DNA of 64,000 nucleotides from Callorhinchus milii (GCF_018977255.1 NW_024704742.1:26786001-26850000); one strand, 5' to 3'. Counted from the stretch's first letter, positions 1 through 64,000 are shown. The notes: a model not told the origin generated them from the sequence alone. Numbers and translations: made by a program.

Positions 1-691
1 ATTAAACCCTCCTATATCATGTCTTTGCAGGCATGATAACTTAAGTGGTAGTGACAAGTTAAGATAGGGTCACATTATCAGGAGTTGTGTCAGGGACCAT
101 GATGGATGTCTTTTACAAATGGGCTAAAATATTGATTTTTGGTACATTACCATTTCTGTAGCCATAGAATCATAGAAGTTATAGCATAGGAAGAGATCCA
201 TTCAGCCTAAACTAGTGCTAGCTCATCTACTGTAGCTACTTTAATCCTAATTCCTTGCTCAGTCCATGTACATCAGTAAAATTATCTGAGAGGATGTTTC
301 TGAACATTAAAGGCTGAAACAGCACAATTGCTGAAACAATACATGTCAAAAGATTGTACCTGAGAGAGCTGACAGATGGCCTTGTGGATAAAGGCAATGC
401 CCGGAGGAATACTAGGCCACAATGTTGCCAGTTTGAATCCTGCCTTCAGCCCTTCTCCCCCCACCTTTTGGAACACCATCCAACAATCTCCTTGCCTCGT
501 TCCCTCCTTCAAGGCCCGTCCCAAGAACTTCCTCTTCGACCGCACCCTCCTACCCCCACCCTCCCTGCCCTCCACCTCTCCGAATCTCAATCCCCAGCTC
601 GGGTCTAATTCCTTGACTGTTCATCGCCTAGGGACGTCCTCCTGACTTGAAAATACAAATTAGTTTGTTGTTGTTGCTCTGTCAAGTTCCA

Positions 692-1065
692 TGGGGTCCT
701 GTAGCCCAGTGGTTAGAGCACTCGCCTCACAAATGAGAACCTGGGTTCCATTCTTGCCAGAGAGAAACATTGGGCAAGTTCCCTTACTCCACAAGTCTCT
801 GTTTACCGAGCGGTAAGTAGGAACCTGGTTGTTAGTTGATTGGAGGATTGCTTTTCCGTGGGTAATAATTACTTCCAAAAAAAAATAATAAATTGGTCAT
901 TCAATCCAGGACTATTTGTGGGACACTGCTGTGAGCAATTGGCTGCCACGTTTTGCCCACAAAATATACGGTCAATTGATTTTACAATATATTCTGTGAA
1001 GCACTTTGAGACGTCTTGAAGACATGATAAGGCGCTGTATCAAATGCAAGGATTAATATTATTAA
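692..1065 (+). mobile_element. tRNA-derived SINE with Deu-like core and L2-like 3' tail
   Basis: tRNA-like head (GTCCTGTAGCCCAGTGGTTAGAGCACTCGC...CTGGGTTCCATTC), core TTTGTGGGACACTGCTGTGAGCAATTGGCTGCC, tail GAAGCACTTTGAGACGTC...GATAAGGCGCTGTATCAAATGCAAGGATTAATATTATT. Many copies occur in the window. Confidence 0.85.
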
Positions 1066-4000
1066 ATTAGTTAATCTCAACCAAGGCAGCATTTGGAACT
1101 CTACAATTGACCTCAATGCTGAGAAAGGGGGGTTTAGCTGTCGATTTCACCCCCCCCCCCCCCCCCACTCCCCCCATGATCACAACTATGTTGCCCGAAA
1201 CAGAACATTAGGTGAGGATAGAATCATGCTCAGCTGTGATACCTCATCGTCCAATTCCCCCCTCCCCCCACTTGGCCAGTTTTAAAAGCTTGGCAAGACC
1301 CACACTTGGACGAGAGCCTATGAAGAACAAAAATAAAGAATCAGGAGGGCATTGGAGAAGCAAATGGTGATTTTTAAAAAGTGACAGTATCTTGATAAAT
1401 GTTAACTTGGCTTCAAGCACTCCAAGATGCTACCCCCACATGAAAGGTGTTATACAGATGCAAGTTGTTGTTGTTGTCTTGCTTGCACTGTGCGAGGCCA
1501 AATCACTTTGGTCCAAGAGATTACCAGCACTTGTGGTTAAAGCATATGCTTAAAGAGGGTAATGATACTCTGCCATTTGCTTGGAATAGACACACACTCA
1601 AATATTATTTAACTTGGGTAATGCTAACCATTATTTGGGATTCAATATAGATAACTAATCTTTTGTGGAAGATATTTTCCCAACAATATTTAGTTTTCTT
1701 TTTGTGGGTTTAAATTTACTAACTTTTCTGCCTCCTGGAGAAACTAGGCTCGTTCAGGGCTGAAACATGAAATGTTTTTTTCTCTCTCTAGAGTTAATTA
1801 AATTTGTGACTAATGTATTCCTCTGTACCCAGACACACAATATTGTGAAACAAAAGTAAATGTTATTTGATTCCAAGGAAAGACATGGTTTTGTTTATAA
1901 CAATGGTTCAACAAATGGGATTATTGCTTTGCTTTTTGTTTCAAATCAAATCAACATAAAAGCACAAACACAAATTATCTTCTGAATCTTGATATCTTTC
2001 AGTTTGTTGAAACTTAGAAATTGCTACACTGCTTTTTTTAACGAAAGAATACCCAATTGTTCGACTTGAACAAATGCATATAAAGTGGATTGAATGAAAT
2101 TTCTAAATTAACGGTAACAATGTCAGTCTTTCTCCAGTACTAATGGCTATTTTGTTACCATTAATAAATATTCTGTAGCTTTACTGCTGAGTATTTCACA
2201 CTGCTAAAATACCATAACAACTTAATTTAGGTTTATAAATTATAAATGTGGAAAGTGTATGAAATTCAGTTTGTAGTAATAAATGTGAAAATAGCAAGAT
2301 TATGCAAATTACAATGATTATGTCATGATGGGAGAGCGAATGTATTATCCAGTGGCTGACAATGTCCCACTTATAATAATAATAATAATCCTTGCATCCT
2401 TATCACGTCGTTGAGACGTCTCAAAGTGCTTCACAGAATGTACTGTAAAGTAAATTTACTGTATTTTGTGGATTGTCACCCTCTTTCTCGCATGCTCAAA
2501 CTTGTTCAAAGTTCCAAGTGTAATATTTTTGTCTAGAACCTCAACATTGTGGAGCTCCTTATCTCTCTTTGTATAATCTAACTAGATCTTCGTGACTTGT
2601 CTTGTTTTCGATGATGCTGTTGCCAGCATTGTTGATGCCCTAACATATGAGCTTTGACCCATCGTTTAGGTTTTCATTTACAAAATAACATTGATTTATG
2701 ATCATCAGCATGTGTATCATGACAAGTGAAAAATACACCAAATGGAAATTACTTTGATTTAACGCTTGTGCTCAGTGACAGTAACACTTTCCAGTATGAC
2801 CATTGTGCGTCATCCTTTATCAAAACACTGAATAAAGAATGAACTTGCATTTTTTTATTATAATAATAATCCTTGCATTTCATAATGCATTTCACATTAG
2901 GAGAAAGTATCAAATGTTTCGCCTGGTTTACTGTAAATTGTGTTTTGTAGGCAAATGGTCTCTGATACAATAAAAAAAACTATTTTTACAGTAATTACTA
3001 TCAAGTACAGACATGTTTTTATGGGTAAATTCCAATTTAAACAAAGCAAATCCACAGAAACAGCAAACAGTGAAAGGCCAATTAAACTGGGTATTTATTG
3101 GCTTGATCACCAGAGGTAACTCTCTTCTGTTCTTCTATAGCATCATAGGATATAATAATAATCCTTACATTTGATATTATGCCTTATCATGTCGTCAAAA
3201 TGTTTGAAAGTTTGAAACAGGATTTACTGTAAAGTGTAGTGACTTGTGTATTTGTAGGTGAACATGGCTGTCAATTTGCAATGTTGCTCAAACAACCATG
3301 AATTGAAAGACCAGTGACTTTCCCCAAAGGAATAAGAAAAAATAAGTTACTCTGACTTGCTCTTTGACATTCCCCATTCAAATGCCAATTGAAATGTAAC
3401 ATATGTAGAAGCCGTTCCATCCTATTGAATGTAAAATGGTGCATGATGCTGGGTAACTTTAAGAGAGGGGTATTAAAAGTTATTTATAAATGGAAAAATC
3501 TTCCTTGACGGAATATTAGTTAAAGGCAATGCAGGAGCTGCACAGACAAGGAAAGAATCAGCCAGGGTCCCACCTCAGATCCTCTCCACTGCAACCGCAT
3601 ATGCTTCAAATGGCCTTTCAATGCTTCCTATTTATGCTCGTGATGAAGAATGGGACATGGGCAAAGTGCTGGGTGGGGGGGCTCCCAACCCCAGTGTAAT
3701 ATACCTCAACACAAGTAGCCACCAATAGGAGAAGGGAGAAAAGTTTGGGGGAAAAAAAGAGAAAATTTGAAATGAAAAGGTCCCATTGTCAGGAAAACAA
3801 AAAGGGGTTCATTTGCTCACAGAAAAATCCCCACAAGACTTCCACTCATGTTAATTAAATTATAAATAATGTTTTTGTGCAATAAAATGCACTTGCATTA
3901 AATATTAATGTTACTGAATGTTTTTAAGTAACAAATGGTAGATGCACAGCCACATACATTTATACGTACACACACACACACAAAAATCTTGCTGTCTCTG

Positions 4001-4474
4001 GTTAGTTAAGACTTTGAAACTGTTTATATGCTGTATATTATTTTAAAATCTCCTGAACTGCACAATCGATTCTCATAAAAGAACGAGAATATTAGTTTCA
4101 TTAAAAATGACAGAACAGAGAGATTTAAAGGATTCCCTGTGGCGTGATCCCTAATGGATCACCTGCTAACCCATTTTGGGTTATTAAATCCCTCGAGTTA
4201 TTGAACTGCCTGAAGGAAGGGATTAAGAAGGTTACTCACAATCTGCCATCTGTTAGGAATATTTCCTAATTAACTGTTGCAGGATGTAACATCAGATTTG
4301 TGTTTTGAAATATGAATAATGCATGTGGAATTGTTCTATCTACACAAATCATTCTGTAATCATTTTCCTATATTTTTCTACAATTATTAGTAAAATTTTT
4401 GTAAATTATCCATACTTTAAATTGTATTTCTGCCAAATCATTTGTTTCAGATGTACCTCATTTACATCTGAAAC

Positions 4475-4785
4475 AAATAATAATAATAATAATCCTAGCA
4501 TTTGATATAGCACTTTTCACGTGTTCTAAATGTCTCAAAGCGTTTCACAGAAAATACTGTAAAGTGAATTGACTGTATATTTGTGGGCAAAACGCGGCAG
4601 CCAAATTGTGCACAGCAGTGTCCCACAAACAGTCATGGATTGCAGTGACCAATTTTATTATTGTTTTTTTTTCTTGAGGGATTATTATCAGGCACGTGGA
4701 GTAAGGAAACTTCCCAAGGTTTCGCTCTGCCGGGAATCAAACCCAGGCCTCTTGTTTGTGAGGCGAGTGCTACAGGACTCCACAA
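4475..4785 (-). mobile_element. tRNA-derived SINE, same family
   Basis: Reverse complement of the 692-1065 element, including the (AAT)n tail and a partial tRNA-like head. Confidence 0.85.
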
Positions 4786-5229
4786 ATCTACCTATAATAC
4801 CTCCCTTTAAGGTTTGAGTACAGGATTTGAGGTGCGGTGCAAAACAGAAATAAAAAGCTTAGGAACAATTTGGAGATAAGGTATCTATGTATGGTATTTA
4901 GTTGGATTTTTATGATCTGATCCAATGATATTCATTTGTTAGCTTTGTCATCACAAAGCATTCAATTTGAAAATATCAGCTACATTTCCTAGGCAAATAT
5001 TAAACAAGGGATGGCAAATTCTTTTTCATTTGGTTGAGTGATCCCAGAGTTTTTTTACAGCACCCTGGATCTTTGTTGTGCTCTGCTACCAATTGGCAGG
5101 ATGTTGTTTTGAACCTACAACTCAGTTATAGGATGCCAGGCCCTTCCCAACTGTGTGGAGACTCAGTGTCCCGGTCCGACATCACATTCAGCACTGCTCT
5201 GCCTAAGTGTATATTTCTGCTGCATTGTC

Positions 5230-6340
5230 AGGACTTGACATGATGACTTCACATAATCACAAGAGAGATTTGGATGAAACAGTGCTTCTTCAGGACTGTG
5301 TCCATGCAAACATTGGTGTCCAACACAACCTCTAGGTACCGATAAGAATCAATAATTGGACAGTTGGACAGTATCTTCCAATCAATACCCTTAATGTCTT
5401 CTTTTGAGTCTGCAGAAACATGATTCCGTATTTGGGGTCACTCACCATCATCTCCCAAGATGGTGAGTGCAGTGCAAAAATGAGTCAAGCACAATGTTGT
5501 CCGTAAACAGAAGTGTTGCAATCCTGTCAGAAAGATTTGGAACACAAAATCGACCCCTCAATGCCATCCAGCATGTCATCTATACACCGAATAGGATAGA
5601 TGACATTGGGCTGCCCTTTCAAGAGGGATGGGCTCAGTGAGTCCATCAGCGATCTGGATCTCAGAGATAAAATTCCAGATAAAATCCAAGATTTGGCCAT
5701 GTGACCCCATGGCTTCCAGTTTCATCATAGGAGCTTCATGAGGAACTAGGTCGAAAGCCTTGCGAAAGTCGATAAACGCATCATAGATGGGTTTCTCCTT
5801 AGTTTTACGACATTCTGCAATCTCATACAAAGCCACAATCTCGCTCACACATTCTTCACAAGAATGGAAGCCAGCTTCTTCCTTCCTGATCAAACCACGA
5901 GCCCCCAGTGTAAGCAGTACATACACAGTAACTACGCGAATAATAATTTGAAAAGTCAATAAAATCAGTGAGATTCCTCTGTAGTTCTCGTTGTCACTAG
6001 GGTCACATTTCTTTGTGGATAGAAACCAGAATTAGTGCATGCCTCAGAGAACGACTTGTTGACCAGCACTAGGAGGGCAGCTCCAAGGAGTGTTGGAGGT
6101 TCTTGTGTCGGATCTGTAAAATCCTGAATGTTCTCTGTTCTCTCCCCCAGCCCCCAGAGCAGCTTTTAGAAACTCGGTGTTAATGCCATCTGCACCTGCT
6201 GCCTTACCATTAGAAAGGCGCTGCAGTGTGAAGTCCACCTCCTCCCAATGGATTGAGTCGTTAAGGCCTTCAATCTGTTCTACACCTTCCCTCAGCTCTC
6301 CCAACAACAACTCTCTGCTTCCTTCCCTTCAGCCAATCTG
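5230..6340 (-). mobile_element. Degenerate non-LTR retrotransposon RT fragment, not of the local L2/CR1 type (possibly RTE/RTEX-like)
   Basis: Minus-strand frameshifted motifs in order: RLSNGKAAGADGINTEFLK, DPSDNENYRGISL, EEAGF..EECV..IVALYEI..AFIDFRKAFDLVPHEA, LLFTDNIVL (degenerate FADD, 5496-5507), PIIDSYRYLEV. Confidence 0.85.
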
Positions 6341-7504
6341 TATCTATTTCCATGTCTTCCGCTTGATACCTAGTGACATGGTAATAGATACAAACTGGGG
6401 GAGTCTTTCATGTGATACTTCGTTAAAAAGCCTTTTGGATGTCCAGTCAGTCAATTTGAGCTGTCATCTCGTAGTAAACGTTTATGAGGTTGGTCAGACA
6501 AGATTGACCATTTCTGAACGCGTGTTAGTTGTTATTTATTAGATAATTTTTATACTTCCCAGAGGCGGAGTGGGGGGGGGGAGGGAGTCACTTTGAGGTC
6601 AGTCAAAAATTGGCCAAACCTCACTCACTAATCTGTACTTTTTCACAATTACCCACAGCCTGCCCACTGACTGACCGGCAGCCTCTTCCAACAATAACGG
6701 CCCCGTATCAATTGAAAGCCAGCTATCAGCCATAACTTGCCCACTGACTGCCCAGTCTGCCAATCAGTGACATTTTTGAAGGAAGTGGAGACGTGGAACT
6801 AAATCAGCAAAATCTTGACCTCGACATCCGCCCCCCCCCCCCCCCGCAACCCCCAACCCTCCTTCCTTCAACCCGAGATTCACCCCTGAATCTTCCACTT
6901 TGTTTCTAATGCTTGACTCCATAATATATATATATATATAGTATGCATGTCACATTGGATTTGAAAAGACAGCTGCAAGGAAGGTGAATTTCAGCTCATT
7001 TTTCAATATCTTCACTGTGGTGTACCTAAAATTTCTAAGAACTCTTCACGTAATTGAGTAATCATGAATAATACAATTATTAAATATATGGAGGGCATCA
7101 CAACTGAGTTCAATTCTTTGACCACATACATATACACATTTTCCAACAGATAATGATCAGGAGCAAAGAATGTAGAGTAGGGATAGCACAGCACCAAAGT
7201 TTCGCTGGACAGGTTTTCAGTGTAAAGGTTACAGCATGTAAACAATAATACTGTACTAATGTATGTGCGATACTGATTTTCATTCCACCTGTGCAAGATA
7301 CTAATCTGACATTTTTCACAAGCCATTGACAGGTGAGTTGCAAAATTAAATGTGTCTGCACTGTACACTCAACATTAGTGAGCTCACAGTTGTAACCATA
7401 CCAAGTCGCACTTAGTTTCTGGCCACTTTGTGGAACTCATTCAGCGGAAATAGAAAAGAATGGCATACTCCAAATGTTTCATTATTTGCTGCCTGTCTCC
7501 CTCT

Positions 7505-7900
7505 CTGTGAGTATTGTGTCCAGTTTGGGCACTTTACTATATTAAGGATGTCAAGACCACTGGGGATGAGTTTGTTCTTATGAGGAGAAACTGGAGAAGT
7601 TAGGAATGCTTCACTTAAAATAGGGATAATTGAGAGGAGACCTGATAGAAGATTTTTAAAATTATGTGTTTTGATCGCATATTACAAAGATAAATAAATT
7701 CTACTGGTTGGTGAGTTGATAACTAGAGAGTGTAAATTTCAGGTAGTTAACAAAAGAGCAAAGGCAGAGGTTAAAAATGTTTACTCACAACATTGCTAGG
7801 ATGTGGCATGTCCAACCTACAAGGATGGCTGAGGCAGAATCTGTATTAGCTTTCATTAGATTAATATCTGAAAAGCAGAAGTACGGAGAAAATGAATAAT
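7505..7900 (+). mobile_element. CR1 LINE 3' fragment (degenerate)
   Basis: GAGTATTGTGTCCAGTTTGGG...CTGGAGAAGTTAGG...TTGAGAGGAGACCTGATAGAAG, typical of the CR1 ORF2 C-terminus (EYCVQFW; LRGDLIE). Confidence 0.7.
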
Positions 7901-9247
7901 AATAAGAATGGGACTAACCATTCAGCTGTTTCAATCCTGGGAAGCAGGGCTTCTTTTCACTTGATTCTTGTTAACCCTGCAAACCAAGCATGCACCATTA
8001 ACTGAGTAGCCTCCCATGATGTTATCTTCTATGGTTCTACGAATAGCTCCGTTCTTGAGTTGTGTGTAGACGTGATAAGGTGCTGTATGAAATGCAAGCA
8101 ATATCATTATTTATGCAAACATGTTTGTGCGTGGGGGACAAGTGGGGGGGGGATCTAAAAAACACTGTACTCAATACATATTTGTGCGTTGAGAAACTTG
8201 AATGGTGATTTTCAAATTATGTATCAAACGCATGTAGTTTCTGCAAAATCAATAAAGATTATTTCCTTTGTAGGGCTTTCTTTAATCGTTAAATCAAAGG
8301 CAATGCTCCACACACTGCAAGCATTGGCATTGTTCATCTGTGGAAAATCACTCTCAGGAACAACTTACCTTTAAGATATTTTGGCAGCATAACATCATGA
8401 ACCAGTGGACATTTGTTCCACGTGATGCCAGGCTCCCCTCACAGGCACTCTATTAAAGAAAACAAATATTTGTGAGACATGTCTGTTTTTTATCTTGTAC
8501 CTTTCCCAAGTTGCCATAATTGTGAGGCTCAACAGTGAGGCCCACAAGCTATTTGATCACAGCACAGGAATATGACAGCTGAGCCCAATCCTGTCCTCAA
8601 CCAGCACTCACAAGTGTGGGGATCGGACTTGCGCACTTCTGTATGACTCAGCTGTTCATTAAATAAATTTGCTGCGCAATAGTGGAGCTTTATTAACAAA
8701 TTACTTTCAATTGTCATGCTTTCAAGAAAGAAAACAGTTGACAGTGTCTATTAGATATAGTCGCAATATTGACAGTGTCTATTGGATATTGCCCTGGAGT
8801 GTTCTGCACAATGCTGAATATAATTTGTTGAACACAATAAATTCAATTCATGATGAAAGCCATTTAAGTTAATGGAAAAGTGAAAGTATCAATTGCTACC
8901 AAAATAATATCAAAAAATGTATCCAAAGCAATAAAGGAATTCACGATAATCCACTATCTATGCATTTTTTTTGTTCTCAGCTGGGCCAGCAGGAGTGCTA
9001 CCATTTCTTTCAGCACTTCCAAGCAGCAGTTCCTATGAGATTTGTGTATATCCTCAGAGGATCCTTCTGCAGCTGTCTCAGTAGCCCAGTTCCTGAGTCT
9101 GCATGTCCTTAGAGGTAGAGATTATTTCCACTTTACTCTTCATAAATATACAGTCAATTCACTTTACAGTATATTCTGTGAAGCGCTTTGAGATGTCTAG
9201 AAGATGTAAAAAGCCCTATATCAAATGCAAGGATTATTATTAATATA

Positions 9248-9350
9248 AACAAAAACAGAAGTCGCTGGGAACACTCAGCAGGTCAGGCAGTATCTATGGT
9301 GAAAGGAAAGTGAGTCAATATTTTGGGTCCATGACCTTTTGTCAGAACAG
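9248..9350 (-). mobile_element. Penelope-like terminal-repeat fragment
   Basis: Matches the arm at 35290-35395 (GCTGGGAACACTCAGCAGGTCAGGCAG..ATCTATGG..GAAAGGAAAGTGAGTC). The hammerhead-like core is decayed. Confidence 0.6.
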
Positions 9351-9667
9351 TTTCGTTTTGCATTTTATTAGTATAACTCTTCAAGCGTTCTCCTGTTCTT
9401 CACAGTCCTGAGCACAATTAGAGACTGGGATATGAATCCAAGTCACACAGGTCATCTCTTCAGGTTGCATGATTCTCACTTTTCACACACAAACACCCTT
9501 CTTGACACATTAAAACTTTGCATTTAACCACCCACTCATAGGAAGTTCAGGAGGAACTTCCTCACACAGAGGGTGATGAGAACATGAAATTCACTGCAGG
9601 AAGCCTTGGTTGAAACAAAAAGCATCAATGTGTTTAAGAGGAAACTCTAATCATACACTAGGAAGGG

Positions 9668-11025
9668 GATTTTTGGGTCAGTCCAGTGTCTGACACATTC
9701 AGAAACCCATCACCATGCTTAACCCCATCTCCACTACATAGCCTGGCTCCGCCACTGTCTCACACCACAGGCCGCCGAAACCCTTATACACGCTTTCATT
9801 ACATCGAGCTTGACTATGCAAACTCACTGCTTGTCGTCCTCCCCAACTCCTCCCTCCATAGATGCAGACCATCCAGAACTCTGCAGCTCATGTCCTCTTC
9901 CACACTGAGCTCCGCTACCCCCTCGATCCCATCCTCGCCTGACTCCACTGGCTTCCCATCACACAGAGGATACAGTTCAATATCCTTCAAAGCCCTCCAT
10001 GGTCTTGCTCCCCCCTATCTCTGCAACCTCCTAACCTGCTACCATCCTGTTTGTTCCCTCTGCTCAGTGTGCTCCGGCCTGCTTCATGTCCCCCGCCTTG
10101 CTCACCCCATTATTGGTGGACGGGCCTTCGGCCACTCTGCCCCAACCCTCTGGAACTCCATCCCACAGTCCCTCCGCCTCACCTGCTCCCTTTCCACCTT
10201 CAAGACCCATCTCAAGGCCCTCCTCTTAGACCGTGCTTTCGATCTCCTTGCTTCCCCCCCTGACCTCCACCCTCCCCGACCTTGACCCCCAGCTCAGGTC
10301 TGAAACTCTGTCTGTCCAGCGCCTTGGGATGTCCTCCCGACGTGAAATGTAATTTTGTCGTTGTTGTTAAGAGTATCCAAACCAAATAGAGAATTCCATG
10401 TATCTCACCTATACATGGAAATCCCAGATAGATTGTTGCAATGTAATGTGCGCTCTCTCCCTGGAGGGATGCATCCTGCTTATCTAATTCCGTAAAGTAT
10501 TGGTTGCAGGTTGGCAAGTGCTAAGACTTGGGGACCCCAGAGTGTGCGTTGGAGTCTAACCAGCTAAAACGACATAGCTTGCCACTGATAGCACTGTCTG
10601 ACAAGCTTTCCCATTGCTTGTCCAGCTAGGACCACCCTAGTTTTGGCTTGCAGGGTTAACAGGATCCATGATCCAAAATGGGGGCAGGCAGAATCCCCGC
10701 CCCCATTTTCTGCCCCCCAAGTGCTGCTGATGAGCCAGGCTGGCTGTGCTGTCGCAAGCAGTGTCCTGGAGTACTGCGGAACTGTCTGGCTCAGCAAGAG
10801 GACTACCGAGACCGCCACAGAGGGCTGGCTCAATTCTGATATTCCATTGCATTCTGCTTACCTCATTCTGTAAAGTATTAGGTGCAGGTTGGCAAAACCC
10901 TGGGGACTCCAGAGTGTGCGTTGGGGGTACTGCTGGAGTCTAACCAGCTAAAACCGCATAGATTGCCATGGATAGCACTGTCTGGCAAGCTTTCCTACTA
11001 CTTGTCCAACAAGGACCACCCTAAC
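9668..11025 (+). repeat. Unclassified interspersed repeat (copy A), interrupted by an L2 and with an internal direct repeat
   Basis: 9668-9722 plus 10366-10845 match the reverse complement of 26470-26990 and 53570-54172. 10468-10640 recurs at 10847-11025. Confidence 0.7.
9723..10365 (+). mobile_element. L2-clade LINE 3' fragment
   Basis: LDYAN...FKALHGLAPPYL...IIGGRAFGHSAPTLWNSIP...FKTHLK, then the 3' tail GCGCCTTGGGATGTCCTCCCGACGTGAAA...(TTG)n. Confidence 0.9.
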
Positions 11026-11479
11026 CTAGACTCAATCACCAAAACAATTGTTTTGATTTCTCTTTTCTATTACTACAGCACTTAAGTTAAAAGAGCTTTA
11101 AAAGAGATAGAGTACATTAGAATATACAGCACAGAAACAGGCCATTCGGCCCAACTGGTTTATGCCAGTGTTTATGCTCCACATGAGCCACTAGTTGTTG
11201 AATATGTCATATCATCTTTTTTTTATTACTGTTGAAGTGAATTCAGAGAAGAAATTAAATGAATTGCATTCTCTTATTTCGTACCTTTACTGAAAAGTTA
11301 ATACGTGAAGAGAGATAATAACCCTTGAAATTGACCTTTTATCGGGGCAAAGTCTCAAAGGCGCCTTACAAAGGTTTATTGCAAAATGTAGTGACTGCGT
11401 AGGTTGAAGGTCAATTTGTTTTTAACCCCTCCCTCCCCCCCCACCACCTACACACACACACACACACATTGAGCAACCT

Positions 11480-12930
11480 CGCTTGATCGAGTCTCTGGTG
11501 GCGAGCAGTGTTGCAAGCGAAGACGTCAATCAGCAGTTGCCAGAAATAAATGTACGCTTGTAGCCCAGAGTCCACCAAACACGAGCCCAAACGTAGCCCA
11601 ACCGCACGCCTTGCCCGCAATGGGTAGCGAACGGTCCAATTTAGGCGAGTGCTTTTCGAAACGGTGCAAGAAAAGATCTTCGAGGAGGAGGAGGAGGAGG
11701 AGAAGGAGGGGGGGACGTTTTGCAGGTTTTAATGACTTAGGCACCCGCCCAACGCCGTGTGTTTTCTTTATACACACACACACACACAGTAATAACAACA
11801 CAAAACCCGCCCCAATTGGGCGTGAACCCGCCCAATCGGCGCCCGCGTGAGCTGCGGGGGGCGGGGGAGCTGCCCATCAGCGGGAGCGGCGCGGGGCTCG
11901 CGCGGTGCGGGCGGCGGGCGGGCTCCGGCTCTTGCGTCAGCGCGTCGTTGACGCTGACGCTGACGCTCCGGTCGCCTACGTGCCTTTGCCCTGACGACGG
12001 GGGAGAGGGAAGGGGCGGGTGAGGCAGTCAGGCACAGGCGGTGGTGGTGGGGGGGGAGGGGGTGTGTGTGTGTGTGTGGGGAGGGGGGGGGGGGCTGGGC
12101 TCGCCTCGCGCTGGTGGAGGGCGGCGGCGGACGTTAGCGGCTCCTCGCAGAGGGCGAGGGGAGCGAAGGAGGCGGAGACGGTGGGAAGTGCCGAGGACGA
12201 ACACACACATATACACACACACTCACTCACTCACCACACACACACACACGCAGCGGCCCGGCTTCCCGCCCACAGCCACAGCTCCCCGCCGGCCGGGCTC
12301 CTCCACAGGGTGGGAGGGAGGGAGGGAGGGAGGGAGCTGCCCCTCCAACTGCCGCCGCCGCCGCCGCTCCTCCTCCTCCTGCTGCTGCTGCTGCTCCTGA
12401 GGGGCAAAGAAACGGGTAAATAACCTGAGTGATACTGATGATGGCGGCGCCGGCGGCGGCGGTGGTGGTGGTTGTGAGGCGCGGGGATTGTAACGGCCCC
12501 GGGGTGGGTGGGTGGGGGGGGCCTGGGGTCTGGGGGGGCCTGGGGTGGGGGTGTGGGGGGGCCTGGGGTGGGGGTGGGGGGGCTGGGGGGGGGGGGGGGT
12601 GTGTGGGGGGGGGTTTGACGAGTGACTGAGAGGCCGCGTCTCGGTCGCTGCTTCTGTTCCTGTCGTCGTGCGATGATGTGGTCGCTCGGCGGGTGGTAAC
12701 GGGAAGGGGCCGTTGACGCCGGTCGCTTCGCTTCTTCTTCACGCCTTTCGGCCGGAGAGGGGGGGGTGGTGGTGGGGGGTGGGGGGGCCCTCACCGCCCG
12801 CCGGTTCAGTGGTGCCGGCTGTCGGGAGGGAGGGGGGGGGCGCGGCGTTTGTGTTCAGAGAGGGAGAGGAGGGGAGTCGGTTGGTTCCCTGACCACAGGG
12901 CCCCGCTCGTCGCTGCTGTGATGTGGATTT
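11480..12930 (+). promoter_or_regulatory. KIAA0232: CpG island / probable KIAA0232 promoter
   Basis: Very high CpG and GC content against a CpG-depleted background. GC boxes, CCAAT boxes (palindrome CCCAATTGGG 11811-11820, CCAAT 11832-11836) and CRE half-sites (CGTCA 11935; TGACGC x3 11949-11966). It is the only CpG island upstream of the KIAA0232 coding exons in the window. Confidence 0.75.
12100..12415 (+). other. KIAA0232: Candidate non-coding first exon of KIAA0232 (5' end uncertain)
   Basis: GC-rich leader-like sequence with (GCC)5GC(TCC)4(TGC)5 at 12351-12394, ending at a donor-like CGG|GTAAAT at 12415/12416. Confidence 0.4.
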
Positions 12931-12984
12931 TTTTTTTGGGTGCGACTTGTTTGGTGTTTTGTTTTTTTTAAAAAAATAAATAAA

Positions 12985-15530
12985 CTCTCCCTCCTCCTCT
13001 CCCTCCCTCTCCTCTCCCTCTCCCTCTCTCTCCTCTCCCTCTCCTCCCCCTCCCTCTCCTCTCCCTCTCCTCTCCCCCCCCTCCCTCTCCTCTCCCTCTC
13101 CTCCCCTCCCTCTCCTTCCCTCTTCTCCCCCTCCCTCTTCTCCCCTCCCTCTCCTCCCCCTCCCTCTCCCTCCCCCCTCCCTCTCCCCCCTCCCTCTCCT
13201 CCCCCTCCCTCTCCCCCCTCCCTCTCCTCCCCTCCTCTCCTCCCCCTCCCTCTCCTCTCCCTCTCCTCCCCTCCCTCTCCTTTCCCTCTCTCCCCTCCTC
13301 TCCTTTCCCCTCCTCCCCTCTCCTCTCCTCCCTCCCTCTCCCCCTCCCTCTCCCTCCCCCTCCTCTCCTCCCCCTCCCTCTCCCCCCCTCCCTCTCCCCC
13401 CCTCCCTCTCCTCCCCCTCCCTCTCCTCTCCCCCCCCTCCTCTCCTCTCCCCCCTCCCTCTCCTCTCCCTCCCTCTCCCCCCCTCCCTCTCCTCTCCCTC
13501 CTCTCCCCCCTCCTCTCCTCCCCCTCCCTCTCCTCTCCTCTCTCTCCCCTCCCTCTCCTCTCCTCTCTCCCTCCCTCTCCTCTCCCTCCCTCTCCTCTCC
13601 CCCCCTCCCTCTCCCTCCCTCCCTCTCCTCCCCTCCCTCTCTCTCTCCTCTCTCTCCCTCTCCTCTCTCTCTCCTCTCCCTCTCCTCTCCCTCTCTCCTC
13701 TCCCTCTCACTCTCCTCTCCCTCTCCTCTCCCTCTCTCTCCTCCCTCCCTCTCCCTCTCTATCTCCTCTCCCCCTCTCCCTCTCCTCCTCTCCCTCTCCC
13801 TCCCTCTCCTCTCCCTCTCCCTCTCCTCTCCCTCTCCCTCTCCTCTCCCTCTCCCTCTCCTCTCCCTCTCCTCTCCCTCTCACTCTCCTCTCCCTCTCAC
13901 TCTCCTCCCCCTCACTCTCCTCTCCCTCTCTCCTCTCCCTCTCACTCCACTCCCCTCTCCTCTCCCTCTCCTCTCCCTCTCTCTCCTCCCCCTCCCTCTC
14001 CCTCTCTCTCCTCTCCCCCTCCCTCTCCTCCCTCTCCTCTCCCTCTCCCTCCCTCTCCTCCCCCCCTCCCTCTCCTCTCCCCCCCTCCCTCTCCTCCCCC
14101 CTCCCTCTCCTCTCCTCCCCCTCCCTCTCCTCTCCCTCTCCTCCCCCTCCCTCTCCTCTCCCTCTCCCTCTCCTCTCCCTCTCCTCCCCCTCCCTCTCCT
14201 CTCCCTCTTCTCTCCCTCCCTCTCCCTCTCCCTCTCTCCCCCTCCTTCCCTCCCCCCTTCTTCTTCCCCTCCCCCCCTCTCTCTTGCCCCTCACTCCTCT
14301 TCCTCGCCATCCCTCTTCCACTGTTCCCCTTCCCTCTTCTTTCTCCCCCTCCCTCTCCTTCCCCCCTCCCTCTTCTTCCTCTCCCCTCCCTCTTCTTCCT
14401 ACCCCCTTCCTCTTCTTCACCCCCTCCCTCCCTCTCCCTTTCTCTTCCTCCTCTCCTTCCACCTCCTCCCTCTTCCTCTCTCTCCTTCCTCCCCCTCCCT
14501 CTTTCTCCTCCTCTTCCTCCTTCTCTCTTCTTCCTTCCCTCTTCTTCCTCCTTCCCGCTTCTTCCCTCTTTTTCCTCCTTCCTCCTCCTTCTTCCTCCCT
14601 GATCTCCCTCTTCCACCTTCCTCCCACCACCCTCCCCTTTCCTCTCATACCCCTTCCTTTTCCTCCCATCCTCCCTTCTCCTCCCGCCTCCCTCCTTTCT
14701 CTTCCCCTCTTCTCTTTTCTATTCCTCCCCTCCCTCTTCTTCCTCCCCTCCCTCTCTTACTCTTCCTCTGTTCCCTCTAACCCCATCCTGCTTCCTCTTC
14801 GTCCGCTCCCTCTATCCCCCTCTTCTCCTCCTTCCTCCCCCTCCTTCTTGTTCCTCTCCCCCTATCTTTTCTCCCTCTCCCTCACTCTTTCTCCCTCTTC
14901 CTTCCCTCTTCCTCTCTCCCTGCCGCTCCCCTCCCCCTCCCTCTTTCTCCCTCTTGTAACCTCTTCCTCCTCCCTTCCTCTTCTTCCTCCTCCCTCCCTC
15001 GTCTTCCCCCCTCCCTCCCTCGTCTTCCCCCCTCCCTCCCTCGTCTTCCCCCCTCCCTCCCTCGTCTTCCCCTCCCCCTCCCTCTTTCTCCCTCCCTCTT
15101 TCTCCCTTCCTCTTTCTCCCTCCCTCTCCATCTCTCCCCGTCCCTTCTTCATCTCCCTACCGCTTCCTTATTCCTCCCGCTTCTTCCTCCCGCTTCTTCC
15201 TCCCGCTCTTCTCCCACCCCTCCCCCCTCTTCTACCCCACCCTCTTCTAAACCCCCTCTTCTCCCACCCCTCCTCCCTCTTCCCACTCCTCTTCTAAACC
15301 CCCTCCTCTCCCACCCCTCCTCCCTCTTCCCACTCCTCTTTCCCCTTCCTCCTCTCTCTGCCCCTCCCACTTTCTCCCTCTATCCCCTCCCTCTTCTTTC
15401 CTCTGCGCCTCCCTCTTCTCTCCGCTCCCCCCACTCCCTTCCTCTCTCCCTCACCCCCCCCTTCTTCCTGCCTCTCTCCACCAAGCCCCTCCCTCCACAC
15501 CTCCTTTGGCCTCTGGGATCCCTCCCCCAC
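12985..15530 (+). repeat. About 2.5-kb C/T-rich low-complexity polypyrimidine tract
   Basis: Almost entirely C and T on the + strand. Contains a 21-bp unit x4 (about 14989-15072) and a roughly 50-bp duplication near 15240-15340. Confidence 0.95.
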
Positions 15531-16274
15531 TTCAAACTGATTTGTAATCGAGTATTTTATATCAGTTATAATAGAAAGCTATAGTGTACTTTTTAAAGAA
15601 TTTCATTGTTTTTTTACAGTTTACAAACGCTGTGTCGTCTTTAATGTGATAACTTTTTTGGGTGTGGTTGTTTGCATTTGCGGAACTGTACAGAGACGGT
15701 CATGACAAAGCAGGTTTAACTTGCAGCAATGTATCAGGAAAGAAAGACTGTGACATTCACTTTCTGCTTCAATGTGATACTGTAGTATCTTGGCATTTTC
15801 AAGTTTCACTGTAAGTTTTATGCTTAAAATGGTCTTAAGCAACTAAGGTGACCTAATAGTGTCAATGGTGGTTCTATTTACGCAACTTATGAAGATATCA
15901 CTTTTCTTATGGAAGAACATCTCAAAGTACACTGAGATACTCTTTTAATTACCCGATTCAATACTAATTGGAAGTGTTGTCTCATTTTCATTTTGCTAAA
16001 ATAATACAGTGCATCATTAACTTTAGTGGCAGTCCATTGCAATTCTCCAGGATGTTTCATACATTTTATAGTTTTGGGAAAACTATCAGAACATGAACAT
16101 TAGAAATTGATTGTTAGAAATTTGTGGTGTGGTTGCACTCTTACCTTTGGATAGGAACATTGTGGATTTGAGTTCTATGTTGCAACTTGGAGCTCACAGT
16201 CTTGGTGACAATCCAGGAACACCCAGTGGGTGGGTGGGGAAAAGCAATGGATTTTTGGATGTACCAATTTAACA

Positions 16275-16660
16275 ATAATCGTTGCATTTGATATGGTGCC
16301 TTTTCATGTCAGGAGGACATTTCAAAATGTATCACAGGATTTAATGTGTAACACGGCAGCCTAGTTGTGCCCAACAGTGTCCCGCAGCTGTGGAGTGAAT
16401 GAAATTATCAATTTTATTTGTGGGGTTTTTGAGAACAGAACATTAGGAGAAATTCCCTTCTCTTTTCAAGCAGTGCCATGGGAACTTTAATGTTCATCCG
16501 GACCAAGCAGGTGGGACCTTGGCTTAGTGTCTCATCCGATGGACAGCACTGACAAGGCAACACGACACCTGCACGACACTGGAGTGTTAGCGTTGACAGG
16601 GCTTGAACCCTTAACCTCTGATTAAGAGGCAAGAACCTTACCAATTGAGCCAGTCTGATA
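16275..16660 (-). mobile_element. Older Deu-domain SINE (SacSINE1/AmnSINE-like)
   Basis: Minus-strand tRNA-like head (GGCTCAATTGGTAAG...TCAGAGGTTAAGGGTTCAAGCC) plus GTGCTGTCCATCGGATGAGACACTAAGCCAAGGTCCC...CCCATGGCACT. Related copies lie near 23040-23400, 38460-38720, 46020-46260, 53180-53560 and 61400-61800. Confidence 0.7.
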
Positions 16661-17384
16661 GCCATGAGACTATTTTCAGTCTTGAAAGGGGATGACCTTC
16701 CATATATAACATTTTAAATAGGATTGAAAAAGTAAACCCAGATTAATACGTTAGGATGTACCAAGAAAGTAGGTGAGGACATAGGTTTAAGGGGCAATTT
16801 AACGGCAAACATTGGGAAGCATTTTGTTTCTCAGTGGGTGATTACCAACTATAACAAGTGGTTGAGGTCAGGATGCTGGACTCATTTAAAAAGGTAGGAG
16901 GACAGTGCGTATTCTGGAAGGCTGAAATCAAATTTGACCAGATCCTGTGACAAACTGCAATTGTGTCGAACAAGGTTCCCCAACACTGTTCAAAAAGGGA
17001 GGTTCCTCCAGAACCTGATCAACAATCTTAAAGATAAATTCACTTCATTTGCTGTTTTGGGGTCATTTTTGTGCAGAAAACTGTGAGGTCATGGAAGTTG
17101 TATGGAAAATGTAGGTCACTTGTTTGGTTGCTTCATCCTCCGCCCTCCCGACAGAGTTTTGTGGATTCAAGCTGCAAAATGAGAGCTCATTCAACGTTTG
17201 AGATAGGATGAGCATTAACCATGGGACCAGATAAACTGCTACGGAGTCCTGTAACAGTTTACCTAAGCACTCGCCTTGCAAGCGAGAGGACCCGAGTTCG
17301 ATTCCCGACAAGGTGAAATATTGGGCATGTTTTCTTACTCCACACACCTCTGTTTACCTAGCAATAAGTAGGAACTCAGAAATA

Positions 17385-19200
17385 GAGGTCCCAGACTTTT
17401 TCGCCTCAAAGATTGAAAATATCTGCTTGGCTGCGTTGTCCTCCTCCACCCTTCATGTCCCCTTCCACCCCATACAGACCATCCACACCGCCTTTTCCTT
17501 CCGCCACGGCTCCTGAAACTCCCTCCTCCCACTCAACCACAATCACCCGCATGAAGTTCACCACCTGCTGTCTCGATCCCTTCCCCACCCAACTGCTGGT
17601 CACTCAACTCCGCCTCCTCATACCCCCCTGCTGGCTGACACAGACGACCAGTTTCTCTCCTCGGGCTCTGTTCTATGCCGCCTGAAAACCGCTGTTATCA
17701 CACCCCTCCTTAAAAAAACCCATCCTCAATCGCTCTAATCTCTCACACTACCGTTCCATTTGCACCCCTTCCTTGCTAAAGTCCAAGGAACGCATTGTTG
17801 CAGGTCTACTTTGGTCACACCTCTCCCTCCACTCCCTCCTCGAGCCCCTGCAGTCTGCTTTTCGTCCTGCCCACAACACAGAGACAGCGCTTGTCAAAGC
17901 CACAAACGACATCCTCTATCTGTGACCAGGGATCCATCTGTCTCCTCATCCTCCTGGATCTCTTTACTGCGTTCGACACAGTCAACCACGGCATCCTCCT
18001 CCACTGCCTCTCCTCCCTCATCCACCTTAGTGGGACCTCACTCGCATGGTTCGAGTCCTACTTAACAAACTGCCTCCACTTCATCTCGGCAAATGGTTTC
18101 TCCTCCCGCACCGCCCGGTCACCTGTGGGGTACCCTGGGGCTCCATCCTTGGCCACCTTCTTTGCTCATCTATATGCTCCCTCTTGACGATGTTATCCAC
18201 AGACTTCCACATGTATGCAGATGACGCACAGATCTACTTTGCCTCCTCCGGCATCGAGTCCAGGTCCACCAATGTTCTATCAGCTTGTTTGGCAGACATC
18301 AGTGCCTGGATCAGTGCAAACTTCCTGCAGCTGATTGTGGGGAAGACGGAAGCCAAACTCTGGCTTCCATCAATGTCAACACAACAAGATTCCATTTATA
18401 AAGCGCCTTTCACGTCAGGAGGACGTCCCAAGGCGCTGTCTTCACTCCTGTGGATCAAACCCCTCAACTGCCCTAGGCTCTCTCTCAGACTCACCAAACC
18501 AGGTGCAATCTAGGCGTCCAGTTCGACCCCCAGCTGTTCTTCCTCTCCCAAATCCAGTCCCTAACCGGGACCACCTTCCTCCACCTCCCATCAAGTTGCT
18601 CACCTCCAACCGTATCTTATCCCAAATGCAGCCAAAACCCTTGTGCATGCGTTTGTCACCTCCCACCTGAATTACTCAAATGCACACTTCACCATTCTCC
18701 CCAGCTCCACTATTCAAAAAATCCAGCTAATTCAAAACTCTGCTGTCCGCATTCTTACCCGGACCAAACTCCATACCCCCATCTCGCCAGTTCTGGCCAG
18801 GCTCCACTGGCTCCCCATCACTGAACGGATCGATTTCAAGATGCTCACACTCATGTTCAAATCCATTCACTCTCCTGGCACTCTCCAACCTCCTCACTCC
18901 CCAATCCATCGCCCGGCACCTCTGCCTGACTGGCATCCACTTCCTATTTGTCCTCCGCACCCTCTGCTCCACCATTGAGATTGCGCTTTCAGCCACTATG
19001 CCCCGAAACTGTGGAACACTCCCTCAATCCCTCTGCCTTGCCCGTTTTCAAGTCCCACCTGAAAACCTTGCTTTTCGACCGTGCTTATGGTCACCTCGCC
19101 CCATCTCCCCTGGCTCTGAGTCGGGCTTCACAACTGTTAGGGGCTCTGAGGCGCCAGCCTGCGTGGAGGGCGCTATATAAGTGCAAGATGTTGTTGGTTC
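17385..19200 (+). mobile_element. L2-clade LINE ORF2 fragment (frameshifted)
   Basis: QSAFRPAHNTETALVK, LLDLFTAFDTVNH, HMYADDAQIY, HAFVTSHLNY, LHWLPI and an L2 3' tail. A short antisense L2 tail is inserted at about 18377-18445. Confidence 0.9.
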
Positions 19201-19229
19201 TGTGTTAATGTAGTTGGATTGGAAGGAAG

Positions 19230-19900
19230 ACTGTGAATTTCATCACACAGACATTTTCCCAAACGTGGAATCTACTCTTGCAATCAAAGTTTGGGATAGA
19301 TACCATGGGAAGATATTCAAAAACATTGGTAGATAATTTGTGTTTTAGGTTGATATTACTCTGCAGTTACATTAGCTCCATTTTGAAGCGAGCAGTTACA
19401 TTGACCACCTTCATGGTGAAGGGAAATTCAAACAAATCAAATTCTATTTTCTTTGCTTTAAAGTTTTTAAAACATCTGGAGAACTGAGTGTGAAAAAGGC
19501 TGATTTTTGCAGAATCATACCATTCGGAAGACAATAAGGAAATTGGTTGCCAATAGTAGTGAGTGTTAGAAAGTGGCCAAAGTTGCTTTCTTGCAGTTCT
19601 CGCCCACAGTTGAAGCTTCAACTCAAACTCACGCACATGGCTATACAGCAATGTGACAAATTGATTGCACACTTGAAGATACGTTTTCAGAATATTGAAG
19701 TGCTCAATCAAGTACATCAGAAATGCCAGGTTGTAGACCAATATTCATTTGACAACTCAGGTGTATTAGAATGTGAAACATGCAGAAGGCAGATTTATCT
19801 AAGCCTTGAATGTGTAGAAACATTTCAAAATTGTATCACAACTCAACCAGCGAACCTCTGAACTGCACTGAATATAGACTGTTCAGTTCTTTCAGTAGGC
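19230..19900 (-). mobile_element. hAT (Charlie/SPIN/GTF2IRD2-like) transposase relic
   Basis: Minus-strand EVRWLSCDTILKCF (cf. EVRWLSRG), LAFLMYLIEHFNILKTYLQVCNQFVTLLYSHVREFELKLQLW, FSRCFKNFK..FDLFEFPF...MELM. Stops and frameshifts are present. Confidence 0.8.
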
Positions 19901-21419
19901 TGAAATATTCTTGAGCATGGATGAAATTTACGATGTCTATTTTCTTCACTATTTTCCGACAAATATATTAACGAACAATGCATTAGTACGATGTGAATTG
20001 GAACAATGAGTTTTACAAACACAAAGTTTGTAAAAAAATATATATTTGATGTTGTAAATTCTAATATTCAATTATAAATTTAATATTGTAAAATGTTTAG
20101 AGAGAAAGTCAAATACTTCATATAGGAAGCTGTATTGTATTTAATGCAATAAATATATCATTTATATTAAAGAAAAGGCAAATGAACTGCTTCATAAACT
20201 TAACATTTGCCAAATTCAGTGCTATAGATTGCAGATAATTGCCCTGTTCCTATCTGACCCAGTGCCATTATTATATATTTTCCAATGGCTTACCTGGGCT
20301 CAACGGCTTTCCCGCTCAGTGCTGCTAAAGTCATTTTTGATGCATCGTAGGGTTCTAACCCTCATCCTCTAATTCTCATCTATACACTGCCCCTTAATGA
20401 CATTCTTAACAAACATGGAGTTAGCTTTTACGATGTAACAAGAACATAAGCTTGAAATGTATATAAACTCTTGACCTTTGTGTCTAGTACTAAATGAGGT
20501 ATGAGTAAGATGAGTTGGTGTGCATTGTTTTATCACCAAAACAGATTGTGCATAATCTATTGCACAATCATTTTTTTCCCCACAGTTTCTATATTTAATC
20601 ACAGGTATTGCTTTGTAGCCTCTAAACTGATTAAAGTAAAAGGGGTCAATTGAATTCTGAGTGGTGTGATACATTTGAGTGAAAACCTGCAATACAAAGA
20701 TGTAACGTATCCAAATGCTTGAGTCTATAGTACAACAGAGTCGCGATTAAATCTTTGTTAGAGTACTTTTCTTAGGAAGAAGTATTGTACTTAATTATAT
20801 TTCCACCTGTTTGGATGTACAGTAGCCCGGCAAGTTGTACAGAAGAAACCCTTTATAATACACATAATGACATGGTTTAGTTTGTAACGCGATTGAGTTA
20901 TGAACCATGATATTTTCTAAAAATCTAAATTCCTGACATTGCCCAAATCCATTGTTTTACAAACGTGCCGGTGCAATAACAGATGCACCCGAATTAAGTT
21001 GCTGACTTTACGTGCAAATGTGTTAACTTGATTGGTGACTTCACCATGTGGATGCAGATTGCAATTCTATGGCCCCCCCCAACTATACTTATAATATAAT
21101 AATCAGTAGTTTGATTGATCAGTTTCTGCAGATGAGTTTTAACATTATTTTGGCTCTTATATTCACCAACAAAAGTTATATGTATTGCAGTTTTATAGCC
21201 TATATATTATAACCCACACCTTTTAATACGATTATATGGAATTTAATGCAATCTTGCATATTTCAAACCTTTCTAAACATTCCCCTGAAACCAATAATGC
21301 ATATTATTATATAATATATTTGTATTCTTACCTGTTTGAAATATGCTTGTTAACAAAAAAAACTTAATTCGCTCACGAGGGAGAAGGGAATAGGAGGGTC
21401 CGGCTTGTGTGCAAAATCT

Positions 21420-21830
21420 GTCATGGAGTTTGTAGGTCAGATGGCCGTGTGGCATTCCATATTGTCTCATAGTAAACTCTGCACTCCCATCACCCCAGTG
21501 CATGCCAAGCTCCACTGGCTCCCTATTGCAGAACAGATCAATTTCAAGATCCTCACTCTTACGTATAAATCAATTTATGCCGTGGCACCTCCCTACCTCC
21601 CGACATGCTTACGCTACCCTTCTCTACCATCAGCAGCCGTGCTTTCAGCCACTAAGCCCCAAGACTTTGGAATTCCCTGCCTCAATCTTTCTTGCACCCT
21701 GCTTCTCTGACTTCAGATCACATCTGAAAACCTTTTTGACCGCCTCTATGGTCACCTCCTCTTGCCCCCTTGCTCGACATCAAGCTCCACCACGCTTAAG
21801 CGGTTCAAGATGCTATCATACTATGTAATT
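21420..21830 (+). mobile_element. L2 3' fragment
   Basis: TPITPVHAKLHWLPIAEQINFKILTLTYKSIYAVAPPYL. Confidence 0.8.
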
Positions 21831-22099
21831 CTATGTAACAGGAGCAGTTTGTACCTGGTAGCTATGGTCACTTTAAACTGGATCTGCATTTATTGTACCT
21901 GTAATGATAATATTGCAAGAAATACATTTTCGCAACTCAAGATTGGTATATTGCTTTTAAGTAGATGTTGAAATGAGTTATTGTTATATTTAAAACATTA
22001 CCAAAAATTGATTTATTTCATAGGGATGCACATTCAAACTACAATTCAAAATTTGTATTTATGAGCAAAAAATAGTGATACCACTTTTTGCATTATGAA

Positions 22100-22420
22100 A
22101 TAATTATAATAATAATCCTTGCATTTGATACAGCTCTTTTCACGCCGGGAGGACGTCCCAAAGCGCTTCATAGAACACATTGTAAAGTGAATTGGCTGTA
22201 TATTTGTGGGCGAATGCGGCAGCCAATTGCGCACAGCAATGTCCCACAAACAGTCGTAGATTGAAAATGACCAATTTATTATTGTTTTGGGTTTTGGAGG
22301 GATTATTATTAGTCGTGTGGAGTAAGGAAACTTGCCCAAGGTCTCGCCCTCTGCCTGGAATTGAACTCAGGTCTCACTTGCAAAGCGAGTGCTTTTACCA
22401 TTGAGTTCCAGGACTCCACT
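22100..22420 (-). mobile_element. tRNA-derived SINE, near full length
   Basis: Same family as 692-1065, with head, core and (AAT)n tail. Confidence 0.85.
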
Positions 22421-23796
22421 AAGAACAGGTTCAAGCTGTTTTCTTCTCTCAGTACAGTCTGTTCTTGTATAGTAATTTGTCATATTAGTAGCAGTTTGGT
22501 TTTTTATCAAATTTAATAAGAGGCTACATCTTATTTCAAAAATCAGTTGTTCAAAATCACGTACATATTTAAAATGTGGAATTAAGAGGACAAAATATTG
22601 CACAGCATTTAAGTTAACCTGTTTTATTTACTCAGACTGGTTCCCTTTTTTAAATTTATATTTTTGTGTCCATAAACACTACCATTGTTTAATTTGTGAG
22701 TCTGAAGGATAGATACCATTGTGGCGAGCGTAACACGAAAATAGACAATAACTGAACCATATTTTAAGATGGTATAGAAATGTGCAACTAAAACTAATAG
22801 TATAAATTGAAGCATGAAGATTCAAAGTTAGGGTAGACTACAGAGACGTTTGTATAACTGTGCATTGTGATGGCTTATCATTCAGCCAAGGAGTAGTGAC
22901 AACATAGAATCCCAAAAATTAATGTGGAAACATTTTGAAAATTCAGACTTTAGCCACAGGTTGAAGAAAATATGTAAAAGTTACCCGGTAGATGAACTAC
23001 ACTTCTTTCTTACTAAAAACATTTTTCTACTTGTCTGAGTTGGTAGCACTAACCTCTCGGTCAGAACGTGCAAACCACAGGTAAGTTCACCATCCAGGCT
23101 GATACTCCAGCATAATACTGGATGAGCACTGCACCGTCAGAAGTGCCAAGTGCTTTCATCTGAAGCATTAAAAGAGGGGTGCTGTTTGGGTAGATGTTAA
23201 CAATCCCATGGCACTGTAGTATGGTACACTGACTGACAATCCTGCAGATAATTCACTTCCTGGGTACTTGTGGGACCTGCTGTATGTAAAATGGCTGCTT
23301 TGTTTGCCTGCAATTTCAGTCTCCACACGTAACAGAAATTCTCCTACATTTTGATATTATAAGCACTGTATCAAATACAAAGATTAATATTACTCTGTAA
23401 ATTTATTATTTTGGGCGAGGCTATTTGATACAAAGTACATTTATTATTTTGAAAGTTCAATACATAGCTGAGCATCAACACTGTTGTACAGTATTTCTAA
23501 AACATTAGTCAATGAAGTAAGAGTAGTATTTTTAATTTTTTTATTTACTTTGTTATATAACAATGCTTTTTAAATTTACAGACTAAGTTTACAGCTTGTT
23601 AGCTAGCGGTGATTTAGTGATTCTCACCTAAATTATGAATTTGGCAGCATAGCTTATTTAGGATCAAATTTTCTCTAGATTTGTTCTTGGGCTCCAGGTA
23701 AGATGTAGATTCCTGTGAATATGCTCACAATTGCTAACAAGAAAATCCAGTTACTTAAGTTCACCCATCACTCAAAATACTTTGAATTTTGGACTA

Positions 23797-23802
23797 TTTA
23801 TT
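23797..23802 (-). terminator. Candidate polyadenylation signal of the actin-like gene
   Basis: TTTATT on + (AATAAA on -), about 55 nt past the actin-like stop codon. ATTAAA variants lie at 23807-23812 and 23828-23833. Confidence 0.5.
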
Positions 23803-23856
23803 TCAGTTTAATCATAAATGTTGAATGTTTAATCACAACAGTCATATAAATAGTTC

Positions 23857-24975
23857 CTAAAAGCACCTTTTGTTAATGATAGCTGGTCCACATTCTCGGT
23901 AATCATTAGCAGTGACCCACATATCCTTAAACGCTGTCAGACTGGTTAAGATTGAGGCTCCCATCCAAACAGAATAGTTCCTGTTTGGTGGTGCGATGAC
24001 TTTCACTTGTACTCCACTGGGGGTTTGCAATTTGATCTCCTTCAGCAGCCTTTCTTCCAGACCTGGAAAAAGAGTGCAACCACCAGAGAGTAATATGTTG
24101 CTAAATAAATCTCTGCGTAAGACTTTATCAAATTTTAAAATACTATTGCAGATCAGTTTGTGAATTCCAGGTTCTTCTAAACCCATGTTGACTGGTGTAA
24201 AAAGTGATTCTGGAGCTCTAAAGAGCTCCTTTTGGATCATGGTCACATTTCCATCAGGGAGCGTGTACTCCTGTTGAATATCTTCTACGTTCTTCTTATT
24301 TTCTACCTTTGGATCGAGAGCAATATAGCAAAGTGTTTCCTTGATGTTCTCAAATATTTCTTTATGTATTGTAGTTGAAAAGTTGTGTCCATTTTCCAAC
24401 AAGAGTCTCCTTACATGTTCAGTGATATCATTCCCAGCCAATTTAAGTCTTTTAACGGCGTCAGGGAGGTAGTAGCCCTCATAAATGGGTACAGCATCAG
24501 TTATTCCAGAACCACTGTCTAGGACTATTCCTCTAGTGCGTCCCGATGCATAGAGTGCCAAAGTTCCAGGGATAGCTATGTACATAGCAGGTACGTTAAA
24601 ACCCTCAAACATGATCTCGGCCATCTTTTCTCTATTACGGAAAGGAGTCAGCGGAGCTGCAGTCATCAAAACTGGTCTTTCTTTTGATTTGATATGAAGC
24701 TCAAATGAATAAACGTGTCTCCAAAGCTTCTCCATATCCTCCCAGGAGGTTATTATGCCACGTTCAATTGGGTACCTTAAGGACAAGAATTCTCTTTTAT
24801 CTTGAGCTTTTTTCCCAAAATAATATTCTGCGTGGCCAGCCTCTCGCGTACATCCTTTGGCTTTGGAGGTACCCACAACGGATGGTATGACTGAGGCTGG
24901 GAAGCTGTCTCCAACTAACCCAGATTTGCAGAACCCAGAGCCGCTATCTATGATTACAGTGGTAATGTCCATCAT
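23857..24975 (-). CDS. Intronless actin-like / actin-related protein (ARP-T-like), 372 aa
   Basis: Uninterrupted ORF colinear with actin: VIIDSGSGFCKSG, YPIERGII, LYASGRT.GIVLDSG, VPIYEGY, YTLPDG, NILLSGG.TLFPG, SVWMGASIL, C-terminal KRCF. The second ATG has a strong context (ATGATGG). Confidence 0.93.
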   Translation of the reverse strand: MMDITTVIIDSGSGFCKSGLVGDSFPASVIPSVVGTSKAKGCTREAGHAEYYFGKKAQDKREFLSLRYPIERGIITSWEDMEKLWRHVYSFELHIKSKERPVLMTAAPLTPFRNREKMAEIMFEGFNVPAMYIAIPGTLALYASGRTRGIVLDSGSGITDAVPIYEGYYLPDAVKRLKLAGNDITEHVRRLLLENGHNFSTTIHKEIFENIKETLCYIALDPKVENKKNVEDIQQEYTLPDGNVTMIQKELFRAPESLFTPVNMGLEEPGIHKLICNSILKFDKVLRRDLFSNILLSGGCTLFPGLEERLLKEIKLQTPSGVQVKVIAPPNRNYSVWMGASILTSLTAFKDMWVTANDYRECGPAIINKRCF

Positions 24976-26359
24976 TTGATAATTTCAGGCAATCTTGATA
25001 CCTTGAGTGAAGAATGTCTAAATATTTGACCAATAATGTACACAGTAGACCACAAAACCTCCTCTGTACATGCAAATACACTGTCATTGCAACTCCAGAT
25101 GAATACTTAATGCAGTACAGTTGGTTGCAATCAAATGACACAACAATTGGTATCTATGTGATGAGTGAAAAGAGCCACTTCATAAACCTGACCCTTCGTT
25201 GACCTATGACTCAATGGCTAAATGCGCAGGAACAAATGAGCAGTTTGTGTACGTTCGTGTCTATTGACCCACCATACTAAGAAAAAGGTTTCATGTGTTT
25301 TTTTAAGGGAGGTGGAATGCCTTGTGAGATAGTGAGGAAGCTTCTGCTAATATCATGAGATGTTGAGTCGATCTCCAGTTAAATATAAAATTAGCCCACA
25401 GATGGAAACTATTTAACATAATTGATTAGAAACGAGTTCTTTTGCTTTATGGACCTGGGTTTGAATCAAGCCGGGACTAATAGAATAAAGGAACATTCTT
25501 AGCTATAGCTACAAATGGAAACCAACTGGGCATCCTGAAATCAGTTTGGTTGGTTATGTAATAGGAATGTTTGGTGTTTCATGCCATCTGTAACTTTTCT
25601 GCTCTCAATGTAGTGGTTTACAGTAAACCTCAATACATCATATCAGTTTGGACCACACATTTAATATGACAAGCAAAGTATGAGTTGTGTTACACTGGCA
25701 TAAGTGGTATAATTTATGACTTGTGTAAAGTTATGTATAAGTCAGATTTTATATAACTAACACACAACAGATACAGTATACGTGGATTGTACAATATTTA
25801 CTAGTGAATCAAGGCAAGGTTTCTGTACCGTGTTTAGCCCATGCATATTAAAGTTATGGTAGCTCATTGTTTCTATATACAGGACTGCACGGTACTGTTC
25901 TGTGACAAAAACATATACTGTACGATGAATGGCACAACCAAACGTGTTTCAAAACAGAACTGTTTTATTAGGCTATAAATTCTTACAAAGATTGTTTAAC
26001 ATGGAGCAAGGTGGTCCAACCTTTTGGCGACTGAGGAACGGATGCCCTGTTTGAGAATCATGAAATGCTGCCCTTACTTCCCTCTCTCTTTCTCTCTCTC
26101 TCTCTCTCTCGCTCTCTCAATGACTCTCTCACCCTCTCTCCCTTCCCCTCTTGTGTTTCTCTCTTCCCTCTCCCTCAGTCACTCTCTGTCCTCTCTCCCT
26201 CCCTCTCTCTCTTTCTCAATCAGCCGCGCGTTCGTGTGCAGGAACAGCTGTCAGAAATTGAGCCGCGCAGTTGTTTGAGAAAGAGAGAGAGAGGTCCTCC
26301 CAACCGGCAACTCTCGGCGCTGCCCTGAGAGGACAGTGCGCAAGCGAGAGAGGCAGTGG

Positions 26360-26990
26360 GCGGCCTGAAGTTTTTCTCTTTCTTCTCTTGCACGATGATG
26401 TTGATGTTGGCCCCCAGAAGGAAAAGCGTGGTCTCCTTGGAGATGAACTGGCTCCAAGGTGATGTTTGGCGACGGAATGTTGGAATGGAGCCCACTCTCT
26501 GTGGTGGTCTCAGTAGTCCACTATCTAAGCCATGTGGGTCCACAGGTCTCCAGAGCACTGCTGATGACAGCACAGGCAGACTTGGAAGAGCAGACCAGTC
26601 ATTGGGGTAGGGACTCTACCCGCTCAGCTCCCACTAACCCTGGAAGCGAAGGCCCTAATAGTTAGGGTGGTCCTAGCTGGATAAGGGATGGGAAAGCTTG
26701 CCAGATAGTGCTCTTCATTGCAAGCCATGTGGTTTTACCTAGTTAGACTCCAGCAGTAGCCCACGCACTCTGAGGTCCCCAAACCTTGATTCTTGCCAAC
26801 CTTTGCCTAATACTTTGCAGAATTAGGTAAGCAGTTTGCTGTTCTCCATGGAAAGAGTGCGCATTCCAACAAACATCTCTGGTATTTCCATGTGTAGCTG
26901 GGAAACATGGAATTCTGTTTGGTTTGGATACTCTTAAGCAAGATGAAAGGTTTCTGCATTTGCCAGACATTCGGCTGACCNAAAAAAACC
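26360..26990 (-). repeat. Unclassified interspersed repeat (copy B)
   Basis: Reverse-complement match to copy A. Shares the terminus GCTGACC(A)nCC with the copies ending at 54172 and 63398. Confidence 0.7.
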
Positions 26991-27202
26991 ACTCAAAACC
27001 TATGTGTGTGTATATATATATATTTTCCAACAGGGGTTACTGGATAATTATTAGTAGTGAGAACTGTTTGATTTTTTTTCACTTTTCTCACACCAGAGAG
27101 AACCTGGGATTAATGATTTATATGACTTTTATTATACTGTGGAAATATTATTAATATTAATGATCCTTGCATTTGATATTGTGCCTTATCCTGTTGTCGA
27201 GA

Positions 27203-28720
27203 CAACAACAACAACAACAAGATTCCATTTATAAAGCGCCTTTCACGTCAGGAGGACGTCCCAAGGCGCTGCACAGTTGGGTCATGACCCGAGCAGGGGG
27301 GAAATGGTCAGGGTGAGGGGAGGGAAGGGAGGGAGCGAGGAGGGGGGAAATGGTCAGGGTGAGGGGAGGGAAGGGAGGGAGCGAGGAGGGGGAAGAGAGT
27401 CGAGAGGGGAGCTGAAGGCACGGTCAAAGAGAAAGGTTTTGAGACCGGCCTTGAAGGAGGAAAGGGAGGAAGCAAGGCGAAGGCACTGGGGGATAGAGTT
27501 CCAGAGCCTGGGGGCTGAGAGGCTGAAGGCCCGACCACCGATGGTAGGGCGGTTGGGGCGGGGGACGTGGAGCAGACCGGAGCCAGAGGAACGGAGGGTA
27601 CGGGCAGGTAGGTAGGGGGATAGTAGGTTGGAGAGGTAGGAGGGAGCAAGGCCGTGAATGGCCTTGTAGGTGAGGATGAGGATCTTGAAATCAATCCTCT
27701 GGGGGATGGGGAGCCAGTGGAGGCGAGCGAGGGTGGGAGTGATGTGGTCCCGAAGCCTGGTGCGGGACAGTACACGAGCTGCAGAGTTCTGAATGACCTG
27801 CAGCTTGTGGAGGGAGGTGGCGGGAAGGCCGGCGAGGAGAGAGTTCCCATAGTCCAGCCTTGAGGTGACAAAGGCGTGGACCAGGGTTTCAGCAGCGTGA
27901 GGGGTGAGGTAGTGCCGTAGTCTGGCGATGTTCCGGAGGTGATGGAAGGCGGTGCCAGTTGTGGTGCGGATGTGAGGGAGAAAGGACAGCTCAGGGTCGA
28001 ACAAAACGCCGAGGTTCCTGACTGGCTTTGAGAGGTGGAGAGTGCAGCCTTGGATGCTGATGGTGTCAGCGCCTGAGGTGCGGAGGCGCTGACGTGAGCC
28101 AATCAGGAGGGCCTCGGTTTTTCGCACGTTGAGCTGAAGAAAGTTGTCTCTCGTCCAGGACTCGATGTCGGACAGGCAGCTGTCAGGACATCGGTGGTCG
28201 TGGAGTTGAGAGTAGAGGAGGAAAGGTAGAGTTGGGTGTCATCCGCATACATGTGGAAGTTAACCCATGTCTGCGGATGATGTCACCGAGGGGGAGCATA
28301 TAGAGGGTGAAGAGGAGGGGACCAAGGACAGAGCCCTGAGGGACACCACATGAGACAGTGCGGGGGTGGAGGAGAAGCCATTCGTCGAGACGAAATGAAG
28401 ACGGTGAGAAAGGTACGACCTAAACCATTCAAGGACAGTGCCTTGAAGGTTGAGGTGGGAGGACAAGCGGTGGAGTAGGATAGCGTGGTCGACCGTATCG
28501 AATGCTGCCGATAGGTCGAGGAGGACGAGGAGACAGAGGGAGCCCTGGTCACAGATGGTCAGGATATCATTGGTGACCTTGACCAGGGCAGTTTCTGTGC
28601 TATGGGCAGCACGGAAACCTGACTGAAGGGGTTCGAAAAGAGAATGGGTGGAAAGGAAAGAGCGCAGTTGGGAGGCGACAACTCTTTCCAAGACCTTGGA
28701 GAGAAAGGGGAGGTTGGAGA
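27203..28720 (-). mobile_element. Young 5'-truncated L2 LINE inserted in a SINE
   Basis: Long ORF pieces (FEPLQSGFRAAHSTETALVKVTNDIL, LLDLSAAFDTVDH, HMYADD, RNLGVLFDPELSF, LHWLPI, GGRAFS), retained CpGs, (AAC)n tail at 27203-27220 and a roughly 46-bp tandem duplication near its 3' end. Confidence 0.95.
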
Positions 28721-29214
28721 CGGCTCAAAGCTCTACACAGGACGGCTCTAACCTTCACAGGTTTGTGAGACATTGGTTGTCATGTTTGCCCACAAAATAC
28801 ACAAGTGATGTGACTCTTGTATTTTGTGGGAAAACATGACAACCAATTTGCGCACAGCAGTGTCCCACAAACAACCTATAGTTGGTGACCAATTTTATTT
28901 GGTATCTGTTGGCCAAGACAACGGCCAGGATGAACTCTCTTTTCAAATAGTGCCATTGGAATTCTTAATGTCCACCTGGACAGACAGGAAGGAACTCGCT
29001 TTAACGTCTCATCCAAAAGACAGCACTTTAATTGAGAGCTTAATAATGATTCAAATATTTTGTCAATGCTTTTATAGTAGTTAATTCTATCCTGAGCTGC
29101 CTTGTTTCAGAAGTGCATGAGTATAAAATTCAATCATATGTTGATTTATAATAATTTATAATAATCCCTGCATTTGATATAGCACCTTATCATGTCGCTG
29201 AGATGTCGCTGAGG

Positions 29215-29623
29215 AGGGCCATTCACGGCCTTGCTCCCTCCTACCTCTCCGACCTACTGTCCCCCTACCTACCTGCCCGTACCCTCCGTTCCTCTGGCTC
29301 CGGTCTGATCCACATCCCCCGCCCGAACCGCCCTACCATTGGTGGCCGGGCCTTCAGCCTCTCAGCCCCGAGGCTCTGGAACTCCATCCCCCAGTGCCTT
29401 CGCCGCCTCCTCCCTTTCCTCCTTCAAGGCCGGTCTCAAGACCTTTCTCTTTAACCGTGCCTTCAGCTCCCCTTTCGACTCTCTACCCCCTACTCGCTCC
29501 CTCCCTTCCCTCCCCTCACCCTGACCATTTCCCCCTGCTCGGGTCCTGACCCAACTGTACAGCGCCTTGGGACGTCCTCCCGACGTGAAGGGCGCTCTAT
29601 AAATGGAATCTTGTTGTTGTTGT
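29215..29623 (+). mobile_element. Young L2 3' fragment inserted in a SINE
   Basis: Near-identical inverted match to 27205-27665. Ends in AAATGGAATC(TTG)n. Confidence 0.93.
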
Positions 29624-29899
29624 CTCAAAGCGCTTCACTGTAAAATGGATTGATTGTGTACTTTGTGGGCGAAAAACGGCAGCAGGTCCCACAAACAGCC
29701 ATGGAATGAGTGACCAATTTTATTTGAGAGATTCGTTGGTCAGGACAGTGGGGAGAAACACCCTTCTCTTTTCTAACAGTTCCACGGGATCTTCAACTGT
29801 AATCCAGGAAATGCAATGTATGTAGGGATTTAGCAGCAAAATAACACACTTCTGTTCCTAGACTTGTGGATAGTGTGTCAGGTTGCAAAGAAAGGCAAA

Positions 29900-30440
29900 T
29901 TTGCCTCATGCCTCAAATGCCTTCTTTGCCATTCTCCCCATCTCCACCATACACAGGACCCAGCTGATCCAAAACTCCGCCGCGGCATACTTAACCGCAC
30001 TAAACTCCGTACCCCCATCAAACCAGTTCCACTCGCTCCCTATCACCAAATGGATCGATTTCAAGATCCTCACACTTGTTTTCAAATCCCTTCATGCACC
30101 TCCCTGCCTCTTTGACCTGCTTATACCCACAACCTGCTGCCTCCACTCGACTAGCTCCGGCCTTCTGCATGTCCCTCATGCCATGCCGTCCCTTCCACCA
30201 CTGGTGGCCGTGCTTTCAGCCACTACACCCCAAAACTCTGGAACACTCTTCCTCTATCCCTCCGCCTTGCCCCTTCCTTCCCCATCTTCAGGTTGTGTCT
30301 GAAGACCTTCCCATTCGACCATGCCTACGGTCACCTCCACCTACCCCTGGCTCTGCGTCATGCTCCACTACTGTCAAGGCTCTGGGATGCTGCCCTACAT
30401 GAGGGATGCAATGTAAATGCAAATTGTTGCTGTTGTTGGC
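29900..30440 (+). mobile_element. L2 3' fragment (older)
   Basis: QLIQNSAA...IDFKILTLVFKSLH...LKTFPFD. Confidence 0.8.
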
Positions 30441-30655
30441 TGTTTGTGAGACATTGCTACATGCAAATTAGGTGCGGTGTTAATCTACAAATCCTATGAA
30501 GCACTTTGAAACGTCTTCCTGGTGTGAAGGATGCTTAATCAAATGGAACTATTATTATTATTTAATCATTTTATCTATGTGAGTGGTTTCGAATTTTGGT
30601 GTATTCAACCTCATTATTGAAAATAACACATACAAACCCTAATTGTATTTTTCAG

Positions 30656-30926
30656 GCTCTTCCACAAGCTGTCCTCCTACAAGGTCACCATGAAAGGCAT
30701 CTGAAAGTTGTGCAAACAAGGCGATTGTTTTGCCAGTTGAGACGATTTCCTCCATCTGTCATGCCAGCCGAATGAAATTTCCATCTATTGACTATTTCAG
30801 CCAATATAAATGCTGGTCCAAGCGGTTGATCTTCTATTACAACTGGAGTCAGATAACCTCCAGATAATAGTTCAATACCAGTTGGAAAAATGCTGCGAGA
30901 TTTAAGAATGCCCGCTACTTAGCTTC
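30656..30926 (+). other. KIAA0232: KIAA0232 5'UTR part of the first coding exon, with multiple uORFs
   Basis: Acceptor CCCTAATTGTATTTTTCAG| at 30655 with a branch-point-like CTAAT. ATGs at 30690, 30761, 30772, 30810, 30890 and 30908. Confidence 0.65.
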
Positions 30927-31157
30927 ATGCATCCAACTTGTGCAGTTGTTGTGGAAGGCCCACCATCTGAGGGATCCCCAAGCTCTTACCAAGGCCCCAC
31001 ATCTGCTCCTGAAATGTCTCTCCTTCATGCTTTAGGTCCGGTGCAGACCTGGCTAGGACAAGAGTTGGAGAAATGTGGGATTGATGCCATGATCTACACT
31101 CGATATGTCCTAAGTCTTCTGCTTCATGACAGTTATGACTACGACTTACAGGAACAG
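30927..31157 (+). CDS. KIAA0232: KIAA0232 coding exon 1 (77 codons)
   Basis: MHPTCAVVVEG...EMSLLHALGPVQTWLGQELEKCGIDAMIYTRYVLSLLLHDSYDYDLQEQ matches the KIAA0232 N-terminus as recalled. Donor CAG|GTATGC, phase 0. Confidence 0.93.
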
Positions 31158-31299
31158 GTATGCAAAAATCATTTTGTCTATGCATACATGTTAAATCTTA
31201 AATTACAATTTTTATTTATGTTGGGATCGAAGAACATATCATGACTCACAACTGTAGTAATTATAAAGGAATCATGGGGTTCCAACCTCATAACAGCAG

Positions 31300-31790
31300 T
31301 TTTGGCAAGAGTTGATGTAGTCAAGTCTGGATGTGATGATGGTTTCTGTGGCCCAAGGGGAAAGGTAGTGGCAGATGCGAGCAATGTTGCGGAGGTGGGG
31401 GAAAGCTAAACAGGTCAAGGTGGGGTTTAAAGGACAGTTGAGAGTCAAAACAAGAAACCTGTTTTGCACTAGCTTTGTGAAGTGTGCATCCATGTAAATT
31501 GATGCTGTCAGCACCAGAGGTGAGAAGGCACTGATAGGAGCCAAGCAAGAGAACCTCTGTCTTGTTAAAATTCAAATACTGAAAGCTAACTCTCATCCAG
31601 GACTTAATGTCTGACAGTTAATCAATCAAAACAGCAATAGTCCTGGAATCGAGGGTGGAGACAGAGAGAGAGTTGGGTGTCGTCTGCATACATGTGGGAG
31701 TTAACCCCATGCCTGCAGATGACATTGCTGAGCGGGAGCATGTAGATATTAAAGAGGAGAGGATAGAATCCCGAGGAATGCCGTACATGT
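31300..31790 (-). mobile_element. L2 fragment
   Basis: PLLFNIYMLPL...[33 protein letters not shown]. Confidence 0.85.
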
Positions 31791-32339
31791 ACAAGAATAG
31801 TGCAGTCACAGTACCACATACAATGTGATCAAAGTGACACCAAACATAGTGGAAAATACTTTAGTCCATGTGTCACTACCTTTGTTTGCATTCATATGCT
31901 TGAAATAGCTTTCCTGCTTCATCTGAGTCTACTTTCACAATGCACGGGCTGAGCAACTTTCAATTCAAATTACTCTATAAGTCAGTGCCGCTTAGTAATG
32001 TATTAAGAATCCCAGTCCCAGTATTTTCCTTGAGGACCATTTTCTGAAGTGATGGGACTTAGTGCCTCTCGTAGTGAGCTGATTTGAAATGACACCCTGG
32101 GTTGTTGTCATGTAGAAATTGGGCATTCTTTGTTGCTCCACGCCCAAATAACGCCCCCCCCCCCCCGAACAGGAATAGGTAGTAGATGAGAAATTGGAGT
32201 AAATTTGCAAAGGAAATGTGTTGTTGCAGCTATAAAACTTAAGCTAATGCCCCGTTGCTGCCTTTGGTTGTAGTGCTGAAAGATCATTTCTCTTCACACA
32301 CACCTCTGGACTCAGTAATTCAAATAGCTTCATAGAATA

Positions 32340-32653
32340 ATAATAATAATCCTTGCATTTGATATAATAATAATAATTATTATTCTAGACATCTCAAAGC
32401 ACTTCACCGAATAGATTGTAAAATGAATTGACTGTATATTTGTGGGCGAAATGCGACAGCCAATTGCACACAGCAGTGTCCCACAAACAGTCGTGGATTG
32501 AAGTGGCCAATTTATTCTTGTTTTTTTTCTTGAGGGATTATTATCAGGCGTGTGGAGTAAGGAAACTTGCCCATGGTTTCGCCCTGCTGGGAATCGAATC
32601 CAGGTCTCTTGCTTGCAAAGCGAGTGCTCTAACCACTGAGCTACAGGACTCCA
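32340..32653 (-). mobile_element. tRNA(Ala)-like SINE, near full length
   Basis: Minus-strand head GGAGTCCTGTAGCTCAGTGGTTAGAGCACTCGCTTTGCAAGCAAGAGACCTGGATTCGATTCCCAGCAGGGC, followed by the SINE core and (ATT)n tail. Confidence 0.88.
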
Positions 32654-34254
32654 CAGTACTGCTGTGACAGTACTGCTGCTGAGTACTTTGCAGAGTGCAG
32701 CCCATCTGTACAAGTGGTGCAATTATTGTCTCTCTATCACCCAACAGTTCCCCCAAGTTTATTAAAACCCTGTAATTAGAAAATGATTGTCACAAATTGT
32801 CACTAAGTACAACTGTGCATGAGTTTGTGGAAGTAGTTTTTATTCTGTTACTGTAAATGTTTGGGATTTGCACCTCATTATGAATTCTTCTTCATCATAC
32901 ATCCTTTTCACACAAATGGAGACTTTGGTACTGGTTAATGTTTTACAATAAATGCTTTGAAGATTTAAACAGTGAATGTAAGATGTTTTTTTCAATGTGA
33001 AGCGTTTCACAGCAGCACTTCCAACTTATTTTCAACCAACATCCACAGAAGAATACTGTCATGAGTAACAATTGTGTAGATTCAATTAGACTTATGTTTA
33101 ATTGTTCACCTTAATGTTTATTTTATACTGAAAGTATTGGACCTAAATCGTTGTGAAAAATTAAATGTAAATCTAATTTAAGATATACAGTCCAAAGCAA
33201 TCTGCTAGATTCCTGCTGCTGAATCAGTGTTGAGGTGGTTTTACCCGGGCATTGATTCACACTGTTAGAGAGTGAATATAAGTATAAATTGATTCAGCCT
33301 GCACTCAAAATTTGTCTCTTAAAAGTTCTTAAAATAGAAAGAAATAGTTGCTTATGGTAAAGACTGGGTAGTTGTGCCTCTACAGAGATTCTCAATTGGC
33401 AAGAATGATTTGGAGCAGCAAAAATAAATCACCTTTTCCCCCTCAAAATCTCTACTGCTGGTAGCAAAGTCTTATAAACTAGCGTAAATATCTAAATATT
33501 GTAGTAGAACGATTAGCGTTTTCCTACAGATGCTGTTTTTGAAACGTTTCCAAATGGTAGCTTTGAGTGCAACCTCCTGCTTTTTTTTATAGATTTTTCA
33601 AGAAACTTGGAAGATTTACATAATTTCTATTTGTGTGTGATTAAAATTCAACACTTAACTCTGTGTAATTGTAATGTATTCTGCAGTGGTACCAATCGGT
33701 TTACATTACGGTATGACTACTATACCTTGATAATTGTGATTTAATGTGGTAATTCGACAACAGGTCAAAATACCTTAAAGCTGTTTACTTGAATAAAGCA
33801 TTTATACTTTTCCCGATTAAAGATGGCCAGTTTAAGACTCTTTTTACTCTTATCTGTTTGAACAGAGAGCATAGAGATGTAAGGGTTGAAGTCCATAGAT
33901 CATTAAAATCTAGTTTGCAATTATAGAAAGTATTCAATAAGGCAAATGAGATTTATCCATGTTACTTTGAACGTTAGAGCAATGTTTTAGTCAGATCGAC
34001 CAATCTCAATTGGCTTGTTTTGCTAGCTTTCAGCCTGGCTATTGAACATAAGCAAGGATATCCATCCCAAGAGGAAGAATTTAACTACATTTGTGGATTA
34101 AACTCTCCTTGAAACTGCAAGGAGGATAATAATAAGAGGTTCAAGGCTCAAACTACCCCTACTGTTTCTTTTTAAAAGGAATTATCACATCTGATCCTCT
34201 GAGATTATGGTCGTGTACGCAACCTGGGCGTCAGGTTTGCTCCCCAATTATCCT

Positions 34255-34566
34255 TCCTCCCCCACATCCGGTCCCTCTCCAGCACCACTTTCTTCCATCT
34301 CCGACATATTGCCATCTCCGCCAATCATCGGCGGCCGTGCCTTCAGCCACAATGCCCCAAGGCTCTGGAACCCCCTTCCTCACTCTCTTCGTCTCGCCAC
34401 CTCTCTTCCTTTTTCTCCGGTCTCGGCTGAAGACCTTTCTTTTCGACCGCGCCTTTGGTCACCTTCCTCCCCCTCCCCCTGGCTCGGCGCTGGGATCCAT
34501 TGCTATGAAGCGCTCTGAGACGCCGTCCGGCGTGGAGGGGGCTATATAAATCCAAGTTGTTGTTGT
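34255..34566 (+). mobile_element. L2 3' fragment (second subfamily)
   Basis: IIGGRAFSHNAPRLWN...RLKTFLFDRAFG, with tail GAAGCGCTCTGAGACGCCGTCCGGCGTGGAGGG...(TTG)n. Matches 48420-48660 in reverse. Confidence 0.85.
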
Positions 34567-35020
34567 AACATTTTCAAATATCAATTTTACCTATATTGTA
34601 TTGTCATGTAAAACATCATCTGCATCTTAAAATGGCAACATCACCTTAATCTTTAAGCATTCAATTAGTTCTCTTATGGTTTTGAATTTGAGGGACACCC
34701 TTGATTCAGTAAGAAAATGCAGGACATTTTAGAAGCAGGTAAAAGTATTTTTGACCCAATAAACTTGTTCTCTATCTCATCTTCCCATTTGTGCGATGTT
34801 CCTTCATCACTTCATTCTCCAGAAACACATCCAGTTGTGTCCTGAACCCATTTATATTGCGTGCTTTCGATGGCCTTCCCTGATATCTTATCGATTCAGT
34901 ATATTGTTCATGCCCAACAAACCATTAATTCTGTCCAAATTTAGTGGGGGTTTTTTTGCACTTTAAACATGGCATGGTGGTTTCTCTGTGTACTAATTAC
35001 ATCACTCTTCTGTCAATCAG

Positions 35021-35161
35021 GAAAATGACATCTTGGGCTGGGAGAAAGGAACCAGCAAGAAATGGGGAAAAGGAAAGAAGAAGTGCTCAGATCTGAGTCT
35101 TGAGGAAATGAAGAAACAGGCTGCTGTTCAGTGTCTGCGTTCTGCCTCTGATGAATTTAAG
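35021..35161 (+). CDS. KIAA0232: KIAA0232 coding exon 2 (47 codons)
   Basis: AATCAG|GAAAATGAC... encodes ENDILGWEKGTSKKWGKGKKKCSDLSLEEMKKQAAVQCLRSASDEFK. Donor AAG|GTGTGT, phase 0. Not in the ORF track. Confidence 0.9.
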
Positions 35162-35289
35162 GTGTGTAGCTATACTTTGATTCATGATTTGCAAATTCCT
35201 TGAAGGCATGATGTACTACTTCTGGGATCATGCCAGAAACGCTGAAGTCAGCATTGTGACATGTCTAAGGAAACCAGAATTTGTTTCTG

Positions 35290-35762
35290 AAAACAAAAAC
35301 AGAGATTGCTGGGAACACTCAGCAGGTCAGGCAGCATCTATGGAGAAAGGAAAGTGAGTCAACGTTTCAGGTCCTCGACTCTTCATCAGAACTGGGGCAG
35401 GTTAAGAGGGAGAGGCTTTTAAGGGCTAACAGAAAGTGGGGAGGCAGGGCAAGGAAGACAGGAGAAAATGGGGTAGAGGACAGCGGATGATGGGTTAAAA
35501 AGGTGTTAATGATGTAAAACAAGGAGGGATTGCAACAAAGCAGGGGAATAGAGGTGTTAATACTTTCCTCTACCCCATTTTCTTCTTTATCTTCCTTGCC
35601 CTGCCTCTCCCTCCCAACATGCGCAGTTCTGACGAAGGGTTGTGGACCTTAAGGTATGACTCGATTTCCTTTCTCCATAGATGCTGCCTGACCTGCTGAG
35701 TGTTCCCAGCGACTTCTCTTTCTATTTTCAGATTTCCAGCATCCACAGTATTTTGCATTTTG
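35290..35762. mobile_element. Penelope-like inverted terminal-repeat insertion with 15-bp TSD
   Basis: Arms about 35290-35480 and 35566-35720 are inverted copies. CAGAATTTGTTTCTG flanks both sides (35275-35289 and 35763-35777). Confidence 0.75.
35357..35393 (-). ncRNA. Minimal type-I hammerhead ribozyme-like motif
   Basis: Minus strand reads AGTT-CTGATGA-AGAGTC GAG GACCT-GAAA-CGTT-GACT. It has the CUGANGA and GAAA cores, a stem II, an ACGU palindromic stem III and an AGUU/GACU stem I. Confidence 0.55.
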
Positions 35763-37379
35763 CAGAATTTGTTTCTGTTTTATTTTGTATTTTCACTTTG
35801 CCTTAAGAACGAAACCAAATTGTTGGTTTATTCCTGACATTTTGTTTAGCACCATTCACATCAGAAGAACATCTCAAAGTGCTTCACAGAATATATTTTA
35901 AAGTGTAGTGACTTTTTGTGGGTAAATCCTGGAGCATGTATATATTATGCACAATTACTACAAAAACAACAATTTGCTGTGCATTATATACAGCCCTTTG
36001 TGTCTGGAGGACATCTCAAAGCACTTCACACAGCTAACTGGCACCTTGAGCTGAGGGGTGGTGAGGAAGTTGGGGAGGAAAGTGGCTGAAAGGTTGATCA
36101 AAAAGGCAGGGAGGGAGGGGCAAAGTAGAAGGACTTGCCCACCATTGGTGTGGCAGATTGGGAGGGGACCTGAAGCAGGCTGGTGCTTGGTGATGTAAAA
36201 TTATATTTGCAATTAAGGCTTTTAATTAATCTTTATATATTGTTAAAAATGTTTTAGAATGTAATCCTACCTATAATCCTTTATGGTATGACCACCTAAT
36301 CTCATGAAGCATGATGGAATTGTGTTTGCCAGAAGCAACTAGTTTAGGGTTCCTGAAAGGATTGTGTTAAAGATATCTTGGCTGGTCCCGGTTGAGGTCA
36401 GTTTCTGATAACATTCTCCTTTCTCAAGGCTGAGAAACTCAGGCTGCAGAAAAGCTCCCTAAAGATGTCTGTCTCTCTCTTTCCCAATCAGTTATTTTCT
36501 CTGAGATGCTACCCTGCGTGAGGGGCACTATACAAAATGCAAGTTGTTGTTGTTTTCTCATGGGAAAATAGTCTGCTCAAGGCCATTAAAGATGGAGGGG
36601 GCTGCAGCTCAATTTTTTCAGAGGAAAAACTAGAGACAAAGGCGGGGATGCTTGTGAATCAGATGATGGAAGGGGAGGTGGAGTTAAAAAACACATTTAA
36701 AAAAAGATGCAACTTTGAAAGGGTCGAAGCCGGCATACAGGGTCAGCGTGCTTCCTAGTGGAATCGGGTAATAGCGAGTTTACTGTATCTGGTCTCAGTC
36801 TGAAGAATAAGTTAGGTTAGCCTATTCGACATGCTGCCTATTCGTATTAATTACTTTAATAAACTGTTGGACTATTACATAACCGATTGGTTGTCTCCTC
36901 CTGAATCTTTATCTCTTACAAATTTGAATCTTACAGTGAGCAGAGGTAGCGGTCAGGTGGTAGTGTGGAGTGAAGGCGTGGAAAGATTTAAAAGTGAGGA
37001 CAATGTTCTTGAATTTGATTTGCTGGGAGCTGGGCAACCAGTGGAGCTGAGCAAGGATGGGGTAATGAGCTTGTGGAGCTGGTGCAGGATAAAACATGGG
37101 GTGTAGAGTATGGATGCTACAGCAGTAGTCTTAAAATCTTACTGATAACAAATTTACCCTCTATTTTGTTCATGTCGAAATTTTGCATTTTACATTTTAG
37201 TAAACCATTGGTGTAGCAGTATTTGTCCTAAAGCCAAAGGTCTATTTGGAGTCTTCCCTCCTTTGTATGTTTCCTCCAGTAGTGCGTGCAGGCATCTGTT
37301 TTTGTGTTTTGGATTTCATTTACATCCTGCACAGCAGTATGATGTTGATAAAGCTACATTTTCATGTAATTGTGCATCT

Positions 37380-38150
37380 GTTGGTATGCCACTTTTTCAC
37401 CCCCTTCTCTCTGGCCCTAATAGTTTAAATGCTGGCCCGCAGCATCAGTTAACCTCCCAGATTGGATATTCCTGAAGGAATATCTTGTACCAATTATTTC
37501 TTGCCTAATGTCAGACAAATTTGAACCCCTTGCTCCTGCACCAACTTGCCAACCACACATTTAGCTCTCTAATCTTCCCATCTCTGTATTGATGAGCACA
37601 TGGCTCAGGTAGCAATCCCGAGATTACGACCCTTGAGTAATCTGCTCCTAACTCCCGGAACTCCTTTTGCAGAATCTGCAGCCTTCTGCTTCCTATGTCA
37701 CTGGTTCCAGTGTAAACCATGACATCTGGATGTTCTCTCTCTAATAGTCCTGTATTACCACAGTATTCCTGTCCTTTACTCACTTTTGCAATCATTTGCT
37801 CTATGGTGCCCTGGCTTTTACCATGGTCGTGCTTCCTGAACCGCTCTCTTTGCCATGGGTTTTCAATGCTGCATACCTTTGTGATAATTTATTTCCTGTG
37901 CTACTTTCTGTCTACTCTTCCAACCACAGTGGGCAATCACCCACTTCCCTTCCTCACCGACTTTTCTGTCTGGAGTGATCACCTCTTGGAATGTGAGGTC
38001 CAGCAACTCCCTCCACCTCCTGTATGTTATGGAGTGCCTTCAACTGCCCCTCAAGCTCAGCAACTTTGAGCTTGAGTTCAACCAGTCAGAGACACTTCTC
38101 ACAAGTGTGTCACCCCAAATCCTTCACCCCTTCCTTCCCCCACTGCATAC
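37380..38150 (-). mobile_element. CR1 LINE ORF1 (SGNH esterase-like) relic
   Basis: TCEKCL..VELKLKVAELEGQL upstream, then PDVMVYTGTSDIG...FRELG...RVVISGLLP...KIRELNVWLASWCRSKGFKFV. Confidence 0.8.
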
Positions 38151-38330
38151 AAAGATCCTTGGAAGTTCCAACTTCTGCAGGTTCCACACAGCACAGGCAC
38201 CAGTTCTTCCCCACTCCCACACTCATCTCTCCTCTAACAGTTGATAAGAAAAGATCAAGAAGCAGCAACGACACTAAAGAAACAAAAAACGTGAATAAAT
38301 AAACTGAAGTGGTTCCCCTGTGCGGCAAAA

Positions 38331-38445
38331 CCCACTGACCTTGCCCTCTCTCATTCCTGTTCTCCCACTGGCCTTGCCCTTTCTCAGTCCTTCTCTCCCA
38401 TTGGCCTTGCCCTCTCTCAGGCCTGCTCTCCCGCTGGCCTTGCTC
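38331..38445 (+). repeat. 33-bp minisatellite, about 3.5 diverged units
   Basis: Unit approximately CCCACTGGCCTTGCCCTCTCTCAGTCCTGCTCT. Confidence 0.85.
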
Positions 38446-38819
38446 CCTTGCTGGCACCGATGCACAGCAATATCCCCAAAACAGCCATGAAGTGAATGAC
38501 TAATTTTATTTGGAGGAATGTAGCCAGCATACTGCGAGAAATTCCTTTCTCTTTTCGAATAGTGCCATGAAATGTTTAAAGTCCATCTGAACAGGCTGAC
38601 TGGACTTTGGTTTAACATCTAATCAGAAGGCAGCATATCTGACAATGTTACCCAGAACTGCACTGGAATGTCAGACTAGACTAGGAATTCAAAGTCCTCA
38701 GTTCAAAGTGGAGCTTGAGACAAGCTAGGGCTCTTCAGCCTTGAGAGAAGACAACCCAGACGGAACCTCATAGAGATGAATAAAATGAAAATGGGATTGA
38801 AAAAGTGTGTATATATATA

Positions 38820-39060
38820 TATAATAATGCTTGCATTTGATATGGCGCCTTATCGCGTCTTGGAGGCATCTCAAAGCGCTTCACAGAATATACTGTAAAG
38901 TGAATTGACTGTATATTTTGTGGGCGAAACGCAGAAGCCAATTGCGCACAGCAGTGTCCAATAAACAGTCGTGGATTGAATGACCAAATTATTATTATCT
39001 TTTTCGAGGGATTATTATCCCCGGAAAAGCGATCCGCCAATCGACTAACAACCGGGTACC
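38820..39060 (-). mobile_element. tRNA-SINE body and tail, interrupting a CR1 3' fragment (about 38715-39330)
   Basis: SINE core and tail. CR1-like AAGCTAGGGCTCTTCAGCCTTGAG lies to the left and GTTAACAGCTGGAA to the right. Confidence 0.75.
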
Positions 39061-39689
39061 TCACCAACCTATTGTCCCTTCTTCTCTGTGGGGACATCTC
39101 AACTGAACAGCCTGGCAGAAAAGAGAAAAAGGATTCTCTGAGGAACCCTAAGCACAATGCACAGATGGTTAACAGCTGGAAGGGTTAGCAGACAGGGTGG
39201 TTGCACCCAGGACATCTGACCCATTTAAGAAATAGCTCAATGGTGCAATGGGAAGATGGTAAGATGGGTATTCTGGAAGGATAAGACCAAATGGGCTAAA
39301 GGTTCTTCTTCATTCATCTCTCTCTTGTGATCACCATTCTACAAGTGCCCAAATTGTACCAATTGTATTTGAAATACCTGAAACCATAAATAATCATGAA
39401 CAGCAGGATGTATGGACAATGAAGTAATACTGTGAGTCAAAATTCAGCCCAGGTTTTGGCATCTACTGTGCCATTGCTGCAAACTTCAGAATGCTCCAAC
39501 TAAACCTTAGTAAGCAGAGTCACCCAGATAAATAAATAAAGTAAACCCAGATCGATACTTTAGAATTCACCAAGACAATAGACAAAAGATTTAGAGTTGA
39601 AAAGGGCAATTTCGGGACAGATACAAGTAGTTTTCCTTTACTCAGAGGGAAATTAATGACTGAAACTGGTTGCCAGGACAAACTAGTCA

Positions 39690-39860
39690 GCCTGACCCAT
39701 TGGCAGGATTTGAAGTGTAGGCAACATTCACTGGGGGCAAGGTTTCTTCCCATTCAGCTCAGTAAACCTACAAAGCCCTAACATGTAGGATGATTCCACT
39801 TGGACAAGCAGTGGGAAGCTTGCCAGACAGTGGTTTCAATGATAATCTATGGAGTTAATT
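39690..39860 (-). repeat. Unclassified interspersed repeat (copy C, partial)
   Basis: TGGACAAGCAGTGGGAAGCTTGCCAGACAGTG matches 26680-26712 and 53685-53720. Confidence 0.55.
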
Positions 39861-42800
39861 CAACTTGTGATTGAAAAAAGAAAATTAAATCAGGTAACAG
39901 TGTTGGCTGTTTTTTATTTTTCAATTTCTGCTTTTATACCTTAAGCAAAAGTCGCACATTGACTAAAATTGTTATTTATATTTTATTTCTGTTGGAAAGC
40001 TCAACCCTTTTTTTCTCATTCTCCTTCCTGAGGAAAAGAACCTAGAGACTTGATGTTGTACAACTGCTTTATTTATTGCAAAGCTGCAAATATTTAATGT
40101 GCATTCAAAGTGGTTCAACTTGGAATGTTGCTAAAAATAAAGACTGTCACAGGTTCACAGATACATTATCAGTCTGGATATCACCTCTGCCCTTAAATTT
40201 ACATGATTTTGTATCCTTGTATAATTAATAGAATTAATTAAGAGAATTGGGTTGTCTGTAGTTGAAAGGTAAGGTTATAAAACAAATCTACTGAAACAAA
40301 AATCTGCTCAATGTTCATTACCACGGCAATATCTCATACAGTTCCTCTCTTATATAGATTCAGTGCAAGTATTTCTCTTTAAATGTTTTAAATGCATTTC
40401 AATTTGGGATTTGAAATGAATGACTAAGTATTATCAAACCTAATTTGGAAGGCTTTTTGTTTACAAGTTGTATTGGGGTATGATGGAAAACCGGTGGACT
40501 GAATGACTGGGGTTTGTCATCGAGCAAAGGAGATCCATTTTAAAGAATTAAACTATAGCTTTGTTTTCACACAACTATCCTCACTTTAACTACTGTCTAT
40601 GTATCCATTTATGTCACAGTTTCAGCTTCTGTTTAAGCCACTATATTGTTTTGTAGTCCTTTGGAGAGTTTAAGAATGTCTGAATTGTAAGCAATTCTGC
40701 CTGTTCAGGTGGAAGTTAAAGATTTAAAAAGAGAAGGGAGTTTCTCCCGGTGTCCCGGCCAACAACCCCACAAATACAATTGGTCACTTATCCCCATGGC
40801 TGTTTGCGGCTGCCATATTGGCCTGCAAAGCACACAGTCACTACTTTACAAGTATCCTGTGAAGCACTTTGAGACGTCCACCTGACGTTAAAGATGCTGT
40901 GCCAAATGCAAGCATTATTATCAAAATGGTTTGTCTACTTCCACTTGTTTTCATAGTAGTGACTGGATTGTCTATTAAAATTATGTTAACATCTCAGTAA
41001 TGTAAAACTGCAACTTCCCAATATCCGTTTCAGAAACTTCTTAAAATGAATCTTCACTTTCTTGCTTCTTTTACCTCCTGATGGTTCAAAGCAAACCATA
41101 ATCTCAACCTATTCCATAATTCACTTTATAGTATATTCTGTGAAGCGCTTTGAGATGTCTCGAAGACATGATAAGATGCGATATCAAATGCAAGGATTAT
41201 TATTATAATCGTAGCTGATTAACTGTTCACAAAAAAAACTTTTTTTCCATCTAAATGTTTTCCCCTTTTCTATTGGTAGTTATTCTCACTTTGTTTATAG
41301 CATCATTTCAGTCAGTTGGACACTCGGATTTCTAAGCTATCTTGTAAAATGCTCTGAACCATAAAACACATAGAAACATAGAAGTTTTCAGCACAGAGAG
41401 AGGCCAATCTGTCCATTGTGTCAGTGCCACTTGGGTTTGCTGGACGCCCCCTGCCCTCTCCGCCACCATCGGTGGCCGAGCCTTGGGTTTCTACGTTCCT
41501 AATCTCTGTAACTCCCTCTAACCCTCTGTCTCGTCTTCTCTCTCACTGCCTTCAAATCCTGCCTTAAAATGTATCTGTTCGACCACAGCTATGGCCTCCT
41601 CCTTCTTACTTGGTGTCCGACCCTATCGCTATAGAGCTCTACAAGCCTTTACTGTACGTGAAGGGCTTTGTATAAATGAAAGCTGTTTATTCCTTATTTA
41701 TTCCCCTTCAGAATCTTTTAATATGTTTATATGTCCTTGTAGTCTCCTTCAATCCAATGGAAAAGCCTCAATATGGTGATTAACTGGGGTCATATATGCT
41801 TGTTCAGATGGATGTTAGAGAACCCATAGCATTGCAATAGAGGGACATTTGTCTGCATTGGGCTCTGATGCAAAGGGGATGCAGAGTTACAAATCTGGCT
41901 GAAACATTCTGTAGTGTGGATTGGTGCAGAAGTGTACATGCATACAAGTGGTTGCTAAGAATGTGATCTAGTTGTGCAGCTTCACATTTGCTTACAAGAG
42001 GATTTTCTTCTGATGGTGTGAATGTCAGTCTTGCAAAGGTATCTATTATGCCGTACTTTAATAGGATTAGCGTCAGAAAGAGATAAAGAGAGAGATAAAG
42101 AATAGCTGGCACAGTGGTACTACAGTGACAATAATTAACTCTTGATGGAATAATTATTTAGTTAGCACTCAAGCTAATTTGTATTTTGCATAATGTCCAA
42201 TTATGGGCATATTTTATCCACAGTAAGACAAGTAGTTCAGCTATTGGCTCTACTTGACTGCATTCGAAATGGGAAAGAAGTTTTCTCCCTTATGTTGGTC
42301 AACAATCATTAAGATATATTAGTTGTTCACTTAATGGCTGTTTATGGGATATTGTTGTACAAAATTGGCTGCCTACAAAAACAGTTACTACACTTGACAG
42401 AAATTCCCTGTGAAGAGTTTTGAGACATTTTCACTTTTTAAGGCGCTGTGTCAAATGCAGGGATTATTATTGGCTCCAATATTTTGAAAACATTTAAGTA
42501 TAAGCAGGTGTATTTTGGTTTGAAGTATAGTTATAAATTTACTTTGAGGTATTGGATTTTACTGACTCATGTCAAATGATATTCTTATCAATGTTCTAAC
42601 AAAGTGGTGGAATTAAGTGTATATTTTGATTTAATATGAAATAAAATTGTTAGTTAATTACTCAATGTTTGGAACTTCTATTTCCCGTGAAGCACACTGC
42701 TTTCAGTTGGTTCACGTGCCTGGACAGCTGATCACTGCACAACAGCTGCTTAATCCATTAATCTGACATTTTGCATGCCAGAAAAACTGAGATGCCATAC

Positions 42801-44189
42801 TTAAGCAGCAGTATCAACCAACTACAAAAGTACGTGGAGTNAAAAACTAAGATACAACATACACGACTGTACTAATATTATATCTGGATATAATGCATGG
42901 ATTAAGGATAAATGCATACAAGATAGTTTATTATACATCTTGACCACTGTTTCATTTTTAAGTAGGTAAATCGAAACCAAATATCTTACTTCAGTAAAGA
43001 ATGTTCTCATATAGCGAACACAGTTTCTAGGCCCATGGTGTTTAAGGCCCTTAATAGATAAATTGTTCATCTAAGTGGAATACCTAACATATGTGGAAGC
43101 ACCAGTTTCTTGACAGCTGCTCTGTAATACCTATTGTTCATGAATTTTAAGTAATCGATCCATTTACAAAGCTGTGATAATCAAACATTTATACAATCAT
43201 ACAGAAGACCATCCTTTGTCTGTGCTGCTGCAAGCTCCTCCACTAGAACTATACTATGCTAATCCCATTCCTTTTCTGAGTTAAGAAAATATAATAGTAA
43301 TAATCCTTGCATTTGATATAGCGCCTATCACGTCTTTGAGATGTCTCGAAGCGCTTCACAGAATATATTGTAAAGTGAATTGATTGTTTTGTGGGCAAAA
43401 TGTGGCAGCCAATATAACTAGATTAGATTCACATGCTGTGCCATGAGGACTCATTGAATATTTATATAGCAACTACAACTTTGGTGCGTTGGATAGGGTA
43501 ACACGGAACAGATCTACACCATTAATTCTCAAGCACTTCAACAAGCACGATATACTTTTTTGGACTTTTGTTTTCCCAATTTGAAATTCACCCTTGTTTT
43601 GTTGATTATCCATAGTCGGGTTGAATTTGACATAGATTGAATTTGACATATTTAATCAAGACAACCGCAGATATTTGGTTCAGTGGAGTCACAGATTCAT
43701 TTAAATTTTCCCTAATTAGTTTAACTGACACTTTTTAACCAAACGTTTGTGAGGGATTGAAAGATGTTGCCGATGCAGAAAGTAATAGTATGATCTAATT
43801 CTCCCTTGGTGAATTGCCAGTTCTATCTTGGTGGATAAGCCTACATATTTGATGGGTGATGTATATGCAGGCAATACTTAATAACTGCGGTAACGTTTGT
43901 TCCTAATGTTTGAACGTTGTAACTATTTAGCATAACAGAATACTATCCAATACCTACCAGTATTCCTGTCAATATTGAAATGATAGCCATTAGTCATTAT
44001 TCCTTAACTTTTATTATACAATACAATACAAAATTACATTTGTATAGCGTCTTTCATGTCGGGAGGACGTCTCAAGGCGCTGGACAGTCAGGATAGGGAT
44101 GTACAAATGGGAGTACAATAGATGAGAGAAGAGTTTAATTTTATAGATTTGGATCATTCCTCCTAAAAATAGTAGTAGTAATTCTAGGA

Positions 44190-44960
44190 TTTGATAATAA
44201 TGGCTTCAGCCATTCCTTACTCCCTCGCATACCCTTCTATTCCTCTCTCCCTTCTGTGTATATGTGGCTTTTTCTTGAATGCATCTACACTATTTGATTT
44301 ACGACCACTTCAGGTAGCGATTTCCACAATTCACCACCCTTTGCATTAAATCATTCCTACTAAATTTTCATTTAGATTCTCAAGTTGCTATCATATATTT
44401 GCATCCCCTAGTTTCGGACTCCCCGCCCCAGTGGACAGCCTATTTAGGTTAATGTTTTTGAATCCTTTTATAATTTTAAATACTTTTTTTAGGTCCCCCT
44501 TAAATATCTCCTCGCAAAAACAGGTCTAATAATAATAATAATAATCCTTGCATTTGTTATAGCGCTTTTCAAATCTTCTCAATGTCTCAAAGCGCTTTAC
44601 AGATCTAGTCTATCCTGATAGCAGTAACCTGCCATCCCTGGTATCATCCTCGTAAATCTACGCTGTGCTCTTTCTATCGTTGCTACATCCGTCTTGTAGA
44701 GTGGAGACCAGAATTGGACACAATACACCAAATCTGGTCTACCCACTCCTTCAAGTTGTCTTCTTGAATATACTCATCATATATGACAGAATTATCAGTG
44801 CTTCTGATAGGGCAAAGCTTTACTGTACAATAACAACTTGCATTCATGGGGTAGCATCTCGGAGTACTTAATAAATAGTCACAAATTGGACACTATTCCA
44901 AATCTGGTCTAACCACATTTTCTATAAGTTCACTTCCTCAGTTTTATCCATCTGGATATA
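44190..44960 (-). mobile_element. CR1 3' fragments interleaved with SINE tails
   Basis: GGAGACCAGAATTGGACACAATACACCAAATCTGGTCTA is the reverse of RP.L.YCVQFWSP. Confidence 0.65.
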
Positions 44961-44966
44961 GAGCCC

Positions 44967-45370
44967 AACAACAAGGTTACATTTGTATAGCGCCTTTCAC
45001 ATCGGGAGGATGTCTCAAGGCGCTGGACAGAGTACAGCATTTCAGACCTGAGCTGGAGTCAGGGGAGGGGAAGGGAGGGGAGGGGAAGGGGGGTGACCGA
45101 TGGCATGGTCGAAGAGGAGGGTCTTGAGACGGGACTTTAAGGAGGGGGCGAGGCGGAGTGATTAGAGGATGGAATTCTAGAGGTTGGGGGCAGAGTGGCT
45201 GAAGGCTCTCCCCCCACTGGTGGGGCGGGTGGGTCGGGGGACGTGGAGCAGGCCAGAGTCGGCTGACTGGAGGGAATGGGCAGGTCGTTAGGGGGTTAGG
45301 AGGTCGCAGAGGTTAGGTGGGACGAAGCCATGTATGTGAGGACCAGGATCTTGAACTGGATCCTCTGAAG
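44967..45370 (-). mobile_element. L2 3' fragment
   Basis: L2 tail plus GAGGACCAGGATCTTGAACTGGATCCTCTG (QRIQFKILVL in reverse). Confidence 0.85.
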
Positions 45371-46517
45371 GATAGGGATAGATAAGAGAGAGAGAAAGAG
45401 GAGAGCGAGAGAAAGGGGCAAGCCCAAGGCCCCATTAGCCTCTTGTATACCCATGCAGGTACTTTTAGAAATTTGTGGTTCTGAATCCCCAGATATATTT
45501 GCTCCTCTACTATAGGCAGCTTCTTTATTTTACTTGCCAAAATGAATTACTTTGCATTTTTGTACAAACTTAATTTGCCATCTGTCATACCATTATAATT
45601 AGCTCCCCCCCAACCACCACTCAGTCAAGGACCTTGGTCCTTGTTTTCTCTATCTCCTTTTCTCTAATGAATTTGAACCTAATATTATAGTTACTGCCGC
45701 AGAGGTGCTCCCCCACATTTAAATCCCAGGCCTAATCTGGCTCTTTGCCCAGAACTATGTCAAGCAACCCTTCTCGATGGAGTTTCTACATGTTGGGAAA
45801 GGAAAGAGGTCCGCATCCATTGCNAAAAAATACCATCCCCTTCCTGCCTCCTACTCCTCTCTGCCAATCTATCTGGGATACTTTTTTATATTAGTTTATC
45901 ACTAACCAGATAGATTTTATCTCTACCTCATTATTATATTTCTCATTTCCAGTGTGATGTTTCAAAGTGCTTCAGAGTCGTCTCTATACTGCAGTGACAG
46001 TAGGTGAACATAGCAGCATGGCAGGCAATTTGGCCGACAAACAGGCATGATGTGAACGACAGTTTTATTTTATTTGAGGGATTGTTGCCGGGAGACTCGG
46101 AGAAACTCCCTTATCTTTTCAATTAGTTCCATGGGATTTTTAACATCCACTCGAATAGGTAGATGGGACCTTTGCTTCATGCAAAGCATGCATCTCCACC
46201 AGCACTGCACTAGAATTTCTGCCTCGATTATGAGCGCAAAGTATTGACTTTGGACATACAATTGCATTAGAAGTAAAACAATCCAAAAACATTCCATGTT
46301 TTGTGATGCTTATTTTTTTACCAATATGTATTTTGGGTGCAATCTCGTACAGACTACGTTACATTCTACAAAACTTTATAATACTCGTATATCATGTTTG
46401 CAATAAATATAACTGAAGATTTAAGTCAAACCTGCCTATGTTCTACCACTTGTTCTTCTTGAATATACTTATTGTGTGCAACAGATTTATTAGTGTTTCT
46501 GGGCAAAGGTTTACTTA

Positions 46518-46788
46518 CAACAACAGCAAAATTAAATTTGTAAAGCGCCTTTCATATCAGGAGGACATCCCAAGGCGCTGGACAGACAGAGTTATGGACC
46601 TGAGCCGGGGGTCGGGGTCGGGGAGGGCTGGAGGACGGGGGGGGGGAAGCAGGGAGATCGAAAGCACGGTCTAAGAGGAGGGCCTTGAGATGGGTCTTGA
46701 AGGTGTCAAGGGAGAGGACGAGGCGGAGGGATTAGGGGATGGAGTTCCAGAGGGTGGGGGCAGAGTGGCAGAAGGCCTGCCCGCCAAC
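46518..46788 (-). mobile_element. L2 3' fragment
   Basis: Reverse match to 10110-10365 and 62030-62290. Confidence 0.85.
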
Positions 46789-47168
46789 ATTAGATAAGTC
46801 AGATACATGCAATACTCAGTACATAAAAGCAGATTTCTGCTGTGTTTGTCCAAATAATTCTGTAATTCAGTGTTGGTGGAACTCTTGTCAGCAACAAGAT
46901 GTTTAATTTTTCAGTGATTTCAACCCTTTATAAGAAAATAGTTTTTATTTGAAATTGTCAATCATATACTTATTGGGAGGCATTTAGGTCCTTTAAGAAA
47001 TCAATGTCTGACAGGCAAAACATCAGTGTGATGTTACAAACTACTTCAGAGTCTTCTCTATACAGTAGTGACTGTATTTGTATGTGAATATGGCAGGCAA
47101 TTTGTCCCACTAACAGCCATTAAGTGAATGCAATATTAAGTACATAGAAGTAGATTTCTACTGTACTC

Positions 47169-47227
47169 GCCCAGAGTACAGCTGAAATCTGCAGAAGCCC
47201 AGAGTACAGCTGAAATCTGCAGAAGCC
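47169..47227 (+). repeat. Perfect 28-bp tandem duplication
   Basis: GCCCAGAGTACAGCTGAAATCTGCAGAA x2. Confidence 0.95.
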
Positions 47228-48419
47228 ATTTACTGTCTAAACTAAAATTTTAAGGTAACAATGGATTAAAGTTGTAAAATATAATAAACGTTACAAAAAA
47301 TTGGCACTTTACTAGACTTTGGAAATAAAAAATTAGCGTATTAGCATTTTGAACAAGCTACAAGGCTTCATCTAGTGCTATCAAGAAGTAGAATATCTGG
47401 TCCTTTGAGGCTTGGCATTCTGCACTGTGGGCTATTTTTGAAACAACTGGTTGCACTGGTTTGCTGTGAGTCAGTATGCAGCTTGTCAGCTGATAGTGTT
47501 ATTGTAATGATGTAAAAGGAACTGCGGTGCCTATATTACACCATTTATTTTATCTGCTTAAACATGATGGTAAGGTGTTTTGAATTTCCCTATCTTTCTC
47601 TTACTCTAGTAATCTTTTTATTTTTCTGTTCATTAATTCAATTGAATATTGTGTGTGTTTTTAACCATTCCTACACTTGTGAAGTTAACAAAATGCTGGC
47701 TTGAAGTTCAAGACCTTCAAAGTCAGCACCCTGTAAGTATTCACAGTGAGGTTGCAAAGGATAGACGTTATTCAGCTTGCTTAATCAGTGTGTCAAAATA
47801 GAAACCAAAAGGGACTATTTGATATTTTTTGGCATGTTTGTGTTGAGTGGGAACAAAATATTTCTATGGATTATAAACACATGCTTATGAAATACTGGAG
47901 AAGTGGCCTGTCCCAGAGCAGGCAATAGGGAATAGGGTTTACAGGGCAATGCAGGTTTGCAGAAGTGAGAGGTTGGCAGCAAGTGTAACTATACCTATTG
48001 AATGCATGTCTGTCTTCTGTTTGTCTCCACATGTCTATTTATCCTTTTTACCCCTTTCTTCTGAGTGTACCCCTGTCTCTGTGCCTTGTGGAGGGTTTCT
48101 TGAAATTTCCAGGATTGTATTTTTTTTCTAGTGGGCCTATGTCCTTACAAAATGACTCAATTGAAGGGTCTTAAGGTTTGATCCAACTTTTGTTGCCTCA
48201 AAAGGAAGAAATATGAAAACTGGTCGATAACTTATAATAAAATTGAATGCTATGTCTCCAGTTAGAACTCTTTTTTATGTATACAGGAGGAAAAATTACC
48301 AGGTATATTAGTTTCCATTTTTTTTTGCCATTGGAATGTTTGAAATTTATGGTTTCAAATCTGCTGTGGGTGATCTCTGATTGTCTGCTGTTTACTACAA
48401 CAACAACCACAACACCAAA

Positions 48420-51400
48420 ACAACAACTTGGATTTATATAGCGCCCTCCACACCGGATGGCGTCTCAGAGCGCTTCACAGTAACTGATCCTGGGGCCGAG
48501 CCAGAGGGAGGGGGGGAGAAGGTGACCAAAGGCCCGGTCAAAAAGAAAGGTCTTCAGCCGAGACCTGAAAATAGGAAAAGAGGGGGCGAGGCAAAGGGAG
48601 TGAGGAAGGGAGTCCCAGAGCCTTGGGGCATAGTGGCTGAAAGCGCAGCCGTCGATGGTGGAGCTGAGGATTCGGGAGACAAGGAGGAGGCCAGACCCGG
48701 TGGAGGGAAGGCAACGGGCACTGTTGTGAGGAGAGAGGAGGTCAGAGAGGTGGGGGGGTTATCGGGGAGCAGAGTTTGGTGCAGGTAAGAATGCAGGCGG
48801 CAGAGTTTTGGATGACTTGGATTTTGTGAATGGTAGTGGAGGGGAAACCTGCGAGGAGGGCATTTGATTAGTACAGCCGAGAGGTGACAAAGGCATGGAT
48901 CAGGGTTTCAGCGGCTTTGGAGTGAGATATTGGCGGAGATGGACGATGCGTCAGAGGTGGAAGAAAGCGGTGCTGGTGAGGGACCGGATGTGGGGGAGGA
49001 AGGATAATTGGGGGTTGAACCTGACGCCTAGGTTGCATACGGGTTCGGAGTGTTTTAGGGGGAAGTCGGGCAGGTGGAGGAGGTGAGAACAACAACAAAC
49101 AATAACAAATTATATTTATAGAGTGTCTTTCATGTTGGGAGGGGTGGGGTAGGGGTGAGGGAAGGCAGAGATGTGGCAGGGAGACCAAAGGCACGGTCGA
49201 AAAGAAGGGTCTTTAGACCGGCCTTGAAGAAGGCAAGGGAGGAAGCGAAGCAAAGGGACTGTGGGATGGAGTTCCAGAGTGAGGAGGCAGAGAGGCTGAA
49301 AGCCCGGCCACCGATGGTAAGGCAGGTCGGGCAGGAGACATGGAGCAGGCCCGATGAGCGCAGGGATCGAGCAGGTTGGTAGGGAGCCAGCAGGCCAGAG
49401 AGGTAGGAGGGGGCAAGGCCATGGATGGCCTTAAAGGTGAGGACAAGGATCTTGAACTCGATCCTCTGAGGGATGGGGAGCCAATACAGTCGGGCGAGGG
49501 TGGGAGTGATGGAGTCGCGGAGCCTGCTGCGCGAGAGTACTCAAGCTGCAGAGTTTTGGATGATCTGCAGCTTGTGAAGGGAAGAGTTGGGAAGGGCGAT
49601 GAGGAGAGAGTTCCCGTAATTAAGCCTTGAGGTGACGAATGCGTGGGTGAGGTTTTTGGCAGCCTGAGGGGTGAGGCAGTGGCGGAGTCTGGCAATGTTG
49701 CGGAGGTGGTGGTAAACAGTGCCAGTCATAGCACGGATGTGGGGAAGAAAGGACAGTTCAGGGTCAAACAAGACACCCAGGTTCCTGACTGGCTTAGTGA
49801 GGTTGAGTGTGCAGCCATGGAGGCTGATGCTGCCAGCAACTGAGGTGCGGAGGCGCTGGCGCGAGGCAATCAGGAGGGCCTTGGTCTTGCTGACTTTGAG
49901 TTGGAGAAAGTTGGTCCTCGTCCAGGACTTGATGTCAGTCAGGACCTCAGTAGTCCTGGAGTTCAGGATGGAGGCAGAGAGTAGGGTGTTATCCTCATGC
50001 ATGTGGAAATTTATCCCATGTGTGTGGATGACGTCACCAAGGGGGAGCATGTAAAGTGTGAAGAGGAGGGGACCGAGGACAGAGCCCTGAGGAGCACCGC
50101 ACGAGACAGTGCGGGGCTGGAGGAAAAAAACGTTTGCCACGACGAAGTGGAGGCGGTGTGAAAGGTAGGACCTGAACCAGTCAAGGACAGAACCTTGAAG
50201 GTGGAGGAGGATTGAGTGGTCCACGGTGTCAAAGGCAGCGGCAAGGACGAGGAGGTAGAGGGAGCCCTGGTCACACATGGTCAGGATGTCGTTTGTGACC
50301 TTGACCAGAGCAGTTTCCGTGCTGTGGGCAGCAAGGAAACCCGATTGGAGGGGTTCATGGAGGGAGTGAGAGGAGAAGAAAGAGCGAAGAACCATGTGTT
50401 TTTTGACGTTGACGAGAGCCAAAGAGTATGGCTTCCGTCTTGTCAACATTTAGCTGAAGGAAATTCACGCTCATCCAGCTCCTGAGATCAGATAGGCAGG
50501 CTGATAGAATATCAGGGGACTGGGGGTCGCAATGTGAGGTGGAAAAATAGAGTTGGGTGTACCCCGTGTCTGTGGATGCATCCCCAAGAGGGAGCATGTA
50601 GATCAGGAAGAGGAGGGGGCCAAGGATGGATCCTTGGGGTACCCGCAGGTAACCGGGTGAGAGCGGGAGGAGAAGCCGTTTGTGCAGATGTACTGCTGGC
50701 GGTTTGTGAGGTAGGACTCGAACCAGGCAAGTGCGGACCCACTGAGGTGGATGGCGGAGGAAAGGCGATGGAGGAGGATGGCATGATCAACTGTCTCGAA
50801 AGCGGCGGAGAAGTCCAGGAGGACAAGGAGGAAGAGGGAGCCCTGTTCATCGATAGAGAGGATGTCGTTTGAGACTTTCACAAGCGCAGTCTCTGTACTG
50901 TGGGCAGAGCGGAAACCGGATTAGAGGGATTTGAAGAGGGAGTGGGAGGAGAGGTATTTGCAGAATTGATTGGCAACAACGCGTTCTAGGACTTTGCCGA
51001 GGAAGGGTAAGTTTGAAACAGGGTGGTAGTGGCTGGGGTTTGAGGGATCTAGGGAAGGTTTTTTGAGGAGGAGGGTGATGACAGCAGTTTTGAAGGGGGC
51101 AGGGACTGATCTGGAGGAGAGGGACTGGTTGATGACATCATTTACCTTGGGCGCTGACAGCTATTCCAACTATGGATGCACTCTACATCTCATGTAGCCA
51201 ATACGGAACCTAGGCGTCCTGTTTGACCCTCAACTGTCTTTCATACTCTACATCCGTGCCATGACCCGCTCTGCTTTCCCCCACCTCCGCAACATCACTA
51301 TCTGTGACCAGGGCTCCCTCTGCCTCCTTCTCCTCCTGGACCTCTCTGCCGCTTTCGAGACAGTCGATCACGCCATCCTCCTCCACCGCCTTTCCTCCGT

Positions 51401-51800
51401 CATCCACCTCAGTGGGACCGCACTCACCTGGTTCTAGTCCTACCTCACGAACCGCCAGCAGTACACCACCTCCCCACCATTGTCTCACACCACAGCCTCC
51501 GAGACCCTCATACACACATTCATAACATCCAGGCTCAAGTATGCAAACTCCCTGCTTGTCCGCCTTTCCAACTCCTCCCTCCATAGGCTGCAGATCATCC
51601 AGAACTCTGCAGCCCGTATCCTCTCCTGCACCAGATTCCACAAGCCTATCACCACCAACCTCGCCCAACTCCACCGGCTTCCCATTACACAGAGGATACA
51701 GTTCAAGATCCTGGTCCTCACTTCAAAGCCCTCCATGGCCTTGCTCCCCCCTACCTCTGCGATCCCCTAACTCCCTACCAACCTGCCTGCTCCCTCTGCT
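48420..51800. mobile_element. Cluster of nested or rearranged L2 fragments (mostly minus; plus-strand from about 51160)
   Basis: RT and C-terminal L2 motifs at about 48420-49080, 49090-50390 and 50400-51150 (minus) and 51160-51800 (plus). Confidence 0.9.
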
Positions 51801-53569
51801 CAAAACGTCGTGGACAAAAGTGAACAATTGTTATATTTTTTGAAGGAATTATTATCCCCAGAAACGCAATCGACTAAAAAAACAAGTTTCTACTCACTGC
51901 TAGGTAAACAGAGGATGTGGAATAAGGAAACTTGCCCAATATTTGTCCCTCTGGGAATCAAACCCAGATCTCTCGCTTGCAAAATGAGTGCTCTGCGATA
52001 AATGAGTGCACTGAGATACAGGACTGATTTCAATTCTATTGCCCCACTAGCATCATGTTAGGATTGGGATCAGTAGAAGCATAGCTCGGCCTCAGACCTT
52101 TCTGGTCTGCATGACAGAGTACCACAAACATGGTACGGATACCCACTGAATCATCAGGAGACGGGTGTCTACTTTTGTTTTAAATTGTATTAGAAATCTA
52201 CTAAAACAATGAGGAGATTAGGGATGAATTGCCGCGGTTCAGAGTGACATGATCATAAGTTCAGTCCTTGTTTCAATCAATTCCTATTCTAAGCTATACC
52301 AAGTTGGGGGTGGGTTCCAGGAAAGAAAATATCTGAGAGGCTGCTTTGTAAATAGTAAATTAATTATATTATTCAAGTCATTGCTTTTTGGATCTTGCTC
52401 AGTTTTTTGGTTGCCTACAATATATGTCAATTTACATAGACAATCTGCCAGAGAGAGCATGATGGACGAAAAGTATATGAATTAATTCATTATTTTTTGA
52501 ATATTTTGTAAATTGAGAATTTGTCCAAAAAGTCTAGAGTTTGAATGAAGTTAGTTTGTTCAGAGTTCCAGGTGCAGTTCCTTTCATCATCAACACTCGC
52601 CATAGTGTCCCATGCCTCACTTACAGCATGGGTAACCCACTTAAAGGGAGCTCAGGCATAAGAGTATGGGATCCTTACTTAACCAACTTGGTGCAGTTGA
52701 ACTTTATTATCTGAGTAAGTGGCAAACCTGTATTCCACATTATCAATACTCTTTTGCCGAACACAGTGCTTGGTGGTATTGGTCCATGGATATCGCAATC
52801 TCAAACAAAGCAACAGGCGACATCAGTGGAACCTGAATTCAGTTATAAGAATACGTTTCCTCTTAGAGGATACAATTGTGATGATTTATTTGGGTTTAGG
52901 GCCATTTGGAGATGTTCTATAATGTGGCCACAGTCTACTAGAATTCTGTTTCTGTTTTTAAAATCTTGGGAGTAGTATAGAGCTTCAAGTCGTAGAAGCT
53001 CATATCACATATTAAGGTAAAAGAAATTACAATTTTCATAATTTATTGACTTGGAAGGTCTTTATTTGGACATTCTATCCTCTAGAGACCAGATCTTTAT
53101 AAGCAAATCATACATAAATATGCATTTTTCTTAGTAATAGCTGTTATACCCTAGATGTTTTTGTCCCTTTTAGGTAATAATAATCCTTGTATTTGATATC
53201 TAGTGCCTTTTACCTAAGGAAGACTTCTCAAAGTGCTTTGCAAGACGTACTGCAAAGAAACACTGATCACAGTAGCCAATTTGGCACAGCAATGACACAC
53301 AAAACAGCCCTGAAGTGGACTAATTTTATCTAGAGGATTGTCGGCCAGGACAAAGAGAGAAATTCCTTTTTCTTTTTTTGATTCATGCAATGGGATCTTT
53401 CTTGTCCACCTGAACAGATGGACAAGACCTCAGTTTAACATGTCATGGGAAGGATGGCATTTCTGAGAATGTAGCAGTGTGTCTAGACTGTGAGTTCAAA
53501 ATCTGGACTTGGGGTTTGAACCCAGAACCTTCTAACTTTGGTAGTTGAGTTCCTGAACACGGTTTGTCT

Positions 53570-54172
53570 ACAGGACTCCAGGGCACTGCTGAGGACGACG
53601 CAGCAAACTTGTCTCATCAGCAGTACTTGGAAGGACAGACTAGTCAACCTTAGCAGCCAAAGCCCTAATGGAGGGTGGTTCTAGCTGGATAACCAGCATG
53701 ATAGCTTGCCAGACAGTGCTTTCAACAACAACAACAACAAAATTACATTTATAGAGCGTTTTTCATGTCAGGAGGACGTCCCAAAGCGCTGAACAGTTAG
53801 GTGTCGGGGCCCGAGCATGGGGGAGGGGTGGTGTAGGCGTGAGGGAGGGCAGAGAGGTGGGAGGGCGACCAAAAGCACAATCAAAGAGAAGAGCTATGTG
53901 TTTTTAGCTGAACAGACTCACAGCAGTACCCCAGTGCACATTCTGGGGGTCCTCAAGCCTTGGTTCTTGCCAACCTGCACCCTAATACTCCCTGGAATTA
54001 GGTAAGCAGAATGCAACCCTCCAAGGAGAGAGTATGTATTCCATTCTAATAAATGTCTCTGGGATTTCCACGTGTAGGTGGAATGCTTGAAGCTCTTCAG
54101 TGTGATTTGAATACTCAAGCATCATGATGGGTTTCCGCATGTGTCAGACACGTAGCTGACCAGAAAAAAAAC
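53570..54172 (-). repeat. Unclassified interspersed repeat (copy D), interrupted by an L2 tail at about 53725-53890
   Basis: Colinear with 26530-26990 and ends in GCTGACCAGAAAAAAAACC. Confidence 0.7.
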
Positions 54173-54930
54173 CTCAAGAGGCAAGAGTTCTACCAACTGA
54201 ATCAGGCTAACAGTATGATGCTGTTTTTTTCAAATTGTGGAGCTCAATCCCACAGTCCCTTCACCTCACCCCCTCCCTTGTCTCCTTCAAGGTCCGTTTC
54301 AAGACCTTCCTGTTTGACTCCGTCTTTGGTTACCCTCCTACTCCCATCGTCCCTGCACTCCACTCCTCTTGATCCCAACTCCCAGCTCAGTTGCAAATCC
54401 GTGACTGTCCAGTGCCTTGGGACATCCTCCCGATGTGAAAAGCACTATGCAAATGTAACTTTGTTGTTGTGAATGTTGAAATTCCTAACTTCATTCAACA
54501 CAAAATCTGCAGAAAATAATGTCATCATTCTTCAAATAAAAGTTCTGTGGTGCTGTGGTACTATCAGAGAAGTGTTGAATTGAAAATGAGCTCTTGACTT
54601 GATGAGAATAATAATAATAATAATAATCCTTGCATTTGATATAGCACCTTATGTCATCAAGATATGTCAGAGCGCTTCACAGGATATACTGTGTATTTTG
54701 TGAACGATAGCATCTAGTGAGAATGTTTTGTGAAAAAAAACACTCAGCTCTATTGCCTTAAACTTTACGGCATATGGAAAGTTTTCATTGAGCTACAATT
54801 AAGTAGTATATCTTTTATATCAAATAAATACTGCCAGTTGCAAAGTGGCTACCTCAGTGCTTGCTATAAAAAATGAGTTGTGTGTGGCTGTTCATTAAAA
54901 AATTCAGTCTGCAGTAGATCAGGTGAATAA

Positions 54931-55364
54931 AAGGGTGGTCAAACTGGTGGGCCGGGTTTGGCCCAGGGGATGATGTTATCCTGCCTCCAAACCATTTCCA
55001 ACTTCATTGTCTGAACAACAACAACAAAATTACATTTGTAAAGCTCCTTTCACATTGGGTGTACATCCCAAGTAGCTGAACAGTCAGGGATCCGGACCCG
55101 AGTGTGGGGGGCAAGGTTGGAATGAGGGAGGGCAGATGGGGTAGGCGGGCAGCTGAAGTCACGGTCAAAAAGGAGGGTCTTGAGTCGTCCCTTGAAGGCA
55201 AATACAAGTGACGGGCCCCGAGGCAATCAGGAGACGGTCACCAGAGGCTCGGGCTCTGCCTGGCAAGGACTGGCCAATCAGGATAAAATATTGCTCATGT
55301 GGCCCGCGGATGTTTCTCAAATCCGGCACCCGACCCTCAGCAGTCAAAAGGTTGGACCGCCCTG
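54931..55364. mobile_element. Non-autonomous hAT/Charlie-like element with terminal inverted repeats, interrupted by an L2 tail (about 55013-55200)
   Basis: Left end AAGGGTGGTCAAAC and right end GTTGGACCGCCCTG, with subterminal GGCCCG motifs. A similar end lies at about 26008-26040. No clear 8-bp TSD. Confidence 0.65.
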
Positions 55365-55458
55365 CCTGAGTGGATTATTATACTATTGTAGCATACAGTT
55401 CGCAGTCGATTATTATACTATTGTAACACTTACAGTGCATTTTCTCTTTCTCTTACAG

Positions 55459-55528
55459 AGTTCTGGGATTGAAACCTTGGTTGAGGAGCTTTGCTCCAAA
55501 TTGAAAGACCTGCAGAATAAACAAAAGG
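55459..55528 (+). CDS. KIAA0232: KIAA0232 coding exon 3 (70 nt)
   Basis: TTTCTCTTACAG|AGTTCT... encodes SSGIETLVEELCSKLKDLQNKQK plus 1 nt (G). Donor AGG|GTATGT, phase 1. Confidence 0.92.
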
Positions 55529-56913
55529 GTATGTTTATTTCAAGTGCAAAGCAAATTTATCACTAAGTTGTTTTCAATTGAACATGACTGTTGTAAGACT
55601 GAATCTAGTTACTTGTTTGTAAGAAGGGTTGCTTAGCAGCCTAACTTTTGGCAATTATCGGATCCTTCTAATTCTATTAACAAGAATCATTCAAGGGACG
55701 GAGTTCATTTCTGTTAACCGTTGAAGTAGAAAAAAACTAAATTGATTGAAGTATTATTGCCATGCTAGTCACATCTTTAAAAGTATGAATTAAATCTTTT
55801 TATAAAAAAAAGCATGCATTTAAAAAAATGACATTCACAGGGGGAACTTGGTGTTTAATATTTCATCAGTTTCTTACTGTAGATAAAAAGCTTCTAAAGG
55901 GACAACAGAAGTAAAGATATGAATTTAAAAATATATATGTTTTAATTGTGTTTTGTGTGTTTTATGCCAACAAAAAAGTGATCCACAAATAACCAATGGA
56001 CTCTTAACAGTGGTTGATCAATGGTTAAACGAAGCTCAGCAATATTTCAGTGAAATCTCTTATTATCATTATGCAGTGTAAATTCCAAACTGAAGCATAA
56101 TAGCAATCATTGTGCTTGCATACACCCGGCTGGCTTGTCTAGCAGGTTTTCTTGAAGAAAAGTGATCGATTTTGGGGTCATCAGGTGAGGTTATCTATTT
56201 TAGCACAAAAAACAGCTGGCGAGTGAGTGAGCCACTGTGGCAGCATGCACAGTGATTGGAGACACTTTCATGCTGCAAAGAAATGCATTATAACGATGCT
56301 GCTCTATATTGTCCTGCCTCAACACTGTGACAAAGGGTACAAAAATAGTACCTTAATGAAATTATGGCATCAGACCTTTGTGTTGTGCAGAAGTCACTGT
56401 TATCAGGAAAGACAAAGTGTCCACTACTGCATTGGTCCAAGTGCTCTGAGAAGTTATTTTCTGTGAAAGGTTGAAATACAAATGCAAGTTTTTGTTGCGA
56501 GTTAATAATGATAAATGTCTTATTCTATCAACATTTTTCTGCCGGACAGGAAAATCAAATGGATGATTAGTATTTGAATTCTAGTGAAAAATTAATTTAC
56601 TACCCAATTTAGAAGAAGCAGCTGTTTTTGTCAGACAAGTTGGCCTGACGCCTAAAGCAGTGGTGGCCAGCCTGGGGGCCACGGGTATATCATTCGTTCT
56701 TTACAAAATGAGGTGTTCTGGTATTGAATAGTATTGGAAATCTTAAGAATTTACGCCACCTGTCCCAATTCGTTTTGCCCACCAAAACAATATTTGCCTT
56801 GTTAAGCAAGGAAACTAATAAATGAGATTGTTTCAATGAACGGTCGCTTCAATTTATTTCTCTGTTTTTGTTTCCTTTTCTTTCCCCTTCTGTTCTTTCC
56901 CCATTAATTTCAG

Positions 56914-56998
56914 AAGAGAAGCAAGGTTGTAAAAAAACAGAAGGGTTTCAGTCTCCTGAAATTAGAGGATCTTCTTCAACCAAGGATCAGGTAGAAAT
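56914..56998 (+). CDS. KIAA0232: KIAA0232 coding exon 4 (85 nt)
   Basis: Long pyrimidine tract, then TTTCAG|AAGAG... encoding (E)EKQGCKKTEGFQSPEIRGSSSTKDQVE(M). Donor AAT|GTAAGT, phase 2. In frame with both neighbours. Confidence 0.88.
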
Positions 56999-57905
56999 GT
57001 AAGTAACATATTTTGCTTTGAGTACTGGTTCTTCAGGTGCAGGTTTATCACTTTTAAGACTGATAAAGAAGGGGCAACACAGAGGATTGAGTCGGGGAGT
57101 TCTAGAGGGTTGTGATTTAGTGGCTGAAGGCACTGTTGCCGATGCTAGAGCGGAGTGGGCAGAAACGTGCAGAAGGCCTGAGCTAGCTGAGCATAGAGAT
57201 CGGGTAGAGGAGTTTGTGTGAGCAGGTTGAAGATTAAATCCAAGATTCTTGTTCTCACATTTAATTCTCCACAGCTTTGCCCCACCCTGGAGTTTTTCCG
57301 ACCTGCCCCATCCCTACACAATCAACACCCACTTCTTTGACTTGCATCTTTAATTGTGCTTTAGGTTATCTTTCTCCTACCCTCCACGCCCACCCTCTTC
57401 AGTTCCGCCACGCCACTCTTTCCATTGCTTGGGTGTCCAATCAGTTGTGTAAAGCACTTTGAGACATCCTCCCAATTTGAAAGGTGATCAATAAATGTAA
57501 ATTGTATTTTATTTATACAGCGGGTAATGTTAGAATCAGGCATTTTCAAGAAAAGCGCAACTGGAAATCCACAAGACTGAAAGATTCATATTTTTGGTGT
57601 AAACCTTCATCTGTCTTATTTAAAAGCAAATGTTTACTTTTTATTGGCAGACTAAATAAATTGACAGAAATTTAAGCCCTTTCGTGACCTGAATATATGT
57701 CTGATTGCTATGTAGACCTTTGTAGATGCCTGTATTATTTGTCTCTCAGGAGAAAATCAATAGGATGGCTGAAATGTTAAAAACGAGGAAATCCATTCTG
57801 TTATCATTTGAAATGTAATAAACAATTCAGTAAGTAATTTAAAACCTATGAATAAATATGTCCTCCTTTGTGGATCATTGCATTTGTTTTCACTTGTTTT
57901 TGTAG

Positions 57906-60900
57906 GTATTATGAAGCATTTCCACCCCTTTCTGAGAAGCCAATCTGTCTGCAGGAAATAATGACCGTGTGGAACAAGGCCAAAGCTTGTTCTTCATCTT
58001 CATCTGCTGCTCCACAAACAAGCACTGACACATCCTCTCCAAAAGATTGCAACAGTGAAGGTGAGGGGACAAGGGAACGAACAAACGAGGCTTCTGTTAC
58101 AACAAGCAGCAGTTACACATTCAGGAGAAGTAAAAAGGAGAAAGAAAACAGGCACAACAACAGCTTGCCAGAAGAGAAACCTGCTGCAGGAAAAAAGCAG
58201 ATCAGGCACAGGTCAGAAGGAAAGATGCGTCCTCGTTCCTGGTCTTCTGGCTCCAGTGAAGCAGGCTCCAGCTCAAGTGGGAACCAATATGAGTTGAAAG
58301 CTCCCACGAAAGCTGTTAAAATAAGACACAAGATGCGAGAAAATGCTCGGAACAATAAGGGGCGAAATGGACAAGTCAAGCTGTCTTTCAGATCGGTGGA
58401 AAAAGATGATCGAAGAAGTACCTGTGGGAGCAGCAGCAGTGGGCCTACCAAACAGCTGTGCAAAAGAGGAAAACGGCATCCGAAAGAAACAAGGAGGAAA
58501 GCAAACCGTGGTACAAGAGATCTGGGCAGTGAAAGTAAAAGGGAGCAGGAATTTAGAGAAGAACCGTTGTGGTACACTGAACCAATCATTGAGTACTTGT
58601 TGCCTCTGAGTAGAAAGAGCAAGCTGGAAACTGCATACCGCAATAGTGTGGCTGCAAATGCTGGTGAATCTTCCTATTTGGAAGAAATTTCAGAGACAAT
58701 GCAGGGTCTTTGTATTAGTAACAATAATTTCCAAACATACCTCGCAGCAGGTACTTTCGTCGATGGTCACTTTGTTGAAATGCCTGCATTAATAGATGAG
58801 GCTAATGACCTCACTGGGACCTCAAGCTGTTCTAATCCTAAGAACAGTGACATTTTAGATGCTACGCATCTACCAGAATTTACTCACTTCTATGAAGTAG
58901 ATATTCATCAATCCATATTGGATCCTAGTGCCTCAAATTCATTGCAAGGAGAGAGTCGAATTTTAAGCATGATTCGGCGGAAAAGTACAGAGCAAACTGA
59001 TTTTGAGGCAGATGGTTGTATAGTGTTAGATGAACTACAGATGACGAGGGAAAGTGCAATATGGACAGATTCACATGCTTCTCTTTGTGCAGAAGAATTG
59101 TTCCTACAAGATCTTGCAAATACAGCTCAGTTTTGGGAGTGCTCCAGTTCTGATGAAGCAGAAGGGGAAAGCTTTGCTGGGGATTCTCCCATTACGCTTT
59201 CTCCTATTCTGGATAATACAGTGTGTGATGCAAGCAGCAGTACTGGCAATCAAGAAGAACACTTTTCAGAAGCCAATGAAGGGTCTGGTTTAAACTCCAC
59301 TTGTTTCTCTCTGTTTGAAGTGCAATATGATAACTCTACTTCACCTTTCTGTTTTGATGGACTTGACCTGGGAAATCAGAATAGTGATATTGGAAGCTGG
59401 GTTGATTTTCCAGGGAAAACGCAGTCTCGTTTGCTTATATGGACCAAAAATAGTGCCTTTGATGAAAATGACCACTGTTCTAACCTTTCAACACGAACCT
59501 GTAGCCCATGGTCACATTCTGAAGAAACTCGTTCTGATAATGAAACCACCTTTGGTATTCAGTTTGAGGAGTCCACTAAGTTTAATGCAGACGAGATTGA
59601 CTGCATAGTCCCTGGCATTTCGTCCAGCCTTTTAAATGAAGACCTCTTAGACTTATTACAAGAGGATGCTCGTTCACGGACAAATGGAGCTTTACGTGAT
59701 ATACCAAGCCTGACTTTCAAACAGAAATCTAAATTGGAGTCAGTATGTGGAATTCAGTTGGAAGAAGAAGAAAATAAGGAATATGAATTGACTGCAGAAA
59801 CTTTCACAGATCAGATATCCAGTCATACAGAAGGCTATGGCTCAGGAGTTATAAAAGACATTTGGACAGCCATAGCAGAACACGATGCTGTAACACTAGA
59901 GGTAGAACGATCGGTCGAAGATTTATTTTCCAGTGAGGTGAATGGCTGTCAGTGCTGCTGTTTGGATATGGCAACAAAACAGGACCTGCTTCAAGAGTCT
60001 CATGAAAAGGCTGTGCAAAGGTCTGAGTATCATTTGTGGGAATGCCAGAAAGAAAACCTGGAAGCTCAAGCTGCTGCAACTGGTGAACTTGCAGAGCTAG
60101 AAGTGGGTGATTACACTGCACCATCAAAACCTTGGGATATTGGCACTGACAAAGAAAGTGCTTTTATTCTTGGTGGAGTCTATGGGGAACTGAAAACGTT
60201 CGACAATTGTGGTGACTGGGGAGTAATTCCACAGGACCCTGCAAAAGGTACTTTATTGCAGTGTGCAGCTTCTGATGTTGTGACCATAGCAGGCACAGAT
60301 GTTTTCATGACACCAGGTAGCAACTTTGCTCCTGGTCACAGACCATTGTGGAGATCTTGTGCTTCATTCGGACAGTGCGACCAGACAAGAAAAGGAGAGG
60401 ACAGATTAAACACTGAATTCTCGCTTATCTTCCATGAAGACTTATTGGGGAATTGCAGTAATTATCAGACTCAAGAGCCCAGTGTTGAGTATTCATTTTC
60501 CTCCTTTGATCTGAGCAATCCTTTTTCACAAGTACTTCATGTGGAGTGCTCATTTGAGCCAGAAAGACTTGCATCATTTAGTCCAAGTTTTAAGCCCAAA
60601 TCTATACTGTGTTCAGATTCAGAAAGTGAAGCCTTCCACCCTAAAATATATAGTATTGACAAAACGCAGTATCGAGCTATACGAATCTCGCCGCGAACAC
60701 ATTTCCGACCTATTTCTGCCTCTGAGTTGTCACCAGGTGGGGGAAGCGAGTCTGAATTTGAGTCCGAAAAAGAAGAAGTTGGCATTCCTATCCTTTCCCA
60801 GACTGATTTGTTTGAGGATCCTCAGGCAGATTTAAAGCCACTAGAAGAAGATGCTGAACGAGAAGGACATTACTATGGAAAGTCGGAGCTGGAATCAGGG

Positions 60901-61179
60901 AAATTCCTGCCGAGATTAAAAAAGGCTGGGATGGAAAAGAGTGCTCAAACTTCACTGGATTCTCATGAAGGATCTGGTGGTCTTTTACAGACAGAACAGC
61001 AATGCCCAGAGTGTCATTTACAGGCATCAATGGGATGCGCCAATGTGAATAGTTGTGAAACAGATTTAAAAGTAAAGGTACCATGTGATAAGCTGGAAGA
61101 GTTCCAGAATCGTACAATAAGCAGGGACCTTTCTGGGTTCAACGAGGGAGCTTATGTCATGGCACCATCACTGCAAGAG
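57906..61179 (+). CDS. KIAA0232: KIAA0232 coding exon 5 (large, 3274 nt); gene continues beyond it
   Basis: TTTTTGTAG|GTATTAT... encodes (M)YYEAFPPLSEKPICLQEIMTVWNK...RPRSWSSGSSEAGSSSSGNQ...YRAIRISPRTHFRPISASELSP...APSLQE. Donor GAG|GTGAGT. Confidence 0.95.
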
Positions 61180-61949
61180 GTGAGTTCTGCAATTGCAGTC
61201 TATGTATGTTTACAATTTGTGATTCCAGATTGCCTCTAAATTGTTACAAATACCATTTTCTGTGTGATAGAAATGATTTGCAATTTTGCAATCTGTATTA
61301 ATTACAATTACATTTTTCGCAGTTAACTTTATTGTAGGCCCAGCTGGACAATTTTAGGAATTCCCTTAAAATTAAAGTTTCAATCTTAAATTGGCGCAAT
61401 AATAATTTGATACAGTGCCTTTCACGCCGGGGAACATCTAAAAGCGCTTTACAGGATTCACTATAAAGTACACTACAAAGGATAGTGATGGTATTTTGTA
61501 GGTGAATGCAACAGACAATTTGGGCACAGTAATATCCCACAAACAGCCATGAAGTGAATGTCCATTTTTTTTATTTGGGTATTGTTGGCCAGGACCTAGG
61601 GAGAATCTTCCTTTTTTTCCAAATAGTGCCTTGAGATCTTTAACGCTAAGTAACAAAGCTGCAAGACAGCACCTCCAGGAATGTAGCACACCCCCAGCAC
61701 TGTACTAGAGTGTAAGCATAGACCATAGATTCCAAGTCCCGATGTAGGCTTGAACTCACAACCTTCTGACTCAGAGGCAAGGGTGCTGCCAACTGAGCCA
61801 GACTCCAGTGGCAAAAGCCAGGATTTATATAGCTCCCCTACCTTGCGTAAGGGTCGCAATATAAATGCAAGTTGTTGTTGTTTGCCTGAGTAATGTTCTA
61901 TGCTATAAACATTCTGTGTGTCCTATGAATCCATTCTATTCATTGTATC

Positions 61950-62290
61950 ACAACTTGCGACCTCCTAAACCCCTACCATCCTGCTCGCTCCCTCCGCTCA
62001 GCAGGCTCCGCCTCACTCGCCCCATTATTAGCGGGTAGGCCTTCTGCCACTGTGCCCCCACCCTCTGGAATTGCATCCCGCAGTCCATCCGCCTCGCCCC
62101 CTCCCTTGCCACCTTCAAGACCCATCTCAAGACCCTCCTCTTTGACCGTGCTTTCGATCTCCCTGCTTCCCCCCCCGTCCTCCAGCCCTCCCCGACCCCA
62201 TCCCCCAGCTCGGGTCCGTAACTCTCTCTGCCTTGGAACGTCCTCCCGACGGAAAAGGCGCTTTACAAATGTAATTTTATTGTTGTTATA
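61950..62290 (+). mobile_element. L2 3' fragment
   Basis: TLWNCIPQSIRL..FKTHLKTLLFDRAFD plus the L2 tail. Confidence 0.85.
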
Positions 62291-62499
62291 AGATAATATG
62301 TTTTTACAATTGATTGTAGTCTGCCAAAAAAATTGATCAAGGTGACTTTTTTAAAAAAAGAGTATATGATCAATTGTCTGAGTCTATACTGTTTAATCTA
62401 AAATGTAATTTATGTAAATTCATTCAGCTATATATAGCGAACACCATAAGGTAGCAATGGAATATCATAGATAACTCCTCTTATGTAGCTCTGTGGTTG

Positions 62500-62745
62500 T
62501 GGAGTGCTGTAGCTCAGTGGTTAGAGCACTCGCCTCGCAAGCAAGAGACCTGGGTTCAATTCCTTCAAAAAAAATAATAAATTGGTCACTCAATCCACAA
62601 CTGTTTGCTGTGCGCAATTGGCTGCCGCGTTTCGCCCACAAAATATAGTCTATTCTCTTTACAGTATATTCTGTGAAGCTCTTTGAGACATCTCGAATAT
62701 GTGATCAGGCGCTATAATCAAATGCAAAAGCATTATTATTATTAT
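62500..62745 (+). mobile_element. tRNA-derived SINE with internal deletion
   Basis: Head TGTAGCTCAGTGGTTAGAGCACTCGCCTCGCAAGCAAGAGACCTGGGTTCAATTCC, core and (ATT)n tail. Confidence 0.85.
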
Positions 62746-63214
62746 ATCTGACCGAATTATGTATGAGAGACCAAAGGCATAAGTATACTGTGTGTGGTCT
62801 TATATTTGCAGCCTCTTTGTCAAAAATACTAGTGGGCCTCAGACTGTAAAGGGTTGAAGATTTGGTTATATAATATTGTTAATCAGTCGCTGCGGAGGAA
62901 GTGGCAGTAGTCTTTGCTGAGGGCTCAGCGAGTTCAGTTTCTGAGGCAGGACCACATTCGATACAATTATAATGATATGATCTGGATTAACTTGTTAAGT
63001 CCTTTCATTGGCCTCTGTCAGTTTTTCTAGGTGTCCTTAACTGATGGGTATATCCTTTTCATTTAGGCACCTTTTCAACTACTTTTATCAATAAGTTGCT
63101 TACTGGAGTTATGGAGAAGACTAGGCAAAGGATAGTCATTGCTATAATACAATGTAATGGATCTCACGTGCAGGAACATGTGTCATATTTTGTAACTTCT
63201 GTGATACCCCCAAA

Positions 63215-63398
63215 ACACAAGTGCAAGCTAAAGGCATCAATTCAGTTGTGAGCTGGCAGGGTGCGTCCCAGACACAAGAGACATTTCCATCTGTAGGTGG
63301 CTTACATCATTGGAACTATCAGTCTGGTTTGGATGCTCTTGAACACGGTGATAGTTTCTGCATATTGGCAGACACCTGGCTATCCCCCCAAAAAACTG
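63215..63398 (-). repeat. Unclassified interspersed repeat (copy E, terminal part)
   Basis: ATTTCCATCTGTAGGTGG...TGGTTTGGATGCTCTT...TTTCTGCATATTGGCAGACAC matches 26884-26975. Confidence 0.6.
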
Positions 63399-64000
63399 GA
63401 ATGAGTGGATGGTGGTGAGGTGGGATGTAGGTTTGAATAACACCATCCAGAGGATGGTTTGTCTTTTCTTTATTCACGAATATTTCAGTGGATTAGCCAA
63501 ATCCCTTGGGAGTAGTTGTTTTGCACGTCCTTGAGCATTCTGAGAAATACCTGCCTTGCTTAGGGAACACTGCCTTTGACTCTCACTGAGTTATTCCTTC
63601 AACAGTCTTGGAAAAAAGCTTGTTCTGCAGAGTATCTTCCCATGTGAGTAGCAGGCAAGTGGATGAGTCAAAACTGCTTTAGATTCCCAGGAAGTCAAAG
63701 GTAGTTTTGATTACAAATGTCTAAAGAATGCTGATAGTAATTCTGAACACCAACTGCTTTCAACACGTCTTAATTTTGTTGACAGATTGATGAGAATATT
63801 GTTGATATTACTAGAAAAGCATGGGATTGTGAAATTAATTTGGCTGGACGAAAATATGACAGTAAATGGCGCTCCTGTGTTGGTTAACTATCAATGATGG
63901 AGGCAATTATTTTGATAAAAATACAGAAGTTTTCTTTAGAATTCTCTGGATTTTGAAGTTATTGCAATTGTGCAAGGTTTTGCTATCAACAATAAGATAA

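Follow-up and report, generated by a model that had tools for sequence, protein, structure and literature searches.

The window studied here, a stretch of 64,000 nucleotides from Callorhinchus milii (C1:26786001-26850000), carries on its minus strand an uninterrupted reading frame for an actin-like protein and, on the plus strand, exons of another gene at higher coordinates. This arrangement raises the question of whether the frame is a copy of an actin that happens to be open or a functional member of one of the divergent actin families, which family that would be, what its product might do, and whether it resides in an intron of its neighbor. The actin-like gene comprises the following features, counted from the first nucleotide of the window.

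23857..24975, minus strand: single-exon coding sequence of an Arp-T-type actin-related protein (ORF, Pfam Actin, NCBI match)
23797..23802, minus strand: AATAAA polyadenylation signal, 55 nt past the stop codon
24730..24831, minus strand: 102-nt segment removed in the NCBI isoform X2 model (deletion matching)

The ORF runs from ATG to TAG through 372 codons with no interruption. It lies in a stop-to-stop frame of 375 amino acids and is the sole ORF of at least 80 amino acids in the stretch 23000-26000. The Pfam Actin family (PF00022) spans residues 3-372, corresponding to profile positions 3-410 of 410, at an E value of 1.7e-112; the score of 376.4 bits, compared with a curated cut-off of 27, assigns the protein to the family. 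The top matches among solved structures are conventional actins (E ∼1e-131) in a nearly gap-free alignment. The ORF scan and the end-to-end Pfam match therefore bear out the full-length actin-fold ORF that an earlier note on this DNA had described as free of stops, frameshifts, and introns. The AATAAA that the same note had placed ∼55 nt downstream is also present (TTTATT on the plus strand), and a further AATAAA is found 312 nt past the stop codon.

The gene is less novel than that note had supposed, because the automatic annotation of NCBI and UniProt already includes it together with shark and ray orthologues. The ORF corresponds to a protein that NCBI modeled automatically and named “actin-like isoform X2 [Callorhinchus milii],” with which it is identical over 338/338 residues (48 N-terminal and 290 C-terminal). 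The model differs solely by an internal deletion of 34 residues (residues 49-82), and the only nucleotide deletion reproducing this protein is a 102-nt cut at 24831..24730 with GC..AG ends. Contigs from the RNA runs described below pass through this segment unspliced. The deletion in the model removes a part of subdomain 2 that includes Arg-73, and for several of the shark orthologues, too, there are “isoform X2” models that are shorter (310-312 amino acids). A literature search combining KIAA0232 with actin turned up no nested actin gene among the titles listed.

Among the matches listed, the proteins closest to the query are full-length sequences from Heterodontus (80% identity), Pristiophorus (78%), Scyliorhinus (76%), and Rhinoraja (74%). 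A second group of cartilaginous-fish proteins follows at 62-69%, and bony-vertebrate proteins are at most 62% identical, again among the matches listed. The nearest 50%-identity representative, a turtle “actin-85C-like” protein (54%), added no closer relatives. A search of the animal's own 991.5-Mb assembly for actin-like genes found nine full-length divergent members, the query among them, each consisting of one open frame without stops. The identities of the other eight to the query are as follows.

L002, on C13: 69%
L003, on C24: 60%
L004, on C11: 54%, ACTRT3 orthologue
L005 and L008, tandem pair on C21: 43-44%
L006 and L009, tandem pair on C1:85.55-85.56 Mb: 38-40%
L007, on C157: 40%

The C11 copy shows 72-74% identity to proteins named ACTRT3 from turtle, tuatara, alligator, lizard, frogs, salamander, and coelacanth. 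The two tandem pairs look like genes of the ACTL7A/B and ACTL9 types, a naming that we presume. In one member of each pair, L009 (G000:C1:85553691-85557791) and L008 (G000:C21:5663465-5667535), the actin-like part ends a longer open frame of 722 and 538 amino acids, respectively. The upstream parts consist of low-complexity repeats rich in Pro, Ala, Gln, Ser, and Thr, which may represent either extended disordered N-terminal regions or nothing more than GC-rich sequence that happens to be open.

To place the query among these families, we calculated a tree in IQ-TREE (LG+C20+F+G4 PMSF) from rows hand-picked among the matches listed (best 120 per list). A first set of 66 rows was reduced by 10 redundant or long-branched sequences and enlarged by 17, giving 73 rows; mammalian ACTRT2 proteins from Dama, Orycteropus, and Galemys were brought in by an amphibian “ACTRT2-like” query. 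In the 73-row tree, the query and four elasmobranch proteins form one clade with a support of 100/99. The chimaera sequence lies outside the ray and the sharks, which is the branching that orthologues should show. The sister of this clade is a 7-row clade (100/99) that includes the C13 copy and likewise has cartilaginous-fish members only. A node with 100/100 support, on a long stem of 0.37, unites the two, and all 12 rows belong to cartilaginous fishes. Since the chimaera lineage has both paralogues, as do sharks and rays, the duplication that separated them is older than the chimaera–shark split.

This 12-row clade is nested in a 50-row clade (100/99) that includes the three mammalian ACTRT2 proteins named above. 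The larger clade also holds the C24 copy with a manta protein, proteins from coelacanth, sturgeon, and gar, the tetrapod “actin-85C-like/actin-1-like” groups, and ACTRT2 proper from amphibians, reptiles, and mammals. Its sister is the ACTRT3 clade (14 rows, 100/99), outside of which the query falls, and the remaining five copies of the own genome form a separate clade at 100/100. Together with a dN/dS of ∼0.10 (see below), the tree upholds the earlier assignment of the ORF to an ARP-T-like divergent actin, as opposed to a conventional actin or a dead copy. The suspected restriction to one lineage likewise stands, in the sampled sense that 12/12 rows of the query clade and its sister are cartilaginous-fish proteins.

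Among the tetrapods, two Arp-T-type genes with successive locus tags are present both in the frog Ascaphus (FKM82_013655/FKM82_013656) and in the newt Pleurodeles (NDU88_008183/NDU88_008184). The members of these pairs split among different tetrapod subclades, suggesting that the tandem arrangement is old in tetrapods.

To compare individual residues, we aligned the two cartilaginous-fish clades (12 rows) to conventional actin, with the aspartate of the DNGSG motif as residue 11. Positions 13 (Gly), 14 (Ser), 15 (Gly), 18 (Lys), 154 (Asp), 156 (Gly), 158 (Gly), 213 (Lys), 214 (Glu), 301 (Gly), and 302 (Gly) are kept in all 12 rows, and Asp-11 is retained in 11/12. By contrast, the same 12 rows have replaced Gln-137 by proline, His-161 by aspartate, His-73 by arginine, Glu-107 by alanine or threonine, and Asp-157 by phenylalanine, serine, tyrosine, or histidine; K336N is found in 11/12. 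Gln-137 and His-161 are both retained in 27/27 rows from conventional actins (4), ACTRT3 (11), the C24-copy group (3), and the tetrapod “actin-1-like” group (9). The four mammalian ACTRT2 rows retain Gln-137 and carry H73R, H161C, and K336W (4/4).

The N terminus of the query lacks acidic residues, and its D-loop and hydrophobic plug are divergent. Identity to conventional actin by subdomain is 54% (subdomain 1), 41% (subdomain 2), 58% (subdomain 3), and 40% (subdomain 4). An AlphaFold2 model from a 38-row alignment reproduces the actin-like order of secondary structure elements at moderate confidence (mean pLDDT 71.8, pTM 0.62).

In actin, as known from the structural literature, Gln-137 and His-161 place the attacking water for ATP hydrolysis. 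The pair that marks a competent ATPase is replaced by Pro-137 and Asp-161 in 12/12 rows. Since the phosphate-binding loops are kept while these two residues are exchanged, the protein can be read as a nucleotide-binding, hydrolysis-poor actin-fold subunit that, judging from its residues, would probably not treadmill.

The residues and the tree also bear on whether these genes are simply ACTRT2 (Arp-T2) under another automatic name, so that the query would be one of two cartilaginous-fish ACTRT2 co-orthologues and not part of a separate lineage. The common 50-row clade with mammalian ACTRT2 (100/99) is compatible with this view, and H73R is shared with mammalian ACTRT2 and with 8/10 reptile and amphibian rows. 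The ACTRT2-proper clade has changes at positions 161, 336, and 157 too. If the 12-row clade and the 14 ACTRT2-proper rows are constrained to one group, the log-likelihood drops by only 4.4 units (AU test, p 0.302). However, forcing the 12-row clade together with the C24-copy clade is equally unrejected (AU test, p 0.162), and the free 73-row tree keeps the query clade and ACTRT2 proper apart. Moreover, Q137P occurs in 0/14 ACTRT2-proper rows, and residue 161 is aspartate here versus cysteine, histidine, glutamine, or glutamate there. As the AU tests reject neither attachment inside the 50-row clade, “cartilaginous-fish-specific” could mean ACTRT2 co-orthology. We regard co-orthology as unlikely, though as a view to be reckoned with, and prefer a pair of paralogues of the cartilaginous fishes within the Arp-T1/T2 branch.

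The gene on the opposite strand was characterized from its reading frames and from sequencing runs. Its features, and the CpG island upstream of it, are as follows.

11501..13000, plus strand: CpG island, presumed host promoter and first non-coding exon (GC, CpG o/e)
30656..31159, plus strand: host exon with ATG at 31015 (DUF4603, contigs X1-X3)
35018..35161, plus strand: next host exon (GT..AG joint, X1-X3)
57856..61239, plus strand: open frame with the large host coding exon, given as frame and not exon ends (DUF4603)

The frame at 30906-31244 matches positions 1-55 of the Pfam profile DUF4603 (PF15376) with an E value of 1e-34, and the frame at 57856-61239 (1127 amino acids) covers positions 154-1240 of 1297 with 1704 bits. 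We take DUF4603 to be the KIAA0232 family. The first host coding exon has the acceptor ...tttttcag/G at 30656 and the donor CAG/gtatgc at 31159. Contigs of the sequencing runs X1, X2, X3, and X5 were placed on 15500-35499, a stretch that begins past a tandem array of ∼1.5 kb located within 11.8-15.5 kb. A 673-nt contig found in X1, X2, and X3 alike connects 30654-31154 with 35018-35161 through GT..AG ends, skipping 3863 nt. The joint 31154 to 35018 is absent from X5, a run of DNA-like size, which indicates that X1-X3 contain spliced RNA. No run containing sampled words of this DNA is recorded as RNA, and five runs from 2011 and 2013 under the same species label (X9-X13) contain next to none of those words, which does not count as evidence.

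The same contig carries 28 extra letters 5′ of 30654 that are placed nowhere in 15500-35499, a stretch in which junctions with sides of only 18-26 letters were recovered. The exon at 30656 therefore has an upstream partner exon, most simply located beyond 15.5 kb. There, the CpG island at 11501-13000 (GC 0.61-0.72, CpG o/e 0.67-1.12) is the strongest in the window and the only strong non-repeat island upstream of the host coding exon; the host is presumably transcribed from this island, which would also hold its first non-coding exon. The ORF lies between this island and the first host coding exon, as the earlier note had stated. A scan of the plus strand at 11-15.5 kb for AGGTRAG and AGGT yielded no AGGTRAG and no convincing donor for host exon 1, the best-looking one, near 12415, ending in GG.

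It was also claimed that the actin-like gene is nested antisense within the KIAA0232 transcription unit. The opposite strand supports this claim, as does the splicing of the 30656 exon to a partner further upstream that found no place in 15.5-30.65 kb. Host exon 1 itself was not located, so we grade the nesting as probable: the actin-like gene quite likely lies antisense in intron 1 of the DUF4603 host.

Alternatively, the gene could be real and unnested, with the host starting between the actin-like gene and the 30656 exon, or with the two genes being mere neighbors. Besides the unlocated exon 1, this view could draw on CpG-rich windows at 27.5-29.75 kb and on the fact that the island at 11.5-13 kb has no consensus AG/GTRAG donor. 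Yet the CpG-rich windows overlap very-high-copy reverse-transcriptase fragments, and the 28 letters before the 30656 acceptor are not placed in 15500-30653 even though joint sides of 18-26 letters were reported. We therefore consider an unnested gene rather improbable and retain antisense nesting as the preferred arrangement.

Several repeats accompany the two genes. Directly downstream of the CpG island, in the presumed host intron 1, ∼2.5 kb of the plus strand (12985-15464) is almost pure pyrimidine and built from CTCTCC-type units of period 6, 15, and 17, with a GC skew of -1.0 and an AT skew of -0.96 at 13-14 kb. This tract is a candidate former of triplex or H-DNA. Inside the island, 12501-12614 (plus strand) contains a G-run and a GGGGTGGG-type repeat of ∼110 nt, which may fold into G-quadruplexes close to the presumed promoter of the host, and AC/CA dinucleotide runs occupy 12201-12249. 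A repeat of very high copy number occupies 21503-22836 and 32175-32841, where the contigs of each of the four runs add up to a depth of 10^4-10^5; frequent jumps of contigs between ∼22130 and ∼32336 indicate one repeat family at both places. The surrounding old elements are broken, as had been noted: short, interrupted frames with PF00078 reverse-transcriptase fragments occur at 28260-28724 and at 49541-50449. The frame at 27354-28238 matched no Pfam family.

Is the actin-like gene under constraint? Comparison with the C13 paralogue (Nei-Gojobori) gives a pS of 0.695 and a pN of 0.174, corresponding to a dN/dS of ∼0.10 with dS near saturation. Among the differences listed (33 more over the 20-kb stretch), the three variants within the ORF, at 24532, 24586, and 24595, are all third-position and synonymous. 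Purifying selection on the ORF is thus indicated. A dN/dS of ∼0.10, the synonymous variants listed, and the 74-80% identity to shark and ray proteins together rule out a decaying copy.

The proposal of a retrogene is weakened. No A-run was found where a poly(A) remnant was sought after the AATAAA, and all nine divergent actins of the own genome are single open frames, so that any retroposition must be older than the family. If retroposition made the family, it did so before the divergence of jawed vertebrates, and the gene was not retrocopied from a present-day actin. A single exon in the presumed intron of another gene with retroelement fragments around it could suggest a processed retrocopy or pseudogene, open by chance or freshly inserted, but the identity of only ∼50-53% to conventional actins, the orthologues across sharks and rays that branch as the species do, the low dN/dS and synonymous ORF variants, and the missing poly(A) tract and nine equally uninterrupted relatives make this barely credible. 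A processed retrogene of a conventional actin was rejected as a candidate, since a close intron-bearing parent, a poly(A) tract, and lineage-specific presence were not found. We conclude that the gene is a real, constrained, and automatically annotated member of the Arp-T family that is unstudied in the literature found.

Contigs from the RNA-containing runs cover the ORF as follows.

23476..25753, strand not readable from contigs: contig extent over the actin-like gene (X1 23476-25753, X2 23788-25385)

Runs X1 and X2 each contribute one genome-collinear contig over the ORF, with depths of 20.7 and 6.7, respectively. No joint is listed inside the ORF, through which the contigs run collinearly, as expected for a single coding exon. 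Contigs from neighboring unique intron sequence have depths of 6.3-15.6 in X1 and 4.5-9.0 in X2; there is no clear enrichment over the ORF, and contig depth cannot rank the parts of a gene. Being collinear and reaching well past the ORF, the contigs may stem from host pre-mRNA or from library DNA. Run X3 provides two short pieces with depths of 3.4-3.5, both within the ORF, and several flanking unique bins have a depth of 0, which is at best a faint hint of expression. The low end of the X2 contig at 23788 lies 9 nt past the AATAAA, a weak hint of a poly(A) site given that contigs cannot show RNA ends.

A likely role can be derived from the better-known relatives. According to a recent preprint, mouse Actrt2 is intronless, expressed in testis, and evolves with an omega of 0.079, and mammalian ACTRT2 is localized to the perinuclear theca (bioRxiv 10.64898/2026.06.05.730397). 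For ARPM1/ACTRT3, an omega of 0.23 is given in another preprint (bioRxiv 10.1101/2025.03.27.645694). ACTRT2, ACTRT3, ACTL7A, ACTL7B, and ACTL9 are described, in a further study, as a mutually stabilizing testis Arp complex of the subacrosomal perinuclear theca (PMC13752377). By analogy, membership in the Arp-T family makes a cytoskeletal subunit of spermatids and the sperm head the likeliest role.

Taken together, we favor, with a probability of roughly 0.6, a functional gene of the Arp-T1/T2 branch that is one of two cartilaginous-fish paralogues, encodes a hydrolysis-poor subunit of the sperm head, and is probably nested antisense. The gene would be a single-coding-exon member of the ACTRT1/ACTRT2 group whose product retains both the fold of actin and its phosphate-binding loops, with the ATP-splitting residues swapped (Q137P and H161D) and His-73, Glu-107, Asp-157, Lys-336, the D-loop, and the hydrophobic plug altered as well. 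As predicted from these exchanges, nucleotide may be bound and poorly hydrolyzed, so that the protein would act as a stable structural or scaffold subunit without actin-like treadmilling. Its setting, by analogy with the mammalian proteins, would be the cytoskeleton of the spermatid and sperm head, in a complex with other testis Arps, relatives of which are also encoded in this genome. The gene itself would probably be housed by the first intron of the DUF4603 (KIAA0232-type) gene, in antisense orientation.

A bolder version of this reading is tentative and, in our estimate, possible rather than probable. It holds that the cartilaginous fishes possess a private Arp-T pair, older than the chimaera–shark split, in which the change of Gln-137 and His-161 to proline and aspartate created a permanently nucleotide-locked sperm-head subunit, and that the antisense position of one member in intron 1 of the DUF4603/KIAA0232 gene could let host transcription gate its expression.

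The consequences are modest and do not overturn current views; the gene is already in automatic annotation. The mammalian set of testis Arps (ACTRT2/3 and, as we presume, ACTL7/9-like genes), of interest for the assembly of the sperm head and for male fertility, was seemingly already present in the common ancestor of jawed vertebrates, and cartilaginous fishes added and retained their own two-member Arp-T branch. The fixed Q137P and H161D exchanges offer a natural experiment on the actin fold without its hydrolysis residues, and the gene's probable position, antisense within a host that is widely expressed, provides a simple case for host and guest transcription.

Known systems close to the query include the testis Arps ACTRT2 and ACTRT1 of the perinuclear theca, with which it shares a clade (100/99), a similar length, and a single coding exon. 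H73R is found in both the query and ACTRT2, which also both depart from actin at positions 161 and 336. In contrast, the query is only 49-50% identical to three placental mammalian ACTRT2 rows and combines Q137P with H161D, whereas ACTRT2 keeps Gln-137 and has Cys-161. The query is also placed on a separate long stem with cartilaginous-fish members only.

ACTRT3 (ARPM1) belongs to the sister family, and the copy that this animal has on C11 likewise consists of one open frame, with 54% identity to the query. Unlike the query, which falls outside its clade (100/99), ACTRT3 retains His-73, Gln-137, and His-161 in 11/11 rows scored and Asp-157 in 10/11. Conventional actin shares with the query the fold, the length, the glycines of the phosphate loops, Asp-11, Lys-18, Asp-154, Lys-213, Glu-214, and the C-terminal ...RCF. 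The differences are an identity of only ∼50-53%, the lack of an acidic N terminus in the query, the replacement of Gln-137 and His-161, and the divergent D-loop and plug.

For the genomic arrangement, a parallel is ACTL10, a single-exon divergent actin gene in an intron of NECAB3. ACTL10 has another host and presumably belongs to another branch. Its example makes a nested arrangement unsurprising for a member of a family of actin relatives.
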